A stretch of 64,000 bases of DNA, taken from the NCBI GenBank assembly GCA_973895155.1, contig OZ316896.1, positions 4,469,925 to 4,533,924 on the forward strand, written 5' to 3'. This DNA is from Marsupella aquatica (Eukaryota; Plantae; Marchantiophyta). Below, piece by piece: positions 1-64,000 of this stretch (position 1 is its first letter; each line of letters starts with the position of its first letter). The translations under genes were made by a program, and so were the position numbers. The notes beneath the pieces were generated by a model. It worked only from the letters and a program-made list of their open reading frames with translations. It made no database searches and was not told the origin of the DNA.

Positions 1-594
1 GCTGCTGCTGCTGTTGTGCAGTCAGTGGTACTATATAAACTTTCTCGTGTCGTCGTAAAGAACGAAGGCTCCTCTCAACATTTCAGATTCCAATTTCCGT
101 CCACGTTTCAGTATTTGGGTCATAGGAACGACCTTTTGGGCGAGAACACTGCTAAATTCATTCTGTCGCCCTTAGTATATATTTAGTCTAGTGGCAATAC
201 ATGTATCCCTCAGATTCATTCTGACGCCTTTACCATAGTCACTATTCGGAATGAAACGATTTCATAGTTTATCGTTACGTCAAATCTCACTTCATTTTGC
301 AGCGACTAGTGAGGTCGCCCCTGGAGCTTCCCGTCTAGGCCATCTACAGATTGATAGTGAAGATCGTCACATTTAACTGAAAGGCTGGTCCATCTACAGC
401 TTCCCACTTTGAATCTCGTAATATTAAGTTCAGGATTGATGTTTCGGATTGAGGAAAGGGCGAGTTGACTTCGCATCTTAAGCCTTTGATATTATCTTGA
501 TGCATGTTAGCTATGAAGTCGTTCGTTGCTCGAATGTGTCCGGCTTCAGTGCAATTAATTAGCGCCAGCTCATTATGTTTTTTGTGCTCACCAT

Positions 595-3500
595 GTGGGG
601 ACCGTCCTGCAGTCTGGATCTATGGGAAGGACGGGCTGCAGCAACACTGTTGGGGCGGGGCCAAATGGGGCAGAACGAGAGAAGAGGAGGACGAGAAGTA
701 GTAGACCGGAGGCTATTGACGCGGCGCTAAGTCAGGCAGACCGAGAGAAGGAGATGAAGAAAAATATCAAGACAGAGAATACCTCCGTCGGACCAAGTGG
801 GGCAGAACGAGAGAAGAGGAGGACGAGAAGTAGTAGTAGAATGGAGGCTACTACTTACCCGGGACTAAGTGAGGCAGACCGAGTGAAGAAGATGAAGGAA
901 AGTATGAACACAGAGAATATCTCCGCCGGGCCAAGTGGGGCAGAACGAGAGACGAGGAGGACGAGAAATAGTAGTAGAACGGGGGATATTGACCCTGGGT
1001 TCAGTGAGGCAGACCGAGAGAAGAAGACGAAGGAAACTATCAAGACACAGTATATTTCCGCCGGGCCAAGTGGGGCAGTACTAGGGAAGAGGATGACGAG
1101 AAGTAGCAAACCGGAGACAATTGACGTCGGGCTAAGTGAGGCAGAACGAGAGAACAAGATGAAGGAAAATACCAACAAAATTGTAGACACGGGGATACGT
1201 GAGCCCCGTGGGGCAGAACGAAAGAACAAGAGGAAGGGAAATAGTAGAACGGCCACTGACACGGGGCTAAGTGGGGCAGAAAGAGGGAAGAAGAGAAAGA
1301 GCAAACCAAAGACAACTGGCGTGGGGCTAAGTGAGGCAGAACGAGAGACGAGGATGAAGATAAATAGCAAGCCGGTGACAATTGGCTTGGGGCTAAGTGA
1401 GGCAGAACGAGAGAAGAAGACGGAGATAAATACCAAGGAAACTACTGATGCTGGGCTACTTGGTGCAGAACCCGAGAACAAGAGGAAGAAAAATAGCAAA
1501 GCGGGGATTACTGACGCTGGGCTAAGTGGTGCGGAACGACAGAAGAAGAGTGAGGGAAACAGCAAAACGCCCCCTACTGATACGGGGCTATATGGGGCAG
1601 AAAGAAGGAAGAAGAGATATAGCAAAACGGAGTCGATCGACATGGGGCTAAGTGGGACAGAAGTGGAGAAGAAGAGAATTAGCAAAATGGAGACAATTGA
1701 CGTGGAGATAATTGGGGTAGAACGAGAGAAGAGGATGAAGAGAAAGAGCAAACCGGAGACAATCGACGTGGGGTTGAGTGAGGCAGAACGAGAGAAGAAG
1801 AGTAAGAAAAATAGCAAACCTGAGACTACTGAGGCTGGGTTAAGAAGTGCAGAACGAGAGTCGAAAAGGGAGAGAAATAGCAAAATTGCCAAGGACCAGG
1901 GCCTAAGTGGGGCAGAAAGAGAGAAGAAGAGGGCGGAAAGAAGCAAAACGGAGACTTTTGGTGCTGGGCTAACTGGTGCAGAGCGGGAGAAGAAGAAGAA
2001 GAAGAGAGATACCGAAACGGCCACTACTGACGCGGGGCAAAGTGAGCCAGAACGAGAGACGGAGAGGAAGAGGAAAAGCAAAACTAAGAATATTGACGCC
2101 GGGCAAAGTGAGCCAGAACGAGAGACGGAGAGGAAGAGGAAAAGCAAAACTAAGAATATTGACGCCGGGCAAAGTGAGCCAGAACGAGAGACGGAGAGGA
2201 AGAGGAAAAGCAAAACTAAGAATATTGACGCCGGGCAAAGTGAGCCAGAACGAGAGACAGAGAGGAAGAGGAAAAGCAAAACTAAGAATATTGACGCCGG
2301 GCAAAGTGGGGCAGAACGAGAGACCGAGAGGAAGAGGAACAGCAAAACGGAGACTATTCACGCCGTGCTCAATGGCGCAGAACGAGAAAAGAAGAGGAAA
2401 AGGAAGAGGAATAGCAAGAACGAGACTGTGGACGCAGCACCACGTTGTAAAGAGGAGCGAAGGAGGAAGAAGGGCAGTGTACAATCGGGTCCTGTTCAAG
2501 AGAAACGAAATTGGAAGAAAGACCGTGAGAATCCAGAACTTCGTGGCGGAAAGTATACCCGAAAAGAAACCTCCATGTTATGTAGTGGTGTTCAGAGTTA
2601 TCTCCAGAAGCGTGAGTGGGACTATCTCGAAGGATTAGAGAAAATACTGCGCACGTCCAAGCATAAAGATGCTCGGGGTTGTTGGATCGAAATCGCAAAA
2701 AGTTTACCATCTCGACCGATTAAATCAATCTACGAAAAGGCAAGACGACTCTATGAACGTTTTGTCGAGGGTTATACACGAGGGAAATGGTCATCTCAAG
2801 AGGTTGAGGAGCTAACGAGGTATATATACTCGCGATCTGATTTCCATACTCTTCTACACAGTGGTTGTTCTCCCTGTTTCTTTGAACCAGTTTAACTTCC
2901 TCATTAGAATTATTCTGTATTTTTGTACACCGAGTGGCCCGCGTTCGTCTACAAGAGTAGTCTTAGGTGTTTGTTGTGAATGTTTTTAATCGTATTTGTC
3001 ACTACCTAAGACACACGGTCATAAATATGTCATATGAAGGCTGCAAAAACTACACGGCGAGAACTGGGCGAAGATTGCAACATATATGGATCGATCTCCT
3101 GAAATCTGCAAAGACAAGTGGCGTCATCTGAGAGTCGCGAACACTTGTTTATCAGGTACTACAGCAAACTACTGGAACGCTAAAGTAGATTACTTCATAA
3201 ATTTATTTAAGAAACGGGTTGTTGTCTTCGCACGAGGGGTTTTCTGGCCGATCTAGATCATTATGTCCAAGTCGGTATAGTACTTCTCCCTGCTGCTAAG
3301 CTCACCGTAAGATGTCCAGGAAAATCTCCAAGGTTATGATGGATCCAGCACCATGCAGCCTCGTTCTCTTGATGCTACCTCCCTAGCCCCAACGAGGCAC
3401 AGCGCCAGTATCCCTTGCTCCGTTTTCGGAACGCGCAGGGGTTGAACCGACTGTTGTTTGTAATATCATGTAGGAGTGATGTAAGAGTGAGTGGAATCCA

Positions 3501-5936
3501 TCTTTCTCCTTGATTTTGTTATCAGAAATGTTCTCGTGAACAATCTGCCTCCCAAGTAACTAGCCCCTGGGGATTGCTGCTGCTCCACAGTTGCAGTCCA
3601 AGTTACAAATTACGGTACGTGGACTTCTAGTGCTTCCATATTAAATTTATATCTTTGCTGTGAATGTGGGTGGGAGAGACAAAGTGTTGAGGTCGACTCG
3701 GGGCCAGGGATAAGAGCCCCTGCGGAACAAAAATATGGTCCAAGGCGATGAGGGTCCAATGCCATGCACCTGGCCCAACTGACGTGCCTGCTAATTACGT
3801 CCAAGTACTTATCCACATTCCAATCGTGTTCATACGAATGTTCATACTAGGTACAATCGAGGACCTGTTCCACGCGCAGAGTGGAGGAAAGAAATTAGGC
3901 TTTCGAATGCTGAATGATTTCAGAATGCAGGCGGCGTACGCAAGTACTTTAGATTAAGTACTGCATTACGTGGACCATGGTTAGAGGGATAGTTTCGGAT
4001 GAGATGTAAGCAAATTAAGCCAGCAAAAATCCTTCGGGACCGACATAGAATGATTTGTACGACCGAAGGGCATACGGGAAGCTCAGTGAACTGTTTTAGC
4101 TCCCAGATCCTTTTCGGTGGACGCTGAGACACAATGTACGTGCCAGATCTGAGAAATTTGTACCACTCACCTATCTTCGGAAGAGAATCCGGCCGTGTGA
4201 TCCAAAAGCCCAGTGATCCGAACGCATGATTTCATACTGATCATGAGCTGTCTCCTCTGGAAGACCGTCCACAGAACGATGTTCCAGCTTTCCCTTCTCA
4301 ACCTCGGTAGCCCCTTTCTGTCACGGAGTTTCAGAAGTCGTTCATCCTCCTTCCTCATTATTGGAATTTAGACTCGATGCTCTTTTCGAAGTTAGCAGGA
4401 ATACAAAATTCTCAGTTCCACGCTGTTCGCTTTTTTCACAGCTTTGGTGTTTTGACCTACGTCTAAGTCCTTCGAGCTTCGAGCTTGGAGGGATTCGGTA
4501 GGTCGAGATTCCTTTCAGAGGAAATTATGCATGAAGAAGCCTAAGAAGCGCGCCTCGTTTTTATCACCGACCTCTTAAAATCATGGTATACGTCAAGGAG
4601 AGGGTCATGCACGAAGTGAATCTTGTCTAATTTTGTCTCCGTAAATCTCTTTACTTGATCAGATTTCAAAAGACTAGTACGTACAAGGACATGTGTTCTC
4701 TCCTCGATGAGCACGGAGTCAACACCAGAGATCCCTTGAGGCTTAAAGTTCAATTGGTACAAATTATGCGAGTCGAATTAGGACAACTGGAATCATTAAG
4801 AAAAGTGATGATCTCATTCTAAGTAACCTGAGTCTTTCAACTCCGCAGATCTTATGGAAAGAAATATCAATTTATTGCATCAGTCCCAGAAAATTTTGGA
4901 TAACGATTGATGCTAAAGATCTCGACTGCTTGTTTGTACTAGGACCTTGGCAACAAGATGAGCTTGACCAACTTTGCAAATTGGTGAGACAAGGTCGACG
5001 AATGAAAGAAACCGTTGCTCCCAAAAAAATTGATCGACGAACGGTATGTTTTCACAGTACTTTTTCTCTGCCTTTGGGATTCATTAGGGGCGTCTTGGTT
5101 CATTAGACTGGCAGCCCGAATGTGTCATAGATGAATGTGGGATCTATCTCTCCGTTATCCAAGTTCACAGCAGTCTCCCCCGGAAATGAGCGCAGCAGCA
5201 CCCTTGCACGACTTGTATCTAAAACCTGTGAACCAACAGCAGATGAAGTTGCTGGTGCATTAACCTCATTGGTGCCAGAAACCTAAACCGACTTTCTGAG
5301 CAGCCAAACCTTTCAGCAGTATTCGTAGCGAGTACGCTTGCAAGTGAGTTGGAGCCTCGATCTCCTTAGCTGACTTGGGGGGAAATAAGAGACAATCTCA
5401 TATCCGTAGAAGCACTTTCTCTGATCAGTAGAAGCTTGCATTAATTTCCAACGTCTTTTGATCAGCAGATATCGAGTTGAAACCCCTAGCAGTCAATAGC
5501 AGTAAATGATACAAGTTTGGGGAAAAATGGAATTTGCTCATAAGGATTGTTTGGAACGACTAAATGTGCAGTTTTTGGGCAGGTGCGGGACGATATCAGC
5601 TGGGAATGGATTTCCGAAGAGATGTTGCGAGACTCATCCCGATGTGCAGAGACCTGGTATGAGAGACTATCCTCATCTATGATCCCCGAGAACAAGTGGA
5701 CTAACGAAGACGATAGCCTTCTGTTGCAGAACTTACTGAAGCTCGGTGCAAAATCTGAAAAAGATTTGGATTGGGAAACTATTATTGACGAAAAAGAAGG
5801 GGATGTTTGCCTGAAAAGATGGAGTGAGATGACAAAACGCTTGGACAGGACACGCTGTTTGTCATATAATGAAAAACTTGAGCTTTTGGCGAAGAGGTAT
5901 GCCCCAGAGTTGCTGGGAATAGACGAAGAGCTTTGA
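595..5936 (+). CDS. Myb/SANT-repeat DNA-binding protein (TTF1/DMTF1/Reb1-like) with long basic repetitive N-terminus; exons ~595-2819, 3040-3155, 4943-5043, 5583-5936
   Basis: Spliced translation across GT..AG introns gives successive Myb repeats: RGKWSSQEVEELTR|LQKLHGENWAKIATYMDRSPEICKDKWRHL, GPWQQDELDQLCKLV, DDISWEWISEEM...CAETWYERL, KWTNEDDSLLLQNL...CLKRWSEM. Start codon is uncertain. Confidence 0.85.
640..2420 (+). repeat. Coding minisatellite, ~66-69 bp unit (~22-23 aa, GLSxAEREKK...), about 25 copies, with four near-perfect 66-bp copies at ~2029-2320
   Basis: Repeated gggctaagtgaggcagaacgagag motif; DAGQSEPERETERKRKSKTKNI x4 in the ORF. Confidence 0.9.
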
Positions 5937-6558
5937 AACCTTTACTGTACCACTCTATCCAACCCCTCCAGAGGAGCTTAGAAAGTTCGGCACTAAGCTA
6001 AATACAAGGTGGCTGAAACGTAGTGACGGTGGACGATATTATAATATTCTTAGTACCGAGAGCGATGCAACAAAGTTAGTTAGAGCCTAACGCAGATTGA
6101 GTGTGATGACTAGCTTATCCATTAGTTTCTGAGGGTACAGGTGTCTTGACTAAATGAAACACCGGTGAATTTTGACATTTGCACTATTATGAAACAGAGT
6201 GTTTCATAGTTGAATTTCTTGTATTGTGCTCAACGAGTAAAACCTCATATTTGAAGAGTCTCAAAGCGGGCATCCACGAGGCCAGGGCACTAAAAGTGTG
6301 ACAACGTATAAAATAACAGTGCTGCTAATCGCATAACTTACCCTGCTGGCCAGTAGAGCAGTGTAAATGTGGTACAGGAAGGAATTTCTACAGTTGTAAC
6401 ACATCTTATTATACTCATGCAATGGTCAAGTTCTGTTATTTATTAACAGTGACCCAAAACGAAATGTCTAACTACACAAAATCTACAATCCCCCAGTAGA
6501 TTGAGGGAAAACCAGAAAATGAAAGTACATAACTACCTTCATATAACAAAGGACCTTG

Positions 6559-9131
6559 TCAAAGAACATCTACTTCAAGTGCAATTTCATTGCGGCGAGC
6601 AAACGGAGGTGTGAACGGAGGATTGTACTGCATTCACACACAAAGCAGGTTTAGAAACAGTGTCAGCAACGTCATACCATGTCAATCTCAGAAATCTCAA
6701 ACCACACACCAAATATCTCATTAAATATGTGGGCTGGTGGCCTCGACATTGACACATGAAACTTCGGTCACACAATGCTGCAAAACGTGTTGGCTACAAA
6801 GCACGCTAGACTTGCCCAAGCAACTAATTCAATTACCTGTGCCACTTCAGGTTGCGACTCCTCCTTTACTTTAACTTTGAGATCACTCTTCAATGCTTGA
6901 CGGAGCTTCAGCCCCTTCCGTTTTACAATGTCATCTGTGACAAACCCTGTGCAAGGACGTCCATAATAACTGTGCTTTGTTTTGTGGTTGAGAGCTTGTG
7001 GACCAAGTTTGTGCATTACATAAGAAAATACACAACACGGGAAGAACACGAACAAAAATGATTCGAAAATATACCTGAAAAAGCGGTGACTGCCAGGGTC
7101 TTCGAAGGTACTCGCCTAATTTTAACAGCTGAGTTTTCTGGAGCTGGCACATTCTCTTCATTGTACTTTGACGGTAATACAAAAGCCATACGCCACCCAT
7201 CTTTGTCCGAACCCTATTGGAGCAAGGTTTAGGGTTTAGAAGTGAGAAAAAGGGGCTCACTGAAAGAGCCAAAAAATGGAAGATTCCAGGTGACGAATCT
7301 AAACAAACGTTCCATGTAGCTTTCTCCGATGTGAACATTCCAAGGAAAACGATCACAAGTTACTAAGCTGACCTTTTGTGAAAGTACCGGAGTAGTCATT
7401 TCCATTTTCTCCCCTTGAGAGCCACTTCTCTGCACCACTACTGGCGTAGTCATTTCCATGGCCTCTCTCTTTGTGTTCTGAAAGGGAATTTCATTCTATC
7501 AGCCTGGAATCTGCTTACTGAGAGTCTCATGTTCACAAAGGCACTCATTCGAGACAAGTTCATTTCTTGCAACCTACGTTCTGCTACTGGTCCTACGAAG
7601 TTTACGATTCGTCTGGTTAAGAAAACAGGTCTTGAAAATGCATTTAACTCATACCTTGCCAAAGAGGTACTCTGCAAGAGTGTTAAATCCTTGCCCAGAA
7701 CCAATGAAATCAAATGCACTCCTCCCCGGTAGCTCTGTCTCAGCTATGAGGTACGACTGAACACGGAACAACAAATTGTATTTCGTCAATACAAAATGAT
7801 GAAAATTTGTCACTGTTATTTCAGAGGCAAGATACACAAGAGTGCGGCACTCGGGACACAGGCAACGTCAACTACAGGTGAGGTCATCAACTTTAAAGAA
7901 AGATTGAACACTTATCAATTAAGGGACGATGACACACATATATATCAGACAAGCCAGTCCCATAATATAATATGTCAAGTGAAATTAGATTTTCAGATAC
8001 AGTAGAAGATCCCGTAGTACGTTCACAACCGCAAAAACGTCTAGTGGGGATTCAAGCCTCGTCAGTTCCAGCAAGAATCGCGAGCAGCAGAAGAAGTTTG
8101 AGCATAGTACCTCCACTTCCCTAATTTCATAGGTCTTTGCTTTCCGAACAACTTTGTATGGGATGGTTTCCAGATCAGGTACTGTTGCAACACCATGCGG
8201 GGCACAGTGAGTAGCCAACAAGTATGCAAAATGTTCCAGATACATGGATCCAAATTCCTGACAATTCATGCATTTCTTCAACTAGATAAAGAACTTGATG
8301 GATCTTCAAAACATTTAGAATATTTTTTCCAATCGTCAAAGAATCACAGAGCCACAAACCAGCGGCCCTGTTTGGGAGGCTAGGAAGGCCATTTCCACTC
8401 CTTACCGGTCATCAGAGCTTCCTCAAGGTTCCTAGCGTCTCCTCGGCGGGCATTAGCATACTTAGATGCTTCTCCTGCTAAACTTTGAAGAGCTGGGAGG
8501 ACAGTCAAAGTCGGAAGTCAGTGTCTACGAGGACTTCACCTTGGCCACTCAGCTTCTGTAATTACAAAGTCCAGTTCAATTACTAAAACAAAGTAGGCTC
8601 TTCAATTAACATGACATTCCGTAGAACCAAAGCCCAATTTCTCATAACATGTCAGATAAAGTTCTGTCTGCACTAGCTCTGTCGAAATCGTCGCATCTCT
8701 TTATCTGAATAAATTTCCCAATTTCTTGCTTGACTCCTGCTTTAATCACTGAATGAATTCTCTACCTGCCATAGTTCTGCTGATGTCCTGGTATCAACCA
8801 ATTCCTGATCAACTTTGAAGAGATTATCCAAATTGACATCAATTTCCTGATTGCCTTCGCAAAACTCGCAAGCTCTGCTGACGAGGAGAGATGAAAATTA
8901 CGTACCGCGTTGAGTTTGCATAGCAGCCTGCGACGTAATTGCGAGGAGCAGAGAAGCTCGAACATCACTAGGTGGGGCGACTGGAAATGACCTCGTTGCG
9001 TTCATCCTCACCACGCTTCGTTGCGGATGCCTCGTCCTCCTCGGCAAAGCCTGTCTGCGGTGGCCAGCAGCAACGACAGGGGACGACGTAGACGCCACAC
9101 AGCCACATAGTAATCTCATCGTCGCGGCCAT
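6559..9131 (-). CDS. SOUL heme-binding family protein, plastid-targeted (At3g10130-like), multi-exon
   Basis: Transit-peptide-like [10 protein letters not shown]...; exon peptides [43 protein letters not shown] (x2), GFVTDDIV, last exon [22 protein letters not shown] (6559-6627). Confidence 0.9.
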
Positions 9132-10968
9132 GGTGACCAATTCTTCCACTCCCGAGCAGAATTCTCAGAGAGCAGCCTCCTTGCTCTTCAAAACGAATCA
9201 GCAAATTTCACCACTGAATCCTCGACCCAAATTCCCTACGAGAACAAGCAATTCAGAAATCTTGAAACCCAAGAATCAATCAGACACGACCACCCAGAAA
9301 TCGCATGGGAAATCTTCGCCGAAGCGAGCGTACCCACAAAACTTGATTACTGGACGAGCACCAAAACATGTGCATCTGCTTCGAGCAGTGCCAGCTCAAT
9401 GATGGATAGGTGGCTGTCAATCCGTCTTTGCTGGTGTCCCCGGCAAAACAAGGAAGCAATCGAGGCCCTACCCATTGCTACGGAGGACTGTGGATGAGAT
9501 CATTATGTGGAAGGAGCAGACGACTAAGCGAAAGGGGTCAGGGTTGTAGTTAAGGAGATGTTTTATTCTTATTTTTTAAATGGAGTTTGTGAAACCCCAT
9601 AGAAAGGGAAGAGTTGGCCACAATAGTTGAACCCAAGACCTATCAGTCTCTACTCAAGTCAACTATCACAAATACTCAAGTCAACTATCACAAAGTCATG
9701 CCTCTGTGGGCTAGGAGATGTTTCTTAATTTGATGGACCCTAACTTAGTAGGTAAGATGGACCCTAACTTAGTAGGTTACACACATAAAAGTTATAACAT
9801 TACCAAATTCATAGTCCCTAACTATTTGCCATAAAGATTGGTCATACGTCCTCCTATATGCCTTGACCATAAGTCATTGTAGAGGCTAGTGACCTAATCT
9901 ACAAACCCTCTGAAAATAGCTATGGCCATTGCTTATGGCCAAAGTCATCATTCACACTTTGAAGCTTTAGACTCCCTAATCTACTTGTCCCAATAAACTT
10001 GTGAGAAGGTTATAAGCCTATTCCATCAACCCTTAGTTGAGGGCACTGAAATTAGACCGGAAGGCTCTAATGCCCCGATAAGAAGCTTGAACTAAGGTTT
10101 CCCTGAAATAAGAAACTACCTAGGTCTTGGCGTGCCCAAGATTCTCGGAGATTAAAGGGTTAACATATCTGAGGACTGATGGAACTGACACTACTCTATA
10201 AGCTTGAATATCTGAGCTAGCCAGGGTCTAAGGTAACAATAAGTCAACCTCCCGTCTGTAAGTCGGCAGGGAGATCCACTAGTGAGCACATGCATGCTAT
10301 TAATAGTCAATTAGGAATCCATCAGTGCTTAGCAATCCATTGGTGATCAATGATAGCAATCTGGCCCTGGGAATGGATACAACTGGAAGTGTAATCGAAA
10401 ATTGACAATTGAGCATCTTATTTTGTGTGCTTTACCTTCTGTTGTTACAAGGACTTAAAGTAGAGGCTTCCTCTACCGAATTACTTCCTTCTAGTTGCAA
10501 TCAAGATGGCTGCAGAGCACACTTTGACTCCTTCAATTTACACTCCTTTATTCCACATTCATCAATCAAGTTACAATGGGTGCACTTGAGTAGGACACTT
10601 GTGTGATTCTGATCGCTGGTCCTTACGGTGGGCTGCTACCTCTCTACCACCAAGTTCAGAACTTCTCAAGTCTCTCTTGTAACAGTAAACAATTGAAAAG
10701 CCCTTGCTTAGAACCAGCCAAGGGGCAAAGCTTCCTTACTTCCCTACAAAATTGCTACACGTACAACCTATCCAACTCATTCCAAACAATTCAACTAGTC
10801 TCCCTCTAAGACTAGTCATCAACAAACATGCAATCATCAATGAGTCCCTAATGAGCCTCATGACACCCCTTAAGTACTCTTCGAATAGGAATATTGTTGC
10901 CTGACATGTGTTGCCAAGGCAACCTCATCCAACCAGCAACTGAAGCCTCAATGTTGACTAGGACCAAG

Positions 10969-11003
10969 AACACAGTGATGGACCAAACGAGAAGTATGAC
11001 CAC
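10969..11003 (+). repeat. Left terminal inverted repeat
   Basis: 35 bp, 3 mismatches to the right TIR. Confidence 0.92.
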
Positions 11004-11532
11004 CAAACGAGAAGTGTGTTTTCGATTTCGCAAAAAACGGCGATCACTAAAATTAAGATCAAAAACACTATTTTGAGGATGAATCCAAAATCGCATCCAA
11101 CATTGGATTTCAAATCGAGATACTGTCGACACAAAAACAAAGAATTGTCACAATCCAGAATTCCGATACACTTCATCTAAAAAAAGTGCAAATTCCAAAA
11201 CCTAGAAAAACAATGCTTTTCATGTGATCCTTCTAAACGCTAAATCTGAGCGTCAAACAAAACGAGTAAAACACAAGATTTCATTTTCGCCATCAAAATG
11301 GCAAACTGAAAATGGGATACGGCGTATCCCATTTCGGATTCAACCGTTGAACGTGGACGAAAACCGCACCAAATCATTCTCTTGACGCTTCCATTTAACC
11401 TCGGTTTAAAAATATTTGAATTTTTAACTGCGGTAAAACCAAAAACTGTGAAAACTGACCGCGGACTACAGTCGACCCACACAGTTAGTTAAGTTAACCA
11501 GACGACATGTCCAGAAAAATTCTAGCCCATAA

Positions 11533-11876
11533 TGTTGAGCATAGACGACATTCGTAACGGCAAGCCCATGAACCATCCAACGCACAATAGTCGACACAGA
11601 GAGATACGTGGTTCACCTCCACATGAGGCTACGTCCACGGGAACACACAAGAGCTTTACTGCACTCTAGGCCGACCGGCCATACCAAGCATCCACAGCAC
11701 AAGCTCTCCCTATCTCTCAACTAGCTCCGTAACAATGAGCCTAAGTTCCACCAGGGTCTGGCATTAGCCCTGGCTATATACACAACAGCACTACCGCTAA
11801 CATTAGCTAAGTCCTAACCCAAGTTAGACTAACTGTGGTTAGCTCATGAGTCACAAGACTAGAGCAATATCTAACA
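11533..11876. mobile_element. Solo LTR (copia-type), 344 bp, nested in the TIR element
   Basis: TGTT...AACA termini, 5-bp TSD CATAA on both sides, and the gatacgtggttcacc...ctacgtccacgg motif typical of copia LTRs. Confidence 0.85.
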
Positions 11877-12437
11877 CATAACGCATGATGAATACGAGAT
11901 GGGATCCAAGTATCCACTATCATATTCAACCTCAATGTTTTCCACCTGCAACTTTGCATGAGGAGATCTTTCGACATGAATACCAACTGAGATCCATGGA
12001 TCCCATTTTTTTTGCAAATCCAAAAACTCATCGGGAAAACAGGAGGATGAATACCAGATGGGATCCATGAATCCCATCTAGTATTCAACCTCTACATTTT
12101 GAAGTTTTTGCATCGCATACCTTGATATTCCAGTTTGAAGACCAACTGGGATCCACGGCGACTTCCTCAAAAATCTACAATTTAAATTTCAGCATTCTTT
12201 GAAAAGACAGACTCTCACATGAAAAAACCCTCGTACGGACCAATCAGGGAATGCCATGTGTCCAATGCCCCCGAAAACTATAAAAGGAAGAGCTCGCATC
12301 TATTTTTCATCTTCATTTCTCGCGATTACTTTGAGGTTCATTCAGTATTGAGTAGTTGTTTTCATAGAATACTGTAATCTGAATTTTCTCTGTTGGATAG
12401 GAATATGTACTCCTATACAACCCTTGTTGGATTCTCT

Positions 12438-13890
12438 ATGGCGTCTTCAAGTGATGAGTCAATTTATAGTTCAGATGCATCTTCGCCAGATGTTGTTCAA
12501 AAATTTATTCCATCTCTTTTGATGAATGAATTACCAGCCTCGCAGAGAGTAGTGTCAGAGATTTCATTTTCCTCAGAATCTGAGAAATCAGAGTCTAATT
12601 CAGAGTCTTGTAGGAGTGTTGTGGGTGCTCCGATTTCATACTATGTCTCTCCAAGTAAACCTCTTAAACGACGTCTACTTGTAAAGAAGCCTAATGTAGT
12701 TCCTACGACAGAGACACCTGGTTCACCGTGAACCAGACATATCTTCAAAGATGAAGGCCCCGGTTTTTAATGCCAAGAACAATGTTACCATGTAGGCCCG
12801 CCCGAAGATCTCCGTTGGCTTTTCCAATGTCTCATTCTCCGAGAGTGAAGATAGTTGTGTCCAGTGTTCAATCACAGTTTGAGCGAATGAGGAGTCCAAA
12901 TGTGCCAGAATTGCAGGGAGGGGCAGCCTCGGAGCCAAATTTGGTGGGTCGAATACCAAGTGGGATCCGTGGATCCCACTTGGTATTCCCTACTCAAATG
13001 TTGAGAAACGGTGAACGCGAATTGCCTATTTTGTCTCCTTCAGTACCAAATTCCTTGGGTCAAATACGAAGTGGGATCCATGGATCCCACTTAGTATTCC
13101 CTCGTGATATTTTGCAGAATCCTGTGCCCGAGTCACCGGTCTTGCGGACTTCCAACCCGAGTTCCGATGGTGGAATGCGAAATGGGATACGCGGATCCCA
13201 GTTCGTATTGCGCAACGGAAAATTACCAAGTCATGACGCAGAACAGCAAGTGGGAAAGTTTTCACTTCAAAGTCCCGAAGGACGAATACGAGTTGGGATC
13301 CATGGATCCCAATCGGTATTCCCATCAGTTATTTCACCGAGTGGTAAAACTAACAACATGGGGCTTCGAAGCCCTTTGGCGAGGATGCAGTGTGAGGTTT
13401 TTGGATCTTCCATTGGACGGCAAGTGCAGAACGAAAGAGGGAAGAGATCTAGTGTCCAGAAAATTCCTCGAAGATTATTGCGAAGTGAGCTGTCGGAGAG
13501 AGGGCCCAAAAATTCAAGGGTACATGCTAAATTGAAACTTGTCCAAAGATTATTCAATGGTCAAGATGAGCCCTCAAGTTGAGAAGAATCACCTAGGCTG
13601 GGATTACAATCTCAGAGACAAGTGGGCGGTACTCCGACTGAAGATGTGAATATCATTAGAAGATTTCAAACTAGAAATCTCCGAACACCTATTACATTTT
13701 CAGAAGACTCTGAAGAAAGATCAGAGGAGGCTGCAAATGATAGAGAGACTGCTGTAATCTCAAATATTGTTGAAGAGATCCTGGGATGTGAGATTGTTCA
13801 TGAAACAGTTACAGAAAATGTGGAGAGTGGAAACAACTCTACAGAAGATCTTTTTGTTTTGAATTCTAATTCACTAGAAAATAGTGGGGG
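12438..13890 (+). pseudogene. Ser/Pro-rich ORF of the TIR element, possibly the 5' exon of the transposase gene, disrupted by a frameshift and a stop
   Basis: ORF pieces 12393-12731, 12770-13582, 13622-13894; GTAAGT donor at 13891; homologous peptide conserved in the relative at 33762-33974. Confidence 0.5.
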
Positions 13891-13959
13891 GTAAGTTCTC
13901 CCGACACTATTCAGGGTAGAGTAGAGGTGACATGACCCAGCAAGAAAATCAGAGATCAG

Positions 13960-16326
13960 ATGATTAGAAAAGATAGACTTACCATTGCAAATCTAAAAAA
14001 ACGCAAAATTAAAGATATTTTTAAGTATCCCTGTTGTGACAAGTTTTGCTTGAGGTCTCTGGGTCTAGAGGAATGCTCAAAACAACGCAAGTATTATTTT
14101 GGTCTTAAACACTTGCAAAAAATATTTTGCTACGAGGTTGTATCATGAACAACTGTAGTACTTCTCGTGGATATAGTGTAAATGGACAACCTATATGTAG
14201 AGGAGGATTCAAGAAACTATATTCTTTAGGTAATAATAGATTGGCAACAATCCATGCAAACATGTTTACAAGGATTGAACGAGATACCTTTTGTAAGGAA
14301 GACTCACCTTCATTTCTAAACTTGGTGGAATGGTTGAAAGATTTTTTCCAAAAAAATATGGATAGTCTTCCCCATAAAGAGATTCATCACTTGCCAGACA
14401 ATTGGACAAAGCAAGAGATACATGGAATTTTTGAAGCTGAAACAATGTTGCGAGAAGAACAACAAGTTACATATTCTTATTTTTTGCGTGTTTGGAAAAA
14501 AAACTTTCCAAATGTACGAATTCCTAAAAGGAGTCGATTTTCTACTTGTGGTCCTTGTACTGAATTCAAGGCTCTTCGGGACAAAGCAACAACTGAAGAG
14601 GATAAAAGTAAGTTCCACTAACTATAACCTTCAACGTTAATTTGATGACATGTAATTCAATATTTGTCAAAGTTTATCCTTAAGTAGTTATTGATTTTTA
14701 ATTCATTGCTATTGTATCATTTCAGGAAAGTACATCAATGCCCTTATGGAGCATCGAAAAGTACAATCATTGGAAAGGATGAAGTTAGCCAAGCATCGTA
14801 AAAAATGCTATGATGAGCCCAACAAGTATTTGGTTATTTGTATAAATGGTATGGATCAAAAGAAAACAGAGCTACCACATTTTCTTCGTTGTCCAAAGAA
14901 CATGGATGAAAAATATTTCATTCCAATACATGTTGTAGGTTGTCTCATCTTCAACAGGAACCTTGCAGCAAAAGTATTTTTGACATATCCCAATATCCAT
15001 AATGATGCAAACTTGACCATACATGTTATTCAAAATGTATTGAATACATGGGATGGGACATTACCAAGAGTGTTATATCTTCAATTAGATAATACCACTA
15101 GGGAAAACAAGAATAAATTCTTGATGACTTATCTTTACATGTTAGTAGATTTGAAGATTTTTGACAAGATTAAAGTGGGTTTCTTGTTGGTCGGTCATAC
15201 ACATGACCAGATAGATCAGATGTTTAGTAAATTTTTGTCTAGGTTAAACAAGCACAAAGCATTTCGCTTGGAGACTCTTGAGGATATTCTTTGACGAGTA
15301 TATTCAACTGAAGCTTTGATCATATTTGTGGATGAAGTAGCCGATTTTCAAAAATTTGTTAATGAAAATGACCAGCCAAATGAGAAGGGAGTCTCAGGTA
15401 GAGTCTTGAGAGATCTCAATCTCATAACTTTTCAAAGGCAATTCAGATTCAAACGAGTCATGGAGGATGGAAACGAAGAGACAACATTTCACGGGAAACA
15501 TCTTTCCACGACCCAGGATTGGGGAGATGCATTGACGTTCGTCAATTACATTCCAACTTCAAGAATGTGGGTTGCTGCACAAATGTCACTGAAGTCAGCA
15601 AAAGGTGTTGAGAGGGATGATGTCCATGATTCTTCCAATACAGATGGTGCATTAACTACTCTGGTGAAATATGAAAAATCTATCCAGGAAGGTTTCAATT
15701 ACTTTGACAATGAAGATAAACTTTGGTGGATGAGTTTTTTTGAGAAACAAAAAGATATTATCAAAAACCACCTAGATGAAGGTGAGTGGTTATTTGAGTG
15801 GGTTTGGCCGCAACAAAATCAAGGTGCACAACTACTTCAAAGGGTGAGAAATGAACTTGTTGAAGAAGGTGTTGATCCAACTTTGGTTGACAAAGTTGAT
15901 GGACCACAGAGAATTATGTACTCCGGACCTCGACAAAAGCAAGTTGAATTTGGAGATTTCAGAGATATGGAAGTTAACAATAAGTGATCCATGATATGTG
16001 TAGCGGCACACAAGAATCCAGAAGGCAAGTTGTTTTGGATGGCAAAGGTGTAAAAGATTTTGACAAGAACTGCAAACATTCCTGAGAGAATCAAAATCAC
16101 ATGGTACACAACTGAGGCAAGTGCTGAGTCTGCTATTGATGGGAAATATTTTCCAGAGAAAGATAATATATCTAATCGACTTCTCCAAGATGAACGAGTT
16201 CTATCATCAACAGCGGTGTATGCATACAACTTTGCGCTTTTAAGTACTAATCAAATAGCAGCAAAAACTAAAAAAATTATAGAGTCTGCTATATTAGAGC
16301 GAGGTTCTGCACACTCAGAGGATTGA
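13960..16326 (+). pseudogene. DDE-type transposase, DUF7869/Sola-like, with intron ~14608-14725 and several stops and frameshifts
   Basis: Cys-rich N-terminus (CCDKFC, CRGGF, FSTCGPC), INGMDQKKTELPHF, LYLQLDNTTRENKN, GFLLVGHTHDQIDQMFSK; TGA at 15292-15294; C-terminal FWMAKV...IKITWY beta-barrel-like segment. Confidence 0.8.
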
Positions 16327-16337
16327 GATTGATGTCT

Positions 16338-17230
16338 TTAAACAGGTACATGCATCAATTTTAGAATTTGATCTCGAATGAATTTTCTAAGGTTACATGC
16401 TCTTTTACAATTATACCATTTTTGGGTAAATAAAGACTGTGCATCAAGGCATTGTGTAATATGCCATTGAATTCTGATTTTGTCCATATTTTGAAGAACA
16501 AATAGACCACAATCCGAATTGTTTGGTTGTTCAAGTACTTGAGAAAGAATCTTAAAGTTAGTCCAAAGTGTTTAATAATTGAACTAAATAAAAGTTGAAA
16601 TAGCTTTTCAAATCCTTACCATTGGATTGTAAATCTCCACAACTCCCATTGGAACTTTTCCAAAAAATAATTCCCATTCCATTGTAAAATATCTGCAAAT
16701 TATCATTCAAAGTTCTTAGTCCAAAGTGTTTATATTTATGTACCACATAAATATATTCAAATTGAAAAAATGTAATAGAATAGATAGATACCTGCTCAGT
16801 ATTGATCCAATTACATGGGTTGAGTGTAGACCGGCGAGAGAGTCTAGAGATGATACATTTTGATCGAAGATTCAATCCAATCCAAACATATTACAACCAG
16901 ACTCCAGTGCATGCTCATGTGAATTGGCATGAGAATGACCTCAATTTGGGAAAATGGTGGCTTGTAATAATTCCGCATCTTTTGAATTGATTCCAACAAG
17001 GTCTCAGCTGGTTCTGTTTCAATCCTTGAAACAAGCCAAGGGTAAAAAAAAGAGGATAATATGTTTACTGAGGGAGCCAGATCTCCATGTTCCTCGGTTA
17101 TTAATTGTGGGTAAAATTCCATTATTTCATCACCCAAATATTGACCGGGTTCAAGTTGGCTCAATGTTTTATTGTCCAAAAGAAATCCACTAGAAGGATT
17201 GTGTGAGAATCTATGCAGAACATGTTTCAA
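16338..17230 (-). pseudogene. Ulp1/C48 (SUMO-type) cysteine protease, disrupted
   Basis: LEPGQYLGDEIMEFY, ILSSFFY, MPIHMSMHWSLVVI (catalytic His), DSL after a frameshift, and QPNNSDCGLFVL (catalytic Cys) at ~16495-16530; stop at 16338-16340. Confidence 0.8.
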
Positions 17231-17363
17231 TACAAAATCCTCCTTTGGTTCCTACAAAGACATTACTTTGTGAAATAAGAACATAGTCCAATCATAATCT
17301 TCCTCAATATTTCACAAGTTTGGATTAATAGATACAACATGACAGAACTAATCAAACTTAAGT

Positions 17364-18473
17364 CTACACCTCAAGGAATGAGCCAAGATCAAGTGTCGAA
17401 GCTTCATGTTCCACTTCATCCTCTTCATCCTCATCATTGTTGTTCTCCTCCGCGGTTGTAATGATGCAAGTTCCAGTGGTGAGGGTGCTCGTAGTACCAC
17501 CAATAGGTGGTTGAACCTCAAAGCTCATGGGTCCTGTACCCTCCTCGGTTGCTTCATCATTCAAGTCCCACGATTCATCAAGCATGACAAGTCGGGTCCG
17601 GATACAATCCACCTGGCTTGCACTGAGCTCCACGGCTGTCACCGGACGTTTCCCTAACAAGGCAGCGCATGAGGTCAAACCACTCCCCGCACATAAATCA
17701 GCAACCCAATCCCCTGCTTCACTAAAATGTTGAATGAACCAATCTGCTAGAGCTATCGGCTTCTGGTAAGGGTTCACTATTTCCCCCAATGGTGTTACAC
17801 ATTTCTTTGTAATACAAGGGACTTTTATGATGTTTACCTTTTTCTCATCATGTTCAAAATTGTACATGTCTCTGGTCCTAATACCACTCTCGTGATAATA
17901 TCCGATTGACCAGTTTTCAAAAGCCCAAGCCAATCGATTCCCGGAAGGATGAGCATGTACATTTGGCTTCTCCCAAATTCCAGCCTCTACACCTACGTTA
18001 CAAGTTTTTCCAAGAGCATTCATCACAGACCAACTTTGCTGCAAAGAGTGAATCACAACAAACCTCCACATCTTTGAACTTGTCACCTTGGCAAAACACT
18101 TCACCATATCCACAATATCACTCTCTGAAAATGGGACCTCATCATTTTCAGAGCCAGGCGCATTGAATCCATAAGGAATGTCTGCAATTGCAAGTGTGTA
18201 ATTCCTTTTCTCTACAAACTTATCCAGCGCCCTGACATCTCCACAATGCAATGTATATCTGATGAAATTTCTGTCAGCATTTTTCCATCGATGGTCACTC
18301 GACTTTGCTTCAACCGTTTCAATCCCACAACGATGGTTGTAGTTCTCAATCGCTTCTTGAACATAATTCTTAAACCTTGGGGGAATAACACTCGAAGTCA
18401 GCTCCTCCGTAGGTTTCTCAACCGCATCGGCACCAATTGCATCCTTGTTCTTCTTCTTCGAAAAAGCTTTCAA
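17364..18473 (-). CDS. Beta-class (circularly permuted) N6-adenine/N4-cytosine DNA methyltransferase catalytic exon, open reading frame
   Basis: Motif IV LAIADIPYG precedes NPYQKPIAL...GDWVADLCAGSGLTSCAA...VTAVELS (motifs X, I, II); TTGCAG acceptor at 18474. Confidence 0.88.
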   Translation of the reverse strand: MKAFSKKKNKDAIGADAVEKPTEELTSSVIPPRFKNYVQEAIENYNHRCGIETVEAKSSDHRWKNADRNFIRYTLHCGDVRALDKFVEKRNYTLAIADIPYGFNAPGSENDEVPFSESDIVDMVKCFAKVTSSKMWRFVVIHSLQQSWSVMNALGKTCNVGVEAGIWEKPNVHAHPSGNRLAWAFENWSIGYYHESGIRTRDMYNFEHDEKKVNIIKVPCITKKCVTPLGEIVNPYQKPIALADWFIQHFSEAGDWVADLCAGSGLTSCAALLGKRPVTAVELSASQVDCIRTRLVMLDESWDLNDEATEEGTGPMSFEVQPPIGGTTSTLTTGTCIITTAEENNNDEDEEDEVEHEASTLDLGSFLEV

Positions 18474-18949
18474 CTGCAAACATAAACTTGTTAAAAGAAT
18501 CCGGAGAAAAGACAATGGGGAGATAACCATTTAGGAATTCAAACAATCAAATCTGGATGATAAATGCGACATGGAATACCCCGTATCCCAGTTCGCATTC
18601 AACCAAGCACAAACCACATTGAAACATCACCAACGTCAAATAACCACAAGTGAATCCGAGATGGGATACCCCGTATCCCACTTCGCGTTCAACCAAGCAA
18701 AAACGACATGAAACATCACAAACGTCAAATAACCACAAGTGAATACGAGATGGGATACCGCGTATCCCACTTCGCATTCAACCAAGCAAAAACCACATTG
18801 AAACATCACCAACATCAAATAAGCACAAGTGAATCCGAGATGGGATACCCCGTATCCCACTTCGCATTCCAACAAGAAATCCACGAAGAAAACCTCCGAA
18901 CATGGCAAAACAAATAGAAAAGTCCAATCAATGGAAGGGGAGAACATAC

Positions 18950-20779
18950 CACATCGGACAATTTCTCACTCCATCTTTCGAGCTCGGCAGATTCTGTTTC
19001 TTTCGGAAACATTTGTTTGCAAGTCGCCCAGTCTGGCTGCCCTGACAACTGAACAAAAAGCTTGTTGATTTTCACAAGTTTCTTGTAACTCTCGGCTTCT
19101 TTTGCCATCTGCTCCAAAGAGATCATCCGGTCTTTCACTCGGAGAAGAAGGGACTCCAAAAATTGGTCGTGTTCAATTCCCTGGATTGCTCTCCAAGGTG
19201 TCAGGGTAAGGCCCCCTGCAAGCTTATTCAAAGCTTTTGGAATCGACTGCGCTTTTCCCTTTCCTTTCTTGAGTTTCTTGATCGATGACTTCTGCTTATT
19301 CTACCCATTGATCTCCAACTTGTTCCACATCTCAAAGATCTGGTCTTGGAGTTCCCAGACCTTACCCGACCTAAACGCAATTTGGAAGAGAGGCTCATGC
19401 TTCTTCAGGCTTGTGGCGTCCCCCGAAAAAAACCCGTCGAGGCAAACCTCCATCGCACACGCTTCTCTAGTCTCCTTGGTTTTTGCCATTCCTCTGGCAA
19501 GGAAAATCTTATGCATTGTTCGGATTTGATCAATGTTGTTCATTTTTTTCCTGTACTCCTAATCAATATTATGTTGGATGCTAAGTTTCTGAATGTTCTC
19601 CCTTGTGAGACCAGCATACACCCAAGCTTGGAGTTCATTGAAGATCTCTCTCCCATAAGCCTGATAGTTACAATTCTCTCTTAGCCCGAGCACCGTGATT
19701 ACCTCCAATCACTCGATATCTCTAGCTCGTTGCTATCGTTGAGTTCTCGTCGTCAATATCGTCAACAAGAAGCAGGTTAGTTGATTTCAGAATAACTATT
19801 ATCTTCTGAACTCGCTTGGTCTCCATCAATCAAGACACTTCTTCACAAACCATAAGTGTCTCTTCCCGCTGCAAAGCTGTGGTGATATCTGTTGAATCGT
19901 TTTTCTTTTCTTTAACAGCTCCCCTAGATGATAAAGAAGGCCCACCTGACAAAGTTGAAGGAATCTGAGACGGTGTCTGTGAAATTGGTGGGACCAAAGA
20001 TGAGACAACACTTCCGGGTGCAGAAGGCGCGCGCTTTTGGATGTCACGTCGATCCAATTTCTTCTTGCCAATAGCTTCTCCTGACACCGCTACTTTAGAA
20101 CCTTCCCCGGAGAGTTGATCTGCAAGCTTCCTCTTTGTCGGGTTCCTTAAAAGAAACTATGGCAGATTTCTCCTTTGTCGAGGGTGTTCTAGACATTTCC
20201 CCTGACTTCGAAGCCGGATCGGTAGGCTTCGCCACTTTCAACTTCAAAGGCCGCTCTTTGACGCCAAAGTCGGCTCCAATGATGGACCTATATGCTACCT
20301 TGGTAAAATCCTCAACAACCGACCAAGACTTCAAGACAAATTTCAAACACCAATAAGAAAAGTCCTCAATCTCTGGCACTTCCGAAATTAGCTTGTAGAT
20401 CGGGTCATTAGGAAATGTGTTCATCGAGACCCGATCAAGTTTCTCGTAGTTGAGGACAACTACAGTGAAGGCATTGTTCGGAAGAATGCAAAGGTACATT
20501 GGAATCTTCTTCAGCTATTTTGTTTTTGAGTTAGTGATATCCGCCTCCCCAGTGTCCACGACTAATCCATAATGGCAATGGTCTTTACCCTTAACTATAA
20601 CCAACCACACCGCTGGACCTTCATAGGCTCTGTGAATATCCATCGCCCGAGCATCCCTGAAGTACCACCTATTCCTCATGAGTTTCTCCTCCGTGTAAAG
20701 GTCCTTCTTCCAAATCTCATCGACGATGGATGTCCATGAAGACTGGGTCGAACCAGACGACTTGGATTTGCTCGACATG
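18950..20779 (-). pseudogene. N-terminal part of the methyltransferase gene, including a ParB/Srx-like domain; has stops and frameshifts
   Basis: Starts MSSKSKSSG; manual translation ~19735-19545 gives YRVIGGNHGARAK...AWVYAGLTRENIQKLSIQHNID; GTATGT donor at 18949 joins in frame to the MTase exon. Confidence 0.6.
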
Positions 20780-21652
20780 ATCCTGAAAAAGATTGACACA
20801 CTTAGAACCAGACCAAATTTTGGGCATAAACATTCAAAAGAAGTAGTTGAATGCAAGATCGGATACGCGGTATCCCACTTCGCATCCAACATCAACAATT
20901 GCCTAGAGTCTGATGCAAAGAACGAAAAAGAGGGAGTTGAATGCAAAATGGGATACGCGGTATCCCACTTCGCATCCAACCTCAACAATTGCCTAGAGTC
21001 TGATGCAAAGCACAAAAAAGAGGGAGTTGAATGCGAAATGGGATACGTAGTATCCCATTTCGTATTCAAAGTCAACAAACAGCGAGGAGGTTCGGATGGA
21101 AGACTAAAAAGAGGGTGTTGGATGCGAGATGGGATACGCGGTATCCCATCTCGTATTCAACATTGAAAAGAATACTCTCTACGTATTCAATAGAGAGTTG
21201 AATACAAAGTGGGATACGGCGTATCCCACTCAGGATTCAACAATGAAGTGCGCCAAGGAGGTGAGAGTTTCTTGAGTTTTTACCTATTATTTGTTTCGAT
21301 TCGAGCAAATACAAAAAGCTATAGAGATGTTGCGGCCCAAGAAAAATGCTGAGGCAAGCGAAGTTGAGAAGAAAAAGAAATGAGCATAAACTTTCTGACC
21401 AGGCGATAAGGTTTCCACAGGCGATAAGGTTTCCACAGGTGTATCCAAAAGCGTAGGGTTGGAGTCCGGAGGTCTATTTATACTTTTTTCTCTTGATAGG
21501 ACTTTGTTTTTGACTAGAGATAAGGCATATCCCCAAGTCCTTGTATTAAACCAAATAGATTTTACGCGTAGCGAATGGGGTTGATGCAAGGGTAATCACA
21601 AAACTTTTTATTCATCCGAAATTGTGCCACAAAATAAACTAAGTTGATATTC

Positions 21653-22270
21653 TTAAAAAGAGTCTTTACAAAGTGCCCATTCAAGATAAGCAGTCCAAAA
21701 CATGAATGGAAAGGCTCTAAACCAGACTAGAAGCGCTTCCCCATACATTTCCAAGAGCCTCGCTTGCTCATCTTTCTCAAGATTGTGCCGGTCTTCTTGA
21801 AATCGATTTAGGTCAGACCTTGAAAATAAACCTAAGAAATCGATTGGAGGAAGATTCAGTGTTTCCATCCTAACAAAAGCTTCAATATGAACATTCTGAA
21901 GGGGTTTTCCATCGGGAATGCTTGTCAGCATTTCATTTACTTCCTCAAACTGGCTTTTTGCTAGTCTAAGAATACCCCATACTCGTGTACGAATTACGAG
22001 CTGGTTCCATTTCTTGGAGGTGCATCCAAGCCACACCATTGTTTTTAATAGCATCAATCTTTCATCAGCTTGGTTCTTGGAGGAATCAAATTTATCCTCT
22101 ATACAACAAACTTTCAAAATGGGCCAAATGAACGTTTCAACAATCTCATCAGGAAGTCCATCCAAAAGCAATCTGGATTCCCTTTGGCCACTTTTTTGTT
22201 GAATTTGTTTCTTCTCTTTGTCAAATGACATCGCTAACCTTGTAAAGACAGGGTTCTCAGTGACGGCCAT
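21653..22270 (-). CDS. F-box-like protein (transposon cargo)
   Basis: LLDGLPDEIVETFIWPIL...LGCTSKKWNQLV matches the F-box pattern (LPDEI...CKxW); 205-aa open ORF. Confidence 0.6.
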   Translation of the reverse strand: MAVTENPVFTRLAMSFDKEKKQIQQKSGQRESRLLLDGLPDEIVETFIWPILKVCCIEDKFDSSKNQADERLMLLKTMVWLGCTSKKWNQLVIRTRVWGILRLAKSQFEEVNEMLTSIPDGKPLQNVHIEAFVRMETLNLPPIDFLGLFSRSDLNRFQEDRHNLEKDEQARLLEMYGEALLVWFRAFPFMFWTAYLEWALCKDSF

Positions 22271-22446
22271 TCCAAAATAAGAGTGGATACCTGGAGTAAT
22301 AAATGAGATGGTGAGCTCTTTCTCAGCAACCTACAAAACAATGATGGAAAAACTGATTTTATTTCTTTGATCAAAAGAAAAATATATTCACTTAATGTTT
22401 GACCCAAGAATGTTCACCTAAACACTTACACACTAATCAAGAAGAT

Positions 22447-22836
22447 TCAAAGCGATAAGTTAACCCAAGGATCTTCGTTCCAAATCCGACAACACAAATA
22501 TGCCAATCGATGATATTTGTTTTGGGCATCACGACAATAATTACAAGAAGAATTAACAGAGTGCAGACAACCACTCAAACATATCCTCGACCGAATCGGA
22601 ACTCCGTCCTCATTTTTTTCACAAAACTCTATTCGGAGTGGATTCAAACTATCATGTGGATCCACGTCTCCCGTCCATAGCGCGCCTAATCCAGGACGAA
22701 GAACTTTGAGTGCAACTAATCGCTTATACAATCGACGAGCACGTTTCTCACGGTTTTGATTCTGGACCGCCATTAGACTCACAAGAGAAAACTTCGTTTT
22801 TCTTGGAAAGCTTAAGCTTGAGTCGGTGTCGGTCAC
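22447..22836 (-). CDS. Small Cys-containing hypothetical protein of the TIR element
   Basis: 129-aa ORF with CxxGC...CxxC; no family recognised. Confidence 0.3.
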   Translation of the reverse strand: MTDTDSSLSFPRKTKFSLVSLMAVQNQNREKRARRLYKRLVALKVLRPGLGALWTGDVDPHDSLNPLRIEFCEKNEDGVPIRSRICLSGCLHSVNSSCNYCRDAQNKYHRLAYLCCRIWNEDPWVNLSL

Positions 22837-24082
22837 TGAAAGGCAGCAAGAGCTTCAGTGCGTGTTTAGGTTAACTTCGCCTACGAAACAATCAGCAATC
22901 CATAAGGTTTTTCCCATCATTCAAAAAAACTCTAGGTAAATACCACATGAGATACCCCGTATCCCACTTCGCATCCAACCTCCATTTTTAGCTAAAGAGA
23001 AATCAAAATTGGACATTTGAAGAGTGAATCTTAAACGGGATACGTCGTATCCCATTTCGCATTCAACGTTGAGGTTTTGACATTTGGAGTCTAAGATGCT
23101 TCATATTCGGAGGTTGGATGCGACATGGGATACCCCGTATCCCACTTCGCATCCAACCTCCGTTTTTAGCTAAAGAGAAATCAAAACTGGACATTTGAAG
23201 AGTGAATCCCAAACGAGATACGTCGTATCCCATTTCGCATTCAACATTGAGGTTTTGACATTTGGAGTCTAAGATGCTTCATATTCGGAGGTTGGATGCG
23301 ACATGGGATACCCCGTATCCCACTTTGTAGGGGTATCCCATGTCGCATCCAACCTCCTTTTTTAGCTAAAGAGAAATCAAAACTGGACATTTGAAGGGTG
23401 AATCCCAAACGGGATACGCCGTATCCCATTTCACATTCAAAGTTGAGGTTTTGACATTTGGAGTCTAAGATACTTCATATTCGGAGGTTGGATGCGATAT
23501 GGGATACCGCATATCCCACTTCGCATCCAACTCCTTTTTTAGCTAAAGTGAAACAAAAACTGGAATTTGAAGGTTGAATCCCAAACGGGATACGCCATAT
23601 CCCATTTGGGATTCGTCCTCACCATTTTCAAGAAGATTCTCACCTGTTAGTCAAAACTGATTTTTGGGGAATACAAGTTTGTATAGACGGTGTGCATTCG
23701 TCTAGAGTAAGAGTAAGAGAGCGAGAAAAAATGAGCGGAAAATTCTCAAGCGGTGATCTCCTATTTATAGTTTTCTCTCTGACCGTGGTTAGTATTTGAC
23801 TGCAGTTGCATCGCAGTCAGTTAAATGTTATCGTTGAGAAGAATCGTTTTGGAATATTCTTGTCGGGTAAACCAATATCGGCACTTTTACTGCGTTTGTT
23901 TTTGTTTTTTTGGAATTCCGTGGTTGGATCCGAAATGGGATACGCCGTATCCCATTTTCGTATTCGTGTCGATTTTTCCCATTTTTTCAATTCAAAAAAC
24001 TAGTTTTTAGGGGGAATACTAATTCCGTATCCAAGACTTTTTTGCCTTAGAAACTTTTTTCGCCGCGGGCAAAACGAGAAGT

Positions 24083-24117
24083 GTGGTCACACTTCTCGTT
24101 TGGTCCGTCACCGTGTT
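24083..24117 (-). repeat. Right terminal inverted repeat
   Basis: gtggtcacacttctcgtttggtccgtcaccgtgtt followed by TSD caag. Confidence 0.92.
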
Positions 24118-24471
24118 CAAGTTATTAGCTGATTGGATCCCCATTCTATCCAACACTGTCCCCTAGCCTATCTAACTTGACATATGTAACTGACTGGCCA
24201 AAATGTTTGACACTACATTCTCCCCCAATAAACCAATAGGACTCATCAGAATTTGCCTAATAAAGTCAGAATCTGACTCACTTCATGCACCTGGACCACT
24301 TTGTCATCATCTATTTCAAACAATTCAAAACCTAAGTCCTCAGAAAATCCATTGCATCCCAAGCCCGATCCCCAGTTGCTTCAACCTCAACAGTGATTGT
24401 ATTAATCAGCACGGGGTCATTCCATCCTGATTTCTCTTGAACATGGTACCCAAATGCTTGTAAGTTACTCT

Positions 24472-25703
24472 TCAGACTTGACTCTTGGGGCCTTCCAGCT
24501 CAATCTTGTAAACATGAGCATCAACATGCAAAGAGGAAGCCTCTCCACTTGATAGTTCCCCAGCTCGCTTCTGAGCCAACCCCTTCATGCCTCCCTTGTT
24601 GGAGTTGAAAGGAATCGGCTCCTCATTGTCCGGAAAGGAAATTTTCTTGTGGCCAACCTCACCAACGAATTTCACAAGGCCTTTATCAGTTGCTTTCTTG
24701 AGATCCTCACACTTCCTCAAATTTTCATGGTCTTTGCTATCGCACCACATGCACGGCCAACTCTGGTTTTTGTGCCTCTTCTTTAGAGCGTCCATTGCTT
24801 TTGTTTTTAGAACTTCAGCCAACTGGGTTGTCAAGATCTTCAAGTTTAGCATCAACTCCGAAAACTCATTCACATCAAGTTTGAAACTCTTTTCATTCAC
24901 ATCTTTCATATCCTTAACAGCCTTCGGGTTGGCCATGTTTAGTTCAAGAACTGTCGCTTCTTTGTCCAGCTCTAGCCTCCAATAATGACTGCTCACTCTT
25001 GCCACCGCTTTCTCCATTTGATCCCAATCATCTGACAAGTTAACCCTATTTGGTTCCATCATTTCATAACAATTCCCAATTCTTCCCGAAGATTCTCAAC
25101 CGCAGCTTTCAAGAAGAGAGTTGCATGATGAGTTTTGATTATTCCTACATCATGCTTTGAAAGTTGAGACACCTTCCATTTGAACTCCCTAAGCAACTCT
25201 TGAGGTCTCTTATGCTTCTTGTTTTGGTCAAGTACCCAATCCAGAAATGTAGCCTGAGTAACCCTATCAAGATCCTCAAATTGGAACTCCTCTTTCATTT
25301 TCTGATTAAAATCTTCCCAATTTTTGGCCACATGAGCAATGGTCTTCACTATTAACCTCAACTCTGGCTCCACTAGAAGCTTAAACTCCTTCACTGCCGT
25401 ATCCTCATCGAAGTGATGGATTGCAACTTGAGTAGAGTAAGCCTTAAGGTAACTGGTCACATTCCTCCCATCAAACTGACCTTTTTGCTGTAAAACCTCG
25501 CGGAGACAACAAGTCACCTTCTTTGATAGCTTATTTGCAGCTCTCGCTTCATCCTCTTTCATCTTCATAGTTTGCATCATTGCAAGGACAATGCGAACGA
25601 TCTTCTCAATATCCATATCATCCATCTCTCCTAGTTGCCCCAAGGTATCCCAACTGTGGTCACCAATGTCAGGAGGACTTAAAGTAGGGGCTTCCTTGGG
25701 CAA
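24472..25703 (-). pseudogene. Retrotransposon gag remnant (frameshifted) with zinc knuckle
   Basis: FDGRNVTSYL...WEDFNQKMKEEF; CMWCDSKDHENLRKC (CX2CX4H-type knuckle). Confidence 0.7.
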
Positions 25704-28700
25704 GCTACTTGCTTAAATTGGCTGCAATCAAGACACATTCATTGATCAGGTTACTGACAATGGGTGCTCTTGAGTAGGCCACTTGTGTAAGTCTGGTCGC
25801 TAGATCCTACAGCAGGCCACAGTTACCTCTCTCCCAACAATACAAAATCTCTTAAGTTGCTTTTGTAATAGTAATCAATTGAAAACCCCTTTGCTTAGAA
25901 CCAGCCAAGAAGCAAGCTTCCTTAATTCTCTCACAAAATTGCTACACAACCTATCAGGCCAACTTATTCTAACTAACTCAACTAATCTCCCTCTCAGATA
26001 AGCTATCACCAAAACACGCATCAATCCAAAGAGCCTCATTGACCTTCTTCAAACAGCCTTCCATCACCTAGAACAACCAGCAAAGAGCCCTTGGCCAACT
26101 GAGTCACTGGCACCCCTTAAGTAGTCCTTGAATAAGAATATTGTTGCCTGACATGTGTAGCCAAGGCAACCTCATCCAACCAGAAACCCTCAATGTCGGC
26201 TAGGACCAAGTCACTATTTGATCAAATCCTCTTTCTATCCAACAGTCACCTATCTAACTTAGCATATGTGACTGACCGACAATAGATCACCAGCCAGTAG
26301 ATCTCCAACAGTAAGTTTTGGGCCAAAATGTTTTGGCACCACACCGTGTCCACCTAACTAATAGTAAAGAGAGCCAAGTGAATACATGCTACCAAACTAC
26401 TACCTGCATGAACACCCATGAGCCAATCTTCAAATTAAATTGCATATTCATCTGCTTTTGAAGAAGTTCTGGCCCCATTTCTTTACTTTCCAGTTGGGGA
26501 TCATTTTGATGAGACACTTCAAGTCCTGGTGTCACATGCACTTCATGATTGATGACACATTACTCAGGATCTATCTTCCAGCCTTAATTAGTCAACCCTA
26601 TATGAGAGGGCTCTCTCAAGTGCTTCAGTTCCTCCAGATCATCCCTGAATTTGAAGAATGTACATGGCTTCTAACCATCTAGACCCTCTGTAGAAGTCAA
26701 GATACATGTTGCATCAATGGTTTTAGTTTCTATTATTGTTACTAGCATGATGCCAGGTGTTACACAATAATTGCACAAAAGCTATTAAGGTGAGGCAAAG
26801 AAATGCACATAAGACAACTGAAGGACGTTGAGGCATCCCTGGAGGCATCTTGTAAGTCATGGCGGCCCATGTGGTTTTCTGGACGTCATTGAGTGGTCAT
26901 GATTTTGGCGAGGTTTTTGGGTGTGCAAGTTTTGTGTGCAGGAATGAATTGGAAAATATAAGTCAACTATCACAATAAGACATAACTTGTAAGAAGCATA
27001 TACAAACATGAGAACAAGATAGTCATTTGCAAGGGATGCAAACCTTCATCATGCGCAAGGGGTCTACAAGGTGGGAATGAAAGAGGGTTAGTTGTTGTTC
27101 CAACCAATATGTCATCTATGCAAAAATTTCAAGATGAGGCAAATATAAAGTGATGATTGTCATTGCAACCACAGGGATGTTGGTGCAACAGTACCTGGAC
27201 TGAGGTGCATTGCACAAAAACATCAAGGTGGATTAAAGAATTGGAAGTGAGGCAAACAAGTTTGTGTTTTGACAGTGTCATCTGTGGATTCATGTTAGTG
27301 GTGGCAGATTTTAAGATAAAATTGGATAGCACCACGTCACATAGAACCAGTGTAGAACATACAACCAATATTGACACAGAGATATGTAGTTTACCCGGTT
27401 TAGGCTAAGTACGTTGATGGCCAAGAAAAATTATCACCATTCCCTACCACCACTCAGTGTACATTTGCCATTAAAAGCCTAGCAAGCCACATGTTGTGCG
27501 ATCTATGGTGGATCCTCCTTTCTCTCTCCAGATTTCAAGTCCTGAAGTACCTTTAGTCTGAACACAATGAAATGCTCCTCTAGACTATATGCTCTCTTCA
27601 CTAGACTACCCCCAACCCAGACCTCAACAACCCTTAACCATGGTTAAATTGTACTCTAATTAACCTAACCAGATGCTAGAGTTAGGTACCATGTTGTTGT
27701 ATAATTTATCATTTTGGTTTGTGTTGTCGTGAAAGTGTTACTGTTTGAGAGGATGAGTGTGAGGGTGTGGGGATGCAAGATGGGTGATTTGGCTACAACA
27801 TTGCAGAGTCAAAGCACTGATGTGGGTAGGCCATCATCCCTAGTGTTGCCCCATTTTTGTCTAGCTATATAGACATGCTTATGCGCGCACAAGCAAACTG
27901 ATGTACAATGTAAGCATCAGGAAAAGTATCTGTATTTATGAATCGACTAGGCAGCCCAATGCCCTGCCCAATTCCCATGCATCACACAAAAAATGTCAAG
28001 GTGATGCAAAGAAATGCAAGTGAGGCAAAGAATTTTGTTGAGGCATCTTATGTGTCCTTGACACAACTGAAGGGTGTGTCTTCGAGACAACGAAGTAACT
28101 GAGGCGCAAAAATGTCATCAAGGTAAGGAAGTAGTTGAGAAATGGAGTGTTGTGGTGGAAATGTAAACTTTTGAACCTAATGTCCATGCGTCGTACAGTT
28201 ATCATTGTGACTATGTTATTCTTGTGACCGGGTTGGTACAGACTATAGTCGTCTCACGATTGTCATTTCAATTAAGGGGACTCAATATTTGGGCTGCTGT
28301 GAAATATTGGCGTCTGCATTGTGGGTTGAACGACCGTGGCCCACGGCACTTGTATCCTTTGCCATTTTACAAGCCAAAGGACAATTACTGTAAAAATATG
28401 GAAGGCCCAAATATTGAGACCTTTTATTGAATTGTCATTGCAGAAGTTGTAATTCCAACTGTGTGGGTTGAATGATTGATTTGAAAGTATTATTGGCTGA
28501 ACTAAAGTTGAGCTTTGTGGTGGGGCCAGAAAATGGCTCCAATTTTTTTTCTGCGCATCCTATTTCTCCCTATATGATTCTGCAAGATGCATGGTACAAT
28601 AATACTAAGAGAGTGCATTTGCAACAGTTTAGCTTTTGTGACCAAACCTATTTGGTCACCGGCCTGCTTATTAACTTTTGTGACCAAACCTCTTTGGTCA

Positions 28701-30936
28701 CGGGCCTGGTTATTTTGGTTGCAAAAAGTGATCTTGTTGGGAAATGCAGAGGAACACAAGATGGGCCACGGCATAGTCGGGGTCCATGCCCTTCGCGCTT
28801 TCTTATTTGCTTTTGTTCCTCCTGTCTCTCCTGTCCTTGCGGGAGGGAGGCTGTGGGTGCATTGGGGCGGATAGGCAAGGACGGCACAGGCCGGCATTGC
28901 AGGTGAAGGCAGGGCATGGGCGAGGACATCGATGCACAGAATCCATGCACGAGCCAGGAGGGAGGGAGGCGGGCTGGTGGGCAGTGCAGGGACAGGTATC
29001 GGCCAATCGAGATACTCAAACCAGCGAATCTGTCTTGTGAAACTCTCAGTTCTGATTTCCCGGTGAGCCCAGGAGAAGGATTGAAATAAAATCTTTCTCC
29101 TGCTTTTCTGCGGAAGTGACCTTGTGCAGCGAACTCACAATGCTACCTTTTTCTGTCCGCTCTCTGTCACTCACTCTTTCTATGTGAAAAGCGTTGGCGA
29201 GTAAGGTGCACACATGAACGACGATCGGATTGACATTCGCTGACGGGAAAACGTTGTACAGGGGGAAGTAATAGGAGTGAATTTGGGATTGGCGTATAAT
29301 GTGTCCATTCGTGACCTGCTTTCACTAAGTGCCTCACATCACAAGGACGAAGTGTCGATAGGTCGTTCTTGCCTGAGGTGGCAGACATTTCGAGACAGTG
29401 AACAAGAAAGCTATTTAAACAGTCCATTGTAAAGAAATCGACATATCTGATGCCTGTTAGAACCCTCATGCCTATCACTCCACGTGTCGAGTTTGTGGGA
29501 TATCTGTTATCCTAGTTTACAATCACTACATCACAAGTCATAATTCCGTCTCTTCAATTGTGGATTATTTCTGCAATAGAAAATGATCTCTGCTAAAAAT
29601 CTCTATATTCTTTGCCCTCGGACTCCAAATCAATGTGGTCATTTCTGAGTCGATATCGCGAAAGTGGTCGAAACATGAACAAAGCATGATCGAATGTTTA
29701 AAGTCCAAAGGTCTATCCTGAATCTGCGCAGGAATGATCAGTTCCAGTGATGCCAATGAGGGGTCCTTCCTGTACCTGCAGCTCGCATCCATAGAAAGAG
29801 GTCTATGGTCCCAAATCTTTTGAAAGCTGTGATTGATCGAGGGACTTGCTAAAAAGGTACTTCGCTCAGGATTCAGTCGAAAAATGACTCTGCATTGACT
29901 GCGAGCTTACCATCACTGACCGCTCAATGCCCTCCTATCTCCATTCTCCATGTATATGCAGTGAGCACCTCGAATCTTTCAAATAGTCAGATTTCTGATT
30001 CCCGGACTATGTTGAGGTCTGCAGAGTCTCAGGCCTCACATTCTTTCAGCAGCTGTCGAGCATTCCGATAGTTTCTCACTTCCCGGCGAATTGACCGGGG
30101 AGAGTTTTGAAGCCCGAATTCAATCGGAAAAATTCGGAGAACTTTGGAGCATTGTTTTGCGAATGTTTAAGATCCGACTGGGCTCTTGAGCACTAGCATT
30201 GAGTGTCCTCTATTCTTTCGCGTAAAGTGGCTATTCGTTCAAACATTTGAATTTGTCAACCACTTTCAATGATTGAAAAAGTGTCTTAGTTCATTGAACG
30301 AAGTCAAAATAGTGTAATTCAGTTGTTTACAATCGATTGTGCACTCGGTCTTGACACAAGGGAGACCAACCTTTTTAAGGCATATGGAGGTTCAAGCCAA
30401 TATAATATTACTTGAGACTGAAGTCCCTGAGATCCAGTTGGGCAACATTCTCCAAATTTTATCCACTTCTCACATTTATAATTTGGAAGATAGAAGACGA
30501 CAAACAGGAAATGGAAATCCTGATGATCGGGGATCGAACGGTAATCAAAACATCACCTTGGTAACACTTTTCGTCTTGAAACATGAGAGTCCTAACGTGA
30601 CCACTGTCAGAGGCACGATAGAAGGCAAACTTCGACCTCGCGATATGATTCAAAGTACTAAAGAGGAATCACTATCAAACAAAGAGCTTTCAGATCGAAT
30701 CGAACCAGCTCCAGGAAAAGCACTAAAATGAAATGTACATCACACGAACAGCTTACCCATCTAATCCAATCAGCTCGCGTCAAGGGACGAGAACAAAATG
30801 CGTCTCTAACAAACAGCTTTCCGATCGAGTCGCATCAGCTCCGGCAAAGGCACTACAACGAAGTGACTACTAAACAAACACAGCTTTTCTATCGAGTCAA
30901 ATGAACACCAATCAAGGGATCAGACACAAACGGCTA

Positions 30937-31368
30937 TCACGCAAACAGCTTTTCCATCGAGTCAAAGAAGCTCCCGTATCCAGCAGTCGCCCTCTTGCAA
31001 TCCTCCTCGCTCAAGTTTCCACCCGTCTGCTTCATCGTCATTTCCGTTCCGCCTTCCACCTCAGCGAGAAGCACTGTGATCGTCTCCCGAGCCGGGATGT
31101 CGGGATTGTCGGTCATGGTTTTCACGAGCTTGGTCGGAGGATTCACCTCCACGTACTCCCCCACCCATGACTTGGAGGAGCCATCAGGAAGTACCATGAC
31201 GGCGCTCCAGCTGCCGCCTTCCCGTGCATCCATCTTGAGGGTGTCAAGCGGCACCGCAATTGCCTCGGTGCCAAACCAGACGGCGAAGCGCTCCGGCTTT
31301 ACCCACGCTTCAAAAACTTTCTCGCGCGGGGCTGCGAATTTGCGCGTGATAGTGATTCCGCCAGACAT
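30937..31368 (-). CDS. SRPBCC/AHSA1-like (CalC/Aha1) ligand-binding protein, intronless, bacterial-type
   Basis: ITITRKFAAPREKVFEAWVKPERFAVWFG...DAREGGSW...GEYVEVNPPTKLV...C-terminal helix GYGSFFDSMEKLF; GC-rich relative to its flanks. Confidence 0.85.
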   Translation of the reverse strand: MSGGITITRKFAAPREKVFEAWVKPERFAVWFGTEAIAVPLDTLKMDAREGGSWSAVMVLPDGSSKSWVGEYVEVNPPTKLVKTMTDNPDIPARETITVLLAEVEGGTEMTMKQTGGNLSEEDCKRATAGYGSFFDSMEKLFA

Positions 31369-33149
31369 TGTCTCTAGCTCCCTCTATTCGACCTAGGTGG
31401 CAGTTCACGGAGTTGGGTTAAGACTGCACAACCACCAACAATGCCACTTCTTTTGCCAGCCAAGTGGCATATGGATTTCCGAAAGCAATGCGATGCAAAT
31501 CAAATCGGATGCTTCCAAGTTTAGCGATGCAAATCAACTTGAATGCAAAGAGACGATCGCTGCATATCAACTGGGATGCAAAAGAGTCGATCAACTCCTT
31601 TATACAGTTGATGAATGCAAATCTTCTCGAAAGCTGCTGTAATGCTGTATGAGTTCGATCGCGGAAGCTTATACAGTTGACTAATGAATGCAAATCTTCT
31701 CGAAAGCTACTGTATCGGACCAGTTCGATCATTGCCGCCAATCATGGGAATTATATACTGTCTGGTTCGGGAGTCTTGTGCATTACGTTTCAGTTTCAAG
31801 GCTTCTGTGTCAAGTTTCAGTGGTTCGGGTTTCGAGGTCTGTCCAAATTCAAATCTTCAAATAATTCATTATTGTTTTCTTGCAAATCTCAAAGTGTCTA
31901 CCAGCTGTTTTTTAAGGGGCTAAAATTTGCTACATTTTGCCTCTCTAAAAAGTATTAGCCACTTTGGATTAAAAATTAGCTAGGTTTTCTGTCTTCCATT
32001 AGCTAGAAATTAAACCATGCATTAAATCTAAGTCAAGTTGATGTCCCCAGTTTTCTTAAAGCCCTAATTATACACTGCCTGTCCAAATCCCCAATGTATG
32101 CTGCCTGGTCTGGCCTGATTGACTTTGTTTTGTGTCTTGGCATTGACTTTGGGTTTGTATTCTGGCACCCTGTGCTTACTTTTGTCACCCTCAATCCATA
32201 AGTAGAAGCTTAAGTTGGTACCACTTGCAATGTGAAGGGTTAAGAGTTTTTACAAACTAATAAACAAATTTGAACTTAAATCACCACTACCTGTGACAAA
32301 ACCTGGATCACCATAACTTGTACCCTTTTCCTGAAATAGTGAAGCATATGAGGAGAGGAGCAGAATGCATGGAATGTGAAAAAGTGAGAAGTCTTGGACA
32401 CTCTTATATGGCTAGTGGAGGTTTAAGAGCAATTCATTGCCAAAGCAATAATTGCAACTCTTGCTTGGACTCCAGGGTCTCACTATATGGACACCCCCAT
32501 CATGTGTGACATTTCAAAGTCTTTTTTTGGTTTAAAACTATATCTGAACATCATGGCTAGTGTCCTTTCACCCAAAAAATTAAGTCTTCACTAAAAACAC
32601 ATAAAATGATCACCCGCAAAACTTGGTGTGAAACTCCACTGCATCTCGTGAAGAATCGAACCCAGTGCAGCAAAGATGCAAGACTTCTACTGCCATAGCA
32701 GATTTGTGTCCTCCGTGTTATGCACAAATTTCTTCTTCAACATTTGATACAAATTGCTTCAAACCCGTCAAGGTCTCTGTATTTGATTATTTTCATTTTG
32801 CGGTTGGTATTGTTCTCTCATCGAAGTAGTCATAGTGCAACTTATGGAGGAGCTTCTATTCACCTGGCTTGTGAATTGATTTTGACATCTCGATTGTTCT
32901 CTCATTGATTGAAGCCGGCATCGCACAACAGCTAGAGGAACTTGTTTTAAATTAACCTGTCCGCAATCTTACAAATGATCAAGAATAGTTCCTTTCTGGC
33001 CAGGATTTCCCATCACCACTGGTAATTCAATGATGAGGTGTCTGATCCAGGGACCTGATTGTTTGATTTTGATTGCTCGAGCTGTGATCGAAGCTGTCAT
33101 CTGCAACGGAGGAATCTTTTTTATCTATTCTCGGGTTGCATTGCAAACA

Positions 33150-35150
33150 AAAAGTGCAGCCAGTTATTAGCAGGTGAATAAGTTAGCAGGTAGCCTTGAT
33201 TAGTCTTGAGCAGATGGCAAAAGCGAGAGGCCAAGAGCTACATAAAAACTGGTGAAAATTGGCAAACTGTCTGCACAATTGTCTGGCCAGCTGGATTGGG
33301 CAACCTGTAAACGGATGTTTCCAAAGGAAATTGAATCAGCCGAGTTGGAAGATGGAGTGGGAAATTATTGGATGTGGTAAGTTTGATCTTGTTTTTTTGG
33401 TTTGAATCCAAAATGGGATACAAGGTATCCCAGTTGGGGTTCAACATTGCATTTTGAATGGTTGGAGATTGCTTCTACTTCTTTCTAAAGTTTGAATACT
33501 GAATCGGATACATGGATGTACCCCACCAAATTTGGGTAGGAGAGTGCCCAATTCTGGCACAATTGGGCTTATCATTCGCTTAAATTGTGACTTCACACTA
33601 GACAAAGCTATCTGGACTTCAGGGGACCACGACAGTGCAAAAACCAAAGGAGATCGTCGGGCGGGTCTAATTATATGGTAACATTGTTCTTGGCATTAAG
33701 AACAGCGGCCTATGTTTGGGTGGATCGGTTGGGTTTGCACTGAACCACTAGTCTGATCAAGCTACGGAAATGACATGAGACTTCTTCCCAGGCAACTGTG
33801 CTTAAGAGGTTTACTTGGAGAAACATTATAAGATGATGGAGCTCCAACAACACTCCAACCAGACCCCGAACTCTCCGAATCTGATGACAATAAAATCTCT
33901 AGTATAATTCTTTGCGAGACTGAAAGTTCCTTCATCAAATGAGATGGAATAAGTTTGCGGACAACATCTGGCAAAGCTGCATTGGAACTATAAATTGACT
34001 CCTTACTTGAAGACGCTGTCTAACCGTTAACAAAGTTGTGTAGGAGTTTAGGGTTTAGGCCAATTAAGAAAGTTCAGATCACCAAAATCTAAGAAAAGAA
34101 ATACTCATTAGGCAAGAACCTGAAATGAGTCAACAAAAGTGAAAAAAAATTAGATGCAAGCTTGTTCTTATATAGTTTTGGGGAAGGTGTCCATGACTGT
34201 GGCATTTGCTGATTGGTCCGTACCAATTTCTTACAGGGTTACAATTGGATGCGACTGGGGCTGTGATAAGCAATGACAGATCCAAAGTCATCTCTTTTTT
34301 TGGAGTTGGATCGACAAATGGGATCTGTGTTGGTATTCAAACCTCAAATATTGAGACTCGAGGTGCAGCGAGGGCAAATTTTGGTGGTTGAATACCTGAT
34401 GGGATTCACCCTACATTTTTATTGAGTTGTTTTTGGACTTGGGAAAACCAATGGGATCCCTGTATCCCATTTGGTATTCACACTGGGTTTCTAGTGAGTT
34501 GTTTTACGACTTGCAAAAAAATTTGGGATCCATGGATCTCTATTAATATTCCACCTATAAACCGTGAAATGGAGAGTGGCAAATCTTACTATAAAAGCGC
34601 CAACTGAGGTCTACTTTTAAGAACCTAGGTCTAGAGTGAAGTCTCTAGACCGTAACTCTATGGCCATCATGTGCATGGGAAAAACTGGTGTCATGGCTAT
34701 GATACTATGATGTATGTCAAATGGTGCATGCAAGTTTTTTGTGATAATTTTTAAGTATTTACATTCAAAAAATATGGGCACTTTGGCCCCACCTTAACAT
34801 ATGTGCATAGAAGGTGGATGTGTATACAAAAAGACTGATGTGCTCAAAAAGGAGAATGATATATTATATATGGTTATAAAAATGATGGGTTTTTTATCAT
34901 TTCATTAAGCCTTCAAAGAATATAAATAAAAAACATATTTTGATAATATTTTTATTGTTCTCTGGGTTTGTTCACGTTCAAAGAAGGGGTAGTTGGGGCT
35001 AGTGTGGAATAAAAGAGTTTGAATACGATATCAGATGCAGTATCCCATGTGGTATTCATGTGGCACTCCAGATTGAAATATGTTCAAAGATGTGTTACTT
35101 TGGGTTAACTTAGGTAATTGTGTAGATTGACTGTGGTTGACAATAAATAT
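33150..35150 (-). mobile_element. Inverted, internally deleted and decayed relative of the 10969-24117 element
   Basis: 33205-33380 matches the MTase-gene exon (EQMAK...LSGQLDWATCKRMFPKE, same donor site). 33520-34020 matches 12400-12950. Palindrome copies occur at ~33402, 34305, 34440 and 35018. 35095-35140 matches 11460-11510. Confidence 0.8.
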
Positions 35151-35344
35151 TGTGCGATGGATTATTTTACCCTTGGTAAATATTCAAAGCTAATTTTACA
35201 CCCCGATCTACTCTCATTGGCAGCCTCCAACTCATGATCTCATGTCCATACTCCCCGGTTTGACCTTGCCCGTCAAACTGGGCGTTTGAGAGCGGCAAAT
35301 TGACAACCCGGCACCCGGGTTCGGAAGCAGTCCGGGAAAGGAAA

Positions 35345-35790
35345 CGTCCGGTTCGGGGTTCGGGTTCGGGAGGAGGTTCGGGAGGAGGTTCGGGTGGGGG
35401 TCCGGGTGACTAATCGGGTCCGGGTCCGGGGCGGAGGCGCTCGGTGGGGGCTCGGGGTGGGGTCCGGGTGGGGTTCGGGTCCGCTCGGTGGGGGTTCGGG
35501 GTGGGGTCCGGGTGCGGCTCGGGTCCGGGAGGAGGAGGTGCGGGGGGTTCGGGTGGGGGTCCGGGTGGGGTTCGGGTCCGGGTCCGAGGGGTTCGGGTTC
35601 GGGAGGTACGGGGGGTTCGGGTGGGGTCCGGGCCCGGGGCGGAGGCGCTCGGTGGGGGTTCGGGGTGGGGTCCGGGTGGGGTTCGGGTCCGGGAGGCCGG
35701 GGTGGGTCCGGGTGGGGATCGGGGTTCGGGGTCCGGTTCGGGGTTCGGGGTCCGGTTCGGGGTTTGGAAGTTCGGGGTTCGGGATTGAGG
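35345..35790 (+). repeat. Left subterminal GGGTTCGGG/GGGTCCGGG array
   Basis: Dense short G-rich motif repeats. Confidence 0.9.
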
Positions 35791-36642
35791 CTCGGAGAAT
35801 TAGGGTTTTGCGATTTAGGGTTGGAGGATGGGGCCGGCCGGGAAAGGGTCGGGGGCTCGGGAGAGGATAAAAGGAGGAGATCCCTCCTCTCCCTCCTCAT
35901 TTTCGGTTTTGCAGAAAGGAGGAGAGGAGGAGAGGAGGAAGAGGAGGAGGAGGAGGTAAGTGTTTGGTTTTGGTTTTTATTTTTGATTTTTGGTTTGTTT
36001 TTATTTGTTTGTGTTTTGTTTTGTGATTTTTTAAGTTTTTTTTGTGTTTTAAACCTTAACCTTAGAGCCAAATGGAGGGATATAAAGAAACACTTGTACG
36101 CGCACGCTTTGAGCCTCGGTTCGGTTTGCGATACTCCGTACAAGAATTTCTTAATATCACCTTAACAATTTAGTCTCCTTTGTTCATTAAGTAAAACATT
36201 TGCGGAGATAGAGGAATCCATGTACGCATGCTTAGGGCTCGGTCTGCGATACTTTGCATGGATACCATGATTCGCCGAGAATGTTTTTACTTGAATTACA
36301 AATGAGTGTTAAGTTATAGACACCAAATCACATATGTCGAAGCAGGAATATAACAACTTTGAAAGAAAAGAACACTTTTGTGCGCATGCTTTGAGCGTCC
36401 ACTCGGTCTGCGATATTTCACAAGTGTTGTCTTTCTCTTTTATTGTTGTTATATAGAAAGGTAATTAAAATCATGTGTGCAATAAAAATACATAATGCAT
36501 GGGAGAAATAAACCGGGAAAAGATAATAACAATACGACTTGTAATTTTCAGGTTGGTCGTTGAATCCTTATTGGAAGGACTTTATTTAAATCCCGGTAAG
36601 ATCTTGTTCCTCCCTCACATATTCCTTTTGTGAAGGGAAATC

Positions 36643-38298
36643 ATGGTCATCGAAAATTTTAGTTTAGAGTATAGGCAAGTGTTGGAGATGATCACAAAAC
36701 ATGTGAATGAGGGATATGAGCTGAATCTTGTTGCTCTGGATGCATTGAAGAACGCTCGAAACACTCTCGAACATGCTAGGAATTCTAGCAAAGTGGCCGG
36801 GAAACGAAAACGGAAGGGGGCAAACGAAGAGGCAAAACAGGTTCGACACAATGTGGTAGTGTCGATATGGAAAGAGATACTTTATCGCTACACTCAACCG
36901 AAACAGTATGGGGTGGACGGGTTCGAGAGGGAGTTCACAAGACACGGAGAGAAAGGATACAAGAACTTTCTTGGTGAGATAACCCGTTGTATGCGGGAAA
37001 GTGTACAAAAGGAGGACAATTTCACACGAGAGCAAATGAAGTCATTTGAAGATGAAACTGAGAAACCGGGAGGATTTCTGGAAAATTTGGCACTCAACTT
37101 GGAGAAGCATGTTTGGGATAATTTGGCAGCCAAAGTGGAAGAGGGTGACACTACATTGCTTGGAAACCCCGGGATGTACACACACAAGAGAGAATTGCTA
37201 GTGAAGTGGAGTAAGGAGTTGGCAATGGCAAAATCTGATAGCAATGTCAAATATGCTAACGAGATTGTGCACTTTGGGGATGTCAGCATCAAAAGTGCTC
37301 GAAAAGGAACACGTCCATCGCGTGTAGTTCCAGAGGTTAGGAGTATCCATTTTCTTAAACCTGAGCAGGTGCACAACACACGTCGCATTGGGAAAGGAAT
37401 CCAAGGAGAGGTATACACTTGTCGTATATTACATTGTCCTCTCATTCCCATCAACATGACCTTAGTCGCAAAGCGGTTCAAGGATGGAGACAAGCATAAG
37501 AGACGAACTGACGCATTACAAGAAGTGCGTATGGGAGGACTGAATCATAAGGGAATCGTTGGAGCTCTTGCGTTGACTATTGAGGATCCGCCAAAACTTA
37601 TTTACGATCACTATAATGGAGGTGACTTGGGTAGCTTTATTGATAAGTGCGGCATATCGTCAAAGAGCAAGGGGAAGGCACAGATCACGACGGACCTTGA
37701 TTTCAAGTTTATTTCGGAGAAGAAACTCTTGTTGGAGAACCGGTTGGGAATCGCCTTGGCTTTGCTGGAGACACTGCAATACTTGCATGAGCATGATCGA
37801 TTTCATTGTGATCTTCACTTTGGAAACATCCTTCTTCATTTCGATCACGAGCACGATGTGGCTATTAAGGTGTATGTTGGTTTATGTGATTTTGGCTTGT
37901 CTAAGCATAAATCACAGTGCAAATTACCAGCTAATCGGATGTGGCCCACAGCAACAAAAAAAGCAGCAACATACCAAAAACAATTTCCACAGTTGGCTCC
38001 GGAGCTTGTTCAACCTACCCCTGTCGAGTTTAGTGAAAGTACCGATATATATGCTTTGGGGAATATTTTTGAGACATTGTTGACAGAGAATTGGGATGGA
38101 ATGTCTAAGGGTTCACGGTTTTTGGGGAGGGGTTGGAGTGCACAAGTGCATGGCCCCAAATTGGATATCATAATCCGTGAAATGATGGCCACGGATGCCA
38201 AGAAAAGAATGGATTGTGCTTTTTGGAGTTTGAAGATAGTTCGAACGTTTCCAGATTGCACATTGTATTTGCACAACAGTCCATATCTTAGAGATTAG
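36643..38298 (+). CDS. Protein kinase (hAT cargo), intact
   Basis: IGKGIQGEVY, VAKRF, alphaC Glu (QEV), HCDLHFGNILL, CDFGLS, LAPE, TDIYALG. Confidence 0.9.
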   Translation: MVIENFSLEYRQVLEMITKHVNEGYELNLVALDALKNARNTLEHARNSSKVAGKRKRKGANEEAKQVRHNVVVSIWKEILYRYTQPKQYGVDGFEREFTRHGEKGYKNFLGEITRCMRESVQKEDNFTREQMKSFEDETEKPGGFLENLALNLEKHVWDNLAAKVEEGDTTLLGNPGMYTHKRELLVKWSKELAMAKSDSNVKYANEIVHFGDVSIKSARKGTRPSRVVPEVRSIHFLKPEQVHNTRRIGKGIQGEVYTCRILHCPLIPINMTLVAKRFKDGDKHKRRTDALQEVRMGGLNHKGIVGALALTIEDPPKLIYDHYNGGDLGSFIDKCGISSKSKGKAQITTDLDFKFISEKKLLLENRLGIALALLETLQYLHEHDRFHCDLHFGNILLHFDHEHDVAIKVYVGLCDFGLSKHKSQCKLPANRMWPTATKKAATYQKQFPQLAPELVQPTPVEFSESTDIYALGNIFETLLTENWDGMSKGSRFLGRGWSAQVHGPKLDIIIREMMATDAKKRMDCAFWSLKIVRTFPDCTLYLHNSPYLRD

Positions 38299-38434
38299 AG
38301 ATTAGGGTTTACACAATTTTGTAAAGGTCACCTTAACGATTATATGTTTATTCATTGTATGTCAATTACAATGTTCTGCATTTTGTTGATAATATTCTAT
38401 CAAACTTTGTCGTGAATGCCCAAAATTGTGCTAA

Positions 38435-40444
38435 ATGTGTTTGTACATTGTCAAATATCGCAGACCTTTTGTACACATCGCAAACATGGGACGATGGGAA
38501 TTGTCTTCTGATGATGAAGACAAAGAGTTCACGACACAACATCTTACCATGCAAGATGGTCAAGGATCCTATTGTGACGATGAAGCTCTCCGTAATAATG
38601 TGTTGGATAATCTTACAACCATTGGCATTCACTATGAGGCTAAACCCAAGGTTGATGGAACACCGGCGCCAAACACAAGAAGATGGGAAGATGAGGGTAT
38701 GAAGGATGAATGGAGTATATTAACGCCCAATGTAAATCCTCCCCATGACGAATGGGCCATGAATGCAAAGGAATTGGAGATGTTGATGCCAAAGAAAGAC
38801 TTTTGGCCATTAGCACAACAAGTTTTTCACGATCCGGATCTTTGGGCAACAAGATCATGGGCGCAAGAAAAATTCACCATGTCCAAAGTAACACATGCAG
38901 GTGTTAAATCACATTGGCAGCAACGATATCGAGAGTTTGCTCCACACAAAGCCCAAACGAAAATGAGTTCCGTTTACCCTCCTTTTATCCGATGTCTGAT
39001 TGCTGAATTCATTCTCAAGTGGAAGGTGGATTACCGTTGGGAAAACAGTGCTGGCAAGCTGACTCATCAGGTGCATCCATCAGTGGTTGCGATTGCAACG
39101 AATAGGAATACAACTATTGCAAAGGACCCTTCAATGGAGACTTCCAACAAGGGATCCAAAAGAAAGCTAGATGATACTGGGGAGGGATATGCGCATGAGA
39201 AGGGGAAAGCGGCTGTACTTCCTCGAGTCTCCATGCCTGACCGTGCAGCACCACCAACCAATGTGGAGTCAACGCACACCAAAAAACCAATCCTTGTAGG
39301 TGTTGGGAGTAGAACTCCACATGCAAAGAACAACAATGTTACTGATGCTAACAAGGATAAGTTCAACCTGCACAACATATGCAAGAGCTTGGGGGCAGAT
39401 GTTGCAGAGGTGATTGAGACAAATCTCCGCACGAAGTATGTAGTGGAGCTATGTGAATGTGGCAGCATCAAAAAGTTCAAGTCACAATTGCAACAAGCTG
39501 ATATAAAGATGAGATCACTTGAGAAGAAGCAGAATGAGCCGACGACCAATTCGAAAGTGATGTTGTACAAGTGTCAATTGTTTGACAAGATGGAAGAAAT
39601 CAATAAGCTGACAAAACAACTTGCTGAAAAAGAGCGTCAATGCAATGAACTGGCACGACTTGAGGAGAAGGACAAGATCATTAATGATCTTAAAAGTGAA
39701 CTTGCAACGCAAGCAATCATCATATCAAATCTTCATGAAGAGGTGCAAGAATTTAACAATGGTGCTTTGGGGATGAGGTCAAACAAAGGGCAAGGTGAAT
39801 TATCGTCGCCAAATTTTGTTAACATGCAAATCATAGATCCTACAGGGCACAGCAACCTTTTTCCAGATGTGGAGGTTGACGTGGAAGGTATTGATAGGTT
39901 TTTTGATAAGTGGAAAAAGGATGAAACTATGGCAGCATTTGTTCGTGAAAAGAATGACAAGTGTACTTGGTGCCTATATCCTTGGGGCCCTGAATCTGTT
40001 TCCATGTTGGGAACCTGCGGTCATATATGGCATCATGCTTGCTTGTCTAAATGGTTGAAGAAAAGCCGAAAATGTTGGTGTCGCACACCATTTCATGAAC
40101 GCGAGTATGAGCAACGAGGATTGTTGAAGCAAATGCCATCAATGGAGACTCAACAAAACACTGAAGATATGACTGAAGATATGACTGAAGATACTATACC
40201 GGCGATGCAAATAGATGAAACTCCCATTGAACATTTCACAATCAATGAATATAATTTGTCAGATGGGGAATTTGACAGGTTGTTATTCAGTGGTCGACTC
40301 GATGAGTGGAAACAATATGCGGCAGCCAACCAGCCATCAATAGATGAGCAAAATTTGCAACGATCCATTCGGCGCCATCGACGACGTCAACAACAGGCAG
40401 AGGTGAAAACAGAAGTTGTTGACAATAACAACAAAAGGAACTAA
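38435..40444 (+). CDS. Coiled-coil plus RING-H2-like protein (putative E3 ligase, hAT cargo), intact; start possibly ~38483
   Basis: Heptad-rich region, then CTWC...CGHIWHHACLSKWL...CWC. Confidence 0.75.
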   Translation: MCLYIVKYRRPFVHIANMGRWELSSDDEDKEFTTQHLTMQDGQGSYCDDEALRNNVLDNLTTIGIHYEAKPKVDGTPAPNTRRWEDEGMKDEWSILTPNVNPPHDEWAMNAKELEMLMPKKDFWPLAQQVFHDPDLWATRSWAQEKFTMSKVTHAGVKSHWQQRYREFAPHKAQTKMSSVYPPFIRCLIAEFILKWKVDYRWENSAGKLTHQVHPSVVAIATNRNTTIAKDPSMETSNKGSKRKLDDTGEGYAHEKGKAAVLPRVSMPDRAAPPTNVESTHTKKPILVGVGSRTPHAKNNNVTDANKDKFNLHNICKSLGADVAEVIETNLRTKYVVELCECGSIKKFKSQLQQADIKMRSLEKKQNEPTTNSKVMLYKCQLFDKMEEINKLTKQLAEKERQCNELARLEEKDKIINDLKSELATQAIIISNLHEEVQEFNNGALGMRSNKGQGELSSPNFVNMQIIDPTGHSNLFPDVEVDVEGIDRFFDKWKKDETMAAFVREKNDKCTWCLYPWGPESVSMLGTCGHIWHHACLSKWLKKSRKCWCRTPFHEREYEQRGLLKQMPSMETQQNTEDMTEDMTEDTIPAMQIDETPIEHFTINEYNLSDGEFDRLLFSGRLDEWKQYAAANQPSIDEQNLQRSIRRHRRRQQQAEVKTEVVDNNNKRN

Positions 40445-40944
40445 AACCAATAGTCTCTACATTTTGATGTTATTTTCATGTAGTTACTATTAGAGACATT
40501 TTGTTAAAATAGAAGCGGCATATCCTCTTTGACAATTATTTTCAACTTGTAATTGGTAAAGAGATTTTGGAGTGACATTACATTGCATATCTCGTTGAGT
40601 AAATATATTTTTCATTGGGGGCATGGCGTCGCCTTTTGGAGAATGTGTATTTTCGTAAGAATATTCCATCCTCCAATCAGCCATAGGTTTTGGAAGCATA
40701 TTGTCGGGCTCACAATCATATTTTTGGACAAGTATGAGGAAAATAGACGTGATGAGAGACGGTAGCACAGTGGACTCAGGTACTGATCCTTCTCTGAAAT
40801 CATTTCCAAAAGGAGATCGTGTAGCACAATGAGTTCAACAAAGTCAACATCGCAATGGTTTTAGCCGCCCAAGTTGAGAATGATTTTGTAGAAGGATGTA
40901 TACCTAAGTCCACTCACTTTTCCTGTCTTTCATAATTTTTTCCA

Positions 40945-42275
40945 CTATTGCTGCTACGGCCAATGACATTCATGCACATGCGAACCGAGGCCAACGCCTA
41001 CTCCTTTGCCCACCGCAAAAATGGGCCCTCATTACAACTTGAAGTTGAACGGAGTTTATTTGAGTACGAGAGAAGTTCTGAAAGCAAATGCACTCTCAGG
41101 TCAAATTTTCAGGTCCTTCGAGCAAAAAATTACTGAGTATGTCATCGATCCGTTGGTTTCACAACTTCTCTCGTACTCAAATAAACTCTGTTCAACTTCA
41201 AGTAGCGTAGCTGCTACGACCAATGACATTCATGCGCATGCAAACCGAGGCCAACGCCTCTACATTTGCCTACCCCAAAAATGGGCCCTGATTAGAACTT
41301 GAAGTTGAACAGAGTTTTTTTCATTATGAGAAGGTTTATTCAAGCAATGGCACTCTCAGGTCAATATTTCAGGTTCTCCTGACTTTGTTATTATTGAATA
41401 TGTTCGTGCTCCGTTGCTTGAATAAATCTTCTGATAATGAAATGAACTGACCAATTACTGGAGTACGGCTGCTACGGCCTATGACATTAATTCGCACAAT
41501 TGCATGTTTATATCCTCTCCTTTCCGAATTCCAATTCGAGCTTGGACATCCTCTCGTCAGCTGGTCTCCACCATTGCAGTTGCTCTTCACGCAAACCAAG
41601 ATAGCAGTCTCTAGAATCCTCGAACCTATTTTATTTCAATGCATCATTCATAGTGTTTGAGGAATCCAGAGGTTCGCGTGAGGAGCAACTGAAAGGGTGG
41701 AGACCTGCTGACGAGAGGGTGTCCAAGCTCGAATTGGAATTCGGACAGGAGAGGATATAAACGGGTGAACTTTGACTTGAAATTGGTGACTGTATTTTGC
41801 GTCTGCATATCAATTTGGTGACCGATCTTGCGGAATCCCCGTGACCGTGTCTGATCATCATCATGACATTGCTCTCCTTGGCCACCAATGGGCCCTCATT
41901 ACAACTTCAAGTTGAACGGGGTTTATATGATTATGAGAAGGTTACTGATTATGTAGGCGATGTGTTCATTTCACAACTTCTCTCATAGTCATATAAACTC
42001 TGCCCAACTTCAAGTAGTGCAGCTGCTACGGTCAACGACATTCACCCACCCCAAAAATGGGCCCTCATTACAACTTCAAGTTCAACTAAGTTTATTTTAT
42101 TACGAGAAGGTTTATTCAAGCAATGACATTCTCAGGTCCAATAATGAGGTCCTCTCGACCTCATTATTATTGAATATGACGGTGCTCTATTGCTGGACTA
42201 AATCTTCGCATAGTGAAATGAACTAACCAATTAATGGAGGGGGCTAGTATGGACTACGGCTGCTATGGCCAACAA
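40945..42275 (+). repeat. Internal degenerate direct repeats (gctacggccaatgacatt...aaatgggccctcattacaacttgaagttgaac) flanking a hairpin
   Basis: Copies at ~40950, 41210, 41885, 42020. Confidence 0.75.
41506..41762. other. Fold-back hairpin, ~92-bp arms, ~73-nt loop
   Basis: 41506-41597 is the reverse complement of 41671-41762 with ~7 mismatches and no indels. Confidence 0.9.
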
Positions 42276-42511
42276 CAAGGTACTTTGAAATAGTCAGTGT
42301 TGGAGATTTGGAAAACATGTTGCGTTGGTGTGTCTCTATGGCATTCTCAAATGCAAATACAAATAAATTATTCAATCATTGTACAATAATAAACACACTG
42401 CAAGACAATACAATCATGTTACAAAAAATATAATTGTTTATAATTTTGTCTATGTCAGATACGACAATATAAGAGTAGCAACACTTGATATTATCCTAAT
42501 GAAAAGATGCT

Positions 42512-45418
42512 TCAAGGCTGTGAAGAGAAATTTCGTGCATTGTTGTTAAGATTTTTGCATAAAAGCGCATTCCACTCGTCTTGTTTGTCGCCCCAACTGA
42601 GTGGATCACGATTGTGTGACTGAACATTGTGCGATGTTTCTTGAAATGATGATATTCCTCGAAACCCACCAAGGCCAATAGGCCTGTTCGACGTATATGG
42701 ATTCATGACACTTGGCCCTGCATACGCATTCAAGGGTGGACCTGCATGGTGTTGCCAGTTTGCATGTGGGTCGTTTGAAGTTTGACCTTCATGATTGTTG
42801 TATCCATGAAAAAAGGTTGATGTCCTTCCATTCGTCGGATGCCCTGCTGTGCCTATGCGTTGCTCGTTGAAATATGGTCTGCTTGTGTCAACATCATTCG
42901 CAAAGTTCGACCAAGGTGACCTTGGTTGGGAAGGCATCACAAAGTTTCTGTCCAGTGATGCATCTTCCTCGTCTTGGATTTGTGATTCATCAATTGTAGG
43001 ATACATCTCCAAATCCATTTCATTTTCCCATTCCTCTACAACAGTGATGTCTGTATCTGGTGGAATACGAGTCAAGAACTCACTATCCTTATCCAGTGAA
43101 AATCCGTGTAGCAATTCATCAGCATCATCAATTGTATCATAATCTTCGACATCTTCTTCACCAAGAGCCGCACGTGTTGCATCGTACTCTTCATTGCTGC
43201 ACAACTCCATGGAGATAGGTCTAGGTCCATCATTTGTTCTTCTTCTTTGGTCATAACGTTCATATATAAACGTATGCGGGTTTCGAACATTTGTGAGCCC
43301 TTTCTCTACCCTCATGTTTATAAATACAAACACCAAATCTTTTGCTCGATCATTTGTCAATCGATTGCGACTTTTGGAATGTATAAATCCATACGAACTC
43401 CAGTTTCGCTCGCAAGCTGATGCGCACACTTTTTGGTGTAAGATTCTTCGCGCCAGGATTCTCAAATGTTTATAATCTGCACCATACGCATGCCACCACT
43501 CTGCTGGACTGACATTACCTATACTTGATTGGGCGGCTCCCATCGCTATTGATGTGTTGGGATTTTTTTTTTGGGCGTCAATGGCTTGACTGTGGATGGC
43601 AGAAATAAGTTCTCTGACGTCGCGATCATGGTTGATCCCCTCCTTCACCTGTTGTTCTGAATATCTAGCAATGTATTCACTGAAACCCCTGTAGAGTTCT
43701 GGATCTCCAGCGACATCTATGTCCTCATCAAAAAACATTTGGGGATTGATATATGCTGCCGCTAGCATGAAATCAGTGGTAAGAGATTTTTTTCGATCCA
43801 AATACACTTTTAGTATCTTCGGTTTCAATACCTCTGTTACCAATGGACAATCCTCCATGCTTGCTTTCAAAACATCAATCCCTCTTTTCAAACTCCAATA
43901 CAACCAACCTGATTGCGGAGAATCACCATCAAATTCTCGCAACATCTTGACCAACGGAGTAAAGAATTTAACTGTATCCTTCACTTCAACCCAAAATGTA
44001 TCTTGCTGTATCCACATTTTAAGTTCGTCTGCCTTTCCCCTCGTCACGTGTCCAGCTGATTTTGGTCGCAATGGAAGTCTATCACGATAAGACTGCCAAT
44101 TATCATCAATGACCATCTGTTGTAAAGCTCCTCTTAGCTCCAACGCTCTTTGTGCCATTAGGAAATTGGTCGCAAATCTAGTTGCATTTGGATTCAACAG
44201 TTTTTTGTCAGGAGATTTTCTTGCAAATATTGCAGAAAGCTTTTGCGATGATGAAACTGCTTTTACTATCCACCTCAACCGTTTAAAAATCTTTTGGAAT
44301 GGATTCTGTCCAACATCATCTAGCACTACACGCTTGTGACCACACATATCCTCTAGCAGCAAATTAAACACGTGGGCAGCACACTAGCTCCAAGTGACAT
44401 GAGGATACTTTTTCATGACTACCTCACAACCTGCTACGCGATTTGCGGGTGCTCCATCAGTTACAATTTGAATAATATGATCTGCACCAATATCCTCAAT
44501 GTATTTCAACCACATGTCGCCAAGATATTTCCCATCTTTCTTGTCAGCTTGCGCAGCATTCCAACTATCCAAGAAGAAGTCACCTTTAGAAGTCAACAAC
44601 ATGACATTCATCAAAGGTTCTCTTCGGACGTTTTCCCATCCATCTGAAGAAAGAGAATACCCATAAGGTTTTGCCTCCTTTAAAGTTTGCGTCATGTCCT
44701 TTGTGAGATCCTCCTTACTGTCTTCCAATAATTTCAATCGCAAACTTCGCATCGTAGGTAGAGAATAACCATTGACAATCCCTTTTGAAGTCTCTATGAC
44801 TGCTTTTCGAAAAAAAGGATTATTTGAAACATTGAATGGAATACCACTAGTGTAGAAAGCTTTCGCCCAAAGCTTATCCAAATTTGTTCTATTTGGAATT
44901 TGATAGGCATCCATAATTGGGTTAGGAAGATTTACTGGCCTATCTCCTTCCCTTACATGTGTATCATCCATGTCAACATAGTTTGACCCTCGTGTGGATG
45001 CTTGCGAATATGAACTTCCAACGCTTGGCCTACGACCTCTCACATCCCGCAAGATATGACTTCCATCTCGTCGTTTGTACTTTAAGGTCGGTGGAACCTT
45101 TATCACATTGTACATAATATTGATGGCATCCAAATCGACGACACCATAGAGTTGCATGCAAGGGGGCGCATCCCCTTTTTGGATGTTTCCCATCAAATGT
45201 GCCTTTGCTCGTGTTGCATGATGAGTAACGTATGTTAAACAATACTTGCATCTTCGATAGATACGATTGACATCATGACATGTTGAAGGCGCATCACATC
45301 GTTCAAAATATCTCCACACTGGAGATTGTTTTGAAGGGTGTTCTTGCACACGAGTTGGACCAGGCCTGGGAGTAGTGGAATGATATCTAGTTTCATGCGA
45401 ATCCTCTTCATCGGACAT
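42512..45418 (-). pseudogene. hAT transposase (BED finger, DUF659, dimerisation domain) with a single in-frame TAG at 44384-44386
   Basis: SPVWRYF...CKYC...HL, SSDGW, VTDGA, WS*CAAHVFNL, TRFATNF, EWW...SACERNWS...RNRL. Confidence 0.92.
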
Positions 45419-46069
45419 TGTTACGACTCTCAATGGTAAAAAAATAAAAGGGTTGATTCTTTTGATTTTGTGAATATAACAAATATAGTACAATGGGTTA
45501 CTTTCCTGAATTATCGCAGACTGGGCCTAAGCTCAAAGCATGCGCAGGAAAGTTTCCCAAATTCTTATATTTGTCAACATCCCTACTTCAACCTATGTTA
45601 TGTAATATCTATAACTTCACAATAGTTTATCTTTGAAGTGAACATATGTACGAGAAATCGTGATACCCATATGAAATGTCATAGACCGAGCCAAAGCTCT
45701 AAGCATATGCACATGGGTATCTCTTTACTCGCAAGTAGTTCACTTTCAAACAAAACAATGATGCAAAGTTGTTAAGGTGATATAAGGAACTTCTCGTACG
45801 AATTATCGCAGACTGAGCCGAGCTCAAAGCATGCGCGTACAAGAGTTCCAATGTATCCCTCCGATCTCTCCCTAATGCTAAACCACAAGAGAGAGAAACA
45901 CAATGAGACTTTGGATTAGTGAAATGAATTAGTTATTCCTACTTATACTAAATCATCTACTTCTTATCCTCTCTTAAAACTCTTAATCTTTGATCCTAAC
46001 CCTAATTGTGCCTCCCTTAACCCTAATCTCGCGCACCTAACCCTAATCCCGCCTCTAACTCTTCCCCGG

Positions 46070-46670
46070 CCACCAATTCCCGAGCCCCGTCCCCGAACCC
46101 CGCACCCCGTTCCCCGAACCCCGTTCCCCGCATCCCCGAACCCCCTACCCGAACCCCCTTCCTCGAACCCCCTACCTCGTTCCCCGAACCCCGTTCCCCG
46201 CATCCCCGAACCCCCTTCCCCGAACCCCCTACCTCGTTCCCCGAACCCCGTTCCCCGAACCCCGTTCCCCGAACCCCGTTCCCCAAATCCCCGAATCCCG
46301 GCCCCCCTTTCCCGCCCCCCCTTCCCCGGTTCCTCGAATCCTCTTCCTCGAATGCCCCCCGTCCCCGGTTCCCCGAATCCCGTCCCCCGGGCCACCTTTA
46401 CCCCGGCCGGCCCCGGAAGGGTCCGGGCAGGGTTCGGGTGGGGGTCCGGGGAGGGTTCGGGTGGGGGTCCGGGGAGGGTCCGGGAAAGGCCCAAGAGTCC
46501 GGGGAGTGTTTGGGGGAGGGTCCGGCGAGGTTCCGGGAAAGGCCCGGGAGGGTCCGGGGAGGGTCCGGGAAGGGCCCGGGAGTCCGGGTTTGGGTCAGGG
46601 GGAGTTCGGGTTCAGGTCCGGGGTGCTCTGGAGGTGTTCGCGAAAGGTCCGGGGAAGTCGGGGTTCGTTC
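46070..46670. repeat. Right subterminal CCCCGAAC and GGGTCCGGG arrays
   Basis: C-rich block 46070-46400, G-rich block 46420-46670. Confidence 0.9.
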
Positions 46671-47997
46671 GAGAGAATCTTCAGGAATATACATCAAATT
46701 GCGTGTTTTCGGGCCGTCATTTGACGTGCCCGACAAGACGTCAAGGTGCCCGTCAGATTAAACCGGGCCATACTCCTCCTTACTTCTCATACATGAACAC
46801 TACTGGCTCCATGGACCCTACCGTAGGATTTAGCACAAGGGGACTGACTCCATTAGTCCAGGGATGGGCAGTCATATCTAAATGCAGAGCGATTTGACAA
46901 TAAAAAATAATCTAGAAAATTACACAAAGCAATATTAATGGTGACTTATCTTTCACACAAGATGACATTCAGACATTCGCCACACCAGAGGAAAAAGACA
47001 ACACGTTACGTTACTGCTCTGAGTGGAGTGACGTCATGAAGCATGAGTGGCACTCCCTATGCCGCCATGACGTGGTCAACCTGCTCTGTGCCGCCGTCTG
47101 TGCGCCGTCGCCCTTCCGTCCCTCCTCGAACTCCGGAAGGGTTGAATGGCGAGGATTCAGCCGCAAGATCGTCTCAGACTTCCCGCCACCCATTTTTTCG
47201 AATTATTTTATCTGCATATGAATTTTCAAAATTGAACACAGCACCATTGCGGCCTTGCGGGTGTCCAGTCGTCCAGAGCTGCTTCGCCATTACTGCACCA
47301 TTGCGGTTGTCCAGAGCTGCTTCGCCATTACTGCAGCTCAAACCCTTCAGAAGCTCGAGATATTTCTCGAAGGCTGTAGGAAAAAAAAATTGGGTCTGAT
47401 CTTCGAGTTATCTATACCCGCTGGATGATAGACATAACTCTGGTGAAGAGTCCTGTGATATTCGTAGGATGGTTTCGGAATCGGTTGTTTAACGAAGCTC
47501 AGGGATCTAGAGTCCCGTGGTAATGCTACCCTGTCTCTCTGCAGAATTCTGTCAAGATGGCGTTCTAGGACGATTGCTGGGACACAGCCGTTTTCCCGAT
47601 TAGCTGTAGAGGAAACCCTGGACGATGAGTGCCTAAGCATTTTTCTCATTGAGCTAGGCATTCGTTGAGAAAGGTCGAGGGAGTCTTTCTCTCATGAGCG
47701 GCTTTGATTAGGTATGGACAAGAAGATGGTGGACGACTTACATTTCATTGACGAATCTCAATTCTGTCTGGTACTAGTTTTTGTGGATACTGCGCTGAAC
47801 GACTCCAAGAATTTGTAGAGTTTGACGGGTCCAAATTCTACATTAACGCCTGCAACGAAAAAAAATATGAATAAAATTTGAAATACCAAGTACTTGAGTA
47901 GGACCTCGAGGGACAGAGGAAACAAGCATCGTCGGGGTTGGTCCAGCTCTGCCGCTTTTAAACGGAAAGCTTTGTTAGTGGACGTTCGGTTGATGCG

Positions 47998-49056
47998 ATG
48001 CAACCCATCGATCTGCGCAAGGAACGACAGCAGAAGTGTTCCCTCGGCTGCCCTATCCTGGACGGGGCGTTGAATGGCGGCATTCCCTGCGGAAGCGTCA
48101 CAGAACTCGTCGGCGAGAGCTCAGCCGGTAAAACGCAGCTCTGCTTGCAACTCTTGTTGACAGTCCAGCTGCCCTTTGCCGACGGGGGACTCGAGGGGAG
48201 CGCTCTCTACGTCTACACCGAAAACTACTTCGCCTCCTCCCGTCTCCGGCAGCTCGCTGCACCTCAATCGATTGCTGCTCGAGCAACCCATCGCCATCGT
48301 CATCTCTATCTCTTGCCTGGCGACAGCATCAAAGACCGGTTTGGAAGGGCACGACGACGGGACAGGCAGGCCCACCCTTACGATGTGTATGGACCTCCAG
48401 AGAAGCTTAGGACTATCGACCCGGATCCCGATGATACATTTGGAGACGTCGTCGCCTTTGATCCTTGCAAGAACGTGTATGTTCAGGGTGTGCAGACGGC
48501 GGAAGAGCTGCTCAAGTATTTGGACCATGCCGAAACGCTGCTGTCACATTCTCTTCGAATGCCAGTGAGACTTCTTGTCGTCGACTCCATAGCTGCCTTG
48601 TTCCGCTCGGATTTTAACCATGGGAGTATATCGGCGCTAACGGGGAGAGGAAACCTCTTCTTCCAAATCTCGAGCAAACTCAAGAAGCTCTCTGAGAAGT
48701 ATAATCTCGCGATTGTTGTCTCTAATCAAGTGACAGATTATTTTGAGCCAACTGAAAAGCCGAGAAGGGATGCTGCACCCGGGTCTGCGATCGCCAACGT
48801 TGGGGGTGCTGAGATCTTGTACACGTCTGGCCGAAGAGTAGTTCCTTCCTTAGGCATTTCGTGGTCTCATTGCGTCAACACTCGATTGTTCCTGTCACGG
48901 TTTGATCTCGGCCCCAATTCGATAAGGAGGTCAATGCAGGTGGTATTTGCGCCTCACCTTCCAAATATGTGGTGCGATTTTCTAGTTGATGCAGACGGAG
49001 TGAAGGGAATTTCTCCGGAGCCAAACTTTATGAATTCTCACAACTACGGGGGATAA
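47998..49056 (+). CDS. XRCC3: DNA repair protein XRCC3 (RAD51 paralog), intronless
   Basis: CSLGCPILDGALNGGIPCGSVTELVGESSAGKTQLCLQL (Walker A), LLVVDSIAALFR (Walker B), NQV, PSLGISWSHCVNTRLFL, VVFAPHLP. Confidence 0.92.
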   Translation: MQPIDLRKERQQKCSLGCPILDGALNGGIPCGSVTELVGESSAGKTQLCLQLLLTVQLPFADGGLEGSALYVYTENYFASSRLRQLAAPQSIAARATHRHRHLYLLPGDSIKDRFGRARRRDRQAHPYDVYGPPEKLRTIDPDPDDTFGDVVAFDPCKNVYVQGVQTAEELLKYLDHAETLLSHSLRMPVRLLVVDSIAALFRSDFNHGSISALTGRGNLFFQISSKLKKLSEKYNLAIVVSNQVTDYFEPTEKPRRDAAPGSAIANVGGAEILYTSGRRVVPSLGISWSHCVNTRLFLSRFDLGPNSIRRSMQVVFAPHLPNMWCDFLVDADGVKGISPEPNFMNSHNYGG

Positions 49057-51372
49057 CAGTGCAACTCTCATGATTCAGTACATGGTCATCCACCGGGTAC
49101 TACTGCCCCCGCTATCAATTCTGCAGCTGGTGTGACGTGGTGGTAATCTGTCATCATTGATCTCTAACACCTTTCTGTATCACTACCCGGGAGGCGAGTC
49201 TGGCTATTTCAATCTGTAATTGAAGATCTGCCTATGTACTGATTGGGGTTTAATTACCCGCCCACACCTGGCCCCTGTCAATTTGGATTTTAGGCTTGAG
49301 AATCGTGGAGAATGGAGCTGTCCCAGTGATTTTGAATGGCACTTTCGTCATAATATACTCGGAAATGATCTTCCGTCAGCTTGACTTGAGTCTCGGACAT
49401 TTCTGGGTGTGACCTGAAGGGTCCTGTTATCAGCCTATCCTCATCCCTACCGACAAACAGATGACTCATTTTCCTTATCTTAGCGATTATAAGTCCAGGT
49501 GGTTCATCTTGTCTCATTTTGCTTTTGGACTCTTATACAGCATTGCGCTCAGCCTAAGTGAATTGAAACTGATCAATAAGAAAATTCTGCAGCAAAGGGA
49601 TGGCTGACGATTGTATCACAACCCGGGTCGTGGAAGTTTTGAAAAAACAGGTCTCGAAAGGCACCACATAATTTTGGATTCGATGCCTGGGCAAAACGCG
49701 AGTCTCGTAACAGGTCTACAGTTACATGAAAATAATTTTCAATCGGGAGGGTTTGATATTAGGTTGATGCCTTCGGTAACTCAACAACTGTAGAGAGTGG
49801 CAGAGTGCGTTTGAAAATTGAATGTAAGCTAGCAGGTAACACTACTCGGTGAGAGCTTATTCCTAACTAGCAAATGACTCCACCGACAAGGCCTTGGCTC
49901 AACCTAGGTTGAATTTAAATGGTTACACTTGCTTCTGCATAGTCCCGAGTTCCTCATTGTGCTCACATCACACGTCGGAGTCATGTCTAGGCATGGGTTG
50001 GGTGAGGATCACCAGATTAGTAGAATTGTATTCACGCGCGTAGTGAATTTCCGGTACCACTCTGCGTTTCATAGAGTGTTCGACTTGTAGAAGGGAGTGA
50101 ACAGTAGTGGATGAACTCTTGGTCCAATTGTGAAGTTTTTTTTGCCATTGCTAGGTTGAGGACTCGTTTTGGAGCCATTTGATTAGTTCAGAGCAGGATG
50201 AGGACGTCGGTTGGTAGTGAACCTTTCTGGGAGGTGGTGGCCATCACCAACTTGTTCATATGACATATTGTTGATAATCTTGTATTCTTTCTTCCTGCTT
50301 ACTTCTTACTCTACTGTTATTGACGCCATGTCTTCTATCTTGGCGAAATTAACTCTGTTAGAATGCTTATTCCGGAAACAAAGTTTTGAACGAAGCAGTT
50401 TTGGAAATGGGACAGGTGAGTGGAGTATTAGTGTCTTGAATCGCATACTGAAAGCATGAAATCTCTGTAGAATGGCGCCATAGTATCTTCCAATTAGAGA
50501 CAGGAATATAAAGACCACGGTGTCTAGGAGAATGGAGATAATTGGAAGCATGTATTTATTTCTGGAAATGACTATCGTTTCCTGCAAATTGGAGATATTT
50601 GAAAGACTTGACGATCTCGAGAATTATCAAGAATTCTTACGGCGGAGACCTTGTCTTCTGAAGGGAGCCACGTGAATATAAAATTCGTTGAGTTTCTGTG
50701 AGTGAGTACTAGTTGGCTTTTCGTTTTCTTTCCATCGTAAGGTTTATATGTTATTCATCCTGATCCATTTTTTTACTTGCTCTGTTCTGATCGAAATTCA
50801 TCTGTATCATCTGCGGTACCAACTACACCAAAGTGAATCTACAGGACAAGCGGGAAGACCATAAAAAAGACTTAGTGTAAGGAAATCTCAGGCTCATAGT
50901 AGTACATCACCCAAAGCCAACCTTGGTACTATTTGTGGCTATTGCAATGTACTTAGTTTTCGGCCGTGCCAAGGAACCAGAGGGCAACGTCGGGTGCTGC
51001 TGTAATGTGAGGACAATTAATTGCAAAATTGTCACCAGAGTGTCCTTCATAAATCAATTGAATAAAGTATTCATCCAGTATTAGGTACGGTTGGAAATAC
51101 CCCGAACAGCCGCTAAGTTAACTTCCTGTTGTGGGTCTTCAGGTAACCATGTTAAAGAGAATGCACCTTGATTAGTGCCACTGACACAAAGATTAAATGA
51201 TTGAATCTTGGGGCCAGGCTTGGGAGGAGATTATAATTCCCAATGATGATACAAAAGAATACTCACAATGAGATTAACAATACGGATAAATCTTTAAGCA
51301 ATAAGCTATGTATAGTAAGTAGAGGGCATTTTTCTTTGCAACTGCAATGCTTGGAAGTGGAATCTTAGTGAC

Positions 51373-51515
51373 GCCTTTGCCCCAACTGCGGTAGACTATG
51401 CTGTAGAATTCTGACCACATCTCCTTTGGGTGAGGTTGTTTTTTTAAGTGGGGTATTAGTGACAGCCTTTGCCCCAACTGTGGTAGACTATGCTGGAGAA
51501 TTCTGACCACATCTC
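51373..51515. repeat. Short tandem duplication (~91-bp period)
   Basis: gcctttgcccca(c)actg.ggtagactatgctg.agaattctgaccacatctcctt x2. Confidence 0.7.
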
Positions 51516-53150
51516 CTTCAGGTGGGGGCACAGGTAGACAGGTTTGTAGTGATAGTGACTCATGGTTCAATTGAGTTTATAAGTAGTACTAAAGCTATTC
51601 CTTGGCCCTTCTATCTAGAGTGAAACTTCTAGACATTGACTCTAAGGACTTCAATAGATGAGGGTGCATTAAAAAAAGGAGGGATACGAGTGAACATGAA
51701 GGAGAGATGTCATGGAAAAAACAATTGCAAGGTTCTTTTTGTCCTTAGCCTTTATTTGTGTGCAAAAAATGAGTTATCCGTTGAGCAAAGACAACATTCA
51801 CAATTACAAGCCCATGATCCAATGTACAAATATTCGACGTAGAGAGGTACATGGTTGACCTCAGCTAGATTACCTCCATGGGATACAAGTTGGCCAACGG
51901 GCTTAGAGTGTCTTTGGAATACAAGTTGTCCTTTTCCTTCAACTGGTTTTGTAACAATGAGACTAAGTTCCTCCAATCCAAGCAAACACCACTTGATATG
52001 TAGTGTATAACATGATTAGCATAACCAAGTCTGTGACTAAGGGTAGCCCTAACTACGGTTACAATCGTAACACTAAATCTAAGAGTAAATGTTTAACATA
52101 TTTAGGCTAGTATGCATCAACTGGCAAGCTAGGTGGAAGAACACTTTCAATATGATCATTTTTATTACTCATTGGAAGTTCATCCATTGGGACAACCGCA
52201 CTAGGCATTTGGATGTTGTATTGTAAGTGGATTCATTTCTTGATGCTTGTGAGGTGGTTGCATAGGACACATGCCCTTTGCGCCGTCTTGACTTTAAGGA
52301 CAAGAAGTGTGTTTTTTGCTGCCCTTTTTATGGTGCTCATATGTGCTATGGCTTCTTTTTTGGTGTTTTTTGGTGCCCAAAGTTGCTGTTGTGGCTTTCT
52401 TTTTGGTGTTTTTTTGTGGGTGCTGCTGTGGCTTCCTTTTTGGTGCTGCTTTTGGGGGTACCCAGGGGTGCTGTTGCTTCCACTGGTGCTTCTTTGCTCT
52501 ATTCCTGAGGTCGCTCATCGTCTCTCGCTACTCACCGTGGGTTTTCATTGAACATACTCAATGAAATGAATAAAAGTTTGTTTTATAAAAAGTGCAGTGT
52601 TCTTTCTTTACATGATTTGTTTGTGAGGCACCTTCTGTGTAAGGTCAATAAAGTAACAGTTCACCATCGGATCGTTGTCAGTTCAGATGGATGGGACCAG
52701 CCTTTTTTTTTTGACGCGAAATTGTCAAATTCCACCTCCCCAAAAAACTTTTGTCACTTTTGGTAAAAAATTACTATTTTTTTTCTCTCTCATTAGCCAG
52801 TGTCCCACCTAATCACAGGCCCATTAGCCAAAATCTAACAGTAATCTTTAAATCTAAGGAGATGTGACAGTCAAAAAAATATTACAAGAAAATAAGATAA
52901 AAATTATTTTGAGCATCTTCTTTTTCACAAGACATTCGCCATTTTGCTACTCTGGCGAAAAAAGCTTTTAAAAATACGCTCGACTGGACTCATCAACGGG
53001 AGATGAGTTGATCTTTTAGGGTTATGATCCGATTCATTCATTCATTAATCATCCGGTTGATTAGCAAGGTGATGGTTACTATCCACCATCGATAGTAACC
53101 AGACGCAGTGACTCAAGCTCCCAGCCTTTGCGTGCAGGACCTACAAATTA

Positions 53151-53570
53151 AACACAGCCGCAGATGACCCACCGTACAGTCAAATTTTATTCCTAGCACT
53201 AACACAGCCGCAGACGACCCACCGTACAGTCAAATTTTATTCCTGGCACTAAAATTGACCCATTGTTAAAACCATGTTTTGCATAGACTTGTTTCACAAA
53301 TATACTTGATTGATTTAAAATAAAAATTGCTACTGGATGGATCCCATGAGTAATCTAGACCAGTTGATAATTAAATTAATGTACCCAACATCTCATGGGT
53401 CCATAAATACCACTGTTCAATTGTGGGGTCTTTTAAGCATATCTTTCTACTTGTTCCTAAAGTTCATCAAAAGATTGTACCCAAAATCTCATGGGTCCAT
53501 AAATACCACTGTTCAGTTTTGGGGTCTTTTAAGTATATCTTTCTACTGGTTCCTACAGTTCATCAAAAAG
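53151..53570. repeat. Two short tandem duplications (50-bp and ~97-bp periods)
   Basis: aacacagccgcaga...gcact x2; tgtaccca..atctcatgggtccataaataccactg x2. Confidence 0.7.
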
Positions 53571-54170
53571 GCTGAATTCCACCAGATCTCTACTAGGGAG
53601 TCTCAAACCTGTAGGTCAGAAGTTGCAAGAAAATTCACCCCTCAACCTTCAATGAAACTTACTATTTGGAGCAAACTTTATCCTGGGGTTTTTGGTTTGA
53701 AATGGGTCACAACACCAAGGAATGGGTGGCAACACCACAGTCCATACAGGTTAACTCAACATCATAGAGGAAACCTACTGTAGCATTCGTGCACCTCAAT
53801 TTTTTGGGACCTGCAGAGTTTTGACCCCAAACCTGGCCTGCAGCATTGAAGTCACCTAAAATCTCCATGGAAGTGCTCGTTGGAAACGTGCTTTTTACCT
53901 TGACCCCATTATTTTGGGTCACTTTTGTTGGAAACGTGTCGTTTACTCTTTTTAGAGATAGATCTACCGTTGAAGCGAACAGATCAAACATGAACAATTC
54001 CACGACACTGAAGCCACTGGATGGGCAGGGCAGAACCAGAGTAAGCTCTGTGCGGATCTGCTGCAGCGAGTTGAGAACGAGGCAGTAACAATATTCCTCT
54101 TCACTTCACATCCGCACATATCAGCTCTGACTCACATCTTTCTGCAAAAGACCTGATGCGGTAGTGGTTC

Positions 54171-55661
54171 ATGTTAGCACTTCCGATCGCTCGCCTGGCT
54201 CGGTGCGCTTTTCAGGTCCGTGCTGTACCCACTCCGGATCTGCGTCCTCTCTCTGCCCCCACTCCGCCATCGCGACGAGGGATCCGCCTCCTGCCCGGCG
54301 TGACGACCATAAATCGCTCGTTCTGTGCTCCTCCTGCCTCTACCTCTCGGGTGCGTGCGAATTATTTTGCCTCTCATTCTGGACTCTCTTCTCATTCTGA
54401 GTACTCTTCTGTAGCGGGAGCGATGGCGTTCAAGAAGATCAAGGTCGACAACCCCGTCGTGGAGATGGACGGGGACGAGATGACGCGAATCATCTGGCAG
54501 ATGATCAAGGAGAAGCTGATTCTTCCGTTCGTGGACGTGGAGCTGAAGTACTTTGATTTAGGGATTACGCACAGGGACGCCACGGACGACCAGGTGACAG
54601 TCGAGAGCGCCAAGGCCACGCTGAAATACAACGTGGCTGTGAAGTGTGCGACGATCACTCCCGATGAGGGGCGCGTCAAGGAGTTCGGCCTCAAAGCGAT
54701 GTGGAAGAGTCCGAACGGCACAATCCGGAATATATTGGACGGTACGATTTTCCGCGAGCCGATTTTGTGCAAGAACATCCCCCGGCCCGTGTCCCCCTGG
54801 AACACCCCAATCTGCATCGGCAGACATGCGCACGCAGACCAGTACAGAGCGACCGATCTCGTCATAAAAGGGCCCGGAAAGCTGAAATTGGTCTACGTTC
54901 CGGAGGATGGAAAGGAAGAGACAGATCTGGAGGTGTTCCAGTTCACGGGTGCCGGAGGCGTCGGTCTAGCGATGTACAACACAGATGAGTCCATCCGGGC
55001 CTTCGCCAAGAGCTCAATGACAGTAGCACTCGCGAAGAAGTGGCCACTATATCTAAGCACGAAGAATACTATCCTTAAGAAGTATGATGGGAGATTCAAA
55101 GATATCTTCCAAGAGGTCTTTGAGGCAGAGTATGAAGCGAAATTCAAGGAGGCAGGGATTTGGTACGAGCACCGCCTGATCGATGACATGGTGGCCTATG
55201 CTATCAAGAGTGATGGTGGCTACGTTTGGGCTTGCAAAAATTATGATGGAGATGTGCAAAGTGATATGCTCGCGCAGGGATTTGGGTCTCTGGGGCTAAT
55301 GACATCAATTCTTATGGCTCCGGATGGGAAGACTCTGGAGTCTGAGGCTGCCCATGGAACCGTGACGAGGCATTACAGAGTGCATCAGAAGGGTGGAGAG
55401 ACGAGCACCAACAGCATAGCGTCGATTTTTGCCTGGACTAGGGGACTTGGCCACAGGGCCAAGCTCGACGGGAACACCGCATTGGCTGATTTTTCGGAGA
55501 AGCTTGAAGCTGCCTGTGTAGGGACAGTGGAGGCCGGAAAATACACCAAGGATCTGGCGCTCCTTGTGAAGGGTCCCAAGATGAAACGGGAGGACTATCT
55601 GAACACAGAGGAGTTCATCGATGCGGTCGCAGATGACTTGAAGAAGAGATTGTCAGCATAG
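54171..55661 (+). CDS. IDH: NADP-dependent isocitrate dehydrogenase, intronless, with putative organellar transit peptide (alternative start 54423)
   Basis: [69 protein letters not shown]. Confidence 0.96.
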
Positions 55662-57124
55662 GATGCCTCTTGAGCTCAGTTTCGTGGGATAGTTGAGATG
55701 ATGAGGTGAGAGCGGTTCGTTCATTGGTTGCAGAGTATTTGACGGAAAGCTTGATCATCTCAGAGTTCCGAATCGGATGCCTGATTTATCAAGTAGCCGG
55801 GACAGATAAGGCCATATCTCTTTGGGAATCTTTCATTTGATGTGTTTTGGAATGCCATTTTGTAACACAGGAGAGACCAAAATTTGCGATCGTGGGAATC
55901 AACCCAGTTATCAGTTACGGAGGGCCGGTTGCTGGGAAAAAATAGAGCACCGATTTGGTCAATCCTTCCGAAGTGCTTCGCTTGGTTAATGCCGATTGAT
56001 TCCTGGTCAATGCCAGTCCCAAACGTGTTTGCTTGTACTGAATGATTTCGTTTACCCGACACTACTGAGGCATAATAATGCCGATTGATATGGTCTAAGG
56101 TCTCCGAGAGGGTTGAGGGTATGCGAATGGGTTAGGAATAAAGTCGTGCAATTTTTGCTGCGCGCGGGTACTCGTTTGTGGAACAGTTCCAGATCTAAAG
56201 CAAAAGTGTAGCGAACAATGCAATCAAATCATGATAGGGAGCTATTGGTGCCCGATTATCATCATATCTCAGTCCTTTATGATTAGTAAAATTTGCCCTT
56301 CAGGTGGGACAAAGTGTTCCTGCGGAGATCGAGGGACTTGAGCATAATATCTTAGTAAAAAGGCGAAGAGCCACAAAGAACGTCAACAGGAGTTGATGTC
56401 GTGGGATGTGGCAAGAGGAGACTGGTAATAACAGTCACCTAGAAATGTATCAAAGAATCTCCCTGACGAAGTGAACAATGCTTTGCAATCTAACAACCAC
56501 AATAACTCGCCTTTCAATTGTGAGAGTTTAACGAAATGGTTTAGGAAGTTTGCTCCGAAGGTTTTCAAAAGAGATGTCCCACGAACATAAGCGAGCCTGG
56601 CAAAGTAAAATTTGCTTCGTAGTTTGTTGTGGTCTAAGTTGCGCAGATCGAGTTGGGTCTAAGCAGCAAATATTTGCTTGGATTGTAAAATATCACTTGC
56701 TCGAGTTGGACTACTGCAATCAAGCTGATCTCACGGAGCATCGAGTCTCGGCTCACAATGCTACATTTTGGAGGTCTACTTGTCTTCCATAGCAGTTTTA
56801 CTTACCAAATCTCTACGTCGTTGGTCCACATCAAGCAAGTCTGCGGCAGCTTGAACGAAACGACACGTATCTGAACATGGGCCATGTGCATGGACATTAT
56901 TTCTTGAAACCTACTAGTTACAGGACCAGCTACAATAGAAGGCCTGCAAATCTGTAAAATCACGGACAATTACTGTACATGTCAACCTGCCGCCCCTAGC
57001 AGTATCAGCAATTCGATAATGTCAATCGACCATGTGCTGGACTGTATTTTAAGCTCTCGTGAATTATTTGTGTGACAGTCTTAGTGAACTATCCACCTTT
57101 ATCCATAGCTGTGGTGGGTTTCTG

Positions 57125-57370
57125 ATATATAAACTTAAAAAATCCTTGAGAGTTTGGGCTGGGCTCCAGATTACCCGGAAAGAGTTTGGGAAATGGAATT
57201 TTGATTTCCCCAAGTCAATCAGGGAAAGTGAATTTTGAATTCTCATTTTGATATATAAACTTAAATAACACTTCCCTGACGAGTTTGGGCTAGGCTCCAA
57301 ATTATCCCCAAAAGAGTTTGGGAAATGGAATTTTAATCTCCCAAGTCAATCAGGGAAAGTGAAATTTAAC
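57125..57370. repeat. Tandem duplication (~123-135 bp)
   Basis: gatatataaacttaaa...gagtttgggct.ggctcca...ccaagtcaatcagggaaagtgaa x2. Confidence 0.7.
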
Positions 57371-58711
57371 TTCTCAAGAGAACAGGACAGTAACTCACAT
57401 GAATCCCCATTTTGTAGGTACAGTCACAGTAAACTAGACAATCATTTGATCTTAATGAGTTGAATTAAAAAATTAATTAGTTTGTGGACCAGTGCTTTAA
57501 TGTTTGTGAGGAAAACTAACAAATGTTCTCCCACTAAGGTTGTTGGAATTCAATTTTCATGTTTGGCTCTACCGAGCAAACCACCTTTATACCTTACATT
57601 GCAAGCTTGCATTCATCCTGTGACACTTCAAGCCATACATTTCCAACAATCCTTAAGATGAGTTAGGGTTGAGCTCATGAATTGGCTCGACATGCAAGAG
57701 GCTTGGTCTTAAAGTAATGGTGTTGATTGTGTTGGGCCATTGTTAGCCCAACACAATGCATCGAGCCCACCCCAAGAATGAGAGAAGACATGCCGACTTG
57801 AATCGGGCCCACCAGAGGAACGGCAGTAGATGCCATTGGTACCACCACAGAACCCCGATTGTAGTTGCCAATGAAACGAATGGAGGAATCAAAACAAGTG
57901 CTCCCAAAGGCTGACTGAGGGAAGCAAGAGCTCACAACGAGATAACGCTCTTGCACAACACTAGAACTGGAGGAATCAAACGAGCGCTCGTGCTGCGTCT
58001 TCAGTCTTGTGCTGCTCTTGCAACCGGGCTTGCAACACAACGAGTACTAATAGACTAATAGTTTCATACCTGTGCATTGCACTAGTTCATCAAAAGATGG
58101 CATTGTGTAAAAGATATCATCTACAGAAAAAAGATCATTGTGTAAAAGATGTGGTGTGTAGAATATATGATTGCGCACAAAATGTTGTTGTATAAAAACT
58201 TTCGCTGAACAAAAGATGATATTATGTGGGATATTATGTAAAACTATAATAGAATGTTCCTGGGGTTGTTTGCACTGGTTGTCCATTAATTTGCCGTGTC
58301 ATTTTCAGTGTAAAAAACCAAAAGAACAAAAACAGCAAAAGCAATCATGCCCAAAAGAAATAGTAAAGATGGGGGCACGGGCGTCGATGGCAAGGTGCCG
58401 GGAAAGAAGAACACCTTGCAATGCAGGGCAGCCTTCCAAGGGAAGCAGTGAGTGGGAGGTGGGAGTGTGGGGAGAGACAGCAAATGTGAAAAAGAGGAAG
58501 CAGGAGAAATAGTGAAAAAGGGGTGGGGGTTAAGGTTTAAAAGGCACAAAGGAGGGGGGCAAAAAGACAGGAAAAAGCCATTCTCATTCGTTTGTACTTT
58601 GGTCCGTATTGCCAATCTTTTTTGCAATGATATATTTTACTCAATGACATTCTCACAATGAGATCTTTCTAGCAAAATTCACTTACTCAACAATATAGTT
58701 TTTGTACCACG

Positions 58712-61700
58712 TGTTATACATAAACTTCAACTGAATCCCAGCTTCTCCCTAGGGTGTTTTATATATAGTGGCAAGGGGTACAAGGTTCCTAACCATGCAT
58801 GGTTAGGTTGGGACTAACTATGGTATCTTAACACTCCCCCTTGATTGTATTATGGGAGTAATGCAAGCAACTCTATATTAGTTAAGTTCTCCAACAAAAA
58901 TCTTATGTATTGTATTTTGTTCTTATGTAGGTGTTGCCTCATTAACCCTCTCATACTCCTGCGAAGGAAAAAGTACAACCACCTTTACTAATAAGAGTAC
59001 AAAAGTTTATGACTATGGAGAGTTAAGTATTATGTTTAATCTCTGAGTTTTTATAGTCTACGTAAACCTATGCCTTGACAATGAATACTATGTAGTGTTG
59101 GAGTCAAGGTTTTTGTGAATAAATCTGCATGGTTGTCTTTGCTCGCAATTGTCTTCACTTGAATGGTGTCTCCTTGTTGTTCGTGGGTGAAGAAGAATTT
59201 TTGTGCGATATGCTTGATGCGATCTCCTTTAATGAATCCTTTTGAGACCTGCTCAACACATGCTTGATTGTCTTTGAATAGTGTAGTAGGTTCAGTTAGT
59301 GGTGGTAAGCCGCAGTTTGTATTAATATGGTCAATTATTCTTCTTAGCCAAATACATTCTCTGCTGGCTTCATATAGTGCAATGATCTCAGTGTGGTTAG
59401 ATGAAGTACAAGTTAGAGTTTGTTTAGTGCTTTTCCAAGAAATAGACGTATTACCATATAAAAATATGTAACCAGTCTGTGATTTAGCGTTGTCTGGGTC
59501 TGATAAATATCCAGTGTCCGCGTAGCCTATTAAGGTCTTATTAGTGTTATTAGGGAAATATAGTCCCATATCAATGGTTCCTAGCTTGAAGGTAAAACGC
59601 ATTATTCTTTTTATGTCATTCCAGTGACGTATGGTAGGTTGTGTACTGTGTCTGGCTAATAGGTTTACTGCAAAAGAAATATCCGGTCGTGTCTGGTTGG
59701 CTAAAAACACGAGTGCTCCTATTGTTGATAAATATGGTTTTTCAGGACCGAGTAGTGGTTTGTTTTTGTTTCTCTTCCTGAATGCATCATTGTCTCTGTC
59801 TAGAGATCATACTTCCATAGGGGAAGTGAGAGGATGTGCCTTGCCCATATTGAATTGTTTGAGGATTTTGGTGGTGTAAGTACTCTGATGTAAAAGTATA
59901 CCATCAGATAAGTGTCCAAACTATTGGCCCAGGCAAACAGTAATGAGTTTGGCCTAAGTCTTTCATCTCAAACACGCGTTTTAGTATCTCGATGATATGT
60001 TGTAATAAGCTCACATGTCCAAATAGGTTAATGTCATCTACATAGATGGCAATAATTATCAAAAATCCTTCATCATGTTTTTTAATGAATAAACAAGGAG
60101 CAATGTCTTCATTAGTAAAACCCATATTCAACACTTCATCTCTAAATCTCTGATATCACATTCTTCTGCTTTGCTTTAGTCCATATAAAGATCTCATGAT
60201 CTGGACAACATATCCATCCTTGGCCAAAGGCATGGATTTATGTATTGGAGGGACAATAGGTCCACTCTTAGGAAGGACAATAGGTCCACTCCATGGTGTT
60301 TGAAGAACTATAGGTCCATGCCCCGTTTTCCATTCCTGGGGTCTTTTAGTGGTATAAGGTAGAAATGTGGATGTGGTAAGGTTTTTCTTTGTCTTATGCT
60401 CCCCTTGAATATGATGTGTTCCTCTTTATTAATTCTTGGGGTGCTTTCATGTATATAGTAGTATCCAGTAATCCATATAAATATGTCACTTGTTACAACA
60501 TCCATCTAATGCATCATTAGTCTATGACCTAGGGAAAAGTCAACTAGGTATCTATAGGTTATTGTATCCATCACTGGTGCATACGTCAAGTCAAAGTCAT
60601 GCCCAGGTATTACAAGTGTGTATCCTTTTGCAGCAAGGCATGCTTTATATCTTGCAACTTGGCCTTGGGTGTTTCTCTTTTCTACAAATGTCCACTTGTA
60701 ATCCGTTAAGTGGGTATTTGGTGGTGCTAGGACTATAGGTCCAAACACTTGGCTTTTAATCAGTGAATCCATTCAATTAGGAATTAATTGCTTTTTCCCA
60801 TTCTGACCAATCTGGGCTTTTCTGTGCCTCACTAATCGTTTTAGGGTCAGGCTGTGTATTCATGATATTTTGGGAAATGTGGAATGCAAAGTTGTCGTCC
60901 ATGGGAATATTATTTCTATTATATACTATCCCAGTATTCATGTAGTGAATTGAGATTTCTTTGTTTTCTGGGATTTCCACAGGATATGGTGTGAGTATCA
61001 CCTCTGGTATTACGGGTGAAGTTGTTGTGGTTCTTTTTCTTTCTTGGTTGGGTATCTTTAGATCCCAAAGGATGTCCACGTTTTGCTCTTGGTGGTTGGT
61101 CCGTGGCTAGTTGTGTTAATTTTTGCAAATGTAGGAGCATTTGTAGCAGGTAAGTGTGATCTCGTCACCTGTGCAATATCTGTAAATGCATCTGGCATTT
61201 GCTCCATAGTCTTTGTCAATTGCAATATCATGTGGACTTCTTCTTTATTTTGTTGTGTCTGTGGATTGTTCCAGATAGTGGACTGAGTTTGTCATCGTAA
61301 TTCTAAGTTACAAGGTCGTTCAAATTGTGGTTTCCCTTCAAATAATTTGGGGAAAATGTCTTCGTAAAAATGACAGTCAGGGAACCTTGCTTGAGAGACA
61401 TCGGCGGTTGATGGTTCTAAGTACCTGATTATGGATGGTGATTTGAAACCAACGTATATGCCTTCTTGTCTTTGAGGTCCCATCGTAGTACGTTTAGGTC
61501 TCATTATGGGACAGTTAGTACTTGGCAACCAAAAGTATTGACGTGGGATAAGTTAGGGTCTACTCTAAAAGCTAAGTGGTGTGGAGTTTGGTCATTGTAC
61601 GCCGATGGGCGATATTTAAGTAGATCTGTTGCATATAATACAACATGACCCCAGACAGTTGTGGGTAATTGTGTCTGCATGAGCATGGGTCTTGTTGTCA

Positions 61701-64000
61701 TTTGTATTCTCTTAATAACAGATTTGACAATGCCATTTTGGAAATGGACGTGAGGTACAGGGTATTGAGTGTCTATCCCTGTAGCCATGCAATTTTTTTG
61801 AATGTTTTTGAACTTGTGAAATCTCATGCGTTATCAACCCTAATTGTCTTGATAGGGTTTTCAGGGAATTGGGCTTTTACCTTGAGGATGTGTGCTAAAA
61901 GTCTTGGAAAAACCATGTTTCGTGTGGAAAGCAATGAAACTTGCGACCATTTTGAGGATGCGTCAATAATGACTAAGAAAAATCAAAATGGTCTGTTTGA
62001 TGGTTCAATAGGATCGCATACGTCTGCCAGCACTCGTTCCAAGAATCTAGGCATTTCATGGATGGTCTTAGAAACAAAAGGTCTAAGTATTAACTTTCCT
62101 TGAGAACATGCCATGCATGAATGATTTTGATTCTTTGGACGTGCATTTTGTGGTATTCCGTGGGGTACTCTCTTCATCTTTTGAAACATATTCATGCCAG
62201 GGTGTCCAAGCCTAGTATGCCAAAGGTCATATAGATACATTTCATATGTAGTGGAATGAAAAGCATTCAATTGTGTGACATAGAAACCCAATGGATACGC
62301 GAAAAGTATTTCTTTTATTTGCATTCCATCGAAAGCATTCTGTAAAATATGAATTACCTCCTGGTTCTTTTTTGTACTGGTGTGAATATGGTATCCGTTA
62401 TCTCTAATGTCCTTGAAGCTAATTAAGTTTCTCGTGGCATTAGGTGCATAGATGACGAATTTAATGTGAATAGTGGTGCCCTGAGATAACGTGATGGTAG
62501 CGGGTCCATTACCTTCTTCTATTTGGTTACTCCTCATAATAGTGGTCATATTCCTATGGGAGGGAGTAAACTGCGTGAAATAGTCCCTACATTTTAGTAT
62601 AGTGTGGGACGTGCCGTTATTTACTATACAGGTCCTAATGTCGTCCAAGGGTAAGGATTCCTGTTGTAGTGTAATCATATGTGTCTCAGGGATGGCCTCA
62701 TCATGAGTGTAGTTTTCTAGATATTCATCTTTGAGTTCGTCAGTAGCAACTCTTGATGTCTCTCGGCTAGTAACATGTGAGCTATGAGTTCAGAGTACTT
62801 GGTGAACTTTATGTTTTTGAACTGTGAAGACAATATCATGTTACTCAAGTGAAACGTAGATAGTGTCTTCTCTATCTGCTCTTCGTCATTCATTGGTTGG
62901 CCGCATAGGGCCAACTGTGACGTGATACGGAAGAGTTCACTATTGTAGTTTACTATGGATGTATGGTCCTGGACTCTAAGGTTAACCTAGTCATGGCAGG
63001 CTTTGGGGAGGTGCATGATCTTGGTATGGTTGAATCTATCCTTTAGTTGTTCCCAAAGGTTTTGAGGGTTTTCTTCGTTTAGGTATTGCAGTTTTAGGGG
63101 TTCTACTAAGTGGTGTCTTATGAGCACCAAAGCTCTCGCTTTTTGCTGGGTTGTGGTTCCTTGATCAATAATGATTGTTTTATGGATATCTTTGGCTATG
63201 AGGTCAATAGCTTTTATGTCCAGGGACCAGGATAGGTAATTCTCCCCCTCAATGGTTAAGGGGAGGAAGTTTAATTTTTGTATCGATGCCATAGTTCGTG
63301 TTTTAGGGTTAGGTCTCGGGTTGGGTCTTGTGTTTAGGTTTAGGGCTAGGGTTAGGTTTAATGTTGGTGATAATGTATGCAAGAATTTAAGGTAGTTCTG
63401 TTTAATGCCACTGAAGTGTTGAGTTTTGTGTGTCTCGTTTAGTAATGGTTATAGGTTCTGTGCGCTTTCAGGAAATCAAAGGTATATTTTTGCCTTTTCG
63501 TGTTTGGTTTTAGGGTTCCCTTATTAATATAAGGTTCCTTCATGTGGTTTAAGTTTCTATTTAGGTTTAGTGCCATATACAAGGTAAGTGTAAAGGAGGA
63601 GAAAATGCGCTTAAAAGTTTGCACTTAAGTTTGGTTTTTGTGTTTGCTTTGTGGAAATGTGTTTAGGTTTTATCTCCTTTTGGTTACTCTAACCCTCTTT
63701 GAATGCATGGGTTCCTTTGTAAATGGGATTTCTCTTTGTTTCAGTTTGCGTTTGTGGATGGTTTACGGTTATGTGCGCTTCCTTGGTTAAGTGCACAGAT
63801 TCTTTTGTATGCGGAAATGGCTTTGAATGTGTTTGCGCTTGAGGGGGTTTTTTCTACTTATCGGTTTTCCTTTGTGTTTTGTCGTTGTTTTGGTTCCCTT
63901 TGTTGCCGGGTTGCCGTTCTCTCCTCGGCAGTGCTCCCTTTCGCCTCGAGAGTCACCAACTCAGCACGTTCCTTTGCTCTATTCTTTCTGCTCTCATCAC
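58712..64000 (-). mobile_element. Decayed Ty1/copia retrotransposon (Bianca-like); putative 3' LTR ~58712-58833; 5' end beyond the window
   Basis: gag KLNFLPLTIEGENYLSWSLD; GAG-pre-integrase WHTRLGHPG; integrase YPVPHVHFQNG; RT YVDD; RNase H KGDRIKHIAQKFFFTH; PPT caagggggag then tgttaag; many stops and frameshifts. Confidence 0.92.

Follow-up and report, generated by a model that had tools for sequence, protein, structure and literature searches.

A Marsupella aquatica DNA transposon carrying a ParB-methyltransferase fusion gene and palindrome arrays: a candidate self-marking system

The element and its genes

The window, that is, the whole 64,000-nucleotide stretch of Marsupella aquatica DNA analysed here, contains a 13.1-kb DNA transposon at positions 10969-24117. 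As the earlier note had proposed, it is bounded by terminal inverted repeats (TIRs; 32 bp each, with 3 mismatches between left and right) and a 4-bp target-site duplication (TSD), CAAG on both sides. The left end at 10969 is fixed independently by contigs from four public runs that switch to unrelated sequence just before it (14, 9, 8 and 5 contigs in runs X2, X1, X4 and X6, respectively). A transposase gene and a ParB-methyltransferase (MTase) fusion gene converge within the element:

10965..10968, unstranded: left TSD CAAG, end set by loose contig ends at 10969
10969..11000, plus strand: left TIR, beginning AACAC, then a second copy of its AAACGAGAAGT motif
11314..11330, unstranded: one type A palindrome, 5' subterminal
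11533..11876, unstranded: solo LTR with 5-bp TSD CATAA, a later insertion outside the system
11901..12075, unstranded: three type B palindromes upstream of the transposase
12438..16326, plus strand: transposase pseudogene, start codon inferred
12962..13310, unstranded: four type B palindromes at 111-bp spacing within an open frame
16341..17251, minus strand: Ulp1/C48 protease gene with His and Cys motifs and a frameshift near 16846
17364..18473, minus strand: last exon of the fusion gene, a beta-class amino-MTase in an open frame with an acidic tail
18474..18949, minus strand: phase-0 GT-AG intron of the fusion gene
18573-18858: four type A palindromes in that intron
18950..19880, minus strand: ParB/Srx-like domain and putative ParB-type helical/helix-turn-helix (HTH) region
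20200..20778, minus strand: conserved N-terminal domain of about 175 aa with which the fusion gene begins; contains one stop
20860..21227, unstranded: five type A palindromes upstream of the fusion gene
21653..22330, minus strand: 225-codon open frame, F-box-like by eye only
22949..23953, unstranded: nine type A palindromes, 3' subterminal region
24086..24117, minus strand: right TIR, ending GTGTT
24118..24121, unstranded: right TSD CAAG
33197..35200, minus strand: degenerate relative of the element, 67-75% identical, outer limits approximate

The suggested DDE transposase is present: a low-complexity N-terminus and a C-x2-C motif precede a DUF7869 core (PF25273, E 4e-41) with three Asp motifs (GMD, QLDN and GHTHDQID), which we take to resemble those of Sola transposases. 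Its reading frame has an intron at about 14608-14725 and is interrupted by stops at 12729, 13580, 15292, 15985 and 16051 and by frameshifts near 12750, 13885 and 14116. With transposase and ParB exon both damaged, the window copy is broken; the transposon family is multi-copy. The Ulp1 protease was also correctly recognized (PF02902, E 6e-10) and is optional cargo; it is absent between MTase and transposase in all four relatives that cover this interval. An F-box identity for the 225-codon frame did not hold up, with a PF00646 score of 10.5 bits against a cut-off of 20.5 (E 0.62). The solo LTR has TG..CA termini and very high contig depth. The degenerate relative is an internal-deletion derivative in which the 5' part of the transposase is joined to the ParB/MTase intron; it has no MTase exon and retains one type A and two type B palindromes. 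A hAT element with kinase and RING genes lies at about 35.2-46.8 kb.

The ParB-methyltransferase fusion gene

The fusion gene encodes an N-terminal domain to which no family could be assigned, a ParB/Srx plus putative HTH region with a GGNH motif (19706-19695), and a beta-class amino-MTase. The intron at 18949-18474 links the ParB exon in frame to the MTase exon, and the latter matches PF01555 above its cut-off (E 6e-7, 30 bits versus 26.7), so the proposed splicing of a GGNH-bearing ParB/Srx-like part to a beta-class MTase stands. Motif IV (DIPY, 18182-18171) precedes QKP (17765-17757) and motif I (DLCAGSG, 17699-17679), which is the beta order. The window ParB exon contains stops and a frameshift and is missing about 45 core codons relative to homologous loci L002 and L005.

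Structural comparisons were made on an AlphaFold model of a homologue, P0011. Residues 525-766 align best with the adenine enzymes CcrM (Z 23.0, rmsd 2.9, 218 aligned) and M.BceJIV (Z 22.4), ahead of the N4-cytosine enzymes PvuII (Z 19.3) and rotifer N4CMT (Z 19.2), and the modelled fold is like that of CcrM/MboIIA/RsrI. The (T)SPPY motif of N4-cytosine MTases (DN4MT1, N4CMT, PvuII) is not what these proteins carry; D(I/V)PY occurs in the window and in relatives L001-L005. The catalytic motif thus favours N6-methyladenine (6mA) over N4-methylcytosine (4mC) as predicted product. Residues 91-440 resemble ParB-family chains, including PadC (Z 9.1, rmsd 3.0, 99 aligned), KorB (Z 8.3, rmsd 2.6, 94 aligned) and Pnob8 ParB (Z 8.8, rmsd 5.1, 211 aligned), as well as Srx (Z 7.6). 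The L005 ParB exon scores just under the cut-off for Pfam HTH_ParB (E 3e-4, 21.3 bits versus 22.6) and weakly matches Spo0J 152-191 (E 0.24). The ParB-like domain that the earlier note had suggested has a genuine ParB/Srx fold, accompanied by a probable ParB-type HTH region. The GERRxRA arginine patch is a CTP-binding feature of the ParB/Spo0J family. In alignments made by eye, its arginines are replaced by GGNHG/S/T; the arginine pair is absent in 12 homologues found by pattern, and GG(N/G/T/C)(H/N)x occurs in 11 of them, with the register also set by eye. Because the patch is not canonical, parS-like CTP loading is doubtful. No ParA partner occurs among the element ORFs scanned.

Palindrome arrays

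The earlier note described about 25 copies of one palindrome; the array is real, with 26 sites, but comprises two types, 19 of type A (GGGATAC-N3-GTATCCC) and 7 of type B (GGGATCC-N2-GGATCCC), and four of the sites lie in an open frame, which is probably the transposase N-terminal coding sequence. The remaining 22 sites are non-coding, and 10 of the 19 type A sites are subterminal. Confinement of the palindromes to the element and its relative within the window was confirmed: at up to one mismatch, type A has 20 window matches (19 within the element and a single one in the relative) against an expectation of 0 and a largest count of 0 in 100 shuffles, while type B at up to two mismatches has 7 and 2, respectively. 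The sites are near-perfect palindromes of 38-39 bp. Their inner cores span 16-17 bp (three of the four motif types have exactly 16 bp) and enclose spacers of 2-4 bases. Outside the core stands a (G)AAT arm, invariably at a distance of 11 bp, an offset identical in all four motif sets.

Relatives, conservation and cytosine decay

Six close relatives (L001-L006) are metagenome loci from one assembly and are 52-59% identical; Chara, Riccia, Adiantum and Ginkgo also have homologues. In each of the six loci, non-coding palindrome arrays accompany the fusion gene, a co-occurrence that the earlier note had proposed to examine, and none of the 59 sites falls in exons as drawn in this analysis; shuffles of three loci give an expectation of <0.13 palindromes per locus. 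The cores are family-specific and form three mutually exclusive sets that are never mixed. A convergent DUF7869 transposase is reached in four of the six loci; the other two contigs end before it. The phase-0 intron is the same in all six sequences examined (the window and five relatives covering it). In the window and L001-L005, D(I/V)PY is invariably present, motif I reads DLC(A/C)G(S/T)G, and the Asp, Pro, Tyr, QKP and Gly loop of the MTase are kept. Values of dN/dS are 0.06 and 0.07 for the MTase (the 2 of 15 pairs that are unsaturated), 0.08 for the ParB exon (a single measurable pair) and 0.09 for the transposase. The fusion gene is regular cargo under purifying selection and not the one-off captured host fragment that the earlier note had raised as a possibility.

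Private changes of the window copy look like 5mC deamination in CG/CHG contexts: of the 40 differences listed, C-to-T accounts for 20, and 16 of these 20 are in CG/CHG (p 1.4e-6). Observed/expected CpG is 0.98 in non-coding versus 0.59 in coding parts of the element, 1.02-1.38 versus 0.71-0.81 in L001-L006, where the excess comes partly from CG within the motifs themselves, and 0.77 versus 0.69 in the neighbouring hAT. Support for an anti-silencing role of the predicted ParB-MTase mark is mixed, the CpG signals being indirect, and the apparent 5mC-type damage speaks against protection.

Comparison with known systems

Self-marking is not a new concept. Self-binding and self-modification were proposed for red-algal Plavaka (EnSpm) elements with a PAG cassette in Bostrychia moritziana (bioRxiv 10.1101/2025.02.11.637652). 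As described there, Plavaka shares with the present element a giant DNA transposon, a PF01555 methylase (PAG2), a ParB-like gene (PAG3) and inverted-repeat arrays. PAG2 combines PF01555 with SET and PAG3 combines ParB with a 2OG oxygenase in two genes, whereas a single protein occurs here, and neither SET nor 2OG domains were matched in the element ORFs or homologues scanned. PAG is compared by description; further differences are the DUF7869 transposase, the 4-bp TSD, the host lineage, and arrays that are tandem in Plavaka and here extend throughout the element with family-specific cores. The novelty lies in the direct joining of ParB to MTase, in the superfamily of the transposon, in a streptophyte host and in a palindrome code specific to each family.

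VANDALs are MuDR elements whose VANC protein has DUF1985, binds non-palindromic 8-9-bp motifs and causes 5mC loss (PMC5735166). Both systems have family-specific motifs arrayed in non-coding regions and an element-encoded protein, for which binding is putative here; unlike VANC as described, the fusion protein is a predicted enzyme of prokaryotic type. With a DUF7869 transposase, a 4-bp TSD and no DUF1985 match in the ORFs scanned, the element is not a VANDAL. The order ParB/Srx then beta-class amino-MTase recalls prokaryotic and phage fusions as reported for ParB-terminase loci (PMC4738411; example L011), from which the additional N-terminal domain, the introns and the location in a transposon set it apart; searches gave no close relative among prokaryotes or viruses, the best matches being short generic MTase stretches. 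DAM-carrying LTR/DIRS retrotransposons are likewise reported to bear prokaryote-like predicted adenine MTases, proposed to exploit 6mA, but with an NPP-type pocket, no ParB and no activity in E. coli (bioRxiv 10.64898/2026.05.21.726589). According to the same source, DAM-LTRs are absent from Streptophyta, which lack AMT1 and abundant 6mA, so no 6mA reader is known for that group. Marchantia DN4MT1 and rotifer N4CMT are also beta-class amino-MTases of bacterial origin, at work in the nuclei of eukaryotes; as described, these 4mC writers are encoded by host genes, contain (T)SPPY and have no ParB. Sola elements, compared by description, share TIRs, a three-Asp transposase and a 4-bp TSD (seen here at one insertion site), reach 15 kb and occur in a moss; that description mentions no such cargo (PMC10741241).

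Proposed mechanism and alternatives

The reading that we favour, with somewhat less than even confidence, is that the ParB-type domain binds the palindromes of its family and that the tethered MTase then writes 6mA on the element's own copies. A dimer of the HTH region would recognize the inner core of 16-17 bp in the way that ParB recognizes 16-bp parS. The enzyme would be active and of adenine type, in keeping with its Asp-type motif and closest structures (CcrM and M.BceJIV). Its target would be within the sites or next to them, with the (G)AAT/ATT(C) arms, which do not vary between families and stand 11 bp off the core, as leading candidate. Non-coding DNA bound and marked in this way would stay accessible, favouring expression and transposition of the family, and defective copies would be served in trans. 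Counting against this reading are the replaced arginines, the 5mC-type damage in this copy, the reported inactivity of retrotransposon DAMs in E. coli, the lack of a known 6mA reader in streptophytes and the origin of all six relatives in one assembly.

Alternatively, the ParB part may bind the arrays while the protein acts as a TnpA- or VANC-like scaffold or activator by which the element is opened, looped or paired, its MTase part being idle on these sites or merely aiding binding or dimerization. Arrays in introns, gaps and both subterminal regions, like VANC motifs in non-coding regions, would suit such a role, as would D(I/V)PY in place of DPPY, the motif I variants, and the reported inactivity of related DAMs in E. 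coli. We consider it unlikely: the MTase is conserved as strongly as the transposase, its catalytic residues are kept in all six sequences, and DLPY is the motif of a phage MTase in L033. It also seems improbable that the palindromes are transposase sites, like CACTA/hAT subterminal repeats, with the ParB-MTase as useful cargo whose action is at other places or not sequence-specific. The likeness between the TIR motif CCAAACGAGA and the arm of several 3' palindromes points to the transposase as binder; the subterminal share of type A sites, and the repeat arrays of the neighbouring hAT, in whose long ORFs no MTase was found, lean the same way. Transposases can, on published descriptions, act as sequence-specific activators, and AtMu1 transposase alone activates cognate copies. 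Yet arrays have been retained far from the ends, within the ParB/MTase intron and flanking that gene, in families whose synonymous sites are saturated, and Plavaka, as described, pairs a ParB-type gene with inverted-repeat arrays under another transposase. Co-variation cannot name the binder because transposase and cargo diverge in the same three groups as the motifs.

Less probable still is that the enzyme acts on single strands or hairpins (cruciforms, intermediates of transposition, RNA) or makes 4mC, serving copy-number control or self-repression instead of anti-silencing. The near-perfect palindromes, the N4-cytosine enzymes that score no more than about 4 Z below the best adenine enzymes, and the reported shift of many eukaryotic amino-MTases to RNA are compatible with this, but known 4mC enzymes are described with (T)SPPY, short spacers and a fixed arm-to-core distance fit duplex binding, and no Rfam family matches the element. 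A passenger gene, with palindromes that arose as by-products of repeat expansion, is highly improbable, although DNA transposons with cargo are frequent in this genome and Ulp1 comes and goes; the idea is largely refuted by the purifying selection on the gene, by an intron and a gene order that have been conserved, and by a motif geometry that stays fixed at saturated divergence.

Significance

To our knowledge, the mechanism of transposon escape from plant silencing is known for almost only VANDAL/VANC. The candidate effector described here is an enzyme whose product can be predicted, and several natural pairings of protein and site are available. If self-marking by the fusion protein is correct, the element would provide locus-specific 6mA from a defined source in plants, in which this mark is disputed, might yield a compact sequence-specific DNA-marking tool, and would make the Plavaka proposal one instance of a strategy that recurs in red algae and in green plants. 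A broader and more doubtful possibility is that a widespread streptophyte transposon lineage uses a private epigenetic code, with a ParB reader of its own core fused to a 6mA writer at the arms. Such a protein would be a natural retargetable reader-writer of prokaryotic origin, and the code would represent family-specific self-marking in plants without host 6mA machinery.

The element and its copies

The element at 10969–24117 starts with AACAC, finishes with GTGTT, has 32-bp TIRs with 3 mismatches and is flanked on each side by CAAG. In public sequencing runs, 14, 9, 8 and 5 contigs (X2, X1, X4 and X6, respectively) diverge from the window just before 10969, which fixes the left end of the element and indicates many insertion sites. 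The TIR- and TSD-bounded element described in the earlier note is borne out by these observations, and the TIR/CAAG structure and the divergence point led to rejection of a 2-bp TSD and of CAC..GTG ends. The element has the following genes and frames.

Genes and frames of the element (positions in the window)
~12438–16326, plus strand: transposase with a DUF7869 core (E 4e-41)
20778 to 17364, minus strand: long fusion gene, with an N-terminal domain and ParB-like region in the first exon and the methyltransferase (MTase) in the last
Minus strand: Ulp1 protease (E 6e-10)
Minus strand: 225-codon frame, matching F-box at E 0.62 only

The F-box-like frame proposed earlier is not upheld at that E value. 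Spliceosomal introns, CHG-type decay and the nearest named transposases, those of Adiantum (59%), Riccia (58%) and Ceratopteris (53%), point to a plant host. A putative likeness to the Sola superfamily, as characterized in the accessible text of PMC10741241, lies in the three Asp motifs of the transposase and in the 4-bp length of the TSD. Rfam has no match for the element.

The element family is multi-copy and the MTase is part of the copies. All 30 bins of the element are covered in X1, X2 and X4. X1 contig depth is 214–320 within the element versus 16–30 for flank contigs, and MTase bins (553–554) are comparable to transposase bins (480–562); contig depth is not a copy number and is used here only for "multi-copy, MTase included". 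Most family contigs lack the indels near 13885, 14116, 16846, 19665 and 20140, which makes this copy a decayed member of a family that is otherwise more intact. A solo LTR (11533–11876, TSD CATAA) lies inside the 5' region of the element; in each of the four runs, contig depth is by far the highest for the family of this LTR.

The ParB-MTase fusion gene

The last exon of the fusion gene is open and encodes a beta-class amino-MTase (PF01555, E 6e-7). The first exon has five stops and two frameshifts, and lacks ~45 codons of the ParB-like region compared with the close metagenome loci L002 and L005. A GT-AG, phase-0 intron separates ParB from MTase at an identical position in the window and in L001–L005, which confirms the fusion and, with it, the splicing of a ParB-like part to the MTase that had been read from the window alone.

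ESM analysis of the ParB exon (L005:2038-2970) links it to fungal DUF3723 clusters (0.91) and to ParB_N (0.90), so DUF3723 may be a ParB-like protein too. DUF3723 is common cargo of Starship elements; a literature search found no paper that combines DUF3723 and ParB. The N-terminal domain (window 20200–20778; L002:643-1209; L005:393-950) is modelled as a beta-rich, PH-like fold (pLDDT 81). Foldseek gives no match to this model at E 0.001, and profile and Pfam tests of the domain are blank. Its top VIA match (Z 5.8, rmsd 3.8, 93 aligned) is to the SANTA domain of M18BP1 and is under the trust level of the tool, and an ESM match to Transposase_28 (0.88) is a lead only.

Relatives and protein family

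A metagenome scan yielded 31 loci, six of them close (L001–L006, 52–59%) and every one of these from a single assembly. In L001, L003, L005 and L006 the MTase is followed by a convergent DUF7869 transposase without an intervening Ulp1. In L005 this transposase amounts to just 28 residues. The L002 and L004 sequences stop before reaching a transposase. Of 15 MTase pairs, 13 have saturated synonymous sites; the two measurable pairs have dN/dS of 0.06 and 0.07, beside 0.09 for the nearest transposase pair. For the closest clade, the shared intron, convergent gene order and these dN/dS values refute the possibility, raised in the earlier note, that the MTase is a one-off captured fragment.

A HMMER search with the MTase core gave 415 matches at E 0.001 and 82 at 1e-10. 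Organisms were looked up for 30 of the 150 matches listed, and named homologues among those are from Chara braunii (5), Riccia sorocarpa (2), Adiantum nelumboides (2, plus one cluster member) and Ginkgo (1). Among the matches listed, the named MTases of Riccia and Adiantum do not have locus tags adjacent to those of the named transposases from these plants. Long homologues carry the ParB-like region and MTase within a single chain; a word-based search at E 0.001 did not return any longer, fused homologue, and the HMMER search did. The model of one homologue, P0011 (pLDDT 69), matches CcrM (Z 23.0) and M.BceJIV (22.4), then N4C enzymes (~19), and its N-terminal half matches PadC (9.1), Pnob8 ParB (8.8) and KorB (8.3). 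According to the sources available in part, (T)SPPY is the motif of 4mC enzymes and an arginine patch of ParB binds CTP. The Asp-type motif of the MTase favours 6mA rather than 4mC as the predicted product; the CTP-binding arginines are replaced in the fusion-protein homologues, in an alignment register set by eye. On the motif alone, a relationship to Marchantia DN4MT1 was set aside.

The best viral matches include ParB-annotated phage proteins aligned over ~700 columns, and phage matches are below 30% identity among the matches listed. The search for close viral or prokaryotic relatives returned none, only one weak locus, 11 generic MTase loci and 26 bacterial loci whose matches are short and generic; viral contigs yielded no relative of the transposase, and PADLOC and PHROGs gave generic MTase families only. 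The accessible text of Iyer et al. (PMC4738411) derives haptophyte and chlorophyte amino-MTase clades from phage ParB-terminase loci and describes few such clades in land plants. In an MTase tree (FastTree, 51 sequences, 214 columns), the window sequence groups with Ginkgo, Adiantum, Riccia and unnamed sequences (support 0.91); its deep nodes are poorly supported, and we put forward no donor. Among distant MTase relatives, P0136 and P0139, along with the Cys-rich tails of P0089, P0100, P0141 and P0143, have weak PHD-like zinc fingers (PHD E 0.0014 in P0139), a hint of a broader family in eukaryotes in which such MTases are coupled with chromatin readers.

Palindrome arrays

About 25 copies of one palindrome had been proposed for the element. 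The array stands, with 26 sites, but consists of two types. Type A, GGGATAC-N3-GTATCCC, occurs 19 times in the element, once in the degenerate relative at ~33.2–35.2 kb and never in 100 shuffles; type B, GGGATCC-N2-GGATCCC, occurs seven times in the element and twice in that relative. Palindromes and MTase also occur together across families, as the earlier note had proposed to check: arrays lie at matching places in all six close relatives, with group-specific cores. The core is GCGA(G/T)AC-N2-GT(C/A)TCGC in L001–L004 and L006 (39 sites) and CCGAT-N6-ATCGG in L005 (20 sites), and none is found in loci of another group. An AAT stands at an identical offset in all four motif sets, GAAT beginning 11 bp ahead of the core; it is present in 25/40 type A, 15/18 type B, 58/78 GCGA-type and 20/40 L005-type half-sites. 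Judged from this shared offset, the site is bipartite: its outer arm does not vary, and its inner core differs by family and measures 16–17 bp, which is the size given for parS in the source text available. All 59 sites in L001–L006 are non-exonic (exons as drawn by us), although exons make up 60–80% of those loci. In the element, 22 of 26 sites lie outside exons, and the other four, at a spacing of 111 bp, fall within what is probably the N-terminus of the transposase.

Neighbouring features

A hAT transposon (~35240–46780) has DUF659 and hAT dimerisation domains on the minus strand (45526–42515, one stop), GC-rich subterminal repeats, internal inverted-repeat arrays (40950–42240) and two further frames.

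Further frames of the hAT transposon
36634–38298: protein kinase frame, 554 codons
38435–40444: coiled-coil/RING-H2 frame, 669 codons

Uninterrupted long frames at 47962–49056 and 54165–55661 (higher GC, 0.53–0.54; CpG not depleted) are those of a RadA/Rad51-like ATPase and an isocitrate/isopropylmalate dehydrogenase; they may have come from a foreign source or be host genes without introns. A short minus-strand frame amid degenerate repeats (30968–31348) presumably resembles a bacterial SRPBCC/Aha1-like protein, as judged by eye. A 778-codon frame at 559–2895 is built from a 66-bp (22-residue) tandem repeat and matches no Pfam family above cut-off. Remnants of Copia-type pol (Pol_BBD, GAG-pre-integrase) occupy 59000–64000.

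Possible function

The nearest known system is the red-algal Plavaka cassette; in the accessible text of bioRxiv 10.1101/2025.02.11.637652, PAG2 combines PF01555 with SET, PAG3 combines a ParB-like domain with a 2OG oxygenase, inverted-repeat arrays adjoin PAG3 and self-modification is proposed. TET/JBP domains on fungal DNA transposons and SET domains on oomycete ones are also described in partly available sources. DAM-bearing retrotransposons are known, with DAM-LTRs reported missing in streptophytes in the available part of bioRxiv 10.64898/2026.05.21.726589. Full-text searches, as far as their listed matches show and with Repbase Reports and most subscription papers left aside, gave no description of a ParB-beta-MTase fusion in a DUF7869/Sola-type plant transposon.

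Palindromes serving as transposase sites would be an unlikely explanation. Over the three motif groups the transposase diverges in step with the cargo, and co-variation thus gives no means of picking out the ParB domain as the binder. The N-terminal domain is the most variable part of the fusion between motif groups (39–40% identity between L002 and L005 versus 67–69% for ParB and MTase). The degenerate relative has an internal deletion and retains palindromes with the MTase exon gone, a finding that decides nothing, as each of the models predicts non-autonomous derivatives. We give a similarly low probability to a ParB-MTase that binds the palindromes with catalysis of no use there. VANDAL/VANC, in the accessible text of PMC5735166, supplies the logic of non-coding, family-specific motifs, and retrotransposon DAM enzymes tested in E. 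coli were inactive (bioRxiv 10.64898/2026.05.21.726589, available part); on the other side stands the low dN/dS of the MTase. With the same dN/dS values and the conserved gene order, it is very improbable that the fusion gene is a mere passenger.

The CpG observed/expected ratio of the element is 0.98 in non-coding versus 0.59 in coding DNA (0.77 versus 0.69 in the hAT control), and this absence of CpG loss in non-coding DNA would speak for local protection. All ten CG transitions among 40 listed differences are in coding DNA, but 28 of the 40 differences are coding anyway. C-to-T changes lie in CG/CHG in 16 of 20 cases versus 27% expected (p 1.4e-6; 40 of 1,174 differences), a pattern that shows clear 5mC-type damage to this copy and counts against local protection. 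Another substrate or purpose for the enzyme is improbable, though less so than a passenger gene. The self-marking or anti-silencing reading of the earlier note is partly supported: the architecture, selection and family-specific arrays are shown and agree with it, and the damage on this copy is at odds with its anti-silencing side. We infer both which protein would bind the palindromes and which mark would be written. The reading that we tentatively prefer, at somewhat less than an even chance, is tethered self-methylation of the element by the predicted ParB-MTase.

Follow-up and report, generated by a model that had tools for sequence, protein, structure and literature searches.

Why would a plant transposon carry a DNA methyltransferase of prokaryotic type, and on which DNA would such an enzyme act? 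The question is raised by a stretch of 64,000 nucleotides, here called the window, in which a preliminary description recognized a beta-class amino-methyltransferase exon. It matters because N6-methyladenine (6mA) is described as lost from major multicellular lineages (10.64898/2026.05.21.726589, available part). Here we report that the exon (exon 2) is the 3' portion of a gene with two exons and about 975 codons, in which the methyltransferase is fused to a probable ParB-like region, and that the surrounding element carries palindromes that this protein may recognize. The copy in the window is dead; its family is not.

The exon had been placed in a plant transposon, and inverted ends matching at 32 of 35 bases do bound a DNA transposon here (Table 1). 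In public runs, low-depth contigs from the flanks stop at 10997/11009 and resume at 24088/24091. Contigs internal to the element reach about 7-20 times the flank depth, contig depth not being equal to true copy number, and the longest of them (run X1) lie within about 0-2% of the window sequence. We read the family as recently amplified, on contig depth rather than copy number. The transposase is 48% identical to the open C-terminal transposase part of L001, one of five related metagenome loci (L001 to L005) from a single data set. By its motifs it may be Sola-like. The flanks of this one decayed copy (CCAA/AAGT) show a duplication of at most 2 bp, AA, and none of the 4-bp type of Sola1-1_Ec32; because at most AA is duplicated, we do not file the element as Sola1. 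No rules for Sola ends were found in the available part of PMC4455052.

Table 1. Features of the transposon and its methyltransferase gene (window coordinates)
Feature	Position	Strand	Remarks
DNA transposon copy (decayed), multicopy family	10968..24118	.	13,151 bp
Left terminal inverted repeat (TIR)	10968..11002	+	35 bp; preceded by ...CCAA
17-bp palindrome, 19 copies in element	11314..23953	.	all outside exons
17-bp palindrome, individual sites	11314; 18573-18858 (4); 20860-21227 (5); 22949-23603 (8); 23937		
Very high-copy repeat insert	11533..11750	.	unrelated to element; depth spike, loose contig ends at 11533 and 11749
16-bp variant GGGATCC-N2-GGATCCC, six copies	11988..13311	.	upstream of transposase
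Transposase, DUF7869	13301..16326	+	PF25273 E 4e-41; probable intron near 14615-14724; 5 stops, 2 frameshifts
Ulp1/C48 SUMO-protease-like gene	16338..17251	-	two pieces, broken; PF02902 E 6e-10
Exon 2	17364..18473	-	open; DIPY, YQKP and DLCAGSG within a beta-class amino-methyltransferase domain, plus an acidic tail
Intron	18474..18950	-	phase-0 GT-AG; contains four 17-bp palindrome copies
Exon 1	18951..20778	-	N-terminal domain, low-complexity linker, probable ParB-like domain (GGNH), helical region
225-codon open frame	21653..22330	-	inside element; no Pfam match
Right TIR	24084..24118	-	35 bp; then AAGT...

The neighbouring transposon genes are broken, as had been stated, the transposase by the lesions listed in Table 1. 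The Ulp1-like gene consists of a DCG piece at 16338-16571 and a second piece, with a 2-bp indel at 16846 relative to the run contigs; no such gene lies between methyltransferase and transposase in L001 and L004. In both of these loci, as in the window, the methyltransferase fusion gene lies on the strand opposite the transposase. The CG ratio of the element is mildly depleted (0.45-0.74, versus 0.93-1.01 in two host genes). Together with the TAG and TGA stops, this depletion fits host methylation of the window copy.

Several other repeats lie in and around the element. An inverted match between 12.0-12.9 kb and 33.5-34.5 kb was considered as a pair of element ends and rejected: its identity is 67%, and it is part of a second, internally deleted relic. 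This relic (33197-34540) is an inverted older relative of the element. Its segment 33522-34480 is 67% like 11977-12948 and adjoins 33197-33511, which is 66-75% like 18583-19125 (the end of exon 1 and the intron); a copy of the 17-bp palindrome stands at 33415. A broken serine-rich frame at 12438-12900(+), between palindrome clusters at the left end, is also preserved in the relic (33.5-34.0 kb); it may be an initial exon of the transposase or a further accessory gene. The repeat insert at the left end is 65% like 51780-51975. The element is flanked by a 70%-identical direct match (10554-10968 and 25734-26210) that belongs to another repeat family and is possibly an insertion target.

Does the exon encode what it appeared to encode? 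Translated on the minus strand, its 369 codons are free of stops, and an acceptor AG occupies 18475-18474, so the exon is open and its boundary exact, as first described. The class assignment is upheld as well. Motif IV (DIPY, residues 98-101, of the pattern (D/N/S)xP(Y/F/W)) precedes motif I (DLCAGSG, about residue 260), which is the beta order, and the exon matches PF01555 (N6_N4_Mtase) with an E-value of 6.4e-7, exceeding the curated cut-off. An AlphaFold model built on an alignment of 24 relatives (pLDDT 71, pTM 0.70) was compared with 48,161 chains by VIA-align. The top 11 rows were all beta-class DNA amino-methyltransferases (Z 19.3-15.4): CcrM was the best match (Z 19.3, rmsd 3.7, 213 residues), and MboII (18.6), N4CMT (17.0), RsrI (16.8), PvuII (16.6), BceJIV and HpyAVI were also at the top. 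Foldseek ranked the families in the same way. The preliminary description had asked whether RNA or protein methyltransferases might be the best structural matches. They are not; MTA1 (12.0) and METTL3 (11.7) score lower, and on these scores, as on its Pfam family, the exon does not belong to the MT-A70/METTL3 group. Judged by its best matches, the domain is predicted to adopt the fold of a beta-class DNA amino-methyltransferase, a permuted Rossmann fold nearest to CcrM, MboII and RsrI.

That this exon is open while its neighbours are broken fits chance, a caution already voiced in the preliminary description. Elsewhere in the element there are 15 lesions in about 1981 codons, from which 2.8 would be expected in 369 codons and none with a probability of 0.06; the codon totals in this calculation are estimates, and the exon was chosen post hoc. 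Selection on this copy is not required. Five of the seven listed differences between the exon and the public-run contigs alter the residue (the count comes from 40 listed of 2,447 differences to the contigs), and at positions 57, 68 and 297 the window departs from the residue kept by relatives and by the runs.

The remainder of the gene lies upstream, in ruins. Exon 1 begins at an ATG at 20778 and is spread over three frames, with five stops (20517, 19832, 19724, 19561 and 19303) and two frameshifts (near 20140 and 19665); compared with L004, some 45 codons are missing. Because of these stops and frameshifts we regard the window copy as a pseudogene. A 1-bp insertion near 20140 and a 4-bp insertion at 19665 are absent from most public-run contigs, and once both are removed the three frames join by frame arithmetic. 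The same arithmetic attaches the open reading frame at 20.1-20.8 kb to exon 1, and we reject it as a separate gene; in L002 and L003 an intron splits the two corresponding parts, and there we infer the join. The family may share some of these stops, or the gap of about 45 codons. The intron between exons 1 and 2 is found at the same place in all five related loci. A search of representative proteins gave 427 matches, and among the 150 listed are long single-frame relatives whose N-terminal region includes a GGxH motif as well as a helical linker. In the window these parts correspond to 18.9-19.7 kb; single-frame relatives in Chara and elsewhere have the same region fused to the methyltransferase. 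The gene is thus a two-exon fusion, its first half probably containing a ParB-like region.

The ParB-like assignment has modest support. In the atlas, clusters that carry the name ParB_N reach 0.93 with the N-terminal domain, ranked behind unnamed and DUF3723 clusters, and a full-length relative brings up phage fusions of ParB_N and N6_N4 at 0.86-0.87. Aligned by hhalign with 75 phage ParB-methyltransferases, the domain is collinear with an E-value of 0.006; the probability is only 6%, yet the score exceeds those of 30 of 30 column shuffles. Pfam, PHROG, PDB profile and phage tblastn searches, in which relatives were scanned, returned no ParB match for this domain, an absence that excludes nothing. 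A single-sequence model reached a pLDDT of 36. The arginine of a GxxR motif is a feature of CTP-binding ParB; since it does not align in this domain, we do not claim clamp behaviour.

What might such a domain bind? The window contains 20 matches to the palindrome GGGATAC-N3-GTATCCC when one mismatch is allowed, against 0.03 expected from shuffles. The 19 within the element sit in the intron, upstream of both the fusion gene and the 225-codon frame, and singly close to either end of the element. L001, L002, L004 and L005 have another motif, GCGA(G/T)AC-N2-GTCTCGC, and L003 a third, a 16-mer; all 47 palindrome sites of the five loci lie outside the ParB and methyltransferase exons. Six copies, the window included, therefore display three distinct motifs without cross-matches, and the four loci that share a motif also have the closest proteins. 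This pattern fits a family-specific recognition of palindromes, although three states among kin cannot prove co-evolution.

If the window copy is dead, is the gene maintained elsewhere? Among 1,561 candidates, 24 are close relatives, with 46-76% identity. A DUF7869 transposase lies tail-to-tail with the gene in two of the five loci; the other three contigs stop at most 470 bp past the gene end. In pairwise comparisons of 246 core codons, synonymous sites are saturated for 14 of 15 pairs (pN 0.12-0.30), and the fifteenth, L004/L005, gives an omega of 0.06. All three frames of L003 are open. These relatives are under purifying selection, the outcome of the dN/dS comparison to which the preliminary description had looked, with omega given by the one unsaturated pair. 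Each of the 22 close rows that span motif IV has DIPY or DVPY there, and within the clade of the window conservation extends to the QKP motif and to motif I. Among wider relatives motif IV is often eroded (DFPC, DLPR, DIPH), and many of these are probably pseudogenes.

The named distant relatives come from Chara braunii (12 of 15 matches in one search), Ginkgo and Adiantum. In a quick tree the window clade has a support of 99 and groups with Chara, fern and Ginkgo rows at 93; long branches meet in this tree, which can resolve neither a donor nor a single eukaryotic origin, and at the motif-cutting step 5 of the 47 rows from the eukaryote side and 2 of the 15 from phages were lost. Scans that reach close relatives only gave 111 pattern matches in viral contigs and 23 in prokaryote genomes, none of them confirmed. 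Six distant methyltransferase relatives (P0138, P0141, P0176, P0177, P0180 and P0182) end in Cys-rich PHD-like fingers, that of P0177 with a weak match to PF00628, which suggests chromatin-reading versions in other eukaryotes.

On balance we lean towards a self-targeting function: the intact protein would bind the palindromes of its own family and place 6mA on the element, whose expression would then persist in the face of host 5mC. In intact relatives this would be a nuclear protein of about 1,000 residues. Its probable ParB-like domain would bind the element's own palindromes, and its beta-class domain would methylate adenines in element DNA. Most likely, the mark would keep the element's promoters open against 5mC silencing by the host, a VANDAL-like anti-silencing; it may also license the element ends for transposition. 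A more ambitious lock-and-key reading, which we hold only tentatively, is that in each family of land-plant DNA transposons the ParB-like domain and a private parS-like palindrome have diverged together, the domain directing an active bacterial-type enzyme to place 6mA on that family and no other. If it is true, there would be real, local 6mA in land-plant genomes thought devoid of the mark, and an anti-silencing device inherited since streptophyte algae.

The base itself could be disputed. The same self-targeting system might write N4-methylcytosine (4mC) instead, thereby blocking host 5mC at the same cytosines. A D-type motif IV is also found in some 4mC enzymes, and the model fold, which is without power to separate the bases, lies as near to N4CMT (Z 17.0) and PvuII (16.6) as to 6mA enzymes. 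Moreover, 4mC is tolerated by liverworts (10.1101/2021.02.12.428880, available part), and the authors of the Ectocarpus study discussed below leave the base undecided in the accessible portion of their text (PMC12477816). The profile E-values of exon 2 in a PDB profile search, however, favour the 6mA enzymes HpyAVI (2e-16) and MboII (4e-12) over N4CMT (3e-6) and PvuII (9e-4). Across 119 aligned rows, drawn from 171 proteins, the first residue of motif IV is D 111 times and S twice; it is SPPY in none of the 119, and a single protein of the 171, of bacterial type, contains SPPY at all. DIPY, considered compatible with adenine enzymes in the preliminary description, is indeed motif IV of HindIII-like N6-adenine beta methyltransferases (PMC12294265, available part). 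Adenine is therefore the likely base, and 4mC seems to us quite improbable. The motif comparison likewise lends no support to the earlier suggestion that such elements were a vehicle for the acquisition of DN4MT1 or N4CMT.

Nor need the domain be an active DNA methyltransferase. It could persist as a module that binds SAM, DNA or RNA, or it could act on RNA, in a protein that serves transposition through end pairing or targeting. The methyltransferase domains borne by DIRS elements have been judged inactive (PMC4738411, available part), and palindromes do stand near both ends of the element (11314 and 23937). We think this unlikely, given that motif IV, QKP and motif I are conserved under strong purifying selection and that RNA methyltransferases have far lower fold scores. 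Far less probable still is that exon 2 is a domesticated host gene, under selection and becoming a DN4MT1-like host enzyme: exon 1 is destroyed, an open frame would arise by chance with P of about 0.06, most of the listed differences change the residue, three of them away from the relatives' consensus, and the copy is enclosed by intact element ends. The idea draws on the length of exon 2, which no other open frame of the element exceeds, on an ATG 57 bp upstream of it, within the intron, and on the host, which is probably a liverwort.

How does the self-targeting fusion compare with known systems? The closest precedent is the Ectocarpus transposon Sola1-1_Ec32, which encodes a 1104-residue protein with ParB-like and N4C/N6A methyltransferase domains and for which self-binding and self-modification have been proposed (PMC12477816, available part). 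Compared by description, the two agree in probable domain order and in the strand opposite the transposase, and are similar in size (1104 residues and about 975). They differ in that Sola1-1_Ec32, from a brown alga, is 21.5 kb long with a 282-bp TIR, AACCG ends and a 4-bp target-site duplication, whereas the window element, from a land plant, measures 13.2 kb and has 35-bp TIRs, GAACAC ends and no 4-bp duplication. Its palindromes and Ulp1 gene also have no counterpart in the accessible description. In red-algal Plavaka elements, PAG2 combines a PF01555 methylase with SET and PAG3 a ParB-like domain with a 2OG oxygenase (10.1101/2025.02.11.637652, available part). Here too methylase and ParB-like accessory genes occur, and inverted-repeat arrays beside the ParB-like gene are proposed binding sites, but the two domains are in separate proteins, on EnSpm-type elements.

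Phage fusions of ParB_N and N6_N4_Mtase (phrog_498; for example AUR95847.1) resemble the window gene in probable domain order and in their DPPY-type beta methyltransferase. Phrog_498 is the best PHROG match of the window methyltransferase, and the phage fusion profile matches it with a probability of 98% (E 4e-14). These phage proteins differ in being about 400 residues long, intronless and 23-27% identical, with a weak match to the N-terminal domain. DN4MT1 of Marchantia, also a liverwort enzyme, and N4CMT of bdelloid rotifers are, like the window gene, beta-class amino-methyltransferases of bacterial derivation in eukaryotes. DN4MT1 is a host gene that makes 4mC, with TSPPY and no extra domains (10.1101/2021.02.12.428880); N4CMT, a 4mC-making host gene as well, has SPPY and a chromodomain (PMC8885841), both as described in the parts available. 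The window gene is neither: it is not a stand-alone host gene with TSPPY, its motif is DIPY rather than SPPY, and a Pfam scan gave no chromodomain match. DAM-bearing retrotransposons also encode prokaryote-like adenine methyltransferases, linked to raised 6mA and transcription (10.64898/2026.05.21.726589). They differ in their DAM domain and in being DIRS and LTR retroelements, and the available text of that work mentions neither PF01555 nor Sola.

The ParB-like and methyltransferase architecture, and the idea of self-modification, are thus already published for brown and red algal transposons. Together with the probable N-terminal ParB-like fusion, the palindromes and the death of this copy, this precedent lies beyond the preliminary description. 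What is new is a land-plant family that retains catalytic motifs, along with putative cognate palindromes. The available part of PMC4738411 lists no beta-class clade of this kind in land plants, and our literature search, which left most subscription journals outside its reach, found no paper on such a gene in a land plant. With motifs kept under selection, apparently recent amplification, a host probably related to the tractable Marchantia and three natural pairings of protein and palindrome, the family opens two questions to direct test: do transposons mark their own DNA, and is any of the 6mA in plants genuine?

The window holds other features outside the element. A 778-codon open frame at 559-2895(+) consists of 66-nt (22-residue) repeats and has no Pfam match. 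A probable hAT element occupies 35300-46760. It has G+C-rich arrays of GGGTCC-type repeats at 35.3-35.9 kb and 46.0-46.7 kb. Between them lie a kinase frame (36634-38298) and a RING frame (38435-40444), both intronless, and, on the minus strand, a hAT transposase interrupted by one stop (42512-45526). A long uninterrupted frame of the Rad51 family lies at 47962-49056(+), and Copia-type gag-pol fragments (PF22936, PF13976) at 61983-62789(-). An intronless NADP-isocitrate dehydrogenase at 54165-55661(+) is 95% identical to a protein of Calypogeia fissa and 86% to that of Marchantia, which makes a leafy liverwort the probable host; the top-scoring row in its search was a longer Brassica record, at 72%.
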